A DNA stretch of 64,000 nucleotides from an uncultured virus (IMG/VR IMGVR_UViG_3300015371_000019) (IMGVR_UViG_3300015371_000019), one strand, 5' to 3'; numbered from the stretch's first letter, positions 1 through 64,000 are shown. Numbers and translations: made by a program. The notes: a model not told the origin generated them from the letters alone.

Positions 1-1
1 C

Positions 2-622
2 TCGCGGAGGCTGAACGCCGTGGTGGACCTAACCGTGATTGATACGGCCCTCTCCAACATCGCGGCGTCGGTCCGCCAAGCCCAAGAGAGGGTCGCCCTC
101 ACCGACGAGCGGCTGGTGGAGGCGAAGACGGAATTGGAGAAGTTGGAGCCGCAGCGAACCCGTGTCGAAGAGTTCAAGTCCCTCAAAACCCTACATGAAC
201 AATTCACCCAACACAATCAACGTCACGATCGATTGGTGTCCGTGCTCGGCCGAGTCCGTCAGTGTCGAGATCTGCAAAGGAACCTTGAGGAGAAATCCGA
301 TGATGGTCGCCGGGTGCTTGAGGATCTCCGGGGGCTACTTGATCTCACGGAGAAGAACGTCGAGCTGGTGGGTATTATCAGAGATGCGCGGGCTCTCCAA
401 GGAGTAAAGGCCCCGCCGGACTTTGCCGGGGTGGAGGCCGCCGACCAGGACCGAAGAAAGGCCGCCGTAGCTTACGCCGCATTGGATAGGATCGTAGAGT
501 CCATCCGGGTTGCGACCTCCAAGGCCATGAACGCGAGGGAGAAGCTCGAGGAAGCCGACCAGAAGTTCCACGCCCAAACGAAAGACAAACTATGCCCACT
601 TTGCAATCAAACCCTCTCCTAG
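2..622 (+). CDS. Rad50/SbcC-like recombination ATPase, N-terminal half (5'-truncated by window); coiled coil ending in Zn-hook
   Basis: Frame open from window edge; long coiled-coil; C-terminal CPLC; adjacent to Mre11-like gene. Confidence 0.65.
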   Translation, partial: SRRLNAVVDLTVIDTALSNIAASVRQAQERVALTDERLVEAKTELEKLEPQRTRVEEFKSLKTLHEQFTQHNQRHDRLVSVLGRVRQCRDLQRNLEEKSDDGRRVLEDLRGLLDLTEKNVELVGIIRDARALQGVKAPPDFAGVEAADQDRRKAAVAYAALDRIVESIRVATSKAMNAREKLEEADQKFHAQTKDKLCPLCNQTLS

Positions 623-696
623 TTTTGTTCCTCGCCTTCCTGGCCGGGTTCATTGGAGGGATCCTATTCTCTGTTTGGTTCATGTTAAGAAAATGA
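592..696 (+). CDS. Small membrane peptide (34 aa)
   Basis: MPTLQSNPLLVLFLAFLAGFIGGILFSVWFMLRK; fills the gap and its TGA overlaps the next ATG (ATGA). Confidence 0.5.
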   Translation: MPTLQSNPLLVLFLAFLAGFIGGILFSVWFMLRK

Positions 697-1604
697 AACC
701 TATAGCCATCGCAATCGCCGACCTCCACCTCTCCCTCCTTCAGCCCGTATGTCGGGCCGATAAGGATTGGATGGGAGTCCAAGCCCACTACCTCAAGCAA
801 GTCCGGGACTTGTCCCACTCCTTGAACCGGATCCAACCACTCCCGGTCCTCTGCGCCGGCGACATCTTCGACCGTTGGAACGCCCCGCCGGAGCTCATCA
901 ACTTCGCGCTGGAACACCTTCCCAATGGAATGCTTTGTGTGCCCGGCCAACACGACCTCCCGATGCACCGGATGGAGGAGATGCACCGGTGTGGATATGG
1001 AGTCCTCAAGCGGGTCGGAAAGATCCACGACATCAGCGGGAGGGTGGAGGGTTGGGAAGGGGCCTATGTACACGGGTTTGGTTGGGGCCAACGTATCCTT
1101 CCTTTCGACGGGAAGGGAGGCTATCTCCACATCGCCCTGATCCACGAATACTGTTGGGTGAAGGACAAGTCCTACCCCGGCGCCCCCGAAGGGTGCCACC
1201 TCAGCACCTTCACCTCCTCCCTAGCGGGATATGACGTGGCAGTGTTCGGTGATAACCACAAAGGGTTCCTGGCTGATTTGGTCGAGTCGGAAACGAAGGT
1301 GATCAACTGTGGAGGATTGATCCGCCGGAAGTCCGACGAGATCGACTACCAACCGAAAGTCGGGATCCTCTACGACGACGGATCCGTTCAACGCCATAGG
1401 CTCGACACCTCCATCGATAAGTTCCACGAGGACGCCGCCGAGCGGAAAGAGGTCCCGCTGAACATGGCCGAGTTCATCGAAGGGTTGGAGGCCTTAGGGG
1501 AACACGGGCTGAACTTTCGGGAGGCCGTCGAGAACCATTTACGGACCGAAGAGGTGGAGGAACGGACTAAGGAGATAATTTTGCGAGCCCTAGAACAAAC
1601 ATGA
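693..1604 (+). CDS. Mre11/SbcD-like metallophosphoesterase nuclease
   Basis: ADLH, AGDIFD, PGQHD, LIH, GDNH motifs. Confidence 0.85.
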   Translation: MKPIAIAIADLHLSLLQPVCRADKDWMGVQAHYLKQVRDLSHSLNRIQPLPVLCAGDIFDRWNAPPELINFALEHLPNGMLCVPGQHDLPMHRMEEMHRCGYGVLKRVGKIHDISGRVEGWEGAYVHGFGWGQRILPFDGKGGYLHIALIHEYCWVKDKSYPGAPEGCHLSTFTSSLAGYDVAVFGDNHKGFLADLVESETKVINCGGLIRRKSDEIDYQPKVGILYDDGSVQRHRLDTSIDKFHEDAAERKEVPLNMAEFIEGLEALGEHGLNFREAVENHLRTEEVEERTKEIILRALEQT

Positions 1605-1813
1605 AAAGCAAATACTGGTGCAGTCACATCACTGAAGGGGTGAGGCCCGATTCTCACCACGAGGGTTGGATCCTCTACCTCGACACAACCAACGCCCAAG
1701 TGATATCCGTCCCGCGGGGCTGGAAGATGTGTCCCGTCTGCGGGGCGGAACGTCCGACCGCCGCCAACAAGAAGGCGGCAAGGCACCGATTCCTAATGGA
1801 CAATGATCAATGA
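1601..1813 (+). CDS. Hypothetical protein with CPVC Zn-ribbon motif
   Basis: Coupled overlap with neighbours; CxxC. Confidence 0.55.
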   Translation: MKSKYWCSHITEGVRPDSHHEGWILYLDTTNAQVISVPRGWKMCPVCGAERPTAANKKAARHRFLMDNDQ

Positions 1814-2064
1814 AAGCCACCCACCAAGCCAAGATAGGGACCCACGAGGACGTAACAGCCTGGCAATTCTCCCATCACGACCACATCCCGGTGTGGGTTG
1901 CCCGCCGGTTCCACCTTATCGGAGGAAACAACTGGTCGGCCGTTACACCCAAGGATGAACTCGTCGAGGCGAAGCCGGGGGACTGGGCCGTTATGCTACA
2001 ACAGGAGGTGATCATTGTCCTCACCAACGACGAGTTCCAGAAGTGCTTCAAATCCCTACTATGA
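1810..2064 (+). CDS. Hypothetical protein
   Basis: ATGA-coupled ORF; AKPGDW motif typical of small phage proteins. Confidence 0.55.
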   Translation: MKATHQAKIGTHEDVTAWQFSHHDHIPVWVARRFHLIGGNNWSAVTPKDELVEAKPGDWAVMLQQEVIIVLTNDEFQKCFKSLL

Positions 2065-2318
2065 ACAACACGATCACGGAGGAGACTTATCGCCGGCTCA
2101 AGCGGGAGGTGGACGATGCCAAGTCGGAGGCGGAACGGGCGAAAGGAGCCCTCACCCAATTGATGAAACAGCTCAAGGAGGAGTTTGAGTGTTCCGACCT
2201 GAAGGAGGCCAAGGCCCTACTCACCGAGCTGGAGGAGAAGCGGGATAAGGCCCAGAAGAAGTTCGAGCGGGCCCTCGAGGAGTATGAACAGAAGTGGAAG
2301 AAGGACGGAAAGGAATGA
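2061..2318 (+). CDS. Coiled-coil protein (probable Rad50-associated segment)
   Basis: E/K-rich heptads; coupled to the downstream ATPase half. Confidence 0.6.
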   Translation: MNNTITEETYRRLKREVDDAKSEAERAKGALTQLMKQLKEEFECSDLKEAKALLTELEEKRDKAQKKFERALEEYEQKWKKDGKE

Positions 2319-2890
2319 TCAACATGACGCTGGAACAGGAAGAGGAGGCCGTCGGACGCCTGGAAGTCCAACTCAAGCTCCTTGAACGGACGGTCGAAGA
2401 GGAAACGAAGGCTAAGGGTAAAGCTGAGCGGGTCCTCTGCCGGACTCAAGACGCGCAGGAGATCCTCCAACTCCTTGCCCAAGCTGTCCAGCAACAAGCC
2501 CACCAGAAAATAAGCGGGGTAGTCAGCTCGTGTCTTTCGGCTGTCTTCGACGATCCCTACGAGTTCCGGGTCCAATTCGACCGGAAGCGCGGACGCACGG
2601 AGGCCTCGCTCCAATTCGTAAGACAGGAATTGGTAGTGGATCCTCTCACGGCCAGCGGAGGCGGGATCGTAGATGTCGCGGCCTTCGCCTTGCGTGCGGC
2701 TTGCTTAATGCTCCACCGGCCCCGCCTCAGCAAGATCATCCTACTCGACGAGCCGTTTAAGTTTGTGTCCGCCCAGTACCGGGAGAATGTTCGGACGATG
2801 CTCGAGGAGTTGGCGAAGGACATGGGCATCCAAATCATACAAGTCACCCATATTGAAGAGCTGGAAACGGGGAAGGTGATTGAACTCTAA
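2315..2890 (+). CDS. Rad50/SbcC-like ABC ATPase, C-terminal half
   Basis: Signature ASGGG, Walker B IILLDEPF, H-switch QVTH; no Walker A. Confidence 0.8.
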   Translation: MINMTLEQEEEAVGRLEVQLKLLERTVEEETKAKGKAERVLCRTQDAQEILQLLAQAVQQQAHQKISGVVSSCLSAVFDDPYEFRVQFDRKRGRTEASLQFVRQELVVDPLTASGGGIVDVAAFALRAACLMLHRPRLSKIILLDEPFKFVSAQYRENVRTMLEELAKDMGIQIIQVTHIEELETGKVIEL

Positions 2891-2970
2891 GTCTGGGAAG
2901 GGTCCTCCTTGCCCAATTCAAGGGTGCCCGACAGGGCGTGGTTTGTGTTCTAGGGTTCCTTCCCAGACTT
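2889..2970. other. Inverted-repeat structure at convergent gene junction (terminator or small RNA)
   Basis: 13-bp perfect IR AAGTCTGGGAAGG 2889-2901 / 2958-2970 enclosing two small hairpins. Confidence 0.5.
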
Positions 2971-2977
2971 GTAGAGG

Positions 2978-3070
2978 TCATAACATAGCCAACGCTATGA
3001 TGGTTGCCGCGACGCCAAGGGTCCCTAGTATCACGATCCATTTCCAGAGCTCCTTGGACTTGTCGCTCAT
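2978..3070 (-). CDS. Small membrane peptide (30 aa)
   Basis: MSDKSKELWKWIVILGTLGVAATIIALAML; ATG overlaps pilin stop. Confidence 0.5.
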   Translation of the reverse strand: MSDKSKELWKWIVILGTLGVAATIIALAML

Positions 3071-3444
3071 TCGGAAGAGATCTCGGAGCCGCCGGAGTAG
3101 CTGCCGAGCTTGATCGTCCCCGGCAATTTGGCTTTGCTCGGAGAGCCAACTACCGTCGCGTCGTAGGTTTCCCCGACCACGGACTTGACGTTCCCTCCTT
3201 TGATGTAGCCGGCGAGCCCGTTGGTTGACCAATCGGGAGTGTCACCCGTCCCCTTCTTCATCTCTAGGGCCCACTGATCCTTCGCCCCCTCAATGATCCG
3301 AAGGTTGTTGAGGATGGAGTTGAGTTGGGCGTTCTCCCGGGCCTTGACGAAGTTCGGGATGGCAATGGCCGCCAACAAGCCGATGATGGCGACGACGATC
3401 ATGATTTCAACCAACGTGAATGCACTGCTTTGTTTTGTGTTCAT
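3067..3444 (-). CDS. Type IV pilin-like protein (prepilin cleavage/methylation motif)
   Basis: Short basic leader then A|FTLVEIMIVVAIIGLLAAIAIP with E5 and P22. Confidence 0.9.
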   Translation of the reverse strand: MNTKQSSAFTLVEIMIVVAIIGLLAAIAIPNFVKARENAQLNSILNNLRIIEGAKDQWALEMKKGTGDTPDWSTNGLAGYIKGGNVKSVVGETYDATVVGSPSKAKLPGTIKLGSYSGGSEISSE

Positions 3445-3458
3445 AGTTTCCTTTCATT

Positions 3459-3599
3459 TCATCCGACATTGAATCCGGCGTGGAAGAGGGCCCAAATCCA
3501 GGCGGCTGTGATGGCGCCTACGAGGGCAATCCAAAGCAGCAACCAAACCACCGACCAAACCACCTTGCTAGGCTTCTGTTCTCTTGTGGTGATTTTCAT
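3459..3599 (-). CDS. Small membrane protein (46 aa)
   Basis: MKITTREQKPSKVVWSVVWLLLWIALVGAITAAWIWALF...; ATGA overlap with upstream gene. Confidence 0.55.
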   Translation of the reverse strand: MKITTREQKPSKVVWSVVWLLLWIALVGAITAAWIWALFHAGFNVG

Positions 3600-4528
3600 C
3601 GTCCAAGGGCTGTTCGCAGCGTAGTGTAACGGTTTGTAAGATTGGTTGCGTCCGTGGAGGAAAGTCCCGTCCCGATAGAATAGAACTCAAACTTTCGTGC
3701 CGTCGGGTTCACGAACGAACCCATGTAGTTCATGCAGTGAAAGCTGATCTCCATACTGACTCTAGCTGGACCAGACGTGGTATCTGTGGCCTTTGACGTT
3801 CCGTTCTTGTAAATGGCTATCGCACTTGAAGAGGTTCGGCTGGCGATGTAATGGCCGATACCGATTGGACTTGTATCGGTGAAAGCTATGCCTCCTGCAA
3901 CATCACTCTTTGTCCAAAACGCCGCCAAGGTATCGTTGCCACCCGTGGTTGAACCTATGTATAACCCGCAAAAGGCGGCGCCGTTCACTGTGTTCTGCAT
4001 CGTGATTCCCGCGTCCGGTCCTTCACGAATGTAGAATGACATGTGGATATTTTGGTCCCCCATCAACACGGAATCAAATTGCAAGCCGGTGCGGATGTAC
4101 TTCGACGTAGAAGTGCTCCCTCCCAACCCGGTCGCCTGGGCGTAGTCGCCGCTAACAAAATTGACACGCGTGTCCGTGGCGCTCCCGCCCGTGTTCTTGA
4201 GCGGAGCGCTGATCGCAGCCAACCCGTCGCCCGCGTAGATGCCACAGCGAACGAGCTTGGTCCATGTCGCATCTGTCAAGCAACCGTCGATAAAGATGCC
4301 CACCGCCGTCCGAGTGCCCGCAATGGTAACGTCCGATCCTTGCCCCTGAACCCTCGTCACCCAATCGCTGAGAGCAGCGGCCGCCGCCGCACTGATCCCG
4401 GCAAACAAACCTCTTTGTGGACCGGGAAGGACTACACCGGCCTCAATCCTATCCAACGGCACCATCAACGTGGCCGCCGGGACGAAGATCAAACCCGTCT
4501 TAATGAAGTTCCTACGGGAGAATTTCAT
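3596..4528 (-). CDS. Tat-signal protein with beta-rich (LamG/ConA-like) domain
   Basis: N-terminal SRRNFIK twin-arginine motif plus hydrophobic stretch; G/T/S-rich beta strands, IAIYKNG motif. Confidence 0.65.
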   Translation of the reverse strand: MKFSRRNFIKTGLIFVPAATLMVPLDRIEAGVVLPGPQRGLFAGISAAAAAALSDWVTRVQGQGSDVTIAGTRTAVGIFIDGCLTDATWTKLVRCGIYAGDGLAAISAPLKNTGGSATDTRVNFVSGDYAQATGLGGSTSTSKYIRTGLQFDSVLMGDQNIHMSFYIREGPDAGITMQNTVNGAAFCGLYIGSTTGGNDTLAAFWTKSDVAGGIAFTDTSPIGIGHYIASRTSSSAIAIYKNGTSKATDTTSGPARVSMEISFHCMNYMGSFVNPTARKFEFYSIGTGLSSTDATNLTNRYTTLRTALGR

Positions 4529-5508
4529 TGGGTCCCTCCATAGCTAATCACCAACGGGCCGGAAAAGGAGATCGCTGTGCTCGCGTCCGATCCGTCCCGG
4601 GCCAACCGGATCCTCCACAACTGGCCGGCCGTGACGTTTGAGTTCCAGTTGGTGAGTATGACGTTGCTAATCGTTTCCACGTCCCCGCTCGCACCGGAGG
4701 CGTCGCCCGCAAAGGTAAGGTTCACCGTTTGCCCCAACGTCGGAGAGTCGTAGGTGGAGGAGTCCGCCCCGCTTACCATCGTGAGTACATAGGTATGGGC
4801 CCCGGTGTCCGCCGCCCCGAGCCGGAACTTAAACCGCTCGACCTTGAGGTTGACTCCGGTGTCAATATCCTCCGGGACGGTCAGGGTGTATTCGACGTAA
4901 TTGGTGGCCACCCCTCCGGCCGCGGCGAAGACTGCCTGGCCGAAGTAGGGTGTCGTGTTGGTTGTGGCCGGGACCGCCCCGGTGCCCTCGAAGGAGTGTG
5001 GATGGGTTAAGACAATGTACTCCTTCTTCTTGAGAGAATGACTGCCACCGTCCGCCGTGGTTTGTATGGTCCCGATCCTCGCAGCGTCGAGGGTCCCGCT
5101 GGTGATCTTACTAGCGGCCAGGTTTGGAATATCCGCCGCCACAAGGGCACGCAAGGAGGCCGCCCCCGTCATCCCGTCCGGGGTGGCGAGGATAGTGTTA
5201 GCGGTTTGCCCGGATGCGGCGGTGACTGCTAGGGTCCCGCTCGAAGTCACCGGACTCCCGGCAACCGTTAGCCAGGACGGGACGGTCAGGGCTACGCTCG
5301 TCACCGTCCCTGCTCCTCCCACGGTTGTGTCCACGTAACCCTTCGTGGCAAGATCTCCGCTCAAGGAGGGTGAGGCGGAGTTGGTGCCCTTGAACCCTCC
5401 CATGTTCAGGTGGCTCTGTAACTTCCCGTTGTTGATGAAGAAGGGAGTTGTAGCTGCCATGAGCAGCCCTGCCCCCAACACGAGGATGCCTAGTTTTTTG
5501 TAGTTCAT
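4525..5508 (-). CDS. Tail-fibre-like protein with N-terminal signal peptide
   Basis: MNYKKLGILVLGAGLLMAA; ATKGYVD, GTVTSVAL and LAASKITSGTL fibre-type motifs. Confidence 0.6.
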   Translation of the reverse strand: MNYKKLGILVLGAGLLMAATTPFFINNGKLQSHLNMGGFKGTNSASPSLSGDLATKGYVDTTVGGAGTVTSVALTVPSWLTVAGSPVTSSGTLAVTAASGQTANTILATPDGMTGAASLRALVAADIPNLAASKITSGTLDAARIGTIQTTADGGSHSLKKKEYIVLTHPHSFEGTGAVPATTNTTPYFGQAVFAAAGGVATNYVEYTLTVPEDIDTGVNLKVERFKFRLGAADTGAHTYVLTMVSGADSSTYDSPTLGQTVNLTFAGDASGASGDVETISNVILTNWNSNVTAGQLWRIRLARDGSDASTAISFSGPLVISYGGTQ

Positions 5509-6260
5509 GTGATTACGTGGTAGTGGAGTTTGTAGTTAGTGGAATCTGTCATACCTGATAGGGCGAAAGTAAAACCGTCGGACGTAGGGGCGTCCACCAA
5601 ACAAGCTGACATGAACCCGCCTCCGGTCGGGATCTGAACCGTCAGAAGCACGGCCGTGGGAGATCCGCTGTCCAAGTCCAACCCGGTGACGGTTCCTCCG
5701 CTCACCCCGTTGCCGAGGGCCAACGTTCCGCAGACCCCAACCGCCCCGTCCACGTAACCCTTCGTGACGGCGTGGGTGGGATTGGTTGGAGGATCCGGTG
5801 ATAGTAGGGACACTTGACCATTAAAGAAGGCGCTTCCGTCAATCCCAAGGGCAATGACAGTGGCACTACTAGAATCTATGACTGAGATCTGAGACTTGGC
5901 GACGATGGAGTTGGTGGTGAAGTTCAGCAACCTCCACACCTTCTCATTCGTCGTCCCGGCGTAGTCGTCCGGCCGGATAAAGTAGGGTGAGTTCTCGGCA
6001 GTGGTGGCGGAGATGAGCCGGTAGATGTGGGTGCTGTTACTAATCACCACAGCTATCATTGTCCCCACCGCCATATCTACCGTCGCAATCCCGTCGAGGC
6101 CCGTGGCCCCGCCTCCCGTTAGGGCCGTGACTCCATAACGGGTTTGCACCGGGGTCACACTCGCGTCAGGATCCGCAAACCCGTTGAGGAGGTCGATCGC
6201 GTCGTTGAGCTTACCTCGAACGGAGGCACCTGTTTCATTATTGGCAATGCTGTCGATCAT
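5505..6260 (-). CDS. Tail fibre/adapter protein
   Basis: Directly after J-like gene; VTKGYVD motif shared with the next gene; G/T-rich. Confidence 0.6.
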   Translation of the reverse strand: MIDSIANNETGASVRGKLNDAIDLLNGFADPDASVTPVQTRYGVTALTGGGATGLDGIATVDMAVGTMIAVVISNSTHIYRLISATTAENSPYFIRPDDYAGTTNEKVWRLLNFTTNSIVAKSQISVIDSSSATVIALGIDGSAFFNGQVSLLSPDPPTNPTHAVTKGYVDGAVGVCGTLALGNGVSGGTVTGLDLDSGSPTAVLLTVQIPTGGGFMSACLVDAPTSDGFTFALSGMTDSTNYKLHYHVIT

Positions 6261-6263
6261 AGG

Positions 6264-8825
6264 TCAATCATCGTTCCAGATTTTGTTATCCTTCCACACA
6301 CCGTCGTCGTCCCACACTCCATCCTCGAGGATCCACCGGCCCAACTCAATGGAGTCCTGGATCCAAGGACCCTGTCCCAAATTGATCGCGGCTACCCGCA
6401 CATAAAGTAGGCCCGGTTCGGCAATGAACAAGGCCGACGTTCTTACGGTGTCCGCCCGGTACTGCCAGTTTGTCCCGTCGGTGGACGTTTGTACAATATA
6501 GGATTGGGCCCCAAACGCCGCGAGCCAGGAGGCCTGAACGTAGTCGTCCACTTGGGAGAGGTAGAGGGCCGGGATCACCGGGAGGTCGGGCGTCACCGGA
6601 GGCAAGGACGGGAAGGTGAGTGGCGGAGCAATCAAGTCGTCGAACGAGTGAATCGTCTGATCCTCGTTCACGCAAGTGACCTTGATCCGTTCCCCTCCCA
6701 TTGGTTCAATCTTGACCACCCTCCCATACTTCGTCCACTGCTCGGCAATTCCGAACATGAACAACATTGGATCGGTCCGCCCGGTGAGGAGGAAGTCCAC
6801 CTCCTCACCCGTAGTAGTAATGGTCACCTTCTTAGTGTCCTCGGTGGACTCCGCAACGAAGGGACCCAACACCTCACCCTTACTCCCACGCAACAGGATG
6901 GCGTGTTCCTGCCCCTCCGTAAACGTAACGGGCTCTGACAGGAAAAGGTCAAAGCGATTACAACCCTCCAGGTCCCTCACCGCCACGACGTAGCCGGATT
7001 GGCCCCACCTTGGCATATCGTGGGCGATCAGGACGAGGTCGCCGAAGCTAGGGATGAAACCCTCCATCCCGGTGTCGAAGGAAATGTTCTCCCGAAGGTA
7101 TCGTTGGGAGGCGAGTATGTACAAGCCTTCCCTGTAGGCATGATTCCGGTCCTGGATGCCGGGGAACCGCAGGTCCATTGGGTTGTCTGTGGTCCCGCCG
7201 GGGAGGACGGCGAGCACCTGCTCTTGTTTATAGCCGGTGTCCGGGTCCGTGTACTCTACCGAAATGGAATCGTTCTCGTTAGGTTCCCACAGTTTCACGG
7301 ACCACTCGAAGGAACCTTTGACCATATTGTTCGGGGTAAACATGGTCACCGGGACGGTGAGTGGCCCGTCCCTCCGCATCGTAATGAGGGATCCTATCAG
7401 CAACGGGACCGCCCGGCCTACCCTCGCCACAACCTTCGCCGCCTCCCACACCGTAATAGCATCCCGGAACGTCCAATCAAAATGCTCACCCCGGCCCTCG
7501 TAGAAGTCGTCGAGGTCGAGGAGCGCATCCCAATCGAAGAACTTATCCTCGACCACCCTCGCCCCGTAGGCACTGTTGCGGAAGATGTCCACGAACGCCC
7601 ACACGATGGACCGGGTGGCTACGGGCACCGTGAAGCTGGCCCCGCTCGAGTCATCGTGCCCGCGGGTAGGTAGTTTTCGGGTCGCGAGGACGTTGAACCG
7701 TTCCTGGGTCCGCGAGTTGAGGTTGTTCGTGGCCCGGATCTTCACGGCGAGGAGGGTGACGTTGCCGAAGTCGGGCTCGTCCCCGACGAGGAAGGAGCGC
7801 ATACTCTCCCACACCACATCGTAGCCGACCTTGGAGGAGAGGCTCTTAGTCCCGGACCGCCGGACCCGGGCCTCGTAGCGGCCGGCCGCCACCACGTCCC
7901 CGATTGTCCTTCGTTGCGGGGTAGTAGTCGCTCCAACAATGGTCGGGTTGAGGAAGAGGACCCAATCACCCAACGGATCTCCAAGATCGTCGATCAGCCG
8001 GATCTCCACTTCCAGGGTGACTTCAATGGAATGCATGTCACCCTTCTTATTGTCCATGTTGTAGATGCCCTTCGGAAACACGAAGTCAAACTCCAGTCTT
8101 TCGGTCGTCTCGCCTACCGGGACGGCCGGGAACGGTCCCGCATAACCTGGGGCGACATACTCCGGCTCGTTCTCGGCAAACAACGTTTGCCCGCCGGCCT
8201 CCACGGACGTGTAAACGTTCGTCTTGAAGAGGGTCGTTTGGTCGCCGGGCTCGAGGAGTTCATACTCCACCTCCTGATAGTCGTTGATGTCCGTATCGCC
8301 CACTTGGATGTTGTGGATCTCGTAAGTTCCCTGCCCGATGCAGAACAACGAGTGCTGGAATTGATCGTTGTCCACGTAGCGGAAGAAGGGACGGGATGCC
8401 AGGCTAGGGTAGATTCTGTTCCGGCCATAGTTCACCTCAATAGGCTCACCCAACCGGATGCTATTCCGCTGGCCGGAGGTGGAGAACACCGGGTCCGAGC
8501 CGGGCTGTTCGCCGGGCGTTGTTGGCTGGCCTAAGGTGAGGGCCAGGACGACCGCTACGATCAACAGCACAACCAAAACAATAACCCACACCCAACCTGG
8601 AGCCGCCACAAAGTTGATGACGTCGTTGGGCTTGATCTCCTTGTCCCAATCCCGGCGGAGGGTCGGTTGCCCGTTGACTATACAAACGGTTGGCTGGTTG
8701 AACTCGATGAAGCCGGGGTAGGTCAAGTGGAGCCACTCCCTAATGCTGACACCTCCGGGGTGGACGTGCTTTCGCAGCCCGATCAACGGCTCAAACGCAT
8801 TAGGTGTTTCAACTATGACGGCCAT
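6264..8825 (-). CDS. Central tail tip / host-specificity protein (lambda J-like, with I-like N-terminus)
   Basis: 853 aa; GEPIEVNYGRNRIYP motif, FN3-like C-terminus; follows NlpC/P60 gene. Confidence 0.85.
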   Translation of the reverse strand: MAVIVETPNAFEPLIGLRKHVHPGGVSIREWLHLTYPGFIEFNQPTVCIVNGQPTLRRDWDKEIKPNDVINFVAAPGWVWVIVLVVLLIVAVVLALTLGQPTTPGEQPGSDPVFSTSGQRNSIRLGEPIEVNYGRNRIYPSLASRPFFRYVDNDQFQHSLFCIGQGTYEIHNIQVGDTDINDYQEVEYELLEPGDQTTLFKTNVYTSVEAGGQTLFAENEPEYVAPGYAGPFPAVPVGETTERLEFDFVFPKGIYNMDNKKGDMHSIEVTLEVEIRLIDDLGDPLGDWVLFLNPTIVGATTTPQRRTIGDVVAAGRYEARVRRSGTKSLSSKVGYDVVWESMRSFLVGDEPDFGNVTLLAVKIRATNNLNSRTQERFNVLATRKLPTRGHDDSSGASFTVPVATRSIVWAFVDIFRNSAYGARVVEDKFFDWDALLDLDDFYEGRGEHFDWTFRDAITVWEAAKVVARVGRAVPLLIGSLITMRRDGPLTVPVTMFTPNNMVKGSFEWSVKLWEPNENDSISVEYTDPDTGYKQEQVLAVLPGGTTDNPMDLRFPGIQDRNHAYREGLYILASQRYLRENISFDTGMEGFIPSFGDLVLIAHDMPRWGQSGYVVAVRDLEGCNRFDLFLSEPVTFTEGQEHAILLRGSKGEVLGPFVAESTEDTKKVTITTTGEEVDFLLTGRTDPMLFMFGIAEQWTKYGRVVKIEPMGGERIKVTCVNEDQTIHSFDDLIAPPLTFPSLPPVTPDLPVIPALYLSQVDDYVQASWLAAFGAQSYIVQTSTDGTNWQYRADTVRTSALFIAEPGLLYVRVAAINLGQGPWIQDSIELGRWILEDGVWDDDGVWKDNKIWNDD

Positions 8826-9213
8826 AACGGAAGAACTTTATAGTGCGGACACCTTTGATCCGCAAGTCCTTTATTGTGTCAGCTACTACGGAGAGTCCAT
8901 GCCAGGCGTGGACTACTTTCCCTCCGTCCGCTCCCACCCAAATCCCTACGTGATGGGGAATCTCTTTGAGCCCCATAGCCACCGCGTCCGTATCGTCGGG
9001 CTTGGGAACCTCCTCCCAATCCTTACTCCGCTCCTGGATCTCCCGGGTAATGACCAATGGCGATCCTTGGATGATGCCGGGGAGGACCGGAAGATCAATC
9101 CCCAACTCGTGACGATAGACCAAGTAAAGCAGACCCCAACAATCCACTCCTTGCCAATCCCGCCCGCCTTCGACGTAAGGGAGGCCTATGTATTTGGCGA
9201 TCCAGTGCATCAT
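8809..9213 (-). CDS. NlpC/P60 tail assembly protein (lambda K-like)
   Basis: GLPY..GGRD..GVDCWGL, HVG, VVHA. Confidence 0.9.
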   Translation of the reverse strand: MMHWIAKYIGLPYVEGGRDWQGVDCWGLLYLVYRHELGIDLPVLPGIIQGSPLVITREIQERSKDWEEVPKPDDTDAVAMGLKEIPHHVGIWVGADGGKVVHAWHGLSVVADTIKDLRIKGVRTIKFFRYGRHS

Positions 9214-9713
9214 CCTAGTGCGGGGAAACGGCCCCGGGTGTACAGCTCGGTTGGGAACTTCTTGTTCACGATGTCCATGAAAGTAGCCCGACCGGTGACC
9301 TGGGCCGGAGTGATTTGAAGATCCTTGAGGTAGAGGACGAGCGGCGGGTTCATTTGCGGGATGGTTAAGTCGTCGCTCAGGTAGGGACGATAGATCACTT
9401 CGACGGTGACTTGTTCCGACTTGGCGGCATTCACGAAGTCGCTCACCTCCCGGCCCACATTGTCGATGGCAATGTTAAGGCTACGGAAGCCCTCCTCGTT
9501 CTCCGGGGGCAGGGTGAACTGGAAGCCCGCCGGCCGAAACGTCCGCTCGTTCCCGTCTTCGTCGAAGGCCACGATTTCCTTCTGGGCCCGGACCAAGTAG
9601 ATGGGATCCTGGACGGTGGGCTGACGGATCTCCAACGTGTCGTAAATCACCTTGCTGGTTGGAGCCACCGCGTAGGCTTCTTTGATCGCGTCCTCGAGTG
9701 ATGGATTTGGCAT
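9210..9713 (-). CDS. Tail tip protein (DUF1833-like, lambda L position)
   Basis: DTLEI, IAIDNV, YRPYLSDDL motifs; synteny. Confidence 0.75.
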   Translation of the reverse strand: MPNPSLEDAIKEAYAVAPTSKVIYDTLEIRQPTVQDPIYLVRAQKEIVAFDEDGNERTFRPAGFQFTLPPENEEGFRSLNIAIDNVGREVSDFVNAAKSEQVTVEVIYRPYLSDDLTIPQMNPPLVLYLKDLQITPAQVTGRATFMDIVNKKFPTELYTRGRFPALG

Positions 9714-9716
9714 AGG

Positions 9717-10139
9717 TTAGGGTTCCGTATCGTGCCACTCTTCGTCGTCGTCCCAATTGCCCTCATCATCCCAGACCCCGTGGGCTAGGATCCAGTTGGT
9801 GTCCGCTAGGATCTCCAAACTGGCCGTGACGTTGAAGAGGTTGTCCGTCCGGGTGAAGAAGTACTCCGGCTCTGCAAACACAACTTGGTGAAGCCCTCCC
9901 AACAGATACAGTACAAAGGGCAGGCTCCCGTTGGCTAGGTCACCCTCGAAGAAGTCCTTGAAATCGGAGAATTGATCTCCGACTAGGTTCCACTCCACAT
10001 CCCACACCTTCCTAGGCTTGAGATGTTGCCGGCGGCGGCGTATCCACCCACCTTCCATCTCGGTGACCTCCGACCTAGGATCGGCGTTCACTTGGGCACG
10101 CACAAGTGGCGAAGGAACGGTGTCCGGCCAAGGAGTCAT
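9717..10139 (-). CDS. Distal tail protein (lambda M/Dit-like), copy 2
   Basis: WP...MEGGWIRRRR...V.W.L...F..FF...L.NG pattern. Confidence 0.7.
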   Translation of the reverse strand: MTPWPDTVPSPLVRAQVNADPRSEVTEMEGGWIRRRRQHLKPRKVWDVEWNLVGDQFSDFKDFFEGDLANGSLPFVLYLLGGLHQVVFAEPEYFFTRTDNLFNVTASLEILADTNWILAHGVWDDEGNWDDDEEWHDTEP

Positions 10140-11626
10140 AATCTTAAGGCTACCTTCAATGCGAGGAGCAGCTTGTCAGGTTCAATGGGTTTGTGTAACA
10201 GTTCATCCGGGCGAGGATCCAACGTCTCGATGTCTAGTCCCGGCTGTCCCGTCACCATGATGATGGGCAAGTTGAACCGTTGGGCCCTCAACAATTGGGA
10301 GAGCTGCTGGCCGTCCATCATCGGCATGTCCAAGTCCGTGAGGAGGAGGTGGATCTTCTCCCCGGAGCGGAAGTAGGACAAGGCCTCCATCCCACCGTTG
10401 GCGATGAGGCACCGGTACTTCGCGTCCTCGAGGATGACCTCGACCAAATGGCGCATGTGTACTTCGTCGTCCACAAACAAAACAGTCTTGCCCTGCCCGT
10501 CGAAACGTTCCACCCTCTTCTTCCCGGCATCCACTCCCTCCCGGGTGGCGGGCAAGTACACGAAGAAGCTGGTCCCGGCTTCCCCCGTCTTGAAGTCGAT
10601 CTCTCCCTTGTGATCCAACACAATCTTCCGGGCAACGGAAAGTCCTACCCCGGTGCCTTTACCGAGATCCTTCGTGGTAAAGTAAGGCTCGAAGATCTTA
10701 GCAGCCACGGGCTCTGGAATGCCCGGCCCGGTGTCCCGGACGTGGAACATGACGTATTCGCCCACCAACGGAGGCTCGTTCAAATGGACATCCTGGGCGG
10801 TGACGTGGATCTCCCCGCCGCCCGGCATAGCGTCCCGGGCATTGACACATAGGTTCAGCAGCACCTGGTGGATTTGGGTCGGGTCACACTTCACAGAGGA
10901 AGTCCCGGGATGGGTAGTAGTGGACGGGCGGATGTTCTTCGGAAACCTATCCCGCATGACCTGTCCAATCTCGGTGAGGAGATACTCCGCCGTGACGGGA
11001 CGGGTCTTGAATCCGTTGGACCCGCGGACGAAGGCGGTGATTTGTTTCGACATCTCCGCCCCGTGGCGGCCGGCACCCTCCATTGCGCTGATCGTCTTCT
11101 CCATAGATTCTGGCAAGGAGGTCACGTGAAACTCGTCCATGATCAACTTCCGTAGGAGCGGAGGCCCAGTGAGGAACGGGCCGAGGACATTGTTCCAGTC
11201 GTGGATGATTCCGGTGACCGTATGGCCTAACAAGGCCGCCCGGTTCTCCCGCACATCTTCATCCTCTTTATCAGCCGTCTTACACACGTCCTCGATGGCG
11301 TCCGGTAGTCCTTCCATCCGGTCCTTGAGGAAGTATCGCCTCGCCCCGTAGGCACACGCCTTATTGGCGTCCTTATCATCCACAGAACCCGTCAAGATGA
11401 TGACGGGTGTCTGTGGAACGGTTTCCTTGGCTATTTTGATCGCCTCTTCCCCGGTGACGTCCGGTAGGTTGAGATCCATCAAGATGCAACTCCACCTCCG
11501 CTCACGAAGCAGCTGGAGGAACCGCATCTTATTAGGACAGACCTGAACCTTTGCGATGGCCTTGAGTTTATGGCCGACGATCTCGCCGTCGCGCGGGTTA
11601 TCCTCGAGGTAGAGTACTTCTCTCAT
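10136..11626 (-). CDS. Cytoplasmic hybrid histidine kinase (REC-HisKA-HATPase-REC)
   Basis: REC (LEDN, MDLNLP), H-box IIHDWNN, N-box NLCVNARDAM, G1 DTGPGI, F-box FEPYFTTK, G2 GTGVGL, second REC (VDDE, TDLDMP, KP). Confidence 0.95.
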   Translation of the reverse strand: MREVLYLEDNPRDGEIVGHKLKAIAKVQVCPNKMRFLQLLRERRWSCILMDLNLPDVTGEEAIKIAKETVPQTPVIILTGSVDDKDANKACAYGARRYFLKDRMEGLPDAIEDVCKTADKEDEDVRENRAALLGHTVTGIIHDWNNVLGPFLTGPPLLRKLIMDEFHVTSLPESMEKTISAMEGAGRHGAEMSKQITAFVRGSNGFKTRPVTAEYLLTEIGQVMRDRFPKNIRPSTTTHPGTSSVKCDPTQIHQVLLNLCVNARDAMPGGGEIHVTAQDVHLNEPPLVGEYVMFHVRDTGPGIPEPVAAKIFEPYFTTKDLGKGTGVGLSVARKIVLDHKGEIDFKTGEAGTSFFVYLPATREGVDAGKKRVERFDGQGKTVLFVDDEVHMRHLVEVILEDAKYRCLIANGGMEALSYFRSGEKIHLLLTDLDMPMMDGQQLSQLLRAQRFNLPIIMVTGQPGLDIETLDPRPDELLHKPIEPDKLLLALKVALRL

Positions 11627-11817
11627 TATTCAACCTTCCACTCCGGGCCGGCGAACATAGTTCCACCGGGACGGAGAGCTGCGATCCGATCGTCTAGCAC
11701 CTTCTGGTCAACGACGCTGATCTCACCCGCCGACACCATCTTCTGGATGATGGGTCCTAGGGCTTCGATGAGTCCCAGCGCCCCGTCCAACGCGGTCAAC
11801 GCTACTTTAGCTTCCAT
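11626..11817 (-). CDS. Hypothetical protein
   Basis: AGGAGG SD upstream; TAATG overlap with kinase start. Confidence 0.6.
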   Translation of the reverse strand: MEAKVALTALDGALGLIEALGPIIQKMVSAGEISVVDQKVLDDRIAALRPGGTMFAGPEWKVE

Positions 11818-11825
11818 GTTTCCTC

Positions 11826-12260
11826 CTAGGGTTGAGGTTTCACTGTCATCTCATACTTGGATAGATAGCCCAGGGCCTCACGGTTCCCTTGGCGGATCAG
11901 ATCCAGAGCCTTCAGCAAGTCCGTTTTGGCCTGCTCGTTAGGATTCGCTTTGTAGGCGTCCCGTAGTCGGATGGCGCTGGCAATCCAAGCTGGAGCACCC
12001 ACCCTCACGTTATCGGCCGCCTTCTTGATCTCCGGTGTACTAGCGAGTGCAGCCCGGTTGTCATACTCCCACTTCACGAACCGGTGCATCATCTCATAAC
12101 CTGTAGAGATGACCAGGTCCGCGTCGTAGAGGAACTTGTCCCCTTGGTACACTCCTTCCGGAGCCAGGGTCCCACAACCACCTGTACAACCTCCTACGAG
12201 GGCGACCATTAGTAAGGCCGCCACCGTCGATGCTCTCCAACTGTTCATTAGCTTGCTCAT
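11826..12260 (-). CDS. Putative lipoprotein
   Basis: Hydrophobic signal ending in lipobox-like VGGC/TGGC. Confidence 0.6.
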   Translation of the reverse strand: MSKLMNSWRASTVAALLMVALVGGCTGGCGTLAPEGVYQGDKFLYDADLVISTGYEMMHRFVKWEYDNRAALASTPEIKKAADNVRVGAPAWIASAIRLRDAYKANPNEQAKTDLLKALDLIRQGNREALGYLSKYEMTVKPQP

Positions 12261-12598
12261 TGTTTTTTTCCTTTCTCTAGTTCCTGTCGGATCCACTCCT
12301 CCTGAGTGTGTCCTTTTGTTTCTTCCTCCTCGATCTTCCTCCTCCTCTTCCCTACCCGGTCGTCCAACAAGGCACCCAACGAAACCAACCCGACGATCAT
12401 GGACTTGATCCAGGGTCGGACATAGTCGTAAGTCACCGGGTTCCTCTTCTCTGACAAGACAACCTGGCTCTCGTCAAACGTCGTGAAGTAGGAGGTGAAG
12501 AACACAATGAAACCGACCACATAGACACCGCTCATGTAACGGTTCTTGTATTGCAACCGCCTGGCACTTGCTTTCACCCACTGAGTCGTGTTGCTCAT
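12257..12598 (-). CDS. Two-TM membrane protein (holin candidate)
   Basis: Two hydrophobic segments, highly charged C-terminal tail. Confidence 0.45.
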   Translation of the reverse strand: MSNTTQWVKASARRLQYKNRYMSGVYVVGFIVFFTSYFTTFDESQVVLSEKRNPVTYDYVRPWIKSMIVGLVSLGALLDDRVGKRRRKIEEEETKGHTQEEWIRQELEKGKKQ

Positions 12599-12644
12599 GC
12601 TTGGTTATCCTATCCGCTCGCCTGTTTGGCCCGCTAGGTTAATT

Positions 12645-13745
12645 TTAGAAACACGGATACCTACTGTTCAGGTAGTTCTCGACTAGCACGATCTCCGCAT
12701 CCTCCAACGCCCGGTTGTACACGAGGACGGCCCCGAGGGTCCCTTGCCAATTCACCCCTTTGACGGATCCCAGCTTCGCCTCCGGGCTGTAGTCAAAGTA
12801 TCCGTCGAGGTTGGGGGCGCCCGCTTCCCCTTGGTAGCGGTAAGACAACGCCACGTCCACCTCGAACCGGCACACAAACAACCTCGGCCCTACCGGATAG
12901 ACGAGCGGGAAGGTGACGAGTTGGGACCCGCCTTGAAGTTCTTTGGACAACGAGAAGGCCCCGGTCGAGTCCGTTTTGAGGAAGCCGGGCAAGTAGTGGA
13001 GGGCATTCCCCCTCGCATCGTTGAAATGGAACCCGGCCTTACCCGCCGTCCTCCAGTTAATCGGGCCGGCGAACACTCCCGCCTGTGCGGGTATGGAACA
13101 AACGACGAACAACGTCACGCTCGGTACATCCACCGGGCAGGTGATGTCCATTTCGTCATCTACCCCGTCGAACACAACACCGGGGCTGGACCCAAAGGCG
13201 TTCGCTTGGTAGGCCGGGGCGGAGCCGGCCGTGGGAGAAGCTACAGCGTGATGTTCCCACCCGCTCACATCCCTCCAGAAGTCCACCGGGCTAGTCCCGT
13301 CCAAGTTCAAGGCTTCAAAGCAAGCGATCAGCCCGTCCGTCACCGGACACTCGGTCGTCGCCGCCTCCGGGATCTGAACCGGGCCGATGAGATCCAAAGA
13401 GGCTTGGACTAGCCAGGTTCCCTCCTCGTTGGAGGTCGTGTAACCTTCGTCGAACCGGACCGCCCACTCTTTGAGGGAGGTGTTCTCCGGGTAGCGGAGT
13501 TCAATCTTGAACTGGGCGATCCCGTTGTCGAGCTCCTCCGCGAAGAACGTTTCAAAGGCCTCCATCTGGTCGTCGGTGAGGCACCACGAGACTGACAAGG
13601 CGGAGTAGGTGCGTTCAAACCGGGATCGCCGGGTGATGTAGGCAGCGTCCCGTTTGCTGACGAGGGTTGTGTTCCGCGGGACGCCGTTGTAGTTCACCTT
13701 CGGCAACGGTAAGTCGGGCCACGTCGTCTCGAGTGCTAGCTCCAT
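12645..13745 (-). CDS. Distal tail protein (Dit-like) copy 1, fused to LamG/ConA-like domain
   Basis: N-terminus resembles 9717-10139; C-terminus W.D.SG...HA, FDGVDD, VYNRAL...E.YL..RY; directly after tape measure. Confidence 0.7.
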   Translation of the reverse strand: MELALETTWPDLPLPKVNYNGVPRNTTLVSKRDAAYITRRSRFERTYSALSVSWCLTDDQMEAFETFFAEELDNGIAQFKIELRYPENTSLKEWAVRFDEGYTTSNEEGTWLVQASLDLIGPVQIPEAATTECPVTDGLIACFEALNLDGTSPVDFWRDVSGWEHHAVASPTAGSAPAYQANAFGSSPGVVFDGVDDEMDITCPVDVPSVTLFVVCSIPAQAGVFAGPINWRTAGKAGFHFNDARGNALHYLPGFLKTDSTGAFSLSKELQGGSQLVTFPLVYPVGPRLFVCRFEVDVALSYRYQGEAGAPNLDGYFDYSPEAKLGSVKGVNWQGTLGAVLVYNRALEDAEIVLVENYLNSRYPCF

Positions 13746-13836
13746 AAACACCTCCGTCTTAAAGCCGAACCCCTACCGGGGCCTTCGGTCCGCCTTCCGG
13801 CCCGATCGCCGGCGACAACGCAAAAGACACGCGGTG

Positions 13837-16527
13837 TCATTTGCCCCTCCGGAGACTGTACGAGGATTCAAGAGCCCGGGACACTTCTCCACGGCCGTCC
13901 CGGACTTCGGAGGCCATTTCGCTCTTGAGCCGTTTGAGGACGATCTCGATGACCTTTTCCGATCCCTCCTGACGCTCGGTGACGGAAGCCTTAGCGTCGG
14001 TGTAATTGTTGATGACGACCCTTACATTCCCTCCTACCCGGTCGTTGGGTAGGATGGTTCCGTTGGATGCCGGGGAGAAGACTTCCGGCCCCTTCTCTCC
14101 CACCATGTAGGCTTTACCGGCCGACACGCCTCCACCGAACTCCCGGTTGCCGCTGATCGCCAGTTGGACGGACTGGATCGTAGTAATGATGTTGGCCGCG
14201 GCCGCAACGACGGAGGCCGCCGCGACGAGGTTGGCCGGCCACGGGAGCGAGAGGGCGTTCGCTACTCCTTGGGCAATCTTCACCGTGGCGTCCGCAACCG
14301 CAAACGCCTTCGACGCTGCAAACATGGCCATGTAGGCCTTGGACTGTTCGCCGGCAAAACCCTTGACAGCTTGGGCGAGACTATCGAACATGTTCTGCCC
14401 CGCTTGGAGAACCATTTGGGCTTCGGCATACTGGAGCGCCCGCAGCCGGGCGTTGTGGGCTTTGATAGCCTCCTCCTTCAGCTTCATGAACTGTTCGTTC
14501 TGCTCCAATTCCTTGTTCCCCATTTCCTCGAGGATGGCGAGCCGGTTCTCCGCGTCCTCCTTTTCCTGTCGTAGGCTCATCAAAGCATTGACGTGGAGGT
14601 CGTCGCCCATCACCGTCTTAGGGAGGGTGGGACGGGCCAACCCTTGCAGGGTTTCGGCGGACACTCCCGCTCCGTATAAGGCCTTGGCTCCCTCCGCATC
14701 GATGCCCATACGGTTGAGCGGACTTTGGGCCCCGGTCACTTTCTGCATAGCCTCCATTTGGGCGAGGTAGATCTTCATCTTCTCGGACGCTTCCACATAG
14801 GCTTTCCCGGTGCCACTCAAAGCTGCGGCCATCTTCTCCTCGTGCTCGATGCCCTTGAGGTAGGCCTCGTCGTAAGCATCCGCCATCTGCTGGACGACCG
14901 GAAAGATCTTCGGGACCTCTTCCAACCACGGCTTCACTAGGTCGTTGATCACCCCGGCCTTGAGCTGGCCAAATTGCTTGATCGCATTGTCAAAGGCTTC
15001 CGGGGACATCCCAAGGGAGACGTCGCCCAGCATCGGGATCTTCTTACTGAAGTCCGGAGCCGTCGGTCCGCCGAGGGCGGAGCCAAGCGGGTTGACAAAC
15101 CTCTGGAGGGTGTTCAGCTTGTCCCCGAACTTCTGCAGTAGTTGGTTCACCCCGGCTATCACGGTGTTCACTCCCGTGAGGAAGGAGTTGATGATCTCCT
15201 GCAATACAGTCGTTACTTTCTGGAACACCACCAATGAAGTCTCCGCAATCGACCAGAAGGCTAGTTCCACCACCTTGATCCCGGTGCGCAGATACTTGAA
15301 CGCCTCCACCGCCGCCTTAATTGCGACTACGATCGTAGTCCCCAAGTAACCTGCCATCTCCTTGAGGGCCGACACGAACGACGGGTCGGCCGAGATCTCC
15401 TTCAAGTAGGCGTTGAGCTGGAGTAGGGCCGGGGCCAGCGCCTCCCCGATGGCGATGAATAGGGCCCGGATGTTATTGACGGTGATGGTGAGTTGAGCGG
15501 AGAAGGCTTGGAGCTGCTTGCCCGCCACCTCGTCCGTAGTTCCGCCCGCCTTCCTCAACTCCCGCTCGTAGATACGGATCTGCTCCGACGTTCCCATGAG
15601 GGCGAGGATGTTGGAGAGGGATCGGTCCTGGAAGCCCAGTAGCTCAAAGGCCAACCTCTTCTGCTGGACGGAGGCCCCGGCCAGGGACTTGTCAAAGTCC
15701 TCCACGATGTCGGCCATGTTCCGCATGTTCCCGGAGGCATCATAAATGTTGATGCCCATGTCGTGGAATACTTGTTTGTTCTCTATGGCAGTCCGTTGTA
15801 GGTCCCGGAGCACGATCGCTAGGGCCTCGCCAGCCTCTTCCCCTTTGGTGCCCTGATCGGCGAAGACGGCCAACACCGCCGCCCCCTCCTCCACGTCCTT
15901 CTTCGCAGCCCGCAAGGCCGCGGCCGCCCGGTTGGTGAGGGCCGCGCTGAACTGTTCCACCGACGCATTGGCGAGGATGTTCGCTTTGGTCAGCACGTCG
16001 GATACCCTGGTCAAGTTCTTTATGTTCTCGATGGGATCCTTCGACCGCAGGCCTAAGGCGGAAAGGGCATCGGCGAGTAAGTCGGTCGCCCGGGCCATTT
16101 CAAAGTTGCCGGCCGTGGCGAACTTGGCGAGGACCGGGAGAGCCGACATTGCCTCCTCCGCATTGAACCCGGCGGAAGCGAGGAAGAAGTAGGCGTGGGC
16201 AAGATCCTCCGCCGACTTCACACCCTCCTTGGATAGGGCGATTGCCGTATCCTTCATCTGCTTCTGTAGGCCCTCGTTCAAGTCACCCATGATGGAGAAG
16301 GCCTCCGTCATGGCCTTATCGAACTTGGCAAACTCCCGCACCGCTGCGGCTCCTATCAACGAGAGGGCCCCGGTGACGCCGGCGGCGAGGACACCCGCCT
16401 GTTTGAGCATGACTGTACTGCTCGCCTTCAGGGTCCCTTCCGCCGTCCGCATCCCGGTGACGAGACGGAGGGAGTCCGCCGTGAGGTTGACGTACAGCGT
16501 TCCTAAGAATCCAGCACCTTCAAACAT
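13837..16527 (-). CDS. Tail tape measure protein (TP901-type)
   Basis: 896 aa Ala-rich helical; LASAGF, GTKGEEAG, VGEKGPEVF motifs. Confidence 0.95.
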   Translation of the reverse strand: MFEGAGFLGTLYVNLTADSLRLVTGMRTAEGTLKASSTVMLKQAGVLAAGVTGALSLIGAAAVREFAKFDKAMTEAFSIMGDLNEGLQKQMKDTAIALSKEGVKSAEDLAHAYFFLASAGFNAEEAMSALPVLAKFATAGNFEMARATDLLADALSALGLRSKDPIENIKNLTRVSDVLTKANILANASVEQFSAALTNRAAAALRAAKKDVEEGAAVLAVFADQGTKGEEAGEALAIVLRDLQRTAIENKQVFHDMGINIYDASGNMRNMADIVEDFDKSLAGASVQQKRLAFELLGFQDRSLSNILALMGTSEQIRIYERELRKAGGTTDEVAGKQLQAFSAQLTITVNNIRALFIAIGEALAPALLQLNAYLKEISADPSFVSALKEMAGYLGTTIVVAIKAAVEAFKYLRTGIKVVELAFWSIAETSLVVFQKVTTVLQEIINSFLTGVNTVIAGVNQLLQKFGDKLNTLQRFVNPLGSALGGPTAPDFSKKIPMLGDVSLGMSPEAFDNAIKQFGQLKAGVINDLVKPWLEEVPKIFPVVQQMADAYDEAYLKGIEHEEKMAAALSGTGKAYVEASEKMKIYLAQMEAMQKVTGAQSPLNRMGIDAEGAKALYGAGVSAETLQGLARPTLPKTVMGDDLHVNALMSLRQEKEDAENRLAILEEMGNKELEQNEQFMKLKEEAIKAHNARLRALQYAEAQMVLQAGQNMFDSLAQAVKGFAGEQSKAYMAMFAASKAFAVADATVKIAQGVANALSLPWPANLVAAASVVAAAANIITTIQSVQLAISGNREFGGGVSAGKAYMVGEKGPEVFSPASNGTILPNDRVGGNVRVVINNYTDAKASVTERQEGSEKVIEIVLKRLKSEMASEVRDGRGEVSRALESSYSLRRGK

Positions 16528-16530
16528 AGG

Positions 16531-16866
16531 TTAGTTTTGTTCCAGGTTAATTCTAAGTGCAGACGCCCAAGCCTTCTTGGAGGCCATACATCTATCCTCG
16601 GCACCCGCCGGGACCTCTTTCCACTCGAACAAGAAATCCTGAACCTTGATTCGAGCAGGGCTCTTAACATTGGCCCGGCGGATCTCCGCGGCGATCTGAG
16701 CCAAATAGTGGTCAGCCTTTGCATGATGTTTGTGATCCCATTCAAGGAACTCTAACCACTCTAAGAACTCGGTATAGGTCACCCGGCCTTTCAACTCCTC
16801 GACCGGGACGCCCAGGTGAGAGGCGACCTTATACCAATTCAACCTCTCACCTGTCAGTCTTTTGGG
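16531..16866 (-). CDS. Tail assembly chaperone GT extension (-1 frameshift product)
   Basis: -1 frame open from slippery site CCCAAAA to just before the tape measure. Confidence 0.8.
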   Translation of the reverse strand, partial: PKRLTGERLNWYKVASHLGVPVEELKGRVTYTEFLEWLEFLEWDHKHHAKADHYLAQIAAEIRRANVKSPARIKVQDFLFEWKEVPAGAEDRCMASKKAWASALRINLEQN

Positions 16867-17222
16867 GGCGCCTCGACCTTCCCCTCGGCAGCGACGTTCA
16901 GGTGGTTCATCTCCTGAGCGGCCTTGTAGAGATCCGACACAACGGAGGCTGGCCAACCTTGGATCTCTGCGGTGATGACAGCCTTCCCGCCTTCCTTGTG
17001 GAAGAGACAGGCGGCCAGGAGCTCGGCTTGCATCCCGTCGAACTTCTTGATGCCGGCCGGCTTCCCGGCGTTGTCGAACCGCATCCGAGAAGACAACCGG
17101 TCGAGGTAAGAGTCGCGGGCGGATGCTGTCATCTCCCGCAACTCTAGCTCCACCACCGTCCCGTCCGCTTCCAAGGTGACGGGCACCGCATTCGACTTGA
17201 GCGTGAACTTCAATGCATTCAT
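16854..17222 (-). CDS. Tail assembly chaperone (G-like)
   Basis: Between tail tube and tape measure; ends at slippery heptamer. Confidence 0.8.
   Translation of the reverse strand: MNALKFTLKSNAVPVTLEADGTVVELELREMTASARDSYLDRLSSRMRFDNAGKPAGIKKFDGMQAELLAACLFHKEGGKAVITAEIQGWPASVVSDLYKAAQEMNHLNVAAEGKVEAPPKD
16860..16866 (-). other. Programmed -1 ribosomal frameshift site C CCA AAA
   Basis: X XXY YYZ heptamer in the correct phase, one codon before TGA. Confidence 0.85.
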
Positions 17223-17245
17223 GGGTACTACTCAGTTGCTGCGCT

Positions 17246-17695
17246 TTAGGTCGTGCTGGTTTGGGGATCAAACACCGGGTCCGTTGTCGCTCCCGTAGTA
17301 GGGTGAACGAGGCTCGGCTGAACCGTGAGTGTGGCCGTCGGTTGCTCGCCTTCGGTGAAGGCCGCCGGGGTGAACTCCTCAACCCACCCGTAGAACTGGA
17401 TGGTCGAGCCGTCCGGGAACGTCACGGTGATGAGCTGATTGATTCCCACCTGGGCGATCATTTGCGGGATCACGTCGGCAGCGAACGCTACGGTGGCGGA
17501 AACGGGCGACAAACTCTTGAGCTGACGGGGAGCGTTCGTCCTCCACGTCACCGTCCGCATGGTTGTGGTTTCGATCGGGCCGCCGGAGGTGATTCCAGGC
17601 GGTGTGACCTCCTTCTCGTACAACTTCGCCGTCGGGAGGTTTTCCAGTGTAATGATGGTTGAAAACCCATCATCCATTCTTATGTGGCTAGGCAT
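17246..17695 (-). CDS. Major tail tube protein
   Basis: T-rich beta protein, ITVTFPDGS..F.G; synteny. Confidence 0.8.
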   Translation of the reverse strand: MPSHIRMDDGFSTIITLENLPTAKLYEKEVTPPGITSGGPIETTTMRTVTWRTNAPRQLKSLSPVSATVAFAADVIPQMIAQVGINQLITVTFPDGSTIQFYGWVEEFTPAAFTEGEQPTATLTVQPSLVHPTTGATTDPVFDPQTSTT

Positions 17696-17711
17696 AGTAG
17701 TTTGGTTCCTT

Positions 17712-18140
17712 TCATGTTTGCTGCGAAATGGTGACCGTCATGTTCGCCGCAAAGTTGTGCAGCCGTCTGTTGCCGATTTCGTCGATTCCCATTGGTAGTA
17801 TTGCGCCACTTCGTGACACACTATGGACAGTATAGGCTTCCAAGTCCGGGAACACAACGGAAAGTTTTTTGACCACATCCAACCCGCGGACAATCTCGGT
17901 GATCTTACTCCACACCGCCGGGTAGGACTTGCCGCGGACCCGGACTTGGATGCCGGGATGTTCAATCGCTTCCCCGGTCGCCATGATCCGGCCGTCCATC
18001 ACTCCCGCCGTATCGTAGGCGCATATCGCCTCGTCAGGGACGTCCGGGAAGAAGCCTACGAACACCGGCCAACCTTCGGAGGTGTCCGCTAGGTTGAGGT
18101 TCATCAACAATAGGCGCATCACGTCGGCTGGTGATTTCAT
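17712..18140 (-). CDS. Tail terminator / minor capsid family protein
   Basis: PDVPD.AI..YDT.G, PGIQVRVRG, D...R..F..N. Confidence 0.7.
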   Translation of the reverse strand: MKSPADVMRLLLMNLNLADTSEGWPVFVGFFPDVPDEAICAYDTAGVMDGRIMATGEAIEHPGIQVRVRGKSYPAVWSKITEIVRGLDVVKKLSVVFPDLEAYTVHSVSRSGAILPMGIDEIGNRRLHNFAANMTVTISQQT

Positions 18141-18553
18141 TTGATCTTAGTGTTGTCCACAATGATCTGCCGTAACGTAGTCCGTAGGCGCCGGGCTGGC
18201 TCCTCGAGGAACTTAGCCTGGCCCCGGCCTTGCGGGTCCCAATATTGGCCTTTGTGAGGATGCGGACGGGGCTGGCCTTTGAGTTTCATCTCCACACTCT
18301 CGTGGACGTAAATAGCGTAGGAGGCCGTGTAGCCGACGTTCACCTCGGTGTTATATCCCCGGCCGGTGGCCCGGGTGAAGGCCGAGGCCTTGAGCACCCC
18401 AAAATCCACCGGGACTAGTCGTTGGCTTTCCTTCTGCAAGGTCAAGCCGGCGAGCTTCACCCCGCGGGCGAAGCCGGCAGCTAGGGCATTGTTCTTCCTC
18501 CGCAGGGTCGCGAGGACTTGCTCAATGCCCGTAATTGCTCGGATGTCAGCCAT
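18137..18553 (-). CDS. Neck/tail-completion protein (HK97 gp10-like)
   Basis: VPVDFGVLKAS, YAIYVHE, AKFLE. Confidence 0.8.
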   Translation of the reverse strand: MADIRAITGIEQVLATLRRKNNALAAGFARGVKLAGLTLQKESQRLVPVDFGVLKASAFTRATGRGYNTEVNVGYTASYAIYVHESVEMKLKGQPRPHPHKGQYWDPQGRGQAKFLEEPARRLRTTLRQIIVDNTKIK

Positions 18554-18897
18554 TACAAGTAAGCTGTAAACAGGGTTTCAGTTGCCCGGAGGTTGGGAGT
18601 CTTATCGAATCTCCTCACCTCGAAAGTGTTCGTCACCGACAACGGATCCGTAGGCGTGTTGGAGTCCAGCTCACCGAGCATGAGTCGATCGCCGGGGAGC
18701 ATTACCCGATCCGTGTACACCATAGACCGGGAGGATCGCTTCTCGCCGTCCGCCGCCAAAAACTCTTGGGACACGTCGTCCCACCGGCACAGGATCTCCA
18801 CCGGGGCGGCGAAGGAGTAGGATCCGTATTGGTCCGCTTGGGCATTCCTCTGCCACCAAACGGCCCGCTGCCGCCTCATTTTAACAATGATGCTCAT
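18553..18897 (-). CDS. Head closure protein
   Basis: Size, D.YG motif and synteny. Confidence 0.6.
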   Translation of the reverse strand: MSIIVKMRRQRAVWWQRNAQADQYGSYSFAAPVEILCRWDDVSQEFLAADGEKRSSRSMVYTDRVMLPGDRLMLGELDSNTPTDPLSVTNTFEVRRFDKTPNLRATETLFTAYL

Positions 18898-19526
18898 ACG
18901 AGAACCTCCCTCTCATGTAATACGGACTGGAACACCTGGAAGTTGACACAAGGAAACACCCGCAGCTTAGAAGTCCCGTCCGACACGTTGAACACCTGAA
19001 CCTCCGGCGGGAGACTAGCCTTGAGGGTGGCGAACCCTTGGATATGGCGGGAGAACGATTCCTGGGTGATGCCCTTGATTTGGTGCGTATGCCAATGGTG
19101 ATCCTTCCCTTGCAGACACATATCGAAGCCGAGTAGGAACACCCTCGCCGCCCCTAACAGGACAGCCAGGTTGAGGGCGACCGCCCCGGTGGAGGCGTTA
19201 AAACCTAGGGTGTCCCCGGTGTGGAACCCGTCCCTTACCCTCTTCATATTGAGGATCCCTGGAACGTCAAAGTTCTCCATCCCGTTACTATTGGTAACGA
19301 TCCGGTTGGGGAACTTCTCCAGCTCCCACTTGTTCTTGTGCCACCAACCTACGTCCGCAAAGCAGCAGATCTGTACAACGGTCGGCCCTAGTCGGAAGGC
19401 GTCGTTGCATCCGATCACCCGGCGGCCGGTGAGGGAGGAAAAGTCAAACCCTATGAGGGAGGCCCCGCCTCCGATGATAAAGGCGTCTTGCCCGTCCCAT
19501 TCCCTAGTAGGAGTCCACGGGTTCAT
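18894..19526 (-). CDS. Maf/DUF115-like (sialyltransferase-fold) glycosyltransferase-like protein
   Basis: IIGGGASL, IGCND, STG..A.NLA..LGA..V.LLGFD, H-H; start inferred at MNPW. Confidence 0.65.
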   Translation of the reverse strand: MNPWTPTREWDGQDAFIIGGGASLIGFDFSSLTGRRVIGCNDAFRLGPTVVQICCFADVGWWHKNKWELEKFPNRIVTNSNGMENFDVPGILNMKRVRDGFHTGDTLGFNASTGAVALNLAVLLGAARVFLLGFDMCLQGKDHHWHTHQIKGITQESFSRHIQGFATLKASLPPEVQVFNVSDGTSKLRVFPCVNFQVFQSVLHEREVLV

Positions 19527-19912
19527 GGGCAAGTGGGAGGATCCGTCCCTAACCACGTCACGTTGGCCTGCCTCCGTCCCTTCTTGTTGGAGAGACTGCG
19601 GAGGAGCCCGGAGGTGTCGAGCGTCATGGCCATCTGCCCGTAGTGGGAGGTGTTGAGGTTCAGATCCACCGCGCTTTGGAAAGAAGCAGCTACGGTGCCG
19701 GCTCTTTCCTGCGTAGTGCGAGGATCCCTGACTGTGTAAAAGTGGGCGGAAAGCCACGTCTCGATGAGCTGGAGACGGGCGGCGTCGTGGCCGGAGTCCG
19801 ACGCAATATCGTCCACGAGGGCGGAGGCCGCTAAGATAAAAGGGTCGAGGCTGATCGTGGTATCAACCTCGATGATCCCTTTGACCAAGTCGGATGTAGT
19901 CCTAATGGCCAT
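19523..19912 (-). CDS. Head-tail adaptor
   Basis: WLSAHF, TSHYGQ.A..LD motifs; follows capsid genes. Confidence 0.7.
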   Translation of the reverse strand: MAIRTTSDLVKGIIEVDTTISLDPFILAASALVDDIASDSGHDAARLQLIETWLSAHFYTVRDPRTTQERAGTVAASFQSAVDLNLNTSHYGQMAMTLDTSGLLRSLSNKKGRRQANVTWLGTDPPTCP

Positions 19913-20139
19913 TATTCGTCCTCAGTCTCCTCCACCTTGGGGGCGGTCTTCTTCTTCTTCGGAGGAACCGGAGGAGGAGGCGGACCGGCGGCCCCGGCCG
20001 AAGACTGGACAGTATCCGGCACGACTTCAAACTTCCCCGTGAACAGCTTGACGAGGTCCTGGGTGGAGCTCACGACCTGGCCCTTGGTGTAGCGCCTGTT
20101 ATCCTGATAGTGAGTTCCTGCGATGACTCTGAACTTCAT
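19912..20139 (-). CDS. Hypothetical capsid-associated protein
   Basis: Small ORF after major capsid gene; Pro/Lys tail. Confidence 0.55.
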   Translation of the reverse strand: MKFRVIAGTHYQDNRRYTKGQVVSSTQDLVKLFTGKFEVVPDTVQSSAGAAGPPPPPVPPKKKKTAPKVEETEDE

Positions 20140-20198
20140 GTTATTAACCCGTTCTGATCCTAACCAGCCTCGCTAGGATCTGTTGATTTGTTTTTACC

Positions 20199-20235
20199 AA
20201 AAAACTGCCGGAGGGGAGGCTAGTCCCTCCGGCAG
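20199..20235 (-). terminator. Intrinsic terminator after major capsid gene
   Basis: CTGCCGGAGGG/CCCTCCGGCAG stem followed by T6 on - strand. Confidence 0.85.
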
Positions 20236-20265
20236 CCGTTGCTTCAACCCAACCTCACCCAAGTC

Positions 20266-21327
20266 TTACGTCGTGCTGCCGTGGACGATGCCGGTGTTCC
20301 CGTTGAAGTCGGCCCTCAACTGGGGCACCAAGATCGCCATGACCTTGAAGTTCAGGCGCATCCCGCCTTCCTCTTCCCACTGCACCGTGGTGATGTCCAT
20401 CCCGACGACCTCGCGGATGACGTCGGAGGTCTGCTGGACAAGGAGGAGGGTAAACACTCCAGTGCCCAAGTAGTCGGCCGTCCGCACATCCTGAATCCCG
20501 GAGATCTTCTTGATCCGTTCCCGGAGGGTCGCGTCGCCCTTGGCCGTCGAGTAGTCGTCGTCAAGGTATTGATCCCAAGCCGGTGCATTGTACAGAACCC
20601 AGGGTCCGTAGTGGAGGTGATCCTGGCTCGCCTGCCGCATCGCCAACACTTCGCGCACCGTGATCAACGGAGTCCACCCGGTGTCCTCCGGAGAGGTGAT
20701 GGTGGCCGTGATTCTCGACGGGAAGTTGGTCAACCCGTACACCGTCCCGCCGCCGTAGCTGTAGGAGGCCGCGGTTCCGAGCACGAGCTTCTCCGCCTCT
20801 TCCGACACCCGCCGGGCGGCGAGCTGTGCGGTCGTGACGTCGATGGAGGTTTGCTGGCCCCGGGACGTTGCGATCTGTCTCGCATTGAAGTAGAAGTCCT
20901 TGTGGATGACAGGCAACGGGAGGTTTACCAAGTCATACTCGGGACGATCCCCTTCACCCTTGCGGGCCGGGTCCATGCTGATCGTGGCCGCCGTGATGTC
21001 GCTGACCGACTCGGTTTGCAGCACCGTCTTGCCCATCCCGTTGGGGATGGAGAAGGTCAGGCCGGCACCCCGGAGGTCCGCCACCACGCGCAACCGCTCC
21101 TTCGCAGCCATGATGATGGCGTCGTCGAGCAGCTTCCACTCGTCCTTGCGCAGCGTCGCATTGGCAACGGGCGTAGGGACAGCGATCATTTTACCGTTGT
21201 GATTTTGGGCGATGTAGTGGCGCCCGTCCTTACCGATCCAGGGGCGGAGGCAAGACACGTCAAACCCATTGCTGAGCAGAGACGCCGCAACCTTCCCCTG
21301 TGCTTGTCCGTTTAGAATGAAGTCCAT
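20266..21327 (-). CDS. Major capsid protein (HK97 fold, linocin/encapsulin-like)
   Basis: EWKLLDDAI, PLPVIHKDF..NAR, YGLTNFP motifs; synteny. Confidence 0.9.
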   Translation of the reverse strand: MDFILNGQAQGKVAASLLSNGFDVSCLRPWIGKDGRHYIAQNHNGKMIAVPTPVANATLRKDEWKLLDDAIIMAAKERLRVVADLRGAGLTFSIPNGMGKTVLQTESVSDITAATISMDPARKGEGDRPEYDLVNLPLPVIHKDFYFNARQIATSRGQQTSIDVTTAQLAARRVSEEAEKLVLGTAASYSYGGGTVYGLTNFPSRITATITSPEDTGWTPLITVREVLAMRQASQDHLHYGPWVLYNAPAWDQYLDDDYSTAKGDATLRERIKKISGIQDVRTADYLGTGVFTLLLVQQTSDVIREVVGMDITTVQWEEEGGMRLNFKVMAILVPQLRADFNGNTGIVHGSTT

Positions 21328-21358
21328 ATGGTATTCGTTCCTTTCAGGGTTACTGGGT

Positions 21359-21790
21359 TTATACGATCCGGCAGCGGATCCTCTCGTCCGCCGACTCGCT
21401 ATCCGCCAGGTTCAACGTCTCCAAGGCGATCGCGATCGGTTTGTCTGTGGAGGAGAGCTTCTTCAGCGCCCCGTCCCCGTTACTGACGAGCGTATCACCC
21501 TTGGTGACGTTCTCGCCCCATGACAGCCAGGCGTAAACCACGTCGCCCGGTTGTGCCACCACCGCTCCGACCACGTCATCAGCGGCATAGGAATCACCGA
21601 TCTCCTTGCCTTGGAGGGCATCCTCGAGCGCGAACAGCCGCTCGGCGTAACCTCCCGCGGAGGCGTGCTTAACCACCTTACCGTCGGAGTCCATCTTGAT
21701 GAGGTCGCCGGGGCGGACAACTCCCGCCGCAACGAACTCCTCGTGCCGACCATCACCCAACAGGTGAATTCTTTTCGGTACTTCTGGCAT
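21359..21790 (-). CDS. Head decoration/cement protein
   Basis: GD.LVSNGDG.L, IAIALE; between protease and capsid genes. Confidence 0.7.
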   Translation of the reverse strand: MPEVPKRIHLLGDGRHEEFVAAGVVRPGDLIKMDSDGKVVKHASAGGYAERLFALEDALQGKEIGDSYAADDVVGAVVAQPGDVVYAWLSWGENVTKGDTLVSNGDGALKKLSSTDKPIAIALETLNLADSESADERIRCRIV

Positions 21791-21821
21791 AGTATTTCCT
21801 TTCGTGTTCTGTTAACTGCGG

Positions 21822-23375
21822 TTATTTGCCGAAGTTGATCACCGGCATCACCAAGGCTTCCTCGGCCTCGTTGCCCACCGGGACGGGCGCCTGGCCGCCG
21901 TAGTAAGGAGCCGGGGTGTGGGTTTCCGCCGGCTTCTGGCCGGCCAACCGGACGAGGTTCCTCAACTCGCCGAGCGGCTTGGCTTCCAACTCCTCCTTGG
22001 TGTATCCGTTGTTCGTGTTCGCCAGGATGACTCCAATGAGTTTGGCCTTCTCCTCAGTGTGCATCGAAATGCCGCTGTTCAGCACTTCCTGGATCTGCGG
22101 AGGAGCCATCTTAATGTAGTCGGCCACCGTCACCGGGGCTGACGACTGCGTGTTTGTCGCCGGGGCGGGAGCTGCCGGGGCCGTTGGCGCGGCCGGAGCC
22201 GCCGGAGGCGGAGACTTCACGAGGGAAATGCGCGACAACTGAGCTTCCGTGAAGGCGTTGAGTTGAGGCCGGTCCTCTTCCGTGAGCCCGACGTTCGCCG
22301 CGATGAGGGCGTCGATCTTCTCCTTCGCTTTGGGCGTCGGAGCCGGGACCACCTTGATCCCACCCTGGATCTGCTTGAGCTGATCGTCGCCGAGATTCAT
22401 CAACACCGGACGGTCCGTCTCCTTCCATCCAGTATTGCTCGCGATGATCGCGTCCACTGTTTCTTTTTTGTTCATAGTTTCCTGTTGGTTGTTACCGACG
22501 AAGGTTCCTTCCTTCACCGTCCGGTATTCTGTCACACGAGTGACTTCTACTGGCGTCCCGTCACCCAACGTAACGCCAGAATTGTCTGCTGTGTAGTCCA
22601 GCCTCCAGAGCTTCCCATCCTTTTCGTAGATGAAGAAGTTGGAATACACATCCGCAATCCAAATGAACGGCCCGTCGTCTGCGACGTTGAACTTCTTCCG
22701 GACCGCCGTGGATAAAGCCGAGTGAATGTTCGACATGGACATCTCGTTGTCGAGGACGCCCATTTTGATCAACGCCTTCCGCAAGGCCTTACTGGCCGGG
22801 TTGTCGTTGAAGGCATTGTTGCGGAGGAAGCCCGCCCCGTCCGCGATGGAGCAGGCCCCAACTTGGTCAGGGAGTAGGGCGAGGTGATCGGGCCGGTAAT
22901 TGCGGGCGATCCCGGCATACTCCTCGCCTTTCCAGGTCCCGGTCGTGTCTTCCACGTCCACGAATACCCCGGTTGAGAGCTCCATCATCTCCTTGGCGTC
23001 GATCGCCGTCATGATCCGGTCGTCCACCGTATTGGCCCGGTCCTTCTCGATCCAAGCCTCAGACTTCAGCCGGCCGCCTTCAAACTTGGTGTTCATCATC
23101 AGCCCGACCTTGCGGTTGTTGATGATGGTCGGGTCGCAGGCAGAAATGCCTTCCCCGTTCATCGTCGGATGATACACCACAATAGGCTTGTGATTCCAGA
23201 CCACTGGAGTCTTGCTAAGTTCCTCCTTGGGATAGTAGAGGGGACCTTGGGACCCTTGGTGTACTCCTTCGGTGAGGATGATCATTGGAACCACAGTGTA
23301 GTTCCTGCCCTCCAGGGTGTCCAATCGACAGCCCGCCGGAAGTAAGTTACAGGTAAGTCTCGAAAACTGTTTCAT
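21822..23375 (-). CDS. Prohead protease/scaffold (DUF2213-like)
   Basis: P...HP, ELSTG, DHLALL...GACS; repeated helical C-terminal scaffold. Confidence 0.8.
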   Translation of the reverse strand: MKQFSRLTCNLLPAGCRLDTLEGRNYTVVPMIILTEGVHQGSQGPLYYPKEELSKTPVVWNHKPIVVYHPTMNGEGISACDPTIINNRKVGLMMNTKFEGGRLKSEAWIEKDRANTVDDRIMTAIDAKEMMELSTGVFVDVEDTTGTWKGEEYAGIARNYRPDHLALLPDQVGACSIADGAGFLRNNAFNDNPASKALRKALIKMGVLDNEMSMSNIHSALSTAVRKKFNVADDGPFIWIADVYSNFFIYEKDGKLWRLDYTADNSGVTLGDGTPVEVTRVTEYRTVKEGTFVGNNQQETMNKKETVDAIIASNTGWKETDRPVLMNLGDDQLKQIQGGIKVVPAPTPKAKEKIDALIAANVGLTEEDRPQLNAFTEAQLSRISLVKSPPPAAPAAPTAPAAPAPATNTQSSAPVTVADYIKMAPPQIQEVLNSGISMHTEEKAKLIGVILANTNNGYTKEELEAKPLGELRNLVRLAGQKPAETHTPAPYYGGQAPVPVGNEAEEALVMPVINFGK

Positions 23376-23496
23376 GTGTTCTCATGGTTTAGAGTTCACT
23401 TTCAACACCGGGAACTATCACTCAAAAAAGCGGTCCGGGTAAACTACTTTTTTGCGAAAAGTGAGAACACCTAGGCCCGTCCCGCCTCGTGTTAAC

Positions 23497-23904
23497 CTAG
23501 TTACTTTCCGCCTGTTTCTCTAACCGTTCCTTCAAGGACTCGGCTGGATCCACTGGCTTGAACGGCCGGAGGATGATCGCGTTGCGCCGGAGGTTGTCGA
23601 GGGTTTGAGTCTTATCATCCACGATAAGGAGGGAGAGCTCCTCCGGGTTCAGCTCGTCGGAGATCGCGTGGGAAATGATCTTAAGGGACTCACCAAGTAG
23701 TTGGTATTGGTGGCAAAGCACCGTGTACTGTTGGCAGAGTTGGGTGTGGCCGTTCTCCTGCGCCGCTAGGGTCCCTTCCTGGATCCGCTTCCACCGCTTC
23801 TCGACCTCGACGGCGGAAATGTTGAGGCGGGTCGCGATCGTTCCGGTGGAGAGTCCGCAGCCCTTCAGTTTGACTAGATACAGGTCATCGTTGGATAGGT
23901 TCAT
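23497..23904 (-). CDS. HTH-containing protein
   Basis: GLSTGTIATRLNISAVEVEKR. Confidence 0.55.
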   Translation of the reverse strand: MNLSNDDLYLVKLKGCGLSTGTIATRLNISAVEVEKRWKRIQEGTLAAQENGHTQLCQQYTVLCHQYQLLGESLKIISHAISDELNPEELSLLIVDDKTQTLDNLRRNAIILRPFKPVDPAESLKERLEKQAESN

Positions 23905-24706
23905 GGTTTCCTTTGCTGGTGAGTATGTAATCGTAAAGCACTTTCCGGTTCTGATCCATACTGGTCCCTTTGGCCGCCGGGTGCCAATGGTGGAGTAAGC
24001 ACAGCCACGGGTCCCGATCCAACAACAGCTGGGCTTTGGGACGGCTGATCTCGTCCCGACACCTCCGGGTGACGTTGGCTAGAGTGAGGGCGCCCGGCAA
24101 CGGATCCTCGCCCCGCTGATACTTCTCCAACATATAGATCTGCTGGTAATCCTCCCACCCGTATCCGTGGAAGCCGGGGCTGCATCCTCCTAGGGCGAGG
24201 TAGTCTTTCCGCCGACAGATGAAGTTGGTCGCGGCCGGCCCTAAGTAGGGCATCGCGGCGTAGGTCCTCCGGTTGCCCATGACTTGCTCGTAGGCCCGGC
24301 CAATTAAGGGGCTGTCGAGCAGGCAAACGGAGTAGAACTTGGAGACGTAGAACATACCCCCGTTAAACCACTCCCGCGGGCCGGCCGAGTCGAGGATCGG
24401 GAGGAGGCTCCTGAAGTAGTACTGGTTAGGGAATGCGTCCACATCCAGCTTCATGATCCACTCCGACGGGGCGGCCTCCGCCCCTAGGTTGTGGTAATAC
24501 CCGATGGATCCACCGGGAGGCTCGAACCGGAGCATCACCTTGATGTTGATTCCCTTGGCCTCTTCAGCCCACCAAGCCGGGGGAAGTTCACCTATGAAAT
24601 AGACGAGGTGAAAGATGTCCGGCCGGGTCGCGTAGCGGAGGTTAGCCAGCCACAACCGGAGCATCTCTTCCCGTCTCCACACCGTGGTAATAGTCGTTAG
24701 GATCAT
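23885..24706 (-). CDS. Glycosyltransferase, GT-A fold (GT2-like)
   Basis: NLGA, KLDVD, LGG..PGFHGYGWED, HHWH. Confidence 0.8.
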   Translation of the reverse strand: MILTTITTVWRREEMLRLWLANLRYATRPDIFHLVYFIGELPPAWWAEEAKGINIKVMLRFEPPGGSIGYYHNLGAEAAPSEWIMKLDVDAFPNQYYFRSLLPILDSAGPREWFNGGMFYVSKFYSVCLLDSPLIGRAYEQVMGNRRTYAAMPYLGPAATNFICRRKDYLALGGCSPGFHGYGWEDYQQIYMLEKYQRGEDPLPGALTLANVTRRCRDEISRPKAQLLLDRDPWLCLLHHWHPAAKGTSMDQNRKVLYDYILTSKGNHEPIQR

Positions 24707-25365
24707 TCCATCCTCTTGTAATACTCGCCCTCGAGGAGCGGTGTCTTCCGCGTCATGGTAGCCTTGAAGTCGTGGGGCCGATAGTACGCCATCGGGAGGA
24801 TCCGGTAGTCCATGCTCACCCTCGTCTTACCCGTATCGTTCAGCTTGTTCCCGTGGGTCAGGACGTTCCCGTTGAACTCTATCAGGTTCCCGACCCGCAG
24901 CTCCATCGGCTGATAGTCTTCCTTCCCCGGCTCGGACTCTACCCAAACACTCGCCGTCCCGGAGGAGTTGGTGAGCGGGATGATGTAGTTCATCTCCCCG
25001 GTAGGGTGCCCAAACTGGGCGTCGTTGTGGAAGGCCCCGACCGCTAGGTTGCCCCGAAGGTGGACACGGAAGGTTGGGAACTTCTGATAGAGGAACGGAG
25101 GTTTCCAAATCGGGATCATGACGTCCCGAATAAAGTCCTCGTAGAGGCATTCCATCTCCCACCAACCGTCGTGATACTTGCCGTAGAATTTCTGGTGGAA
25201 GGAGGTGCAGGAGTCCGCCCCTACTTTGAACAGCTCGTCGTGCTTCTCGTCCAAGTCCTCGAGGTTGGACACCCCGAGTAGGTTCCTGATCAGCCGGACG
25301 AAGTCGTGTTTGATCGTGTCGTATCGAATGATGTGATATCTCATAGTATCGTGATAGGATGTCAT
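24703..25365 (-). CDS. StrG-like 2OG-Fe(II) dioxygenase
   Basis: Q..PTFRVH, FHND..GH, HGN..N.TG.TRVS.D.R. Confidence 0.75.
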   Translation of the reverse strand: MTSYHDTMRYHIIRYDTIKHDFVRLIRNLLGVSNLEDLDEKHDELFKVGADSCTSFHQKFYGKYHDGWWEMECLYEDFIRDVMIPIWKPPFLYQKFPTFRVHLRGNLAVGAFHNDAQFGHPTGEMNYIIPLTNSSGTASVWVESEPGKEDYQPMELRVGNLIEFNGNVLTHGNKLNDTGKTRVSMDYRILPMAYYRPHDFKATMTRKTPLLEGEYYKRME

Positions 25366-26018
25366 AATGGATCCTGTGGAACCGTATGTGCGATGCGTGT
25401 GTACAGTTTATCTCCCCAACCCTGCGGCATCAACTTCAACTCCCGGCCGACGAGGAGGAACGGCTCGAGGTAGGCGTCGATCTCCTCCACCATCGGGCAA
25501 CCCTTATAGAGCTCCCGGATGTTCACCTCGATGTAGGCGTAGGAGAAGCACCAGAGCAAATCGCCCAGCCCCTTGAGTGCCAGGAGCTCCGCCCCTTGCA
25601 AGTCCACGTTGAGGAACCAGCCCGGCCCTACTCGAAGGTCGTGATACTTCAATAGGGTATCCGCCCGCACCGTCCGCATCCCGATCCGCTCGGTGTACAC
25701 GGTGCCGGGATACTCCTTCGCATGAGTCCCTAGCTCGAGGAAGGAGGAGGATTGCGATTCGTTATTAGCCCGGTTGAAGACTACGTTGTCGCCGTCCTTG
25801 TCGCTGAGGCAAGCACAGAGGGCTGTATGTCCGGGGTACTTCGCCACATTCTCGACGAGCCGGGCGTGGACATCCTCAAGAGCCTCCACCCAAATTACCC
25901 GCTGGATGCCGAGCTTCTCGTAGATCTCCGCCTCCTGCCCGGTGTTCGCCCCAAGGTGGAGGACTCCGCGGGTTTGGATCTTGTAGCGCCTAAACACTTC
26001 TTTGAAGTCAATTAGCAT
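25362..26018 (-). CDS. FkbM-family SAM methyltransferase
   Basis: HLGANTG, VEA, SSS.L, DLQGAELLALKG, EV. Confidence 0.9.
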   Translation of the reverse strand: MLIDFKEVFRRYKIQTRGVLHLGANTGQEAEIYEKLGIQRVIWVEALEDVHARLVENVAKYPGHTALCACLSDKDGDNVVFNRANNESQSSSFLELGTHAKEYPGTVYTERIGMRTVRADTLLKYHDLRVGPGWFLNVDLQGAELLALKGLGDLLWCFSYAYIEVNIRELYKGCPMVEEIDAYLEPFLLVGRELKLMPQGWGDKLYTRIAHTVPQDPL

Positions 26019-26679
26019 ATTTCACTTGGTCTAGGTAGAGCGGGAGGACTTGGGCCCTCTTCTCCCAAGAGGCCGGCCCCGACATGTGGATGGTTGGCAT
26101 ACCCGGAACCCACAAAGTCCCGTCCGACCAAATCTCCGGGCAGAAGCATCCTATCTCTGCCGCCGTGCATCCTCGAACACCAGCATAGTTGGTTTCCCGT
26201 ATAAGCTCGTCGAAATACCACTGTTCCCATGGGTGATGCGTGATAATAACCCGCTCGTTGGGTCGGACGGAAGGGCTTCCGATTTCGCATCGTTCCCTCC
26301 ACTCGGTAACAAACGCCCGGGACTGTTTGCAGTTCTTCCATACTGTGAGGCCCGCGCAGAGGTACTTCCAGGCCGTCCAATTACCCTGCTGGTAAGCTGC
26401 CACAAAGATGCCGGGGTGTAGTAGCTTGGAGAGATCCACAGTTTGATCCATAAAGAGCACATCAGCATCAGCCCAAAGGACAACCTCCCAACCCTCCTCA
26501 AAGGCCCGATCAATTTCATACACCTTGGAGAAGCTAGGGTGGAGATCCTTCCAATGTTTCTCCGACACGATTCGATACTCATAGCTATTGGACCGGGCAT
26601 AGACGGCTTGGTTCTCTAGGAACTCTTGGCAGTACACCCTAATCTCGGAGGTGGCGATGGTGAGTAGTAGTTTGCTCAT
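26008..26679 (-). CDS. Glycosyltransferase, GT34/GMA12-MNN10-like
   Basis: YA...Y.Y, F.K, WADAD, AG, WEQ, IH. Confidence 0.7.
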   Translation of the reverse strand: MSKLLLTIATSEIRVYCQEFLENQAVYARSNSYEYRIVSEKHWKDLHPSFSKVYEIDRAFEEGWEVVLWADADVLFMDQTVDLSKLLHPGIFVAAYQQGNWTAWKYLCAGLTVWKNCKQSRAFVTEWRERCEIGSPSVRPNERVIITHHPWEQWYFDELIRETNYAGVRGCTAAEIGCFCPEIWSDGTLWVPGMPTIHMSGPASWEKRAQVLPLYLDQVKYAN

Positions 26680-27221
26680 GGCTTTTCGATCCACCAGCTC
26701 TTGTAATCCTCCTCCTGAGTCACCCCGACCTTCAGCCGGTCAGGCATGGCAAACATATCGACCGCCGCCTTCACACCGTAGATCACCCCGTCTTTGAGGC
26801 CTTGCAAGTAGTCGTGACCGGCCAGGATCCCGCCGGCCCGGACCTTAGGCCACCAAAGGTTGATGTCCTTGACGACCTCCTCGAAGGTGTGGTTGGCGTC
26901 GATGTACACGAAGTCGAAGAAGTTGTCCACGAAGTAGGGTGCCGCCTTCTCGGAGGTCATCCGTTCCACAATCGCCCGTCCCTTGTAAGTGTTTGCCTTC
27001 TTGAGGATCCTCTTGTAACGGGCTTCCTGGTCCTCGTCCCCGTGGACACTATACCCCGGAACGCTTAATCTCTTCCACGGGTCCACTAGGTAGTGGGTTC
27101 CCGGCCAGTGATCCAAAAGGTGCCAGCTGAAGTAGCCTTCGGCCACCCCGATCTCGACAGAGTACTTGGTCCGCCCGGTGCTTACCAGGAGTTGTGGGAA
27201 GTCGTTTCTGGTTCTGATCAT
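26676..27221 (-). CDS. Class I SAM methyltransferase (Methyltransf_24-like)
   Basis: VEIGVAEG, VDPW, DFVYIDANH, GG.LAGHDY. Confidence 0.9.
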   Translation of the reverse strand: MIRTRNDFPQLLVSTGRTKYSVEIGVAEGYFSWHLLDHWPGTHYLVDPWKRLSVPGYSVHGDEDQEARYKRILKKANTYKGRAIVERMTSEKAAPYFVDNFFDFVYIDANHTFEEVVKDINLWWPKVRAGGILAGHDYLQGLKDGVIYGVKAAVDMFAMPDRLKVGVTQEEDYKSWWIEKP

Positions 27222-27285
27222 GGAAGTGATGGGGCTGGCAGTCGCTCGACAACCAGCCGTTGAATATGGAGTAAGGCTTCTTTGC

Positions 27286-27669
27286 TTAGTTGGTGAGGGT
27301 GATTAAGAGTTGACTCACGCCGGATGGCGAAGCGGGCGTCCGGGCGTTTGTAGAGAAAACCTCGTAGAAATTTGAGGCTGATACGGCAAAGAAGTTCACG
27401 TCCTGCGGGACCATGAGGAATACCCCCAAGTTGGTCGCCGACGGGACGTTGGGGAGGGTAGTCAGTAACGTCCAATTGGTAGTCGCTTGGTTGGTGATGT
27501 TGGCAAGCTGGTTCGTGTGCCAGACCCGGTAGAGGATGTTTGGATCGTCCACCGGGTTGGTTCTGTTAGGGTTGGTCCAGGTGAGGAGGACCCGCCTCAA
27601 CGGCGGGGCTTGGGCTGCGAGTAGCGGTGCCGCGATTATCACGGCAAACGCTATGAGTGTTTTTAACAT
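27286..27669 (-). CDS. Secreted FN3-like protein
   Basis: Signal MLKTLIAFAVIIAAPLLA; LTW, YRVW, FFAVSA; N/T-rich. Confidence 0.6.
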   Translation of the reverse strand: MLKTLIAFAVIIAAPLLAAQAPPLRRVLLTWTNPNRTNPVDDPNILYRVWHTNQLANITNQATTNWTLLTTLPNVPSATNLGVFLMVPQDVNFFAVSASNFYEVFSTNARTPASPSGVSQLLITLTN

Positions 27670-27689
27670 AGTTCCTTCATTGTTATGGT

Positions 27690-28415
27690 TTACCACTGTC
27701 GCTCAATTATCTTCGTTGGGATCGCCCACGTCCAGACCTGTTCTCCGGTCCACTCCGGAACCTTCCCCACATAGGGAACCTTCCGCCCGGTGTCCATGTA
27801 GGCCTGCTTGGATCCGCCGCGGGAGCTGATCCTACCGGGTAGCGGACGGTTGTACCAGTAGAAAGGCTTGAACCGTTTGATGTCAATTCCCATGGAGGCC
27901 ACCCCTACGCTACGAAGCCGGCGATCCATCTCTTGGTCGTCCCCGGCATACTCCGGCCGGTAGCCTCCGTGTTTCTCCACGAGGCTCCTCCGGAATGCCC
28001 AACAACCGTGATAGGCGAAGCGTCCCGTCTTACGGCTGAATGTCTCGGATTGGACCCACTCCCCGTTGACAAAATCCATGGCATACTTGGGTTGGACGAG
28101 CTCGGCCCTCTTGAGTGCATCGGCCAAGGACTCCAACCACCACGGCATATAGATGTCGTCATCGTCGGCCTTGGCGAGGGCCCAAGTATCGAAGGAGGCG
28201 AGGGCGATCGCGGCATTGTTCTTCTCCCCTAAGGAGGAGAAGCGCCGCGGGACAGAGACGACCTCCCAACGGTCGCCCTTCTGGTTCTCGTATTGGCCCC
28301 CGTCGTCGAGGATGATGAGTTCCCGGTCCTCGTAGGTTTGATTCTCGAAGCATTTGATGAGCCGGCCGAGGAGCTCCGGCCGGTTGAGGGTGGGACAGAA
28401 GGCCGTGATCTTCAT
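27690..28415 (-). CDS. Glycosyltransferase family 2
   Basis: CPTLNR, LIILDDG, LGEKNN, DDDD, GGY. Confidence 0.85.
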   Translation of the reverse strand: MKITAFCPTLNRPELLGRLIKCFENQTYEDRELIILDDGGQYENQKGDRWEVVSVPRRFSSLGEKNNAAIALASFDTWALAKADDDDIYMPWWLESLADALKRAELVQPKYAMDFVNGEWVQSETFSRKTGRFAYHGCWAFRRSLVEKHGGYRPEYAGDDQEMDRRLRSVGVASMGIDIKRFKPFYWYNRPLPGRISSRGGSKQAYMDTGRKVPYVGKVPEWTGEQVWTWAIPTKIIERQW

Positions 28416-28458
28416 ATCGCCTTCAACTCCTCATTCACCTGTCTCAGCTTGGCTTGGA

Positions 28459-29235
28459 TCATGCTCCTCCATTATTCATTCGGATCCATCCTTCCGGGAC
28501 TACATCCTTCGTGTTATGTCCGCCCCAACCCGGGACGAACCAAAGCCGGGGTATGACGACCCGCTTGTTCGGGTTTTGGTTCAGCCAAGCGCCCCACCAA
28601 GAGTAGGTGGAGGCGGAGCAGATTTGATGCTCGCACCAGGACATCTCCACGAGGTCCCGCACCTCGTCGTGTCCCATGGAGAAGGAACAATCCTTCCGCT
28701 TCCCGAACACCTTCCGGCACCATCCGATATCATCCGAGAAGAAGATGAACCGGTGGCCGGGGAATTGTTCCATCGCCTTCTCCATCCACTCCGCCCCTAC
28801 GGGAGGGTGCTTTTGCCTCCACTTGAGGTAGTCGCCCCGGCGGACGTGGACCGAGACCGTCCCCGGCATGGAAGTCCACTCAAACCCGAACAGCTTGAGG
28901 ATGTCCGCCCGGAACTCTTTGAAATACTTCTCCGACTGCCAGTAACCCTCGAGGATGATAGTCCGGCCGTCCTTCCACTCCTCTTGGAAAGGGATCTCGT
29001 GATAGTGGAAGAACTGTTCCTTCACCGTCATCGACGGCATCATCGCGTCGAACTTAGGGTGGACGAGGTGACCTAAGTACACCGGGTCGCGACGGGGCTG
29101 GTAAGGATGGGCCGGGACCGTGAACTCTAACCCGTGGCGTTTCGCGTATCCGATAGTCGCCGCCACTTGGAACAGGTAGTTCCCCATCCGCCCGACGGTG
29201 AACGGGATGACGTAGGTGGGCATTCCTATGCTCAT
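28459..29235 (-). CDS. Alpha-1,2-fucosyltransferase-like (GT11)
   Basis: GRMGNYLFQ, GYWQSEKYF, HVRRGDY, FSDD, STYSWWGA. Confidence 0.9.
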   Translation of the reverse strand: MSIGMPTYVIPFTVGRMGNYLFQVAATIGYAKRHGLEFTVPAHPYQPRRDPVYLGHLVHPKFDAMMPSMTVKEQFFHYHEIPFQEEWKDGRTIILEGYWQSEKYFKEFRADILKLFGFEWTSMPGTVSVHVRRGDYLKWRQKHPPVGAEWMEKAMEQFPGHRFIFFSDDIGWCRKVFGKRKDCSFSMGHDEVRDLVEMSWCEHQICSASTYSWWGAWLNQNPNKRVVIPRLWFVPGWGGHNTKDVVPEGWIRMNNGGA

Positions 29236-29489
29236 GTGTCGTCGGTTCCTTCCTCCGGCGGGTCCGGCAACGGCGGATCAAACAGGATGACCTTCAAATC
29301 ACCCCCGAACACCTTCTTGGCTCCCTCCAACGCAAGTCCTTCCACCCCTCCGACGAGGAGGTGGGCCTCTACCGGGAACTTGGGTAGATTGTCGTTGAGG
29401 GCGTCAGCAAACACCTCCTCGTCGGACTTCCACTCGAAGCCCTGAGCGTCCCAACTCGCCGTCAAATCTTCGTATTCCACTATGAGCAT
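29232..29489 (-). CDS. Hypothetical acidic protein (possible immunity partner of the MuF C-terminal domain)
   Basis: Small ORF immediately downstream of MuF; function inferred from position only. Confidence 0.45.
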   Translation of the reverse strand: MLIVEYEDLTASWDAQGFEWKSDEEVFADALNDNLPKFPVEAHLLVGGVEGLALEGAKKVFGGDLKVILFDPPLPDPPEEGTDDT

Positions 29490-29503
29490 AGGTGTCCTAT
29501 TAT

Positions 29504-31768
29504 CTACTCTTTCAATCCTTTGAGAGTTTTCACGACCATGTTGAACCACTCCGGGTCGCCCTTGGCAAAGGCGGCCGCATCCTCCCAAAGCAGCTCCACC
29601 CCGACGGAGATGACCTCCGGGTAGTGCCCGTCAGGATAGATTCGGCCCGCATACGACCGCTGCCACCACTTATCCTTCTTGCCCTGGATCTTCTTCCCGA
29701 AACCTGGCAGGGCTTTCTTCACCTCACCCACCGTCCGCTTCTCGAAGAGTCGGTTCTGATCTTGCATGATCCGGGGAACCTTGTAGGAGATGTGATGTCC
29801 AAACTCGTGGGCGAAGGTCTTCGGCCACTCCGACTGTGGTTGGGAGAGGTTCATCTTCAACCGGTCGAGTGTACTATTGTACGTCCCGGCGGCGGACATC
29901 TTATTGTCAATCTCGATGGAGAGCCTACCGAGGGCTTCGAGCTCCTTCTTCGTGTAGGCGGACTTGGGCATCATCTTCAGTATATCCACCGCCGCATCCG
30001 TCGTCCGCTTCTCTAACACCCCGTAGCCTCCAATGGACTTAGAGAAGACGTTAGTCACCTCATGGGTCCCAAGGTTGTCGTCCTCGAACAATAACTTGCG
30101 CATGTCGGCCATCGGAATCTTGGACGCCTCGATCTTGTGGTACAGTTCAGCCGACTTTTTGTACAGCTCCTCCCTCTGATTGATGAGCGTTTTTCTCTCC
30201 GCCTCTAAGGCTATGAGATGGGCCGGATCGCCGGCCTGGGTAAAGTCCCGGTTGAGCTCCTTTAACAACTCCTTCCTGATCTGGTTGATCCTAACGGTTG
30301 TGGCAACGTTCTGCTTACTCACCGCCGCCCGCTCTGCCTCCAGAACACCGACCGGGGAGGTGGCTTGTGTCTCCAAGACATGCTGCCGATACTCCTCCGC
30401 CGTGGCGAACTTGGTCGTCCCGGTTCCCGGCTCGACCGTAGGCTCCGGTGTCTTCGCTGTCGGCTTCGGTGTCGCCGGCTTTGGGGGCTCTATTGGGGGC
30501 AAAGGGGCGGGACCCGGTGCCGGGCCCGGTGCCGGGCCCGGTGACGGGGCGATCTTGATTTGGCCTGCCCTCAACCGGGTTAGGAGCTCACCCGGAGCCA
30601 TAGACCCTTGCCCTAGGGACCCGGCTTTCAGCTGGATCCTCAACGTCTGATCGGCCACCTGGATACCCGCTTGTTGGAAGATCTCTTTCGCCTCCTTGAA
30701 GGTGACGCCTTGGGACCCTAGCCCGCGGACGACCGAGACGACGGAATGTCCCTCCAACATCGGGAGCTCGACCTCTCCCTTGAACGGTTTGCCTTTGCTT
30801 CTCGCCGACTTGCCCTTCCCGGCTTTGATTCTCTTAGCAGCCGCCTTCTTCTGGGCCTTAGTCGGCGTCGAAGGGATCCAGGAGCAACGACAATTCGGGT
30901 GCTTGGGAATCATCCCTCTCGCCTCTTCCACCGTGAAGACCTGGCCCTCTAGGGCGGCACAGATGGAGCAAACCCGGTCGTCGCCGGCCGTGCTCCACTC
31001 CGCCATCACCCCTAGCTCGTCCACTCCGAGCTCGTCGAAGGCGTCGAGCTGACCCTCCGCATGGGCCGAGATGACCTCCGTCCTCGCAATGAGTAGGGCC
31101 CTCGCCTTCGTCAAGGACTTGATCTGGTCGGACATCTCTTTGGCGATTGCGGCGGGTCCCTTCCCGTCAATGAGTCCCTGGGCGAGGATCCGGTTCATCT
31201 TCTGGGCCGCCGTCGCCGACACTCCCTTCAGATCCTCCAAGGCCCGGGTAGCGATCAGCTGAACCTTGGACTTGGCCTCCGGTTGGCCGAAGGCAGTCTT
31301 GAGGAAGGACTCCTTCGTCTGCCCTCCGACCGCCCCGCCCCTCGAGGCGGAATCGTAGGCATTGATCAATCCCCGCTTGTAGGCCGACTCTATGTACTTC
31401 CCGGTCCAGGGACCGTGGGACATGGAGGGAGGATTGGAGATAACGTTGGCTTCGATCTGCTGCTTGAGCCACTCGTTGAAGGCATCCAACTTCCCGGCGT
31501 CGGTCCTGAACTGGAAGTCCCGTTGGTGAAGAGTCAGCCGGGTCGTAAACGTCTTGAGCCCTAGCTGGTCGTCCTCCTCCAAGAACTTCCATACGGCATC
31601 GGAGAGCTTCCTGAACCTCCGGTTGATCTCGGCCTCGAAGGCCCGGCGGAGCTGAGTAGTCCTCGTCGGGTCCATCCTCACCGGGTTGGCATTCCTCACC
31701 AGGAGGTTATGCGTAGGCAACCGGTGGTAATGCCCGTTGTGGGCCCGATATCTTACGGAGTAGAGCAT
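29504..31768 (-). CDS. MuF/SPP1 gp7-like head morphogenesis protein with C-terminal HExxH domain
   Basis: IARTE, WSTAGDDRVC..C, P.HPNCRC; Pro linker; AHEFGH and EVIS.G.E. Confidence 0.85.
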   Translation of the reverse strand: MLYSVRYRAHNGHYHRLPTHNLLVRNANPVRMDPTRTTQLRRAFEAEINRRFRKLSDAVWKFLEEDDQLGLKTFTTRLTLHQRDFQFRTDAGKLDAFNEWLKQQIEANVISNPPSMSHGPWTGKYIESAYKRGLINAYDSASRGGAVGGQTKESFLKTAFGQPEAKSKVQLIATRALEDLKGVSATAAQKMNRILAQGLIDGKGPAAIAKEMSDQIKSLTKARALLIARTEVISAHAEGQLDAFDELGVDELGVMAEWSTAGDDRVCSICAALEGQVFTVEEARGMIPKHPNCRCSWIPSTPTKAQKKAAAKRIKAGKGKSARSKGKPFKGEVELPMLEGHSVVSVVRGLGSQGVTFKEAKEIFQQAGIQVADQTLRIQLKAGSLGQGSMAPGELLTRLRAGQIKIAPSPGPAPGPAPGPAPLPPIEPPKPATPKPTAKTPEPTVEPGTGTTKFATAEEYRQHVLETQATSPVGVLEAERAAVSKQNVATTVRINQIRKELLKELNRDFTQAGDPAHLIALEAERKTLINQREELYKKSAELYHKIEASKIPMADMRKLLFEDDNLGTHEVTNVFSKSIGGYGVLEKRTTDAAVDILKMMPKSAYTKKELEALGRLSIEIDNKMSAAGTYNSTLDRLKMNLSQPQSEWPKTFAHEFGHHISYKVPRIMQDQNRLFEKRTVGEVKKALPGFGKKIQGKKDKWWQRSYAGRIYPDGHYPEVISVGVELLWEDAAAFAKGDPEWFNMVVKTLKGLKE

Positions 31769-31769
31769 A

Positions 31770-33266
31770 CTACTCCCGGGCCGCGGGCGCCCCCGCCCCG
31801 TTCCGGCCGGCCGCGGCCGTTGCTTGGGCTTGAGCGGCCGCGGCTTGTTGGTCCCGGCGATCCTGTAAGGCCGCCGCTACCCCGTCCTCCTCTGCAAGCC
31901 CGCTCGTCACCTCGTCGATGATGGACCGGGCTTCCTCCTCCTCGAGCCCTAGGATCAACGTCAGGTAGTGGAACGGCGGGACGATAATATCAGACCCCGA
32001 TTGGATGTACTTGGAGAGGGCGTCGGACTTCTTCTGGGCGACCTCGGCCTTGTCCTTATCCCCGAGGGTGTTGAGATCCGGCCAGTCCACACATAGCTCC
32101 TCCGGCTCAGGAAGGACACCGAGGGCGACGAGCCGGTCGATGGTCGGCACAATGACAAAGGGATTCAAATACTTGCATCGCCTCCGGTTCAACCGTCGGT
32201 TCCAGCTCTTGGAATCCTGCTCGGAAGCCAGCTGTGCCGCCTCCGACCCGATGAATACCCGCCACGGAACGCCCATCGCCACGGCAATGAGCTTGAGTTG
32301 GACTTCCAGGTGCGGGCCGGGATCGGCGACCTGAGTAGTCAAAGACTTGGCACTCATCCCGACGGTGGCAAGATAACGCTGGAGGCCGTTCATGTAGGAC
32401 TCGAGTTGTTGCTTGGTCGCGGCCGCATCGAACTCCACCGTCTCGTCCACGCCCGGGGAGGATTCCAACGAGATGCCAGGGAACCCGCCTTTCCAGAACA
32501 TCTCCCCGCTCCCGCCGGCGATCTTCTTGATGTCGAGGAGGCGGTTGAACACGACCTCCATCCTCGGCACTCCTATGATCTCGCTACACATCCGGTTGTC
32601 GGCCACGTGAATCACCCGGGACCAATGGATCAACTGTTTGCTGGTGATAGACGAGGCCCCGGTGCTCGTAATGTCCTCGAAGGTGATTTCGTAGAGGGTA
32701 GGGTGGCCGAACCGGGGGCTGGCCGTGTTCGTCTCCAACTCTTTGATGCAAACCAGCGACTCGTCGAAGGCCCGGAGGAAGAGGAGCTCCTGTTCCCGGC
32801 TTCCTTCCGTCTTCTCCCCGGTCAGCGGGTTGACGCCCGGTGCGGGTTGATCCAGCCGGGCACCGTCCCCTAGGCCGAGGAGGAGGATCCCGTAGTGGCC
32901 GATCCCGCTCAGGACATCTACCCGCTCCAACATGGAGAGAACCTGGAGTTGATCCTCCAGCTCGCCCCACGCTTCCTCAAACTCGGTTTCGGTTTCATCC
33001 TCCGTCTCATACACATCCGGGGTGTCCGACCAGCTCTCTTCCGGGAGGAGGGTGACGACCCGCTTGGCGATATCACCCCGGAGGAAAGCCCGTTTGAACT
33101 CGAGGGTATCGACACACTCCGGGTGTCCGCATTCCTGGTCAATGTTCCGGCGAGGATCCAATTGCCTCCGGAGCCAGAGCTGCCGCTCCATCAGGAAATT
33201 GGTTGTCAGTAGTCTATTGAACACCGGCATTCCCGCCGCCGATTTAGTCGTAGAAACTGTTTTCAC
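31770..33266 (-). CDS. Portal protein (DUF1073-like)
   Basis: IHWSRVIH, GSGEMFW, G.P.R...G, position between terminase and MuF; GTG start inferred. Confidence 0.85.
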   Translation of the reverse strand: MKTVSTTKSAAGMPVFNRLLTTNFLMERQLWLRRQLDPRRNIDQECGHPECVDTLEFKRAFLRGDIAKRVVTLLPEESWSDTPDVYETEDETETEFEEAWGELEDQLQVLSMLERVDVLSGIGHYGILLLGLGDGARLDQPAPGVNPLTGEKTEGSREQELLFLRAFDESLVCIKELETNTASPRFGHPTLYEITFEDITSTGASSITSKQLIHWSRVIHVADNRMCSEIIGVPRMEVVFNRLLDIKKIAGGSGEMFWKGGFPGISLESSPGVDETVEFDAAATKQQLESYMNGLQRYLATVGMSAKSLTTQVADPGPHLEVQLKLIAVAMGVPWRVFIGSEAAQLASEQDSKSWNRRLNRRRCKYLNPFVIVPTIDRLVALGVLPEPEELCVDWPDLNTLGDKDKAEVAQKKSDALSKYIQSGSDIIVPPFHYLTLILGLEEEEARSIIDEVTSGLAEEDGVAAALQDRRDQQAAAAQAQATAAAGRNGAGAPAARE

Positions 33267-33314
33267 GGTTCCTACTTTACGGCCCCACCGGGACGGAAAG
33301 CAAAAGGAAAAGAA

Positions 33315-33443
33315 TGCCACCGCCGTTCCCCTCCACTAGGAGGGAGCCAGGCCAGGATAGTCCGTAGTAGCCGCTCCGTCGAACTTAGTCGTATGACACG
33401 ACGGAGCAACCAACCTATCCTGGGGATTGGCCCGGCGGTGGCA
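33315..33443 (-). ncRNA. Candidate structured RNA A (three-way junction)
   Basis: 11-bp closing stem, long interrupted hairpin, CCCTCC-N4-GGAGGG hairpin; intergenic. Confidence 0.6.
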
Positions 33444-33446
33444 AAG

Positions 33447-33785
33447 TTAGAATTGGTTGCCCTCCTTCGTCGCCGCATCGTTCCTACGAGCCTCCAAGGC
33501 TTCGGCCCGCCTCTTCTCCCGCCACCGAGCCACCCGGAGGAGGATGAAGTAGCCCGTCAAGTCGAGCTCGGTGTCCTCGTTAAAGGTGAGGTTCCCCTGC
33601 ATGATCCGGTTCAGCTTGTCGTCGATGCGGACCTTAATGCCTTCCACCGCATCGAGCTTGGACATGATCCTCGTCGGGTCGAGGGCCGAGTTCCCGTAGG
33701 CCTCGTTCTTCTTGATGAGCATGTCCGCGATCTCGTCGCAGGCCTTCCTAATGTCGATTGCCGATTGTTGTAGTTGTGTGTTCAT
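33447..33785 (-). CDS. DUF1599-like nucleotide-modification-associated protein
   Basis: KNEAYGNS, VRIDDKLNRI, EDT..DL.GY. Confidence 0.75.
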   Translation of the reverse strand: MNTQLQQSAIDIRKACDEIADMLIKKNEAYGNSALDPTRIMSKLDAVEGIKVRIDDKLNRIMQGNLTFNEDTELDLTGYFILLRVARWREKRRAEALEARRNDAATKEGNQF

Positions 33786-33786
33786 G

Positions 33787-34068
33787 TTATCCCTTTCCGT
33801 ATCGTTCAGCTAAGTAGGTTGCAAACTCCTTTAACCCTTTCCGTATCTTCCAAAAAGCCACCCGCTCCAACTGGTGGACCCGTGACTTGTCAATACCCAT
33901 TATCTCCGCGACCTCCTTCATAGTCCGGATCGCCATCATCCCGCGGGGCTGGCTGAAGTTCTGCCCATGTGGTTCGTCGGGTAGCCGTTTGATCTTCCGT
34001 CGGAGGTTGGCGGCGGTCCGCTCCGGGTAGTAGTATCTTTTCTTGACTTTCGGTTTCGGATCTTCCAT
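33787..34068 (-). CDS. Sigma70 region-4-like HTH protein (2)
   Basis: TMKEVAEIMGIDKSRVHQLERVAFWKIR. Confidence 0.7.
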   Translation of the reverse strand: MEDPKPKVKKRYYYPERTAANLRRKIKRLPDEPHGQNFSQPRGMMAIRTMKEVAEIMGIDKSRVHQLERVAFWKIRKGLKEFATYLAERYGKG

Positions 34069-34250
34069 AGGAGGTTGCGTTCGATCTGTTGGACCCGTTG
34101 CCGGGTGATCCCTAACACTTCCGCCACCTCGTCGTGGGTTAGGATCGTCACCATCGCGAGGGCCTTTGTACTGTGGGCCCGGAGCTCTCCGGGTTGGAGC
34201 CGCCACCTCTCCCGCCGGCGTTGTAGGGCCCGTTGTACATGAGGCTTCAT
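33936..34250 (-). CDS. Sigma70 region-4-like HTH protein (1)
   Basis: THDEVAEVLGITRQRVQQIERNLLWKIR. Confidence 0.65.
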   Translation of the reverse strand: MKPHVQRALQRRRERWRLQPGELRAHSTKALAMVTILTHDEVAEVLGITRQRVQQIERNLLWKIRNRKSRKDTTTRSGPPPTSDGRSNGYPTNHMGRTSASPAG

Positions 34251-34262
34251 TTCCTAATTATC

Positions 34263-34384
34263 TCCCGCCGCCCACTCCAATCGGAGGCCGGGGCTGGGAG
34301 ACACCCGCTCGAGGAGGAAACAAACGACGGAGTAGTAAACCCCTCGAGGCGGAAAACCAGCCTGATCCGGTAAAGGCGGCGGGA
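34263..34384 (-). ncRNA. Candidate structured RNA B (same architecture as A)
   Basis: 10-bp closing stem, long interrupted hairpin, CTCC-N4-GGAG hairpin; intergenic. Confidence 0.6.
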
Positions 34385-34390
34385 AAGTGT

Positions 34391-35212
34391 TCATACTGCT
34401 ATCGGCGCCTTGATCGCCGGGTGCGGATCGTAGTCGGAGATGGTGAAGTCCGTGAGGGAGAAGCCATCTATGTTCTTCACCCGCGGATTCAGGACGACCC
34501 GCGGGAGAGGACGGGGCTCACGAGTCAGCTGCTCCGCCACCTGAGCGAAATGGTTCTTGTAGATGTGGAGGTCGCCGAAGCTAATGATCAGCTCGCCGGC
34601 CTTCAGCCCGGTAACCTGCGCCAGCATCATTGTCAGGAAGGCATAGGAGGCGATGTTGAACGGGAGGCCGAGGAACGAGTCGATACTGCGGGCGTAGAGG
34701 TGGAGGTTCAGGAAACCCTCACTCACCTGACATTGCCAAAGGGTGTGGCAGGGAGGCAGCTTCATCCTGGGCACGTCCACTGGGTTCCAGGCGGAGACGA
34801 TGTGGCGCCGGCTGAACGGGTTCTTCACGAGGTCGGAAACGAGGTTGGCTATCTGGTCGATCTCGTTTCGCTCATACATGAAGTGTTCGCCCATGTTGTC
34901 GAACTTCTCCCAATGTCTCCACTGCTTGCCATACACCGGGCCCAGGTCCCCGTCTTTGTCGGCCCACTCGTCCCAAATCGTGACACCGAAGTCGTGGAGG
35001 AACTTGATGTTGGTGTCGCCCCGGAGGAACCACAGCAGCTCCACGATGATGGACTTGGTGTGGATCTTCTTAGTCGTGAGCAACGGGAAGCCGTCCTGTA
35101 GGTGGTGGCGGAATTGGTAACCGAACACGGCCCGCGTTCCCACGCCGGTCCGGTCTTCCCGGTCCTTCCCGTGGGCGATTACGTGATGGAGTAGGTCTAG
35201 GTATTGTTTCAT
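34391..35212 (-). CDS. thyA: Thymidylate synthase
   Basis: [42 protein letters not shown]. Confidence 0.97.
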
Positions 35213-35412
35213 ATAGGTTTGACTACTGGGGCCGCCTCGAACAGGCAGCAACTAAAATCCGCCGCGGTGACGAGGTGGGAATCGCCGATGTCTCCTTCGA
35301 TTACGACCGCCTTGTTGTCCGACGTGGCGCCGACGGCGGTGATCCTAAGACACCGGCCTACGTCGCCCTCCCGGGAAGGCTTCCAATGTTTACATCCACA
35401 GCAAGAGTTCAT
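35209..35412 (-). CDS. Small Cys-rich protein
   Basis: C..C.HW...C...F.C..F; coupled overlaps. Confidence 0.55.
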
Positions 35413-35690
35413 AGTTCCTCCGACCGCGTGCCGTTGACGATTTGTTGTGGCCCGAAGTCGGCCGACTTCACCTCCGGCTGGACCCGCTTCTCCGCCCGCT
35501 CGACGGCCCGGGCCCTCTTGTCCACTTGGACGAAGTCCCGCTCAATCTCCCGGAGGAGAGCCAACCGCCTCTGCAGCTCGGTCACTTCCCTTTGCTTGGC
35601 AGCTATCATCTCACAACAAACCGCAATCGCCCGGTCCAGGCGATCAACCTTCGGACCCGGCCCATCTTGTTCATCAGTCGGTGTATTCAT
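35409..35690 (-). CDS. Hypothetical coiled-coil protein
   Basis: AGGAGG SD; coupled overlap. Confidence 0.55.
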   Translation of the reverse strand: MNTPTDEQDGPGPKVDRLDRAIAVCCEMIAAKQREVTELQRRLALLREIERDFVQVDKRARAVERAEKRVQPEVKSADFGPQQIVNGTRSEEL

Positions 35691-35706
35691 ACCCCATTAT
35701 CTCCTC

Positions 35707-37182
35707 CTACCATAAGGCCCCGGCTTTCTTCCTCTTCTTGGCTAGGAAGTTGAAGGCCCCGCTCGAGGCGTCCACTTGGTCCGAGTATTTGGAATTGGGG
35801 AAGAAGCGGAGCTCCTCCACGTAGTCCCGGGTCCAATCCCGGTTGAGGACCCAGACGTTCCCCGACCCGACTTGGGAGGCGAAGGGATAAGCCCGGCTGA
35901 CCTTATCTCCGGTGGGATGGAAGGCATGGACCCGGTAACCTTTGAGGTTCTTCGTGGTGGACTCCCCGGATTCCTTTCCGCCGGATCCTCCCTCTATTTC
36001 GAGGACGACCGGGACCTCGTCGCCATCCATCTCGGCGGCAGACCGGATCTCTTCTTCTCTCCGGGTTGCTCCCCACCTATCCCGAATGACGTCTAGAATA
36101 CCCCATTGGCCGGCGGAGTCCTCGGCCATCAGGAGGCCGACGGTGTACTTCCCCGCCCCTTCCGTCCCCGCCTTATCCCAGCTGCGGACGGTGCGGACTA
36201 TCCTACGAGGGGGCTGGTCGCAGAACTGAAACTTGTTTACCATAAACATGGCCCCGGCCAAGGGAACCGGGGTCTGGAGGATTTGGGAGCTGTAACCGTA
36301 GATTCCTAGTTCCGACTCGAGGGCTTTTAAGGACTCCCGGTCTAGGCGGATCGGGTCGAATAGGCCGTCCACATACCTGTCCCGTAACTCCGGCGGGGAG
36401 ACGACGACAGCGTCCGGATCATTCCCCAATTCCCCCGGTAGGCATATATGCCGGATTCCTACTCCTTTGCTCTTTTCAAGTTGTTCACCCGAGGGGTCGG
36501 CCTGGTGCAGACGTTGTTGTACCAGGATCGTTACTGTCACCTTCTTGTCAATCTTTCTGGTCGGCAGTGTCGTTGTCATCCACCGATTAGCGACCTTCAA
36601 GTCCGCCTCGCTGTAGGCCTGCTCCGGGTTGATCGGGTCGTCCACAATTAAGAAGTGGCCGTGGAGGCCGGCGGCCGCCCCGCCTATCCCTACCGACAGT
36701 CGGGATCCTCCCTTAGTGTTAATGTAAAGGCCTTTCGTATTTTGATCTTCGCGGAGTCCGATGCCGGGGAAACACTTCTTGTACTTTTCGGATTCCACAA
36801 GATCCCGTGAGCGGATCGCATCCCGGAGGGCGAGGACTTGGCCGTAGGAGGCGCAAATGAACTTGGCGTCCGGCTTGCGGGTCCAAGCCCAAGCGGGGAA
36901 CATTTGGGAGAAGATGGTGGACTTGGTAGAGGCCGGGGAGATGTTGACTATGAGGTCGTATTCCTTTGGCTCCCCTTTGAAAACCCGCTCGGCCACTTGT
37001 TGGAGCTCGTTGGCCAAGTATTCGATGTGCCAATTGAGGATCGGCGGGTCCTGGATGATCGTGTCCCAGAACTCCTTGATGAACTCGAAGAAGGACTCCC
37101 GGCAGATGGACGCCACCATCTTGGTTTCGGTCCACCGGGCCGGGATGGGAGGTTGCTTTTGCTGCCAAGGAGCTAGGGGCAT
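35707..37182 (-). CDS. terL: Terminase large subunit
   Basis: NISPASTKST, IVDDP, QRLH, SWD.A, FP...SDQVDA. Confidence 0.93.
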   Translation of the reverse strand: MPLAPWQQKQPPIPARWTETKMVASICRESFFEFIKEFWDTIIQDPPILNWHIEYLANELQQVAERVFKGEPKEYDLIVNISPASTKSTIFSQMFPAWAWTRKPDAKFICASYGQVLALRDAIRSRDLVESEKYKKCFPGIGLREDQNTKGLYINTKGGSRLSVGIGGAAAGLHGHFLIVDDPINPEQAYSEADLKVANRWMTTTLPTRKIDKKVTVTILVQQRLHQADPSGEQLEKSKGVGIRHICLPGELGNDPDAVVVSPPELRDRYVDGLFDPIRLDRESLKALESELGIYGYSSQILQTPVPLAGAMFMVNKFQFCDQPPRRIVRTVRSWDKAGTEGAGKYTVGLLMAEDSAGQWGILDVIRDRWGATRREEEIRSAAEMDGDEVPVVLEIEGGSGGKESGESTTKNLKGYRVHAFHPTGDKVSRAYPFASQVGSGNVWVLNRDWTRDYVEELRFFPNSKYSDQVDASSGAFNFLAKKRKKAGALW

Positions 37183-37188
37183 TCGTCT

Positions 37189-38043
37189 TTACTCATTAAC
37201 CGCATTGTCTTCGCCGTTTTCCCCGTTCCCGTCCGGTTCGCCGTTGGTAAGCTGTTGAGGGGTGACGTCGATGATTGGGGACGAAGACGCCTCCTTCTCC
37301 TTTTTCCTCCGGATCGCCTCGAGGATCCGCTTCCGGGTTTCCAGATCCAGGTCGAGGTCCTCCAAGCCGAAGGAAGGATCCAGCCCAGTGTGGTTGACGG
37401 TCATCCTCTCGCTATATCCCCGGTCCGCATTGATCGTCCGGTTGACGAACAGGACGGCCGTGGGATGGCGCTCGGCCACTAAGTCCATGAGAGCGTGCTC
37501 GAAGAAGTTCTTTTTATGCCACTCGACCTCTTCGACCAACCGCTTGAAGCCCGTATCCTCCCGCCTCCACCCGTTGAGCTGGTTGTAGGACACCCCGGTG
37601 ATCCGGCAGGCCTCGCTCAGGTTGTAGTTGGAGTAGATCAATGCGTGGATGAAGAGCTCCTGGCGGATCTTCCGGCCGAGGGCTTTCATCTCCCGGTGGA
37701 CGTTGGCTTGGTCCTCGAGGGTTTGCCTCTTCTTCGGGTCCGCCCATTTGGAGATCCGCTTCCAAACCTTCTGCGCCTCCGGGGTGAGCTGACGGAAGAC
37801 ATACTCCCCGAAGGTTTCCGCTTGGCCGGCCACGAACTCTTCGGCCTTGGTCCGGGCCACCTTGAAGGCCGGGGTATTCCACCAGCTCTTGAACGTATCC
37901 AGGTGGACGCCGAGGAGCTGGGCTTGCTTGGTCATCTCCTTTTCCCCGTGGCATAACCAGAAGAAGTACTCGAGGACCCGCTCCAGGTTGTAGCGGCTCA
38001 TCCCCAATCTGCTTTGCATATGTCGGAACTTCATGATCCCCAA
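37189..38043 (-). CDS. Terminase small subunit-like HTH protein
   Basis: NLSEACRITGVSYNQLNGWRRED..F, RGY.E; directly upstream of terL; start uncertain. Confidence 0.65.
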   Translation of the reverse strand: MGIMKFRHMQSRLGMSRYNLERVLEYFFWLCHGEKEMTKQAQLLGVHLDTFKSWWNTPAFKVARTKAEEFVAGQAETFGEYVFRQLTPEAQKVWKRISKWADPKKRQTLEDQANVHREMKALGRKIRQELFIHALIYSNYNLSEACRITGVSYNQLNGWRREDTGFKRLVEEVEWHKKNFFEHALMDLVAERHPTAVLFVNRTINADRGYSERMTVNHTGLDPSFGLEDLDLDLETRKRILEAIRRKKEKEASSSPIIDVTPQQLTNGEPDGNGENGEDNAVNE

Positions 38044-38072
38044 AATGGAGGACCACCGGGTTCCCGTAAAGC

Positions 38073-38109
38073 AAAAAAAACACCCGGCGGGAGGGTTCCC
38101 ACCGGGCGT
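38073..38109 (-). terminator. Intrinsic terminator
   Basis: ACGCCCGGTGGGA ACCC TCCCGCCGGGTGT then T run on - strand. Confidence 0.85.
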
Positions 38110-38131
38110 CTGCTTTTAGCCCAACCGCGCT

Positions 38132-38977
38132 TTACACTTCCACCGCTTCGTCGTCCTCTTCCTTCTCGTCCGCGGGTTCCGCCTCTTCCTTCGCAGGCTT
38201 GGCGGCGGGTTTGACCTTGGGCTTCTTCGCCGGGGCGGGTTCGTCCCCCTCGTCGTCGTCCCCGTCGTCGTCCGCTTCCGCCTTCGCGGGCTTGGACTTC
38301 CCGGCCGCCTTCGCGTCCTTGGCGCCCTTGCCCTTCTTGTCGGCTTTCTCTTCCTTGGCGAAGAGGGCCGGGTCCGGTCGGAGCTGCGCGAGCTCTTTCT
38401 TGCTCACGTCCGCGGGTTCCTGGGCTTTGGACTTGCCCTTGTGGAGCTGGATCCGGATCGTGTTATCGGCGACCTGGATTTTCGCTTTGTCGAACACGTA
38501 GCGGACTTCCTTGAAGGACCACCCGGCCACGCCCATGGCCCGGATCACTCCGGTGACGGGGTGCCCCAGGAATCCACCGAGGCCGCCGAGCTTCGGGCCC
38601 TCTTCCTTCTCCGACTTACCGTTCTTCTCTTCTTTGTTCTTAGCCATAACTGCCTTCCTTTCTTCTGTTCGTTGTGCGAGGAACGCGATCAAACCCTCCC
38701 GGCCGAGCCGTTTGAGGATCGGGACCTCGCTGTTTGGACTGATGTTTACACTCGCCGGGTCCGCCTGGAACGTTACGTCCGTCTCCAATGTCTTGAAGGT
38801 GTACGTTGTGTTCCGGAGCGGGATCACCGCCGCCCGGCTATCGTTTAGGAACCAAACGAAGTGCTCGGTGTTTCCCATACGGATGATGTCCCCGACCCGC
38901 AGCCGGACGCCGAACTCTGCCGGGTCCCTGGAACGGCGGACTTCCTTCAGGACTTCCTTGCTCTTCATCTTGCTCAT
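38132..38977 (-). CDS. Hypothetical protein with shared ~47-aa domain and K/A/D/E low-complexity tail
   Basis: GHPVTGVIRAMG..VADNTIRIQL; possible internal start at 38647 with SD. Confidence 0.65.
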   Translation of the reverse strand: MSKMKSKEVLKEVRRSRDPAEFGVRLRVGDIIRMGNTEHFVWFLNDSRAAVIPLRNTTYTFKTLETDVTFQADPASVNISPNSEVPILKRLGREGLIAFLAQRTEERKAVMAKNKEEKNGKSEKEEGPKLGGLGGFLGHPVTGVIRAMGVAGWSFKEVRYVFDKAKIQVADNTIRIQLHKGKSKAQEPADVSKKELAQLRPDPALFAKEEKADKKGKGAKDAKAAGKSKPAKAEADDDGDDDEGDEPAPAKKPKVKPAAKPAKEEAEPADEKEEDDEAVEV

Positions 38978-39262
38978 AAACTAATTTGTGCTTGGTGACC
39001 CTACGAGGGCCACCGGGTTTGCGAACCGGAGCGACTCTTCTCCGTGATATAGCGGGTACTAACCCGCCCCGGTTCTGCTCGGACGATCCATCCGGACCGC
39101 CCTTACTTGCAACCAATATCACCCACCTAGGATTTAACACCACATCTTTTTTGACATTTCAGCTCTTTTTTTCCTGGCCCACCTATGGTGATATCCCGGT
39201 CGCCGCGCCACCCACGAATGGTGGAAATGATATTCCAGCATTAGACTTTGGAATCTTTTGCA

Positions 39263-39970
39263 TTAGAGTTTGAAACCTTTAAGAACCAAATCACCGAGCA
39301 TCGGGGCCGTCGCCGGGTTGTATTCCGTCGGATCCTCCACCCCGGCCAAGTGGAACGCCTCCCGCCGCTCGATGCAAGTCCCGCACCGTCCGCATTGGAG
39401 GGTCTGCCCGGTGTAACAGGAATACGTTTCCTTCCAATCCACCTTCAAGGCGATCCCGGCCTTCAGGATGTCCGCCTTCGACAAGTTCACGAACGGAGTC
39501 TCCACCCGGACCTTCTTCCAGTCGCAGAGGGCGAGGGCCCCGTTCAGGGCGCCCACGAACTCCGGGCGGCAATCGGGATAGATGGCATGATCCCCGTAGT
39601 GCGCAGCGTAGGCCACCGACTCGATGTCGTTAGCAAGGGCGTGGCCGGCCGCGATCGACAGCATGATCATATTCCGATTGGGGACGACCGTCGCCTTCAT
39701 GGACTCCTCCGAGTAGTGCCCGGCCGGCACCGGGACAGAGGCGTCAGTCTGGGAGGAGCCGGGGAGGAGGTGTTTGAGGAAGGACATCTCCACGATCTCA
39801 TGCCTCACCCCAAGCTCGGTGCAATGCCGGGCGGCATACTCCAACTCAATCCCGTGGCGCTGACCGTAGTTGAAGGAGATCGCCCGGACCACTCCGGAGC
39901 ACTGGCGCATCTCCCGGAGTAATACCGCTGAGTCCATCCCGCCGGAAACCAACACTAGCGTTTTTTTCAT
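39263..39970 (-). CDS. queC: 7-cyano-7-deazaguanine synthase
   Basis: SGGMDS, YGQRH, VPNRN, YPDCRPEF, SCY..CGRCGTC. Confidence 0.96.
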   Translation of the reverse strand: MKKTLVLVSGGMDSAVLLREMRQCSGVVRAISFNYGQRHGIELEYAARHCTELGVRHEIVEMSFLKHLLPGSSQTDASVPVPAGHYSEESMKATVVPNRNMIMLSIAAGHALANDIESVAYAAHYGDHAIYPDCRPEFVGALNGALALCDWKKVRVETPFVNLSKADILKAGIALKVDWKETYSCYTGQTLQCGRCGTCIERREAFHLAGVEDPTEYNPATAPMLGDLVLKGFKL

Positions 39971-40575
39971 TCTGTGATCCTTTCTATTTGTTCTATTATC
40001 TCCGCGGGCTTCATTACCCGGAGAAAATCCTCGAGCCGGAGGCACCCGTAGTAGAGCCTCCACCACCTCTTTCCTTTCCCCTCGTTCACCCGCACCTTGA
40101 AGAGAACGAAGGTGGGACAGATCTTCAGGAGGTTGAACCGCTTGGCCGTCGGCCAGTCGATGTAAACCACGGACTCCCGAAAGTCCCGTTGGTGAATGAG
40201 GAGCCAGCCAAGTGAACCCGCATCCGTCATGGAGTCCACCGTTTGCTTCAACGTCTTCTCCCATTTGCGTTGGGTATCCGTCGGCCGGGCGTCGAGCAGG
40301 TCGAGCGGATGACCGTGGGAGTCTCCCCGCTTGAGCTCGATGGTGAACATCTTGAGCAACGGCCGGCCGATCGGGTCCATTGCCGCCACGTCCCCGTAGG
40401 AGTTGGCTGTCTTCAATCCTTTCCTCGCCCGCCAGGTTGCCCGGCCGCCGGACTGGGATGACCTCCAGAAGATATCGTCCCTCACTTCCTCCTCCGGCCA
40501 CCCTCCTAGGCTCCACCAGCGGGATAGTGTCCGGCAGATCTTCCGTTCAAACTGGGATCCTTTTTTGGCTCTCAT
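39967..40575 (-). CDS. Holliday junction resolvase-like PD-(D/E)xK nuclease
   Basis: KGSQFER, SGG, GDV, IELK. Confidence 0.7.
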   Translation of the reverse strand: MRAKKGSQFERKICRTLSRWWSLGGWPEEEVRDDIFWRSSQSGGRATWRARKGLKTANSYGDVAAMDPIGRPLLKMFTIELKRGDSHGHPLDLLDARPTDTQRKWEKTLKQTVDSMTDAGSLGWLLIHQRDFRESVVYIDWPTAKRFNLLKICPTFVLFKVRVNEGKGKRWWRLYYGCLRLEDFLRVMKPAEIIEQIERITE

Positions 40576-41414
40576 ACCCGTATCCGTCCCTCCTTGATCT
40601 TTAGTTTCTTGGCCAGCCGGATCCATTTGTCCTCCGACCAATCCCGATCGTAGAGCTTGATCTTTGGACAACCCTCGGCCGGGAGCTCCACCAACTGGCG
40701 ATTCCGTTGGATGATATTCCTACCCTCTGGACTACGGATCTTGTTGAGCTTGGCCCCGGAGCTGATCTGGCCCCGGATATACTTCAATGCCGTGTTCTCC
40801 CCGATACCCGGAATGCCGGGCACCCCGTCCGTCTTACACCCGGCGATCGCCTTCACGCGGGCCCAGGCCCGTGGCGGAATCTCATACAGGTTCTCAAAGG
40901 CCCTTTTTGTCATGGTGCCCGACATGTGCAGGATGACCCGCTCGGAAAGGCATTGGTAGAGGTCCTTGTCGGAGGAAACCAAAACGAGGAACAGCTTCTC
41001 GTCCCCGTCGGGACCCTCCCTCAACCCGTCGTAGGTGAAGGCAATCTTGGCCATCAAGTCGTCGCTCTCCATCCCCGGCGACCGGAACACGTTCACGAAC
41101 CCGGCCCGTCCTAGTTGCTTCCATAGTTCGTCTATCACCCTCCTCACCCTGATCTTGTCCTGGATCACCTCCGAGTCAGTCTCGCCCCGGCGATAGGCTT
41201 TGTACTTAGGAAAGATTTGCCGGCGGAAGAGAACCGGGGAGTCAAAACAAAAGGCTAAGTGATCCGTCTGGAAGCTCGTCCGAAGGGAGGTCACCGTCCG
41301 CATGAAACAGGTAACCAGCCCCTCGTTCAAATACCAACCCGGTCCGCTCTTTCGTAGGACACCCCACAGCCGAAAGCACAGGTTGGGACAATCTAATACT
41401 AGCCACGTCTTCAT
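40572..41414 (-). CDS. 5'-3' exonuclease / flap endonuclease (T4 RNase H-like)
   Basis: FD, YKA.R, ESDD, SSDKDL.Q, G...DGVPGIPGIGE.TA. Confidence 0.9.
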   Translation of the reverse strand: MKTWLVLDCPNLCFRLWGVLRKSGPGWYLNEGLVTCFMRTVTSLRTSFQTDHLAFCFDSPVLFRRQIFPKYKAYRRGETDSEVIQDKIRVRRVIDELWKQLGRAGFVNVFRSPGMESDDLMAKIAFTYDGLREGPDGDEKLFLVLVSSDKDLYQCLSERVILHMSGTMTKRAFENLYEIPPRAWARVKAIAGCKTDGVPGIPGIGENTALKYIRGQISSGAKLNKIRSPEGRNIIQRNRQLVELPAEGCPKIKLYDRDWSEDKWIRLAKKLKIKEGRIRV

Positions 41415-42016
41415 TGTTTGATCTTTCCGTGGGTCCACTCGTGTTTCCCCACCAAGTAGAGGGCCAACGACTTGACATAGTCCGGGCATTCCTTAGTGGA
41501 TAGGGCTAGGACCCCACCACCATACTCCATTTCCTCCGCCTTCATGTTGTCATAGGCCTTGTTGGAGATCAGCTTGAACTTGTACTGGTGATAGATGTAA
41601 CGGTAAGCCAACACCAAGTCCAAGCTCGCCGCGACCTCTTTGTTCTTCACCACCTGTTCCTGATCCTTAGTGCTGATCTCCGATAAGTCCCGCATGAGGA
41701 CCCGGGCGGCATGCTCCAAGTCAATCCCCTGTTTGATACAGGACCGGATCAGCTTCCGTTCGGCGTCGGTGAGGCGCTTCCCCTTCCGACTGATCCGTTG
41801 CTTGGGTTGGTAGTCCACGATCCGGTTGCGTTCGTTGTACACATACTCGTCGAGCTTCTTCTTGATCGCATACGGGTTACGGCCAATCTTAGCGGCCAAC
41901 CGGACGATATCCACCCCCTCGAAGTGCATGTCCAACATCCGATCCCCCTCCCGCCTCTTCCACGGCTCCTCGGCTTGTGGGTTACGGACGCTCTCCTCCG
42001 GTAATAGTTTGCTCAT
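41411..42016 (-). CDS. Hypothetical protein (HTH/Myb-like repeats)
   Basis: W...E...L..., LAAKIGRNPYAI; coupled overlaps. Confidence 0.5.
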   Translation of the reverse strand: MSKLLPEESVRNPQAEEPWKRREGDRMLDMHFEGVDIVRLAAKIGRNPYAIKKKLDEYVYNERNRIVDYQPKQRISRKGKRLTDAERKLIRSCIKQGIDLEHAARVLMRDLSEISTKDQEQVVKNKEVAASLDLVLAYRYIYHQYKFKLISNKAYDNMKAEEMEYGGGVLALSTKECPDYVKSLALYLVGKHEWTHGKIKQ

Positions 42017-42315
42017 GTGGTTTGATACGAAGCCGTTTTGAAATCGGTGCACAGGAAATGGGGTGGGAGTCCGCCGAGCACGCTTAAGTAAATGAGGCCG
42101 CCCCGGTTTAGCTCCTCCAACTCCTCCGGGGTGGGCTTCCAAGCCACGACAACGAACGTATGGCCGTCCAGGTTCCCTTGTTGGATGACTCCGACGAAGG
42201 CCTCCGCCGCCGAGCATTGGGAAGGATCCAAGTCCGGCGGCGGGTTGAATACTTGGTTCGACTCTGGAAAGGGTGAACAGATCATACAACGGTTGAGTCG
42301 GAGGGAAGTCTCCAT
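42013..42315 (-). CDS. Hypothetical phage protein
   Basis: WKPTPEEL..LN.GG motif; start uncertain. Confidence 0.55.
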   Translation of the reverse strand: METSLRLNRCMICSPFPESNQVFNPPPDLDPSQCSAAEAFVGVIQQGNLDGHTFVVVAWKPTPEELEELNRGGLIYLSVLGGLPPHFLCTDFKTASYQTT

Positions 42316-42465
42316 TCATCCTGAGGCGGGACGGGAAATGGTTCCCAAACTGAACTGCCCTCATACAACCCATCCAACTTCCACAGGGTCCCGTCGTCAC
42401 ACACGGCGAGAATGAAATACTTTCCCACCGGATCGATGCTGCTAACTACCTGTATCACTTTGCGC

Positions 42466-43548
42466 TTATGCATAACGAGCCTTTCGTTTGACCAAGCACT
42501 CCTCCTCAATTTGTTGCCAGGTCTCCCCGACCACTTCCCGTAGGCGAGTCTCCAGCCCCTTGTCTTCGATATACGCTACAACCCGGCCTCTGGGCCCCTT
42601 TATCCGCAAATCTCGCGCGACAACTACCCCGTCGTCGTTTGACCAACGTCCCTCCCGCACGAGGAAGTCCACACAGGACCCGACATCGTCGATGCCGAGT
42701 CCGTAGTAGATGGGAAGGATGACCTGACGGTCCCGCCCTACCTTCCCGGTGAGCCTGTTCTTCTTCACTTCCACCAAGCACTGTACCCCAACCACCCGTT
42801 TGCGGCCATGGCGGAGTCTCTCCAACTTCTTCCCGACCGCCGACCAGATCTCTAGGTGGGCATAGAACCGTAGGGCCCGACCGCCCGACCGGGTTTTGGG
42901 ATTGAACCCGTAGCCTAGAGAGTCCCGGGTCTGCCCGATGATGATGAGGATACTCCCTAGGTCCCGGATGCCCGCTAGGGACTCGCGGATGTGCTCGCTA
43001 TGATACTTCGCCTTCCCGTCCCCGAAGGATCCCTTGGCCTCCTCACCCTCCTTCTCCGCCTTCCGTTGCTGCTTGAACTTCTTCTTGGAGGCGGCCGAGG
43101 TCAGGCTGTCCTGTGAGTCGAGCACGTAGATGAACGGCCGGCCTTTGGCAATCCTCCGGTCCAGGTTGTTATAGAAGGTTTCAATGGAGGTGCTGTTACT
43201 CCAAGCACCGTGTTTGTCCAACGTCGGAGGCTCGAGCCGTCGGGCAACCTCCTTGCCGAAGTAATGCTCAATGTCCATTAGGGCCCCGCCCTCGACGTCA
43301 TCGAAGACTAGATCGTAGTTGTCGAAGGCGGGGTTCTGACAAGCCTCCGCAAAGCAGGACAAGGACAGCCATGTCTTCCCGCTGGCCGAGTCCCCGACCA
43401 AGTAGTAGTAACCTCCCTTGAGGAAGGCGACGGCCGGGTTGTCGGCGCAGGCCAGGTTCAATAGGGTGGACCCGCTGCTCACCCCGTTCTTGAGGGACGG
43501 GGTGAGCTTCTTACGACGGGCCAGTAACAGTTTGCGGGAATCAATCAT
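42466..43548 (-). CDS. RecA/UvsX-like recombinase
   Basis: SSGS..LN, GDSASGKT, D.EG, VLDS, GGRALRFYA, KNR. Confidence 0.88.
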   Translation of the reverse strand: MIDSRKLLLARRKKLTPSLKNGVSSGSTLLNLACADNPAVAFLKGGYYYLVGDSASGKTWLSLSCFAEACQNPAFDNYDLVFDDVEGGALMDIEHYFGKEVARRLEPPTLDKHGAWSNSTSIETFYNNLDRRIAKGRPFIYVLDSQDSLTSAASKKKFKQQRKAEKEGEEAKGSFGDGKAKYHSEHIRESLAGIRDLGSILIIIGQTRDSLGYGFNPKTRSGGRALRFYAHLEIWSAVGKKLERLRHGRKRVVGVQCLVEVKKNRLTGKVGRDRQVILPIYYGLGIDDVGSCVDFLVREGRWSNDDGVVVARDLRIKGPRGRVVAYIEDKGLETRLREVVGETWQQIEEECLVKRKARYA

Positions 43549-44749
43549 CGTCGTCGTCCCCGTTGACTTCGGCCTTTACCTTCTTCTTCTTGGGTGCCGG
43601 CTCGTCGTCGTCATCATCCGAGTCCTCGACCCGCTTTTTCTTCGGGGCCGGCTCATCATCATCGTCGTCCTCGTCCTCGTCCTCGTCCTTAGACTTCTTG
43701 CCCTTGGGCTTGTCATCCTCGTCGAAGTCATCCCAGTTCTCGTCCTCACCTTTGGCTTTCTTCTTGCCCTTCGGGGCCGGCTCGTCGTCGTCGTCATCGT
43801 CGGGTGGCGTCTCGTCATCCTCCACCCGCTTTTTCTTAGCCTTAGGAGCAGGCTCGTCATCGTCGTCATCGTCCACTTCCACCCGAGCCTTCTTCTTGGG
43901 TTTGTCGTCCCCGTCATCGTCGTCATCATCCTCGTCGGAGTCCGCCGGAGTCCGTTTGCCCTTCTTGCGGGCGTCTTCAACCTCGTCGTCCTCTTCCTTG
44001 TCGTCCTTCTCCTCGGCCGATTCCAGGAACCGTTCCTTCAGGACGTCGTATTCCTCCATCTTCAGGAGCTCATCCAAGTTGAACACCTGGTCGAGGAACT
44101 CGTTATCGTAGTCTTCCTTCCGGGTTTTGAAGTCGATCGTCTCCGCCTCCACGAAGGACCGACCGCCGAAGGACTTCTCCGCAAACCCGACCTTGAGGGT
44201 GAGCCCACCTTCCAGCCGATAGAACAAGTCCCACTCGTCCTCCTCGTCCGAGTCCCTAATCCGGGCGTCGAGCAGCCGGCCGAAGAGGTGGTAGGAGATG
44301 TCGAACAACTGGATGCCCTTGTCTGGCTCCTTGAGGTTACGGATGTTGAAGAGCTGGCGCTCCCGCGGGGAGATGTCCTTGATCATAGCCTCGTTCTCGG
44401 CCGCGTCGTCCCGCATGAGGCGTTGGCGGTGTTCGCAGATGGGGCAGGGCTTCTTCCTCGTCATCCGGGGGCACAGGTAGGCGTTCTGATCCGCCCCGAC
44501 CCGGCCGTGAAGGTGGTAAGTCCGCTCGTAGTGGAGCGAACCCTCTTGGGCGAACGGATTGTGTTTCCCGACCCGGTAAGGGAGGACATCCAACAAGTAG
44601 ATGCCAACCTTCGGCCGGAACAATGTGGCCCCTTGTGGTAGTTTGAGGTAGGTGGCTGAAAAGCCCATCCCTTGTTCCTTCTTCTTCGCCCGATCGCGGC
44701 CTGACGTGTACTTGAGGCGCCGCTCCTCCCGCTCTTGCGTTCTAGACAT
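43541..44749 (-). CDS. Single-stranded DNA-binding protein (T4 gp32-like) with very long acidic tail
   Basis: H...CP...CPICE Zn motif; repeated DDDDEPAPK units. Confidence 0.75.
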   Translation of the reverse strand: MSRTQEREERRLKYTSGRDRAKKKEQGMGFSATYLKLPQGATLFRPKVGIYLLDVLPYRVGKHNPFAQEGSLHYERTYHLHGRVGADQNAYLCPRMTRKKPCPICEHRQRLMRDDAAENEAMIKDISPRERQLFNIRNLKEPDKGIQLFDISYHLFGRLLDARIRDSDEEDEWDLFYRLEGGLTLKVGFAEKSFGGRSFVEAETIDFKTRKEDYDNEFLDQVFNLDELLKMEEYDVLKERFLESAEEKDDKEEDDEVEDARKKGKRTPADSDEDDDDDDGDDKPKKKARVEVDDDDDDEPAPKAKKKRVEDDETPPDDDDDDEPAPKGKKKAKGEDENWDDFDEDDKPKGKKSKDEDEDEDDDDDEPAPKKKRVEDSDDDDDEPAPKKKKVKAEVNGDDDDD

Positions 44750-44762
44750 AATGTCCTTTTGT

Positions 44763-44885
44763 TTATGGTTTTCGGTTGTTGTACTGTTCCTTCGCCCGAA
44801 GGTAGCCCGCCGTTCCAAACTTCATCACCAAGTAGGCGACTATTGGTAGCAGCAACACTCCAAGCAAAATGTAAAGAATGATCAC
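44763..44885 (-). CDS. Small membrane protein (40 aa)
   Basis: GTG overlapping upstream TGA; IILYILLGVLLLPIVAYLVMKFG. Confidence 0.5.
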   Translation of the reverse strand: MIILYILLGVLLLPIVAYLVMKFGTAGYLRAKEQYNNRKP

Positions 44886-45403
44886 TCCTCCTCTTCCTCT
44901 CTCCGTTGCCCGCGGGTCCGTATCCGTTCCTTCATCTTCTGTTCCATGGACTGCCGACCCTCCGCCGTGGTCGGTTTGACTTCGGAGAAGTAACCGGAGG
45001 TGTGCAAATCCACCAGCATCGCGAGGGCCCTCTTCTTGTGCTCGAGGGCACTCACGAGGGCCTGATCCAAGTCCTGCCGGTGCTTGGACTTGATCAACCG
45101 GGATTGGGCTTCCTTGTAAGGTGGTTGGAGGACTACGATCTCTTTGATCGCCGACTCGGTGACCTTCTCCAACCCATACTTGCCCGGTGTGGACCGGATG
45201 TGCTTGCAGAGGTCGGCGTCCACCACCTCCAGCTCGTTCTTAGCATACTCCACATCCCGCCGGGAGTCCGCAGCTTGGTGGGCGGCCTGTAGGTAATTGT
45301 GCGGGAGGTTGACGCATTCGTCACCGAGGCGGAGCTCGTCGATCTGGACGGTGATCTCCGCCCGTTCCCGCCGGGTCGTCTTTTCCTCGTTCCCGCTTTT
45401 CAT
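44882..45403 (-). CDS. UvsY-like recombination mediator
   Basis: Helical, KVTESAI, ALEHKK..L; next to SSB and RecA. Confidence 0.55.
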   Translation of the reverse strand: MKSGNEEKTTRRERAEITVQIDELRLGDECVNLPHNYLQAAHQAADSRRDVEYAKNELEVVDADLCKHIRSTPGKYGLEKVTESAIKEIVVLQPPYKEAQSRLIKSKHRQDLDQALVSALEHKKRALAMLVDLHTSGYFSEVKPTTAEGRQSMEQKMKERIRTRGQRREEEEE

Positions 45404-45792
45404 GACATGGATCCGGCGGCGCCGGCTTGTTTGTCGGCCCGTTCGACGGCCTGCTTGTCGGTGTACTTGAAGTCCTTGTAACGTTTGGCCAGCTTCTCGA
45501 TGTTACCCCTTAGGACTTCCTCGCGACCAACGTCCATGTATGGATTGGTCCGGAATTGTTCCAAGTAGAACTCAAGGTCGCCGAGCTCCTCCTTCACGTT
45601 CACCCTATCCAATGGTTTGTTGTAGATGACGTGGGCCTTTACGGCGTCCAACAATTCCCCGGCCTCGCTCGCAATACCGAGCATAGCGTGGAGTAGGTCC
45701 ACCTTGACCGGATCCAAGGCGGCCAAGATCTCCGCCGGGTTCTTGACTAACGACTTCACCATCTGTTTGTGTTGTTGTTCGATGAGTTGCAT
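45400..45792 (-). CDS. MazG-like NTP pyrophosphohydrolase
   Basis: GIASEAGELLD..K, EELGD..FY, NIEKL.KRY. Confidence 0.85.
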   Translation of the reverse strand: MQLIEQQHKQMVKSLVKNPAEILAALDPVKVDLLHAMLGIASEAGELLDAVKAHVIYNKPLDRVNVKEELGDLEFYLEQFRTNPYMDVGREEVLRGNIEKLAKRYKDFKYTDKQAVERADKQAGAAGSMS

Positions 45793-45798
45793 ATAGCT

Positions 45799-46725
45799 TT
45801 ATTGATTCATTATCTCCCAGCAGGCTGCGGCGAGTCCTGCTTGTTTGCTGTTAAAGAAATTGTCGGCCATGACATCCAGTATGATGTAGGCCCGTGGAGC
45901 CAACTTGCCACCGCCTAACAGAACCTTCCGACAGTATCCCAAGATCATGTAACGGATGTGCTCCGGGTCCTCCTCTTCCAAGGCCCGCAAACAACCCGCC
46001 GCCTCGCTCCAGTTGTTCCGTCCGTAGAGTAGAACCTGAACCAGCTTCTTCACTACGATCTTGTCGAGCGTAGCCCCTTTGAGGGCGGAGAGTTGTTCGT
46101 CCTCCGAAGCCAACCCTCCAATCTGTTCCAGGATAACCAAGGCCTTGCGAGCGGATCCGTCGGCGGCCTCCACGAGGGCGTCCACCACATCCTCGGTGAG
46201 TTTGTACTTCTCCTTCGCGGCGATATCCCGGACCAACACCGCCAGGTATTTTAGGGACAGAGGAACGACAGAGATTTGGGTGCTCCGGGTGACGATGCCC
46301 TTGATCAACTTGTGAGGATCCGTCGTTGCTAACATGAAGTAAACTTTGGGCGGAGTGTCCTCGAGGACCTTGAGCAAGCCGTTCTGGGCGTCGTTGGTAA
46401 GTTTATGGCATTCGTCGATCAACCAAATCCGACACTCACCCGCCATCGGCCGGAGGTTAACAGCCCGGCGGATGTCCCTGACCGTATCAATCCCGCGGAA
46501 GTCCGCACAGTTGATCTCGAAGTAGTCCGGGTCGCCGCAGCCGAGCTTCTCCTTGAGAATCCTTCCAATGGTCGTCTTACCGCATCCCGACGGGCCGGCC
46601 AGCAGGATGGTCTGTGGAACCCGATTTTCCTGAACGAGCAGCTTCAAGCTGGAGACGGCCCCGTCCTGACCTAGTAAGTCCGATAGCCGGCGAGGCCGGT
46701 ACTTCTTGTAAAGACTAGTTTCCAT
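45799..46725 (-). CDS. dnaX: Clamp loader, DNA Pol III gamma/tau-like
   Basis: LYKKYRP, GQ, GPSGCGKTT, IDECH.L, AQN.LLK.LE. Confidence 0.85.
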   Translation of the reverse strand: METSLYKKYRPRRLSDLLGQDGAVSSLKLLVQENRVPQTILLAGPSGCGKTTIGRILKEKLGCGDPDYFEINCADFRGIDTVRDIRRAVNLRPMAGECRIWLIDECHKLTNDAQNGLLKVLEDTPPKVYFMLATTDPHKLIKGIVTRSTQISVVPLSLKYLAVLVRDIAAKEKYKLTEDVVDALVEAADGSARKALVILEQIGGLASEDEQLSALKGATLDKIVVKKLVQVLLYGRNNWSEAAGCLRALEEEDPEHIRYMILGYCRKVLLGGGKLAPRAYIILDVMADNFFNSKQAGLAAACWEIMNQ

Positions 46726-48178
46726 TTTGATCCATTATCTTCAAGAACCGGGAGGCGGACACCGCCTTCCCTTCGTGCTCGAACTTTCCATCTTTGTACT
46801 TCACCTCCCGCTTGGCAAACCAACTCTTGCCCGGCGGCGAGATCTCACACTCAATTTCCAACGGGATGATGAGCCACTTATAGTGGGTCCGCAACTCTTT
46901 TACGACGGAGGCTACGATCTCCAAATAGTCGGTGAGTTCCTCCTCCGGCACATCCCCAATCATACTGTCGTGGATCTGCCCAACGACCCGACTCTTCATG
47001 TCCGCCGCCCGCAGCTTCCGGTTGACCTGGATCAGGGACCAGAGCAGACAATGGAATGCACTCCCTTGAACCGGGAGGTTGATAACCTGATTGCGGGTGA
47101 ACATGCCGTGGATCCGGAACCCGGACAGGAGGTCAAAGTAGCCCCGCTCCTGATAGGCGGTGTACCACTCCTTCCGCCACCGGCCGTATTGTTGGAAGCG
47201 CCTGTCCCAGAAGTCCTGCTCCACCCTCTTGAGATGGTGCTCGAAGGTTCCCGGGACGGGCGGAGAGTCCGGGTCGCAGGCTCCCAGCTCCTCTATCCCT
47301 TGTTCCGCTAGGTGGTCCCGGAGCGATCCGCCATCGGGTCCCTTCAGCTTCCCTTGTCGGATCCACTCCCAGAGGTTCCGGGCGCAAGACACGTAGAAGT
47401 CACCGTAAAATTGGGGGAAGACAAATTTGTTCTTGGCCCCGTAGCGGATGTCCTTGTCCACCTGCTCCGGTTTGAGCTTGTAGATTTGGGCGGCCATATC
47501 CTTGTGCATGTCCTTGCCCGGTGTCGTGATGTAGGAGATGAAGTTCCGGTCCTTGTGGTAACAGGCACTCACGCCCACCTCTATCCCTTTGAAGTCGTTC
47601 TCTACTAGGATGCACCCCGGCGAGGCGATGAACACCGAGCGGATGATCTTTGATATGATCTTATCCCTCACCGGAAAGTTCTGGAAGTTGGGGCTGTCCG
47701 ACGAGGAACGATAGGACCGGGCAATGTGCAAGTTGAAGATCGGGTGGAGGCGGTCCCCGATAACCTCCCGTTCGATGCCGGTGAGGAACGTCTTGAGGGC
47801 CTTGTCGTATTTGTACAGCTTGGAGAGACGATCTACGAAGGGGTGATTCAAGTCGGCCAGACTCTCCTCGTCCATCATCGGCCGGCCGTTCTCCGTGGTC
47901 TTCTTGACCTCGTGCCCTAGCTCGTCGTGTAATATAACCGCCAGCTGATCTCTCGAGTTGAGGTTCGCCTTGGCTCCAAACCGCCTCCTCCACCGGGTCC
48001 ACGTCTTATCCTCCTCCAGCTCCCGCCGGAGGTCGCGTGTCAAACCCTGAAGCTTCTCCTTGGTCCAGGCGAGGCGCCGGGTGTCGATACGGATGCCGAC
48101 ACTCTCCACCCAAGAGAGCTCGTGCAATCCGTCCTGAAGGAGTTGATATCCTTCCTGCCTATTGGCTTGTACTTTCAT
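46715..48178 (-). CDS. Family A DNA polymerase, polymerase domain only
   Basis: RSSS.SPNFQN.P, motif A DFKGIE, motif B R..AK..F...YG, N.PVQG, motif C QIHDS; start uncertain. Confidence 0.9.
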   Translation of the reverse strand: MKVQANRQEGYQLLQDGLHELSWVESVGIRIDTRRLAWTKEKLQGLTRDLRRELEEDKTWTRWRRRFGAKANLNSRDQLAVILHDELGHEVKKTTENGRPMMDEESLADLNHPFVDRLSKLYKYDKALKTFLTGIEREVIGDRLHPIFNLHIARSYRSSSDSPNFQNFPVRDKIISKIIRSVFIASPGCILVENDFKGIEVGVSACYHKDRNFISYITTPGKDMHKDMAAQIYKLKPEQVDKDIRYGAKNKFVFPQFYGDFYVSCARNLWEWIRQGKLKGPDGGSLRDHLAEQGIEELGACDPDSPPVPGTFEHHLKRVEQDFWDRRFQQYGRWRKEWYTAYQERGYFDLLSGFRIHGMFTRNQVINLPVQGSAFHCLLWSLIQVNRKLRAADMKSRVVGQIHDSMIGDVPEEELTDYLEIVASVVKELRTHYKWLIIPLEIECEISPPGKSWFAKREVKYKDGKFEHEGKAVSASRFLKIMDQNGN

Positions 48179-48209
48179 CCGTGAGTTGTTGTCCCAAATG
48201 CCCGACATT

Positions 48210-48629
48210 TTAATATCTCTTCGGCGGTCCGCCGCCTTCACACCAACACCCTTGTTCCGTCAACCTGGGGGCCAAGTAGTCCACGAGCTCCTGGCCGACG
48301 AAGAAGGTGAACATAACGTAAGGGTCGTCCTTCTTACCCCATGCGAAGTAAGTCTTCTCCGCCACCATTTTGTCGAACCACTCGTCCAGGTTATCATCCG
48401 GTTGGAGATCACCCTTGTGCACCGGGAGTCCGTGTTCATCGGTAACCTTGGCCGCCGCCTCAATACAGATTGGGCCGAGGTCCCGGACGGCCTTGGCCCC
48501 GATCATGAGCACGAATAGACCAGACTCCCGGCAGGGAGTTGAACTCCTCACCATAGCGAGCCGGTCTGCGCCGACTTGGGCGGCAGCGTCGAGGAGCCGG
48601 CGGAGGGTTGGCTTGGGTAGATCAGGCAT
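48210..48629 (-). CDS. Hypothetical protein inserted between polymerase halves
   Basis: ORF overlapping the end of the UDG-exo gene; no recognised motif. Confidence 0.5.
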   Translation of the reverse strand: MPDLPKPTLRRLLDAAAQVGADRLAMVRSSTPCRESGLFVLMIGAKAVRDLGPICIEAAAKVTDEHGLPVHKGDLQPDDNLDEWFDKMVAEKTYFAWGKKDDPYVMFTFFVGQELVDYLAPRLTEQGCWCEGGGPPKRY

Positions 48630-49806
48630 GTAGTTCCTTCCGTTGTAACTTGGCGAGATGCCATTCCAAGTAAGAGTCGGTGGCCCCGTAGTAAAGGAGG
48701 CGGTGTATGTCCAACTCGGCGATCCGATTGTAAGGTTGGCCTTTGACCGCCTCGAGGTAGGCGGCCTGCTTGTCGTTGTAGGACGGGACGCCCAAGCGGA
48801 CGAAGGCTTGGAACTTGAGCGAACAGATCCCGGTCCGGTTGTCGAGGCAGTGGGCAGCTAACATCGTGTCATGTCCCCAATTGACCACCCCGTGACCAAA
48901 CTCTTTGAGGAACCATCTCTCTTCCATCTTCAGGTTGGAGCTGATCTTCCTCGTCGCTTTGGAGTTGATGAACATCCCGGTGTACTCCCTGGCCGTCGGA
49001 GTCCATGGATAGGAGATTGTATCCGCCCCGTTGGAGATGGAACAGGACACGATCCTACCTTTCGGCCACTCTGGCTTGATGCAATTCGTTTCGACATCCA
49101 CTGCCGCCCATCCTCCGGCCCGGTTGAGGTCCCGGATGGCTTCATAAATCTCCCGGTCCTCGTAGAGAAGGCGGGGCTGGAAGTCTTTCATCACGTTCAC
49201 CGGGACGGGCTCGGAGGCGAGGGAGAGGGCCTGCTCGAGGTGTCCCCGGAACAAGCGATCCATCAAATTGGATTTCATCCGCAGTAGGTAGGCGGGATGC
49301 CAGGTGGGACAAACCCAATACGTCTCCAACGGAATCGTCCACCCGGTCCAGCGATCCATTGTCCCTATGTCCCCGGTCCAGAAGGGACCCAACACACTGC
49401 TCAGTGCTGACCGTCCCAAGGCGATGATGACCTTGGGCTGGAGTCTTTGGATCGCTTGGATCAAGTTCGGCCGGCAGTAGGAGATCCGTTTGTCGTCCGG
49501 GGTCGCATTGCCCGGCGGCCGGCAGATCAAGGCGTTGGTTACCCAAGCGTATCGGTCCATATCGAAACCCAAGCCCTCGAGGGTCCCGCGGAGGAACTGC
49601 CCGGACTTCCCGACGAACGGCCGGCCTTGCTCGTCCTCCGATTGGCCCGGGGCCTCGCCGACGATCAGGACACCCCGCTTGCCCTTCCCGTAGGGAGGCA
49701 TCTTCGGAGTCTGACAAGTCTTGAGTAGTCCGCAGGCCCCACACTTCGGGACGAGCCCGACCTCCGGCCTCTCCACGAACTCATCGACTGCGAAGAAGCC
49801 TTTCAT
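48622..49806 (-). CDS. Family-4 uracil-DNA glycosylase domain fused to 3'-5' exonuclease domain
   Basis: C..C, GEAPG..E, PFVG.SG, N...CRP, HPAY; DVET, DTML, Y.ATD. Confidence 0.85.
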   Translation of the reverse strand: MKGFFAVDEFVERPEVGLVPKCGACGLLKTCQTPKMPPYGKGKRGVLIVGEAPGQSEDEQGRPFVGKSGQFLRGTLEGLGFDMDRYAWVTNALICRPPGNATPDDKRISYCRPNLIQAIQRLQPKVIIALGRSALSSVLGPFWTGDIGTMDRWTGWTIPLETYWVCPTWHPAYLLRMKSNLMDRLFRGHLEQALSLASEPVPVNVMKDFQPRLLYEDREIYEAIRDLNRAGGWAAVDVETNCIKPEWPKGRIVSCSISNGADTISYPWTPTAREYTGMFINSKATRKISSNLKMEERWFLKEFGHGVVNWGHDTMLAAHCLDNRTGICSLKFQAFVRLGVPSYNDKQAAYLEAVKGQPYNRIAELDIHRLLYYGATDSYLEWHLAKLQRKELHA

Positions 49807-50858
49807 TTCTCCTTGGGCTTAACCGTCTCCTCTTTCTTCTTCCCGTTGTTATTTCCAAGGACAGTAACGTATTGCCAACTCCTACCCTCCTTGTCACCCT
49901 CCGCCCGCATCTTGTCCGGGGAGATCCTCGCATCCGAGTACTCCTCCGAAACATGCTTGAGCAAGGTCGGGGAGATGGAGAACTCCATTGGCGGTCCGTC
50001 GTAGGCGAGCTTCTTGATCTCCTTATACCACCCGGTGATCCCCTCTCCTTTCAGGCAAACCCGGCCCGTCTCTAGGGTGACGGTGACTAGCGGGTCGCCA
50101 GCCTTGTCGGTTGCAAACACCGCCGCCCGGTCGCTCGCCTCGGCCAACGTCCGGGGAACCTTGATGGAGTGCCCTTTGACGAGGAAGATCTTGGACAGGT
50201 CCGGGTAGTCCTCCGAGTAGCGCCGGCAGGAGAAGATCAACCCGGCCTTGTTACGGAAGTGGACCCAGGACGGGGACACGGCGAGTTCATCCATCGCCAA
50301 GTCCTTGATGTGCTGGAGCGAGGTCCCGCGGATCAAACAGGATCGCTTAAGCCCGGTGTCCACCTTCACCCGAATGGCTTGGAGGTTGTCACAGCTCTCA
50401 ATCCATTCGGGGTGAAGGTGGACGCAGGTTAGGATGAACTTACTCTCGTCGGAGCTGACGCAATGCTGGGCCAGATCCGCCGCCTCGGTGAACGCCTCCG
50501 GTAGCTTCCTCCACTTCTCCGGGATCTCTACCCGGTCGATCGGGAGAAAGATCTCCGCGTCCATGGTAACTCCGAAGGCTTTCCGCTTGCCCCGGAACTC
50601 TAACTCGCCTTTCTCGTTCTCTTTCACCTCCAGCTCCGGGTCGTTCATCTTCTCTAGGATAGCCATCAGGGTGGCGGCCTGGACGGCCCCGCGGACTTGT
50701 ATCACCGTCTTCTTCCGACAGGCCACCTCGTCGTTGAAGGTCATGACCTCGCCCTCGTTGAATACGAAGCAGGAGCTCTGTTCAATAAACTCCCGCGGCG
50801 AGACGCCGGCCTTCACCATTACCAAATCCTTAATCAGTTCATCGCGGTTTATGCGCAT
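49803..50858 (-). CDS. Sliding clamp (DnaN/beta-like)
   Basis: 351 aa; S.DES..ILT.V, YPD motifs; next to pol and DnaX. Confidence 0.7.
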   Translation of the reverse strand: MRINRDELIKDLVMVKAGVSPREFIEQSSCFVFNEGEVMTFNDEVACRKKTVIQVRGAVQAATLMAILEKMNDPELEVKENEKGELEFRGKRKAFGVTMDAEIFLPIDRVEIPEKWRKLPEAFTEAADLAQHCVSSDESKFILTCVHLHPEWIESCDNLQAIRVKVDTGLKRSCLIRGTSLQHIKDLAMDELAVSPSWVHFRNKAGLIFSCRRYSEDYPDLSKIFLVKGHSIKVPRTLAEASDRAAVFATDKAGDPLVTVTLETGRVCLKGEGITGWYKEIKKLAYDGPPMEFSISPTLLKHVSEEYSDARISPDKMRAEGDKEGRSWQYVTVLGNNNGKKKEETVKPKEK

Positions 50859-51027
50859 CGTTTTTCTTTCTCTTTAGGTGAGCCTTAATCATACGGACCG
50901 TTGCTTTGGACTTCGACGTCTTGAGCTCGAAGAAGCTCAACATTACATAGGGCTTGGGCTTCCACTTGTCGAAGCACTTCTCGTCCACGCCCTCAATCCC
51001 GGTGCCGCCGCTGAAGTAGATTCTCAT
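50839..51027 (-). CDS. Small protein resembling the N-terminal segment of DpdA/TGT-like proteins
   Basis: MRIYFSGG...VMLSFFE; ATGA-coupled to dpdA-like gene. Confidence 0.5.
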   Translation of the reverse strand: MRIYFSGGTGIEGVDEKCFDKWKPKPYVMLSFFELKTSKSKATVRMIKAHLKRKKNDAHKPR

Positions 51028-52028
51028 AGTCCAAAGCCGGCCGGGATCGCCCGGCGCCTATGCATTATCTTAGGGTTCAACGGCCAAGGCCAAGCGGGTA
51101 GGTTGTTCTGCAGTTCCTTGAAGTAGTAAAGGTTCGCCTCCATCCGGGCCCGGTGATGCGAGACGATACCCCACTCTACCATCTTCCACTTCTCCACCCA
51201 CTCCCCTTTCACCTTCACACTCTCCAACACCGCCTCCCCGATTGGCACCCCGGCCTCCTTCATGTACTGGAGGAACAATCCGCGGACCCGCTCGGAGATG
51301 TTGAGCATGTGGCGTTCCCGGCGCCTCGTCGTGGAGGATGCCGGGCAGGCATTGATCACCATTGGCTGGCGATCGTACATCCACCCTTTAGTCTCCGACC
51401 ATCTCGGCACAGGGATCCACCCGTTGGCGGGCCAAATCAACCACGAGGTCGAGTCCACACTGAACCACGGCCACCTCCAAATCCCTTTCAGGCCCGTCAT
51501 TGCGAACCCATGAACCTTGCAGACCGGGAGGTGTTTGTTGGAGGCGGGGCAGACTATCATGAAGACATCGTCGCACCAGGGTCGCATCGTTTCCCACCCT
51601 CCTACTCCCGATGCAAACCCACCTAAGCCAATCATGTCGTAGTTCCGGCCCAGGTAATGCTCGACGTATTTCATGGAGGATCCTTGGTGGATCACCGGGA
51701 CAGGGCGGAGCCCGTGTTCCTCCTCGAAGTAGCGTTGGGTTTCCATCGTCAACTCCGGGTTCCCGATCACATCCACGTTGGCGCAGAAGTCGAGACGGCC
51801 GGCCATCGCCTTCATGAACTTGGCGTAGTTGTCACAGTACTCCCGGAACGGGGAACCTTTGGTCAGGTTGAAGTAGGAGAAGTCCAAGGAGCTGTTCGCT
51901 ATCGGCGGAGGCTCGAGGATCCGTCCGTGCTTCCCGATCCTCTCCGCCGACTTGCCACGTTTCAGGACTTGTTGCGTGAAGAGACCCCACGCACCCGAGT
52001 CCATGAATATACCCTCGACGTCAATCAT
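51024..52028 (-). CDS. DpdA-like DNA-guanine transglycosylase (TGT fold)
   Basis: MDSGAW, NVDVIG, PVPVIH, IGLGG, VHGF, SVDSTSW; inside que cluster. Confidence 0.75.
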   Translation of the reverse strand: MIDVEGIFMDSGAWGLFTQQVLKRGKSAERIGKHGRILEPPPIANSSLDFSYFNLTKGSPFREYCDNYAKFMKAMAGRLDFCANVDVIGNPELTMETQRYFEEEHGLRPVPVIHQGSSMKYVEHYLGRNYDMIGLGGFASGVGGWETMRPWCDDVFMIVCPASNKHLPVCKVHGFAMTGLKGIWRWPWFSVDSTSWLIWPANGWIPVPRWSETKGWMYDRQPMVINACPASSTTRRRERHMLNISERVRGLFLQYMKEAGVPIGEAVLESVKVKGEWVEKWKMVEWGIVSHHRARMEANLYYFKELQNNLPAWPWPLNPKIMHRRRAIPAGFGL

Positions 52029-52324
52029 GTCGTCGGAGGGTTCCCGGCGGAAGTCCAACCGGTGTCCATTTGACTATCGGGTTCCTTCATCCTCTCCGGG
52101 TGGAGTGCCGCCCAGTTGGAGAACTGAGCAGCCCTCAGCCGGGAGGCCTCCCGGTGTTGGGAGTCTTGGACGGCCTGACAGTAACTGATGATGGTGTGGG
52201 CGGCATACTTGTCCCTAGCCCGGAGGATAAACACAGGCTCGTCGTCCGGGATAGCTTCACCGGACTGCCGGTTGACCAGCTTCCCGCCTTTGACTTCATA
52301 CTTCGGTTCTTGGTAGGCATTCAT
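52025..52324 (-). CDS. Hypothetical phage protein
   Basis: DEPVFILRARD..A motif. Confidence 0.6.
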   Translation of the reverse strand: MNAYQEPKYEVKGGKLVNRQSGEAIPDDEPVFILRARDKYAAHTIISYCQAVQDSQHREASRLRAAQFSNWAALHPERMKEPDSQMDTGWTSAGNPPTT

Positions 52325-52330
52325 GCCGTA

Positions 52331-53254
52331 TTATCTCCCGTTACTATGGGATGCCAATTCGATCAACTTGAAGAGCTCCGACCGGGCCGGATCGTTGTCA
52401 CGGAAGACTCCCCGCATCGCACTCGTCACCATCACACTCTCCCGCTTGGATACTCCCCGGCAGGCCATACACAAGTGCTTGGCTTGGATGATCACCGCCA
52501 CTCCCTTCGGGTCCAGGTGTTCCTCCATTGCGTCGGCAATCTGAATGGTCATCTGCTCTTGGATCTGGAGGCGGCGGGCGAAGCAATCGACGAGCCGGGC
52601 CATCTTCGACAACCCGACGATCCGCGGCTTCTCGGCCGAGGGAAGGTAGGCGACGTGGGCGACACCGAAGAAGGGGAGGAGGTGATGCTCGCAGCAACTA
52701 AAGAACTCGATGAACGGGCAAGCTATGATCTCGTCATACTTGTCAGCCGCGAAGTCCCGGGACAGGATCGCCGCCGGGTCCTGTCCATACCCGACCGTCA
52801 ACTCCTTCCACGCCTTCAACACCCGCTGCGGAGTGCCAACCAAACCCTCCCGCTTGGGATCCTCCCCGATGTACTGGAGAAGCCGGACCACGATATCGTC
52901 GGCCGAGCGATCCTCCCCGTCCTCCGTCACCTCCCACGGGAAAACAATCCATTGACCGTGGACGTGGGGAGGATCCAGATAGTCGGTGAGGGCTAGAAAG
53001 GGAGCCTTCGGGAACCGCTGCCGGTAGCGATCCCGTGTCGCCCCACTGTCCACAATATCATCAACAATGAAGTCCGCCTCCGATGCGTGCTCCACCTCCA
53101 TTAACTTATTGCTCGCCTTGCCGCAAAGTCTGGCCACCTCGGTGCCTCCACGCGGGACACCATACACACGAAACCCGTTGAAGATCTCCTCGTCCTTAAT
53201 CAGCCGGTGGACGGCCTTCATGCAATCCGCTTGGCTTAGAATCCTTTTATCCAT
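52331..53254 (-). CDS. folE: Phosphoribosyltransferase domain fused to GTP cyclohydrolase I
   Basis: [21 protein letters not shown]; then REGL..TP.R, CEHH..PF, GLSK.AR, QIQE, HLCM..RG. Confidence 0.9.
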
Positions 53255-53299
53255 AATTGTCTTCGTTCAAAACCGCGTTTGTCTTCGCTTTTCCGGCGT

Positions 53300-53995
53300 T
53301 TAGTATCCCTTCCTCAGGTCCCCGCCGAGGGGAACTAAGACTTGCGTGCGGGCGTCCCGACTATCCACCCGGTAAGGTTTGTGAATCTGCCACCCGGCCC
53401 GGAACCGTCCCCGGCCTTCCTTGACCGCGTCACTGATCGCTCCAAGCGTCACGGGATCCTCCCGGTGTCCCCACTCAGGGTGGAGCCAAATCGGGGCGTG
53501 TAGCTTCCCCTCCTTCATACTGAACACTTCTCCAATAGCATCGGAGTAGTACTTGATGTCCGACGGCTGTTCAACGATCACCTTGAACTCGTGGGCCCTC
53601 TGGACGTTCTCCCTCAGCGGCATCCTCCACTTCTTCGGGGACAGGGTAATCCAATCAATAGTCCCCCTGATCGGGAACGTCCCGCTCGTCTCGAGGTGGA
53701 TCCGGCACGCCAACTCCTCAGTCAGCTCGGTCAGGTCATGGACGGCCGGCTCACCCCCGGTGATGACGACGAAGTCCACCTCCGGCCCGTCCCGGTGCTC
53801 CTGGACGAGCTGCGCCACGGGTATCCGCTCGACGTGTTGCGGGACCCAGGAAGGATGCCAAGTCCCGGCGCTATCACACCAAGGGCATTGGACCGGACAC
53901 CCGAAGGTGCGGATGAAGAAGGCCGGGCAACCCATATACACACCCTCCCCTTGGAAGGTGTGGAACCGTTCGTGGATGGGAAGTGGGAAGCTCAT
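53300..53995 (-). CDS. queE: 7-carboxy-7-deazaguanine synthase (radical SAM)
   Basis: FQGEG, R..GCPVQCPWCD, ITGGEP, ET.G, SPK, QIHK. Confidence 0.93.
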   Translation of the reverse strand: MSFPLPIHERFHTFQGEGVYMGCPAFFIRTFGCPVQCPWCDSAGTWHPSWVPQHVERIPVAQLVQEHRDGPEVDFVVITGGEPAVHDLTELTEELACRIHLETSGTFPIRGTIDWITLSPKKWRMPLRENVQRAHEFKVIVEQPSDIKYYSDAIGEVFSMKEGKLHAPIWLHPEWGHREDPVTLGAISDAVKEGRGRFRAGWQIHKPYRVDSRDARTQVLVPLGGDLRKGY

Positions 53996-54495
53996 TCGTG
54001 TCGATAGGTTGCCCGGTTCTTGGAGTCCTCCCAACAAACGACCTCCACCACAAGCAGGCCCCGCTCCTTTGCTCCGGGGACCTGCTTGGTCACGATCCCT
54101 TGAACTTCCTCAAACACCCACTTCGCCAATCCCTCCATCCCGCAGTTGGGGACGAACACTATCTTTGCGACCGGAGACTGCACCGTCTCAGTATCCTCCT
54201 CCCCTACCCCGCCGGGCGTAACCTTGAGCTCCGATGTGAGCCCGGCGACAAGATATTCCAACCGCGGATCGTCCGAGTTGAGGAGAAGGGTGTGGTCGAA
54301 GCTCTCCACGAGGAAGGCCTTCACTTCCTCCAACTTGCCCACGTCCACCACGAAGCCATTCTCATCTAGGAAATTACACCCGAAGGTTATATCGAAGGCG
54401 AAATTATGACCATGAATGAGTCGGCAGTGGCCATCGTGATTGGGTTGTCTATGAGCTGCTGGTAAGTCCCGGTAGGATTTGGTTACTGTGTTCAT
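53992..54495 (-). CDS. queD: 6-carboxytetrahydropterin synthase
   Basis: AAHR...C..IHGHN, FDH, E.LA, E. Confidence 0.92.
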   Translation of the reverse strand: MNTVTKSYRDLPAAHRQPNHDGHCRLIHGHNFAFDITFGCNFLDENGFVVDVGKLEEVKAFLVESFDHTLLLNSDDPRLEYLVAGLTSELKVTPGGVGEEDTETVQSPVAKIVFVPNCGMEGLAKWVFEEVQGIVTKQVPGAKERGLLVVEVVCWEDSKNRATYRHE

Positions 54496-54752
54496 TTCTT
54501 CTTTCTCTTGAGCAGACGATCCAAGGACTTCCGACCGTCGAGGCGATACTGGATTTGCTTCCGGTACTTCACGGCCCCGACCCTCCGCAAGTAGTGGAGC
54601 GCCGGCCGGACGACGGAGAGGGGCAAGCCGGTGAGTTTGGACACCTCATGGTCGTGCCACCAACCTTCCCGCTGCTGGAGCAATTCCAACAGCCTCCAGC
54701 TCATACCCTGCCGCCGCCCTAGGTTGTTAACTGCTTGGTTCATCTTCTTCTT
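54492..54752 (-). CDS. Small winged-helix DNA-binding protein
   Basis: EVSKLTGLPLSVVRPALHYLRRVGAV; start inferred. Confidence 0.55.
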   Translation of the reverse strand, partial: KKKMNQAVNNLGRRQGMSWRLLELLQQREGWWHDHEVSKLTGLPLSVVRPALHYLRRVGAVKYRKQIQYRLDGRKSLDRLLKRKKK

Positions 54753-54763
54753 CATCCTATTAT

Positions 54764-56161
54764 CTACGGCAATTTGGAAACGAAGCAAGGGCATCCGACG
54801 GCCAGGTTCCCCGCCGTCCAGACTACTTGGAAGTCCGCCCACTTCCCGTCCCGGAGGAACACCCAGTTCAATCGGTAGATGCCGTGCACCTTCTCCTCGG
54901 CCGTCTGGTTGATCCCGATCATACCCGTCACATGGGCATTCTTCCTCTTGTCCTCGGAGAAATCCTTCTTCGTGATCAACTTCCGGTCGTAGGATGTAGC
55001 GGCGGCCTGGGTAGCAGTCACAAGCAGGAGGTGATACTTCTGCGAGATGCTCCGGAGCAAAGCCCACGTCATATTGACTTGGTGACGGAAGTCCATCTTC
55101 ACCGTGTGCGGTTCCGGGGCCAACAGGTCGGCATAGTCGATCACCACCACGTCCGGTACATCCTCCGGGTCCAAGTGTCGTAGTTCATTCTCGATCTCCC
55201 CGGCCGTGATAGAATGGGCGGATCGACATTGTAATGACAGGAGCCCTCCTCTTTTCCCGGCGATCTTCTCCCAATCTAGGATCCGTCCCTTCAAGGTGAC
55301 CTCCCCACTATCATAAACCTCCGACTCGACCTTCGGCTTCCGGTCCGCCCCCTCCTTGATGATTTGAAGGTCCCTAGGAATCTTTATGGACTTGGCATCC
55401 AACGGACGTCGGGAGGATCTCACCATCAATCGTTGGATCACCTCGTCCTCGCTCATATCCCCGACCACATAGTAACGGACCCGCCGGCGTTGGCGTAAGG
55501 CCTGCCAAACGGTTTCCTGGAGCCAGTAGCTCTTGCCCCGCTTCTCCGGGCCCACAAACGAGATGAACCGATCCCGCGAAAAGTGGGGCGAGAGGAACTT
55601 GCCCAAATCCTTAGGCCATATCACCACTTGGTTCTTCTCCCGGTTCAGCAAGGACCGGGCTATGGACTCCGCATCCACTTGGATCTCGCCACTACTACCC
55701 AACTGGATCCTCTTGTAGGACAGGAGAACCTCCCTCGCCTGGTCGATGTCCTTTTGTCGGAGGGCTTCGTCCATCTCCCCTTGGATCCGGTTCAACTGGG
55801 CCCCGTCGAAATAACGGGCGGCCAAATCCACAATGAAGTCCTCGTTCAGATCCTCCGACCGGCTGGCCTCCTTACCCAATCCCTCCAACATAGATTCCAC
55901 CAACTCCACCGCCCCGTTGTCCTTACACTGTAAGGCCCAATCCTGAAAGATGGGGAGAAGAGCCTTGCCCGGAGCCTTCCCATACTTCCGCCAGTAATCC
56001 AAGCACCATCCCGCTATGAGATCCGCCCACTTGCCTCCAAACAAGTTCTCGTGGCCCTTGGTAATGGAGGCGATCCGACCCAACACCCCGCTATGAATCA
56101 TCATAGCTATTAACACTGGCCGACTTTCCTTACCCGAGTAGTCCCTGACTATTATTGGCAT
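54764..56161 (-). CDS. DnaB-like replicative helicase
   Basis: GPEKRGKS, VVVIDYADL, TATQA, SEDK.K. Confidence 0.85.
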   Translation of the reverse strand: MPIIVRDYSGKESRPVLIAMMIHSGVLGRIASITKGHENLFGGKWADLIAGWCLDYWRKYGKAPGKALLPIFQDWALQCKDNGAVELVESMLEGLGKEASRSEDLNEDFIVDLAARYFDGAQLNRIQGEMDEALRQKDIDQAREVLLSYKRIQLGSSGEIQVDAESIARSLLNREKNQVVIWPKDLGKFLSPHFSRDRFISFVGPEKRGKSYWLQETVWQALRQRRRVRYYVVGDMSEDEVIQRLMVRSSRRPLDAKSIKIPRDLQIIKEGADRKPKVESEVYDSGEVTLKGRILDWEKIAGKRGGLLSLQCRSAHSITAGEIENELRHLDPEDVPDVVVIDYADLLAPEPHTVKMDFRHQVNMTWALLRSISQKYHLLLVTATQAAATSYDRKLITKKDFSEDKRKNAHVTGMIGINQTAEEKVHGIYRLNWVFLRDGKWADFQVVWTAGNLAVGCPCFVSKLP

Positions 56162-56162
56162 A

Positions 56163-57056
56163 CTATCCTTTCCTATGTCTTATCACTTCGACGATTGAGC
56201 TACCGACTGTTTCTGGATCAATAATCTCCTCCGGGTCCTCGTCCCGGCTGTGCCCGTTCTTCTTGGCCCCGGCCCGACGCATAGCCTTCCTGATCTCAAA
56301 GAACGAGTCACAAAAGTGATTAACACCGTTCCACTTGGGAGTCCAGTCGTCATCCACATGTTCAAGATACCAGTTGGCGACGGTGCGGAACTCTTCCAAG
56401 CTGACGCCGGACTCGAGGAGGCGTTCAACCCTATTCCTCCACTTGGGGGCGAGGACCTGGAAGTTGTCTTGGGAGGAATAGCGGGTACTACCGGTCCGTC
56501 TCCACAGCTTGAAGAAGCCTTGGAGGATTGTTGATATCTCTCCATTAACAAGGATGCCCAACCCGGTGTCCTTCGCCGCCCCGGCAGGGGCGTGCGGGGG
56601 AAACTTTAGTTTCCCCTCCGGGGTATTCTCTGGGGTACTCTCTGTATTAGTTCTGCCGATTCGGCATGGCTTGTCAGACACCTCCGGTCCAACTAGCCTT
56701 TCCCCTTCGGCATGGCTAGGCTTTCCCAATCGGCATCGCCTATCAAATTCCGACCAAACAACACGGAAGTACAACTTGGCCGGTACTCCGCACAGGAGCT
56801 CCTTCATCAGCTGGAGTCTCCTCAATTGTAACCTCGCAGTACGTTGGTTCTTGTAGGACAATCCTGTCTCCCTTTCCCAATCCTCCGCCGTCTTATACAC
56901 CCAACCTTCCTTGTTGCTGGTCCGACTGCTCCAATACACAAGTTGGGAGAGCATTAGGGCGGCGTGGACACTTCCGGTCCAATCTACGAAAACCCGATGG
57001 AAAGCCACCGGCCGAGCAAAGATCCGCGAGTACTTCTCTTGAATGTCCATAGGCAT
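56163..57056 (-). CDS. Replication initiator-like protein (N-terminal winged helix)
   Basis: AA..LSQL.YW, W.YKT..DW..ETGLS, GVPAK..F; upstream of helicase. Confidence 0.7.
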   Translation of the reverse strand: MPMDIQEKYSRIFARPVAFHRVFVDWTGSVHAALMLSQLVYWSSRTSNKEGWVYKTAEDWERETGLSYKNQRTARLQLRRLQLMKELLCGVPAKLYFRVVWSEFDRRCRLGKPSHAEGERLVGPEVSDKPCRIGRTNTESTPENTPEGKLKFPPHAPAGAAKDTGLGILVNGEISTILQGFFKLWRRTGSTRYSSQDNFQVLAPKWRNRVERLLESGVSLEEFRTVANWYLEHVDDDWTPKWNGVNHFCDSFFEIRKAMRRAGAKKNGHSRDEDPEEIIDPETVGSSIVEVIRHRKG

Positions 57057-57124
57057 TAAGACTACGTAGGTCGGAGGACCCGACGCAACGGATCCTCCGG
57101 CGGTGAACGGTCCCGCCACCTATA

Positions 57125-57427
57125 TTATCTGCGGGACTTTTTGGGCGGGGCCGGCCGGCGTTTGGACTTCTTTTGCCAGAGGGCCCACGCCTTCGCCAGG
57201 CGGTCGGAGAAGGCGTAGAGGTTCTTCAACGACTGCTCGACGGCCAGCTCCCGGGCGAAGTGGACTCCGTCAATGTCCGTCGGGCAGGTGAGCGTGATCA
57301 ACATCCTTGCCTCCTCCTCCGTATCCACGGAGAAGACGGGCAAGGATCCTTCTGGGATGCTACGACCGTAGCCTACGACGACTGCTCAGAAGATCTTGAT
57401 CGGCTTTTTCAGTCTATCGGCTTTCAT
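57125..57427 (-). pseudogene. Hypothetical gene interrupted by an in-frame TGA at codon 14
   Basis: ATG 57427 overlaps upstream stop; TGA at 57386-57388; frame continues into LPVFSVDTEEEA. Confidence 0.5.
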
Positions 57428-57882
57428 GGTTTGATCTCCTGCCGGTGGATCTTAGCCCGCTCCCGCAAGGCTTCGAGCTCCCGCTTGTCCTTGTCGTTCA
57501 TCCCGACCTCGCCTGGGACCCTGGAGCCGAACCGGGCTAGGATCCTGACGTGACTCTCGAGGACTTTCCACCGCTCCAGCTCCTCATACTCGAGGCGCTT
57601 GGGTTCCTGGAAGGTTCTCCCGGTGAGGAGGTCGTAGCGGAAAACCCTCCGCCCCTTCTCCCACCGGGCGTAACAGATACCCTCGAGCCCGACCTCTTGG
57701 GCGAGGGCTTGTCGCTCCTCCCCTTCTGCTCCCTCCAAGATATGTTGGTAAGATTCCTTCTCCTGCGCGGCGACGTGCATACAGGTCATCATATCCACCA
57801 TGGCTCCCGACCCGCAGGTGTAGCGCGGGTGGACGTGGAAGTTGGCTTTGCGTGGAAGGCTTTCGATTTCTTCGGTGATCAT
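57424..57882 (-). CDS. Hypothetical protein
   Basis: ATGA-coupled, GGAGG SD. Confidence 0.6.
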   Translation of the reverse strand: MITEEIESLPRKANFHVHPRYTCGSGAMVDMMTCMHVAAQEKESYQHILEGAEGEERQALAQEVGLEGICYARWEKGRRVFRYDLLTGRTFQEPKRLEYEELERWKVLESHVRILARFGSRVPGEVGMNDKDKRELEALRERAKIHRQEIKP

Positions 57883-58202
57883 GGTTTGAATCCTCCGGTG
57901 TATTCGTGATACGGAATCCGCTTTTTCTTGGGCTTGTCGAGTCGGGCTTTAACATCGAACAATGGCGGGCCCACCTTCCGGAGGTCGCTCAAGTAGGCCA
58001 GCGACCAGCTGGTTCCCGTGGGCCCGCCGCTACTCGAGGTCTGCCAACCAATCTCAATTACAGGTTGGTTGCGATACCATTTGCCTTTATCATTCCTCTT
58101 GTGATGACAGACGAGGACGAAGGTGTACTCCACCTTCCACTTATGCCGGCGGGTAGGCCGGGTCCAGATGGATACGAACTTACCAACTAGGTTTCCTTTC
58201 AT
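57879..58202 (-). CDS. Hypothetical protein
   Basis: ATGA-coupled, GGAGG SD. Confidence 0.55.
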   Translation of the reverse strand: MKGNLVGKFVSIWTRPTRRHKWKVEYTFVLVCHHKRNDKGKWYRNQPVIEIGWQTSSSGGPTGTSWSLAYLSDLRKVGPPLFDVKARLDKPKKKRIPYHEYTGGFKP

Positions 58203-58435
58203 GGAGCCTCCGGCGGTCGGAAGATTAGGTTGTGACAAAGCTTCTCCCGGATGTAGCCGGCCTCCTCGAGGCCTTTCACCGCCGCCGCGTCGTTGTCGAA
58301 CCGGGCAATGATCCCGTCCGTCCCGGCGACCACATGTCCCTCCGCGACTATGAGGAAGATGTTCCTCGCCCGGTAACTCTCCGCCGCCCGGCGGAGGAGC
58401 TGAGGGTCGTTGTTGAAGTTGTAGTTTGCGTTCAT
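58199..58435 (-). CDS. Hypothetical protein
   Basis: ATGA-coupled, GAGGAGG SD. Confidence 0.55.
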   Translation of the reverse strand: MNANYNFNNDPQLLRRAAESYRARNIFLIVAEGHVVAGTDGIIARFDNDAAAVKGLEEAGYIREKLCHNLIFRPPEAP

Positions 58436-58836
58436 GCTTCCTCCTCGTCCCGGTAGAGATCCTCGGTGACCGCCTCCAAGGCGGCTTGGATCCGCTCTTT
58501 GTACACGACCTCGAACACCCGGCCGATCAGCGGGAACGGATTGACGGTGTACTTCCCGTTCGGCACCTCGACGGGCTCGGAGGAAGGTGGCTCAATGACC
58601 TCTCCCATCCGGGTGGAGCCGGGGAAGTGTTGCATAGTGTGGAGCTGGAAGACTAAACCTTCCCGGCCGGCCTTCCACCCGGTGAGGAGGAAGTCGATCC
58701 CGTCCACGTTGAACCCGAAGTCTCCGCCCGTAGCGTCGTCGAGCTCCTCCACCCGCTTGTAATCCAACCCTAGGCGCTTGGCCGTGAGGCCAATCTGGGT
58801 GAAAAACTCCTGCATCCAATCGTTTATCGTTTTCAT
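58432..58836 (-). CDS. Hypothetical protein
   Basis: ATGA-coupled. Confidence 0.6.
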   Translation of the reverse strand: MKTINDWMQEFFTQIGLTAKRLGLDYKRVEELDDATGGDFGFNVDGIDFLLTGWKAGREGLVFQLHTMQHFPGSTRMGEVIEPPSSEPVEVPNGKYTVNPFPLIGRVFEVVYKERIQAALEAVTEDLYRDEEEA

Positions 58837-59585
58837 GCTTCGATCTGTTCCTTTCCATTATCTCCGCCGGTTGTTTGGCGGAGGTTTATCTTCTCACCCT
58901 CCCGTTGCCCGTGGGCGTGGGCCCGGTAATCCATGGCCAGCTTCTTGGCTTTCCCCTCCGTCGCGTTGGGGAAGTCCTGTTCCATCTTCTGCTTGATCAA
59001 TGCCTCCTTGGACCGGACGACGAGGGCCCAGCAAGTGGCTTGGGCTTGAGTCAGCTTCTCCTCCTCCCGCTTGTTCACGGCGATGATTCCCCCGGCGAGG
59101 CCCCAGAAGAACCCGTTCTGGCTGGCACGATCCCGGCCGGCCACCTTCCCTTGGCGGATCCCGACGGAGAACAACCGTGGGAACAGCTTCTCCAACCACG
59201 GGTAAACTACGAGGACCAGCGCCACGTCCGTCTCTTCCCCGATCACGAAGATGTGTGAGATGCTGACGTGGGTGGACGAGTGGCCCCGGTGTTTGCGTAT
59301 CAGGATCTTCACCCCGAACGCCTCCTGAAGGACCGCGAAGATCGGGTCGTGATAGGCGTGTTTGAACCGAGTCTTCGGCACGAGGTTGCTGTTAGTCTCG
59401 ACGTTGAGGGCCGGACCGGACTTCGATCCGGCCTTCGGCGGGACGGAGGCGAGACTGACCCCGTAGCGGAGCGCGAGCTCCTTAGCCTTTCCCATCGCGG
59501 CCTCCACCTCGCCGGCCGTTGCTGCCGAGTCGGCAGCTAGGGCCAGGATCTTCTGTAACTTCTCTATGACTTCTTGGTTGACCAT
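58833..59585 (-). CDS. DUF2786-like protein
   Basis: IEKLQKILALA...GE..AA..KA..L...Y; AAGGAG SD. Confidence 0.75.
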   Translation of the reverse strand: MVNQEVIEKLQKILALAADSAATAGEVEAAMGKAKELALRYGVSLASVPPKAGSKSGPALNVETNSNLVPKTRFKHAYHDPIFAVLQEAFGVKILIRKHRGHSSTHVSISHIFVIGEETDVALVLVVYPWLEKLFPRLFSVGIRQGKVAGRDRASQNGFFWGLAGGIIAVNKREEEKLTQAQATCWALVVRSKEALIKQKMEQDFPNATEGKAKKLAMDYRAHAHGQREGEKINLRQTTGGDNGKEQIEA

Positions 59586-59602
59586 ATTGCTCCTTATTAA
59601 AT

Positions 59603-60562
59603 CTACGCGTCGTCCTCTTCCCCGTTGCCGTCCCCACCGAGAACACCTTCCCGGTTGACTTCCACCAGGGTAATGCCCCGCTTGACCATAGCCTCCAGCT
59701 CGGCCATCTCCTCGTCGCCCTTGACCACGTATTGGATCTCGGTGGGACGGAACACCTGGAAGATCCCCGGCCCGTAGGCGACACCCGATCCTCCGCACAC
59801 CTTGCAGGCCCCGGTGAAGTTCTCCGGGAGGCGACACTTGGCCGGGCATTCCTTCTGGATCGCCTTGGCGTGGGCCACGAACACCTGAGTCTTGCCGAGC
59901 TCAAACCCGTGAGGGAGGCTGTGGATCCTCCGGGAGACACCCTGCTGCCGGACCTCTTTCAGGAAGTCCGCCGGGGTCTCGTAATACATCTCTCCAACCC
60001 ACAGGAGGCCGGCCTGCTCCGGCAACTTCTTGAGCGAGCACCGTCCGCACTTCGACGGGGTGGAGCACTCCCGGTCCTTAAACATGAGGGCCGGGTTGAT
60101 CCACGTCCACCCGCGGGCCGGCTTGACGCCTTCCCCGCAGCATGGACAAACCGATAGCGGGAGCGGGAGGAGTCCACAGCTCGTGAACACCGCCTTGGAT
60201 ATGAGATAGAGGCCACCGGGTTTCCTCCAGCCGCACCCGCGCTTCTGGTCGGTGACCGTTTTGATTTCGATTTCTGTTGTGTCTTTCATTTGGTTTGATT
60301 GTTTATCTCCGAGTGCGAGGATCGCCTTGTACAAAGCACCCTCGCGATCCCCGCCGTTGACGGCGGAGGACCGGGACGGCGACGGCCCGTAGCGTAGGGC
60401 CCCGGCCTTCCCGATGAAGAGGCTGGTATATCCTCCACCGACGACTGAACCGTCCGACGCCCCGGCGACATCCTTCTTGAAGTGTCGGTACTTCCCGCGG
60501 ACTCCCGCATCCCGATAACCCATGGCCAATAGGCCCCGCACCAATCGATCCTGCAATGTCAT
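59603..60562 (-). CDS. Hypothetical Cys-rich protein (possibly two fused units)
   Basis: RGCG.RK.GG.YL, CPCC, WVG..YY, GVSRRI; internal Met near 60289. Confidence 0.55.
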   Translation of the reverse strand: MTLQDRLVRGLLAMGYRDAGVRGKYRHFKKDVAGASDGSVVGGGYTSLFIGKAGALRYGPSPSRSSAVNGGDREGALYKAILALGDKQSNQMKDTTEIEIKTVTDQKRGCGWRKPGGLYLISKAVFTSCGLLPLPLSVCPCCGEGVKPARGWTWINPALMFKDRECSTPSKCGRCSLKKLPEQAGLLWVGEMYYETPADFLKEVRQQGVSRRIHSLPHGFELGKTQVFVAHAKAIQKECPAKCRLPENFTGACKVCGGSGVAYGPGIFQVFRPTEIQYVVKGDEEMAELEAMVKRGITLVEVNREGVLGGDGNGEEDDA

Positions 60563-60768
60563 ACTTTTCCTTTCTGCTTGAGGTCCGGGCAAAACCCTTT
60601 CGGGGTGGACCGGACGTGTTTGACCGCATCCCGTATGTCCGACCACGCCGCCCCGCCTTGGAGCAACGTGGTCACAAAGTGTCGGAGGCATTGGCCGTGG
60701 GACGTGTTGGCGTCCGCCCGGTTGAGGGTTCCCGCCTCCTGCTGGCAATCTGCGCAAGCCCGGTTCAT
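60559..60768 (-). CDS. Small Zn-binding protein
   Basis: CADC...SHGQC..H. Confidence 0.55.
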   Translation of the reverse strand: MNRACADCQQEAGTLNRADANTSHGQCLRHFVTTLLQGGAAWSDIRDAVKHVRSTPKGFCPDLKQKGKV

Positions 60769-60989
60769 CGGGATCCTCCGATTGCCTTGACCAATGCCTC
60801 GAGCTTGGCCCGGTCCAGGTGGGTGTTGTTGGCCGCCCGTCGTCCCATTATCTTCTCGAGGGACGGAAGATCCCAACGGTCGGAAAGTTTCAGGAACCCG
60901 GCGAGGGCATCCTTCAGGAGGGTGACTTGCTCCGGGGTCAGCGTGACCGGCGGGGCGTTGTGCGCGTTGATAATGATGTCGATTTTCAT
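60765..60989 (-). CDS. Hypothetical protein
   Basis: Coupled ORF. Confidence 0.5.
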   Translation of the reverse strand: MKIDIIINAHNAPPVTLTPEQVTLLKDALAGFLKLSDRWDLPSLEKIMGRRAANNTHLDRAKLEALVKAIGGSR

Positions 60990-60994
60990 GGTTG

Positions 60995-61270
60995 TTAGTC
61001 GTTGTAAATTACCACCTTAGTTCCCTTGGCCGCCGGGCATCGGACCACGCCCCGGCGGGTAGGCTTGAGGACCCAATACTCCACGTCTCCCTCGCCGTCC
61101 CGCTCCACCCGCTCCACCTCATACTCGACCTCAGCCCCGGTCCGGTGGGACTTCAGCGTCATGTAAGCCGTGGCCCAATGCCCTCCGGTGGATCCTTCGA
61201 GGGTAGAGATCTCCTGCGAGAACGTCCGGGTTTCCTTGTCGTAATTGAATAGGTTGGTGGAGGCGATCAT
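60995..61270 (-). CDS. Hypothetical protein
   Basis: GGAGG SD; S.RTG, D.EG, V.IYND. Confidence 0.6.
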   Translation of the reverse strand: MIASTNLFNYDKETRTFSQEISTLEGSTGGHWATAYMTLKSHRTGAEVEYEVERVERDGEGDVEYWVLKPTRRGVVRCPAAKGTKVVIYND

Positions 61271-61478
61271 TGGACACCTCCGTGCTTCTTCTCGAGCCGT
61301 CGGAATGCCGCTCCAATACGGGAGGTCAACTCCGAATACTCAATGGCGGCCGTCGCCTTCCGAAGGCCGTGGGCCAGCTTGCGGGCTTCCTCCTTGGTTA
61401 GCTCGAATCGCATGGCGGGTGAGCCGATCATTAGTTGGACGAGGCGACGACGCCCGCCCACTCTTTCAACCTTGACGA

Positions 61479-61886
61479 TCACAGCCCACCTCCCAAGTGC
61501 TTGATGCACTCCGGCCCGATACCCGCCTCGACGGACTCCGGCGTCGTGAGCTTGCGCCCGCACCGGCAGCACTTACCTTCGTGGAAGATCTCCACCTTGC
61601 CCTCGAGCCCGTTCCCGATGTGGGCCCACACCCAATTGAAGGCGACGGCGGACGGGGCCTCCGGGGTGATCCGGGACTTGCGCCCGTGGACGAACTTCTC
61701 CCCGTTGAAGATGGTTCCCAGGAACGCGTAGTTCGATTCGTTGTCCGGCCCGTTGAGGACCGAGACGAAATGCGGGGCGTCGTCCTTGGGTTGGCGAACC
61801 CGGAAGGTGAACCGGGTTCCCGTCTTGCAGGACCGGACGGTGAACGTGGCATTGCCCATGAGGGCGAATTGTTTGAGCGGGATCAT
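61479..61886 (-). CDS. DUF6011-like Zn-finger protein
   Basis: GNATFT...TG..FTF, CCRCGRKLTTPES...GIGPEC. Confidence 0.75.
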   Translation of the reverse strand: MIPLKQFALMGNATFTVRSCKTGTRFTFRVRQPKDDAPHFVSVLNGPDNESNYAFLGTIFNGEKFVHGRKSRITPEAPSAVAFNWVWAHIGNGLEGKVEIFHEGKCCRCGRKLTTPESVEAGIGPECIKHLGGGL

Positions 61887-62257
61887 TGGACGGCAGGGGT
61901 GGAGGGTTTCACGGCATATTCGGACGCTTCTTCCTTCTTCAAATCGGCGATCGCATAGTTGGCGGACCACAACCCGCGGGATCCTTTGCCCTTGCGGTCG
62001 TAGTCCATCCGGGTGTTGATCGAAACGGTCATCCGGCCGAAGCGCCGGTCGGTGTTCCGGAAGCTCACGAAGACGTGGGCGTATCGGATAACCGCACCCC
62101 GGTGCATCTCGACCGTCTTGGACAGGCAAACCAGGACCGAGAACGGACGGGCGCCCGGAACACCAAGGCGTTGGGCGGTGACTTCGCGGGTCCAGCCCGC
62201 AGCTACGGCGCGGCGGATCAACTCCACCGCTTGTTTTTTTGATGCAATGTTGCTCAT
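61883..62257 (-). CDS. Hypothetical early protein
   Basis: ATG directly after conserved motif. Confidence 0.6.
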   Translation of the reverse strand: MSNIASKKQAVELIRRAVAAGWTREVTAQRLGVPGARPFSVLVCLSKTVEMHRGAVIRYAHVFVSFRNTDRRFGRMTVSINTRMDYDRKGKGSRGLWSANYAIADLKKEEASEYAVKPSTPAVQ

Positions 62258-62266
62258 ATGGGTATG

Positions 62267-62287
62267 TATTAGCGGGTTATAGGCCCA
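62267..62287 (-). promoter_or_regulatory. Conserved promoter-like motif, copy 1
   Basis: TGGGCCTATAACCCGCTAATA, 9 nt before ATG. Confidence 0.75.
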
Positions 62288-62509
62288 TCACTTCTGGGAA
62301 GCGGTGGCTCCGACGTGTTTGTTGTAAAGTTCTTGGGCCTTGGACCGGTCGCGGGTTTCCACGATCACGACCGTGTGGCCGACGGGGTAAACACCCACAA
62401 CCGGGACCAGCAACGGACGGTTGAACCGTTTGAGGGCCATGTTAAGGGTGTGGATGTCCGGGGACGTTTCCCAGGTCAGCACTTCGTATTTGATTTCGGT
62501 TTTGTTCAT
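62288..62509 (-). CDS. Hypothetical early protein
   Basis: ATG directly after conserved motif. Confidence 0.6.
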   Translation of the reverse strand: MNKTEIKYEVLTWETSPDIHTLNMALKRFNRPLLVPVVGVYPVGHTVVIVETRDRSKAQELYNKHVGATASQK

Positions 62510-62517
62510 ATGGTTCC

Positions 62518-62538
62518 TATAAGCGGATGTTAGGCCCG
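62518..62538 (-). promoter_or_regulatory. Conserved promoter-like motif, copy 2
   Basis: CGGGCCTAACATCCGCTTATA, 8 nt before ATG. Confidence 0.75.
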
Positions 62539-62736
62539 TCTCAGGGCGGCGATCGCACCCGCGATCGCGGTGAGTCGGTCGAGACGGTCCTCCGGGGTGA
62601 TGACTTGGACCATCTCCCGTTTGCCCGTCGCCGTCCGGCGGATCTCGGTGTAACCCGATCGGGTGGCTTCGCTAACGACCTCCACCCGGCCTTCCCGGAT
62701 CGCCCGGGCCAAACTTGCTTGTGTCATTGTCTTCAT
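62530..62736 (-). CDS. Hypothetical early protein
   Basis: ATG directly after conserved motif. Confidence 0.6.
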   Translation of the reverse strand: MKTMTQASLARAIREGRVEVVSEATRSGYTEIRRTATGKREMVQVITPEDRLDRLTAIAGAIAALRRA

Positions 62737-62744
62737 ACTTGTGA

Positions 62745-62765
62745 TATAAGCGGGTTAAAGGCCCA
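62745..62765 (-). promoter_or_regulatory. Conserved promoter-like motif, copy 3
   Basis: TGGGCCTTTAACCCGCTTATA, 8 nt before ATG. Confidence 0.75.
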
Positions 62766-62776
62766 CTCAAAATTGA

Positions 62777-62968
62777 TCAGCACCCTTTCCAGGAGGCCCG
62801 TCCCGCATACGGGTAATCCGTTCCTTTACCCAGTTTTGTGGCGGCCTCGAGGGCTTCACTCCGGTCGCTGGCTTCCACATCCACCGACATCCACATCCCC
62901 CGTCCGGCCGGATCTGCGTGCATACGGACCGTCCATGTCCTTCTCATTGTTGTGATCGTTTTCTTCAT
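62777..62968 (-). CDS. Hypothetical early protein
   Basis: ATG directly after conserved motif. Confidence 0.55.
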   Translation of the reverse strand: MKKTITTMRRTWTVRMHADPAGRGMWMSVDVEASDRSEALEAATKLGKGTDYPYAGRASWKGC

Positions 62969-63320
62969 ACTCGTGATATAAGCGGGTCGCAGGCCCATTA
63001 CTTCTGGGAAGTCCGGTGACCATCTCGTTCCCGATCTTGCGGGCGGCGGCGAGGGCCCCGTCCCGGGCGAAGTCCTCCGGGCCCATCGGGAGGCCGAGGA
63101 CTTCCCGGAGCCACGGGAACGTCTTGATATTGTTAGGGGTAAACTGGAGGGTGTCCCGGCGGCGGCGGATGTAATCCTTGAGCAAGGCCACCTGGCGCTT
63201 AGGACCGGGCCGGCCCGCACCGTAATCCGCCAGGAGGAAGTTCACCGGCTCGTTCCCGACCAGGAGGGTCAAGGAGTGCCCCGTCATTAACAGCGTTGCA
63301 TTTTGTTTCATATTTGACAT
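62856..63320 (-). CDS. Hypothetical early protein (3' end overlaps next gene; end uncertain)
   Basis: ATG directly after conserved motif. Confidence 0.5.
   Translation of the reverse strand: MSNMKQNATLLMTGHSLTLLVGNEPVNFLLADYGAGRPGPKRQVALLKDYIRRRRDTLQFTPNNIKTFPWLREVLGLPMGPEDFARDGALAAARKIGNEMVTGLPRSNGPATRLYHEYEENDHNNEKDMDGPYARRSGRTGDVDVGGCGSQRPE
62977..62997 (-). promoter_or_regulatory. Conserved promoter-like motif, copy 4
   Basis: TGGGCCTGCGACCCGCTTATA, 8 nt before ATG. Confidence 0.75.
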
Positions 63321-63328
63321 ACGGGTTC

Positions 63329-63349
63329 TATAAGCGGGTCGTTGGCCCA
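63329..63349 (-). promoter_or_regulatory. Conserved promoter-like motif, copy 5
   Basis: TGGGCCAACGACCCGCTTATA, 8 nt before ATG. Confidence 0.75.
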
Positions 63350-63525
63350 TCGTTCTTGCGAATCGTTCGTTTACCATCATGCCGTAATATAACCCGGTCC
63401 TGGATCCCGTCAACGTCCCAATTCTATATTTTTAGAATTATCTTCTGGACCATCCCGGTGGACCGCCGGGCCGGATTCTTGGCCATGCCATCGTAGTGCC
63501 ATTTCCAAGCCGCCGGTGGACCATC

Positions 63526-64000
63526 TTACTGGACCACCGGGTTCCCGGCCGGGGCCTTCTCCAGCCCGGCCACATCCACCGGGGCGGCGGGAGCCAATCC
63601 TTTCCGGCCGGCATTGAGCTGGATCCGGATCGTATTGTCCGCCACCGTTGCCCCGATCCGGTTGAGGACGGCCCGGGTCCGCTTGAAGTCCCACCCGGCT
63701 ACTCCACAGGCCCGGATGATTGCCACGGCGGAGTGTCCCCCGAAGGCGGCCGGCGTCGAGCGGGTCCGCTTCAACGGACCGGGTGTGCCCTTGGCTTCCT
63801 TGCCCGACTTGGACGGGGTGAGGCCCAAGCGGGTCCGGAGATCCACCGGGAGCTGCCGGTAATACTTGCGGAGCATCTTCAGCGCCACGGCCACTTGGCG
63901 GGGCGTGAGGGTGGCTTGAGCGGCCAAGGACTTTCCGTAGGCGGTGTCCATAGCGTTGAACCCGGCTTCATCCTTCCGACGGGCCCCGTCGCACATCCCG
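63526..64000 (-). CDS. Hypothetical protein (probably 5'-truncated) carrying the shared ~47-aa domain
   Basis: CDGA..D..GFN..D...G.SLA...KY..QL then GHSAVAIIRACG..VADNTIRIQL. Confidence 0.6.
   Translation of the reverse strand, partial: GMCDGARRKDEAGFNAMDTAYGKSLAAQATLTPRQVAVALKMLRKYYRQLPVDLRTRLGLTPSKSGKEAKGTPGPLKRTRSTPAAFGGHSAVAIIRACGVAGWDFKRTRAVLNRIGATVADNTIRIQLNAGRKGLAPAAPVDVAGLEKAPAGNPVVQ

What the first reader, a model, noticed from the sequence alone, without database searches (positions are those of the whole stretch)
33315..34384. Two related ~125-nt three-way-junction RNAs flanking a DUF1599 + sigma-region-4 cassette
Seen in element A (33315-33443): closing stem TGCCACCGCCG/CGGCGGTGGCA; long arm CCAGGATAG/CTATCCTGG plus GCTCCGTCG/CGACGGAGC, extended by G-U pairs only on the - strand; short arm CCCTCC-N4-GGAGGG; then a U-rich tract. 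Seen in element B (34263-34384): closing stem TCCCGCCGCC/GGCGGCGGGA; long arm CCGG, GGCTGG/CCAGCC, CTCGAGG/CCTCGAG; short arm CTCC-N4-GGAG. Both have the same helix order, a CCGCC closing stem, the CTCC/GGAG arm and CTCCGTCG in the long arm. Both start within 7 nt of a stop codon, while the long-arm sequences differ. Inference: an unannotated phage ncRNA family next to terminase and portal (packaging RNA, decoy or antitoxin RNA, processing signal), or ssDNA hairpin recombination sites bounding a cassette.
Basis: partly seen in the sequence, partly recalled or inferred. Interest (0 to 1): 0.8.

Follow-up and report, generated by a model that had tools for sequence, protein, structure and literature searches.

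The report
Branched RNA stem-loops between phage genes
Two very stable, branched stem-loops sit in gene gaps of a soil phage's terminase-to-portal region; one is kept by matching base changes in the only diverged relative, so it is probably a signal within the messenger RNA.

Summary
Element A (33315-33443) and element B (34263-34384) fold far better than shuffles (z -7.1 and -4.5 on the - strand, which carries the genes). In a 64-kb scan, A is the most stable 130-nt fold on that strand.

Each starts 3-6 nt after a stop codon: A after a phrog_1485 gene, B after thyA.

A is real and under selection. The one diverged relative found (L004, about 78% nt identity in the flanks) has it at the same place. 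Of 48 pairs, 9 changed on both sides. Wobble pairs occur on the sense strand only.

B has no homologue anywhere I searched. Its kinship to A is not shown: reciprocal model scores are 15.7-19.8 bits (E about 0.3), so only the architecture is shared.

No Rfam family and no tRNA matches. No further copy turned up in 1.43 Mb of related loci or in 5 near-complete relatives.

The two elements do not bound a mobile unit. L004 keeps A and the enclosed genes but lacks thyA and B. A natural 586-nt deletion is not bounded by either element.

Best reading (about 0.42): cis-acting intercistronic mRNA structures (3'-end stabiliser, processing site or leaky terminator) closing accessory-gene blocks in a hyperplastic TerL-portal island. 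No transcript data exist. Interest is moderate to low.

The parts
33315..33443 (-). Element A, a 129-nt three-way-junction fold. It has an 11-bp closing stem plus a 5-bp extension, a long arm of 9+14+3 bp, and a 6-bp hairpin with a 4-nt loop.
   Evidence: Fold -78.4 kcal/mol, z -7.1. Top 130-nt window on the - strand. Orthologue at L004:4150-4266 scores 54.9 bits, E 1.4e-8. Of 48 pairs, 9 are compensatory.
33297..33314 (-). U-rich tract directly after A's closing stem (12 U in 18 nt).
   Evidence: Read. It is not conserved in L004.
33286..33303 (-). Composite motif TTGCTTT-N4-CCGGTG between A and the portal start.
   Evidence: Only two matches in 64 kb against 0.03 expected. The other follows the plain terminator upstream of TerS.
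34263..34384 (-). Element B, a 122-nt three-way-junction fold. It has an 11-bp closing stem, a long arm of 4+6+5+8 bp, and a 4-bp hairpin with a 4-nt loop.
   Evidence: Fold -64.5 kcal/mol, z -4.5. No homologue found. Present in contigs of runs X1, X3 and X4.
34254..34394 (-). 46-aa open frame lying over B. Its ATG overlaps the thyA stop (ATGA). This is a rival reading of B.
   Evidence: No homologue in the 5.8-billion-cluster protein search and no Pfam hit.
34391..35251 (-). Thymidylate synthase gene. The likely ATG is at 35212. B follows its stop codon.
   Evidence: Pfam Thymidylat_synt E 2.5e-112; phrog_160.
33936..34250 (-). First sigma-70 region 4-like HTH ORF. Its tail overlaps the next ORF.
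   Evidence: Sigma70_r4 E 8.2e-7 and 4e-6; translation.
33787..34068 (-). Second sigma-70 region 4-like HTH ORF.
   Evidence: Sigma70_r4 E 1.2e-6; translation.
33447..33785 (-). A follows its stop codon.
   Evidence: phrog_1485 E 2.9e-16; no Pfam hit; Atlas lead only.
31770..33266 (-). Portal gene. The start is GTG 33266 (inferred) or ATG 33230. It lies 48 nt downstream of A.
   Evidence: Phage_portal_3 E 1.1e-24; phrog_146 E 6e-59. An in-frame N-terminal extension with a 6-nt indel is shared with L004.
35707..37182 (-). Large terminase gene, the left border of the variable island.
   Evidence: phrog_38 E 6.5e-74. Similarity to L004 stops 28 nt after its stop codon.
38054..38111 (-). Comparator: a plain intrinsic terminator (15-bp stem plus U8), followed by the same TTGCTTT...CCGGTG motif, upstream of TerS.

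Best explanation
A, and probably B, are cis-acting structures in the phage's long - strand messenger RNA. Each folds as soon as the ribosome leaves the stop codon of an accessory gene: thyA for B, the phrog_1485 gene for A. Each closes the 3' end of a gene block that lies inside a hyperplastic island between the large terminase and portal genes.

The most likely action is at the RNA's ends. The fold would block 3'-to-5' exonucleases, or be cut by a double-strand-specific nuclease of the RNase III type, so that the accessory block and the downstream head genes get separate half-lives. In A, with its U-rich tail, the fold may also stop part of the transcription before the portal gene.

Shown: the folds, their placement, the conservation of A's pairing, and the strand bias.

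Inferred: that the folded molecule is RNA, that it acts in cis, and every step of the mechanism.
For: 1. Stability far beyond shuffles, and beyond the rest of the 64 kb. A neighbouring gap in the same island is ordinary.

2. Both elements fill gene gaps on the coding strand, starting 3 and 6 nt after a stop codon.

3. A' in L004 sits at the same place, 10 nt after the stop of the homologous gene and about 60 nt before the portal start. Only 70 of 100 aligned letters are identical, yet 96.6% of cells are paired. Of 48 pairs, 9 changed on both sides, spread over 5 of 6 helices. Slid-partner controls give 0-2, and 1 of 500 shuffles reaches the observed value.

4. Within those helices, 3 one-sided changes and 1 invariant pair are G-U on the sense strand. 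None of the 3 broken cells would be a wobble pair on the other strand. Sense folds are equal to or better than antisense folds by 0.3-9.3 kcal/mol.

5. No conserved reading frame crosses A. The 68-aa frame in the window has no counterpart of 45 aa or more in L004.

6. A is followed by a U-rich tract and then by TTGCTTT...CCGGTG. That motif otherwise occurs only after the plain terminator upstream of TerS (2 matches against 0.03 expected). A therefore sits where a terminator sits elsewhere.

7. The TerL-portal junction is an insertion hot spot. Among 66 of 78 related loci that hold both genes, the gap ranges from 0 to 5253 nt and is 138 nt or less in 24. I inspected 9 strongly folding regions by eye. 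Three (L032, L022, L010) show plain hairpins with U runs just upstream of the portal gene. This fits a role as the 3' end of an inserted block.
Against: - There are no transcript data at all, so RNA as opposed to single-stranded DNA is inferred only from strand and placement.
- Covariation rests on two sequences, in an alignment fitted to the model.
- The U-rich tail is present in 1 of 3 elements (A only), so termination cannot be the shared function.
- A 125-nt branched fold is much more than a stabiliser or terminator needs. This phage uses simple hairpins elsewhere.
- An 8-nt unpaired stretch (UACGGACU) is identical in A and A' while the helices around it changed. That hints at sequence-specific recognition rather than a mere roadblock.
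- B has no comparator, so selection on it is unproven.
Confidence: 0.42

Rival explanations
1. A and B are small non-coding RNAs acting in trans. They would be made from their own promoters or cut out of the 3' ends of the thyA and phrog_1485 messages. Possible roles are a regulator, a decoy or a packaging cofactor.
For: Compact, closed 120-130-nt folds with a terminal stem. A ends with a U-rich tract like a 3'-UTR-derived small RNA. A carries a conserved unpaired 8-mer. The position next to terminase and portal genes is suggestive.
Against: - Both abut the upstream stop codon, so any promoter would lie inside coding sequence.
- The only promoter-like hit in 31000-40000 lies on the opposite strand, inside A, and is within chance (1 found, 2.4 expected).
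- Neither B nor A' has a U tract.
- The phage has canonical TerS and TerL, which by established knowledge need no packaging RNA.
- No Rfam family matches.
- The elements are absent from 5 near-complete relatives. Core packaging therefore does not depend on them.
Confidence: 0.15
2. A is a cis-regulatory sensor in the portal leader, either a protein-binding operator or a riboswitch-like aptamer. It would set translation or read-through of the portal and head genes. The partner might be one of the adjacent HTH proteins or a metabolite.
For: Three-way junction of aptamer size, 48 nt upstream of the portal start. The unpaired UACGGACU and the GGAACGGCGGUG junction are invariant between A and A', while 9 pairs covary. 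The short hairpin pairs a Shine-Dalgarno-like purine run (GGAGGG, GAAGGA, GGAG) with a CCUCC-like strand in all three elements.
Against: - No Rfam riboswitch matches.
- The portal's own ribosome site lies outside the fold.
- Only two sequences exist, so 'invariant' means little.
- B precedes a different gene and lacks the 8-mer.
Confidence: 0.12
3. The elements act at the DNA level as module-boundary sequences at which recombination swaps gene blocks, like the promoter/stem-loop cassettes (PeSLs) of T4-type phages. Alternatively they are single-strand hairpin recombination sites.
For: - Similarity between the window and L004 stops 28 nt past the TerL stop and resumes 11 nt past A's 3' end. A therefore sits exactly at a divergence step.
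- The island is hyperplastic across relatives.
- 20 of the 22 letters of A's closing stem are unchanged; the other two form one compensated pair.
- PeSLs are stem-loops at the borders of variable genes (PMC2839356, abstract and section 13 read; PMC4122927, abstract read).
Against: - There are only two elements, and they share no stretch long enough for homologous exchange. The best common word is 9-10 nt, and model scores are at noise level.
- Compensatory change means pairing is selected, not sequence.
- No recombinase gene lies nearby.
- The 586-nt natural deletion is not bounded by the elements.
- L004 has A' without B.
- No sigma-70-type promoter is part of either element on the - strand.
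Confidence: 0.13
4. B alone is not a functional structure. It would be a chance GC-rich palindrome-like spacer, or the coding sequence of a 46-aa protein translationally coupled to thyA through an ATGA overlap.
For: An open frame at 34254-34394 runs from the thyA stop to 3 nt before the next start codon. B has no homologue, so no covariation supports it. Its rank in the window scan is eighth, not first.
Against: The peptide has no homologue and no Pfam match. z is -4.5, with 0 of 200 shuffles as stable. The helix order is the same as in A, and 98.6% of cells pair when A is threaded on B's structure; that alignment is fitted, so this is weak.
Confidence: 0.1

Closest known systems
Intercistronic RNase III processing signals of phage T7 early mRNA
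   Same: Stable irregular stem-loops in the gene gaps of a long phage polycistronic RNA. In T7, cleavage leaves a 3' hairpin that acts as a stability determinant (PMC3867540, passages read). A's long arm offers 9+14 bp around an internal loop, close to the 22-bp ideal substrate described there.
   Different: T7 sites are single hairpins of about 60 nt (recalled), not 125-nt three-way junctions. No cleavage data exist here, and the host and its nucleases are unknown.
Intrinsic (Rho-independent) terminators closing phage morons
   Same: The elements stand at the 3' end of accessory genes inserted into a structural operon. A has a GC-rich closing stem followed by a U-rich tract. It is followed by the same motif as the plain terminator upstream of TerS.
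   Different: The 'loop' is about 100 nt of branched structure. A' and B lack a U tract.
PeSL promoter/stem-loop cassettes of T4-type phages (Arbiol et al. 2010, PMC2839356; Comeau et al. 2014, PMC4122927)
   Same: Stem-loops in hyperplastic regions, beside variable non-essential genes, at divergence steps between close relatives.
   Different: PeSLs number about 50 per genome and carry a sigma-70 consensus promoter. They recombine through sequence identity. Here there are two dissimilar elements and no promoter consensus.
phi29 packaging RNA (pRNA)
   Different: No Rfam family matched at any threshold used. That Rfam holds a pRNA model is recalled, not checked. This phage has TerS and TerL. 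The elements are absent from relatives with the same packaging genes.

Membership tests
Any Rfam 15 family (riboswitches, ribozymes, pRNA, phage motifs) | Covariance-model score at or above the family's gathering score | tested here: not met
   There were 0 matches in the whole window at gathering score. At E<=10 over 33150-34500 there were three rows of 10.6-16.4 bits against cut-offs of 50-100.
tRNA / tmRNA | Cloverleaf recognised by ARAGORN | tested here: not met
   0 genes in the window.
Intrinsic terminator | GC-rich stem directly followed by a U run | tested here: inconclusive
   A has 12 U in the 18 nt after its closing stem. A' and B have none. The scan tool cannot flag loops longer than 8 nt.
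Intrinsic terminator | Transcripts end there | not testable with these tools
   No RNA run was available.
T7-type RNase III processing signal | Intercistronic position in a polycistronic phage RNA | tested here: met
   Both lie in gene gaps on the coding strand. That the RNA is polycistronic is inferred from gene order.
T7-type RNase III processing signal | About two helical turns (22 bp) of duplex, often with an internal loop | tested here: inconclusive
   A has 9+14 bp in the long arm and 11+5 bp in the closing stem. B has 4+6+5+8 bp. A' has a 10-bp inner helix. The criterion comes from PMC3867540.
T7-type RNase III processing signal | Cleavage by RNase III | not testable with these tools
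   This needs an enzyme assay or a comparison of rnc+ and rnc- strains.
PeSL cassette | Stem-loop in a hyperplastic region next to variable genes | tested here: met
PeSL cassette | Sigma-70 consensus promoter as part of the element | tested here: not met
   There is no promoter-like site on the - strand in 31000-40000.
PeSL cassette | Many similar copies that can recombine | tested here: not met
   A's model finds no second copy in the window above noise. The joint A+B model finds only A' in 1.43 Mb.
Integron attC site | Adjacent integron integrase | tested here: not met
   No integrase or recombinase family appears among the 12+57 ORFs scanned against PHROGs.
Integron attC site | Conserved core sites at both ends of the hairpin | not tested
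   The consensus is known to me only from recall. No tool test was run.
phi29-type pRNA | Packaging motor without terminase subunits; portal-bound RNA ring | tested here: not met
   TerS-like and TerL genes are present. Binding to the portal is not testable here.
Pfam DUF1599 (for the enclosed 112-aa gene) | Pfam model hit at the gathering score | tested here: not met
   No Pfam family at E<=10. The Atlas lists DUF1599 on 10% of members of a nearby cluster, which is a lead only.

The most novel reading that the evidence does not exclude
A is the founding member of an undescribed class of phage three-way-junction RNA. It would sit at the entry to the head-gene operon and be recognised through its invariant unpaired 8-mer by a phage or host factor, so as to time portal and head expression. 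Alternatively it is released as a small RNA. B would be a diverged paralogue that came in with thyA.
Probability: 0.2. Interest if true: 0.6.

Novelty: new variant of a known kind. Interest (0 to 1): 0.35.

Why it matters
If the reading is right, it shows how an uncultivated soil phage insulates accessory genes (thymidylate synthase, two sigma-like HTH proteins) that were dropped into the middle of its packaging and head operon. The device used is much larger and more elaborate than the simple hairpins the phage uses elsewhere. Such elements could help to mark the borders of inserted gene blocks in metagenomic phage genomes.

The element is confined to one narrow lineage, however, and its action is untested. 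The general significance is therefore modest unless a specific binding partner or a discrete RNA is found.

Tried and rejected
SEARCHES FOR MORE COPIES OR RELATIVES
- GenBank phages, blastn of 33200-34450: no match.
I scanned 80 of those 120 loci with A's model, and only the window's own contig matched. The other 40 were not scanned.
- A three-anchor pattern found only the window's two near-identical contigs and L004.
- A protein search with the phrog_1485 gene found only the identical contigs.
It gave no relative between 62% and 100% identity, so close relatives may have been missed.
It gave 3 distant hits in bins labelled with three different phyla, so no host could be named.
- The pattern for B's closing stem gave 6 loci. 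By eye, 4 are GC-rich, probably coding sequence. The other 2 are one tRNA-Lys gene enclosed by the same 10-mer, in a distant phage. I treat this as chance or analogy.
- thyA relatives in IMG/VR are at most 55% identical, and none carries a B-like element. Of 22 such loci (L294-L315), 14 were searched with B's model and all 22 with the joint model.

OTHER CHECKS
- Expression: no RNA holder listed. Only contigs could be laid.
- Earlier notes of this scan: nothing.
- The motif YCCCGGTG alone is too common to mean anything (45 matches).
- z-scores from the window's GC regression are unreliable for low-GC relatives (L069, L070).
- I considered an extended portal start at GTG 33320, inside A. I rejected it because the same frame is stopped after 8 codons in L004.

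Full report
CONTEXT

The window is most of the genome of an uncultivated tailed phage from rhizosphere metagenomes (run labels). Nearly all genes are on the - strand. Read along that strand, the order is:
- a replication module and a 7-deazaguanine gene set;
- a TerS-like gene (37189-38043) and TerL (35707-37182);
- a 93-aa ORF;
- thymidylate synthase (34391-35251);
- element B;
- two sigma-70 region 4-like HTH ORFs;
- a 112-aa phrog_1485 gene (33447-33785);
- element A;
- the portal gene (31770-33266), a MuF-like head protein, then head and tail genes.

It remains a lead from the Atlas only.

THE OBSERVATION

- On the - strand A gives -78.4 kcal/mol (z -7.10) and B gives -64.5 kcal/mol (z -4.49). 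None of 200 shuffles does as well.
- Among 6388 overlapping 130-nt windows per strand, with energy regressed on GC, A is the strongest on the - strand (z -4.58). B is eighth in that list (z -3.41).
- The neighbouring 196-nt gap between the 93-aa ORF and thyA is ordinary (z -0.69). So strong folding is not a property of every gap in this island.
- A begins 3 nt after a TAA and B begins 6 nt after a TGA.
- A is followed by UUCUUUUCCUUUUGCUUU.
- Contigs from other runs reproduce A (X1, X2, X3) and B (X1, X3, X4) without a difference. X1 may be the source sample.

ARE A AND B KIN?

This is not shown.
- A covariance model of A (R1) scores B at 15.7 bits, E 0.31, below three chance-looking hits.
- A model of B (R2) scores A at 19.8 bits, E 0.33. 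This is the best non-self hit in 854 kb but is not significant.
- The shared word CTCCGTCG occurs 9 times in the window against 5.6 expected.
- A can be threaded onto B's structure with 98.6% of cells paired. That alignment is fitted to the model, so it shows only that the helix order and rough helix lengths agree.

RELATIVES

Portal-based searches returned 80 IMG/VR loci, 80 metagenome loci and 3 genome-contig loci.
- Two contigs are 99.9-100% identical to the window.
- One (L004) is a true diverged relative: 77-78% nt identity in the terminase and portal blocks, TerL 81% and portal 85% aa identity.
- All others have portal identity of 63% or less.

R1 finds one significant match in 686 kb: L004:4150-4266 (54.9 bits, E 1.4e-8). 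It lies between the homologous phrog_1485-like gene and the portal gene. This element, A', folds to the same plan (-61.4 kcal/mol, z -6.0).

In the model-based alignment of A and A':
- 70 of 100 aligned letters are identical;
- 96.6% of cells are paired;
- of 48 pairs, 9 changed on both sides (in 5 of 6 helices), 3 changed on one side through a wobble pair, 3 are broken in L004, and 7 have a gap;
- sliding the partners by 1-3 columns gives 0-2 double changes;
- 1 of 500 shuffles reaches the observed value.

With two sequences and a fitted alignment this is not a formal proof. It is hard to explain without selection on pairing.

All wobble pairs lie on the sense strand, and none of the broken cells would be a wobble pair on the other strand. 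No reading frame of 45 aa or more crosses A', so the 68-aa frame over A in the window is not conserved.

A joint A+B model (R3) recovers A' (35.1 bits). It finds nothing else in 1.43 Mb of loci or in 5 relatives' genomes rated 90-100% complete. No Rfam family and no tRNA matches.

B has no homologue. L004 lacks thyA and B. IMG/VR thyA relatives are at most 55% identical and carry nothing similar. The 46-aa frame that covers B has no homologue either.

ARE THE ELEMENTS THE ENDS OF A MOBILE CASSETTE?

The evidence says no.
- L004 keeps the HTH-HTH-phrog_1485 genes and A' without B.
- A near-identical contig (L003/G001) and one contig of run X2 lack 586 nt, about 34020-34605. The lost stretch comprises the 3' quarter of thyA, B, the first HTH ORF and the first codons of the second.
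- The joint lies at a few shared letters inside coding sequence, not at either element.
- The full-length form coexists in X2.
- No recombinase is encoded nearby.

WHAT THE SURROUNDINGS SAY

The TerL-portal junction is a hot spot for inserted genes.
- In the 66 of 78 loci that hold both genes, the gap ranges from 0 to 5253 nt. It is 138 nt or less in 24 of them.
- Between the window and L004, nucleotide similarity stops 28 nt after the TerL stop and resumes 11 nt after A's 3' end.
- The shared genes inside the island are only 51-55% identical in protein.
- A therefore belongs to the fast-evolving island and marks its right edge.

Downstream of A's U-rich tract lies TTGCTTT-N4-CCGGTG. The only other match in 64 kb (0.03 expected) follows the textbook terminator (15-bp stem, U8) upstream of TerS. 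So A occupies the place that a plain terminator occupies at the other operon entry.

I looked by eye at 9 strongly folding regions in relatives' islands. Three have plain hairpins with U runs just upstream of the portal gene, and none has an A-type junction.

MECHANISM

The most economical reading is a cis-acting intercistronic RNA structure. It would close an accessory-gene block and set the fate of the RNA's ends: protection of the upstream message, cleavage by a double-strand-specific nuclease, and partial termination in the case of A.

The nearest precedents are:
- the T7 RNase III signals, whose cleavage leaves stabilising 3' hairpins (PMC3867540, passages read);
- terminators that close morons (established knowledge, recalled);
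- at the level of genome architecture, the PeSL stem-loops of T4-type hyperplastic regions (PMC2839356, abstract and section 13; PMC4122927, abstract).

Four things do not fit a mere roadblock:
- the size and branching of the fold;
- the invariant unpaired UACGGACU;
- the Shine-Dalgarno-like strand sequestered in the short hairpin of all three elements;
- the lack of a U tract in A' and B.

These keep alive a sensor or operator reading and a released small-RNA reading.

VERDICT

The structures are real and undescribed. A is under selection for pairing on the sense strand. The 'two related RNAs flanking a cassette' picture is only partly right. Function is inferred, not shown. The lineage range is very narrow.

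Literature searches found no report of a portal-linked structured RNA of this kind. They covered only the held open-access library, and I did not consult supplements.

Noticed in passing
window 38054-38074 and 33286-33303 (- strand): The motif TTGCTTT-N(4-7)-CCGGTG occurs only twice in 64 kb (0.03 expected). Each copy lies right after a terminator-like structure and just upstream of TerS or the portal gene. It may be a phage promoter or regulatory site, perhaps for the sigma-like HTH proteins.
   Followed up: partly
window about 34020-34605: A 586-nt deletion variant is present in the near-identical IMG/VR contig (L003/G001) and in one contig of run X2. It removes the 3' part of thyA, element B, the first HTH ORF and the start of the second. 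The full-length form coexists in X2. The deletion is out of frame for thyA.
   Followed up: yes
window 39263-54495 (- strand): A 7-deazaguanine gene set (QueC-like, QueD-like, QueE-like, GTP cyclohydrolase, TGT/DpdA-like) together with MazG-like and ThyA genes. The phage probably modifies its DNA.
   Followed up: no
L287:3001-3131 (same sequence in L292): In a distant phage (TerL about 35% identical), a tRNA-Lys(ttt) plus a small hairpin is enclosed by an 11-bp stem made of the same 10-mer as B's closing stem. The element follows a 488-aa gene downstream of TerL. The layout (closing stem, large arm, small 3' hairpin) echoes A and B. It may be chance, since the 10-mer was itself the search key.
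   Followed up: partly
window 50301-50480, 56491-56690, 57941-58080, 38981-39130: Other strongly folding stretches (z -3 to -4.7 in the 130-nt scan). The first lies inside the sliding-clamp gene and folds on both strands.
   Followed up: no
window 33936-34250 versus L004:2940-3218: The first HTH ORF in the window runs about 40 codons past the point where its L004 homologue stops. It overlaps the start of the second HTH ORF by 133 nt.
   Followed up: no
loci L004-L081: The TerL-portal junction is a hyperplastic insertion site in this phage group. The gap is 0-5253 nt in 66 loci.
   Followed up: partly
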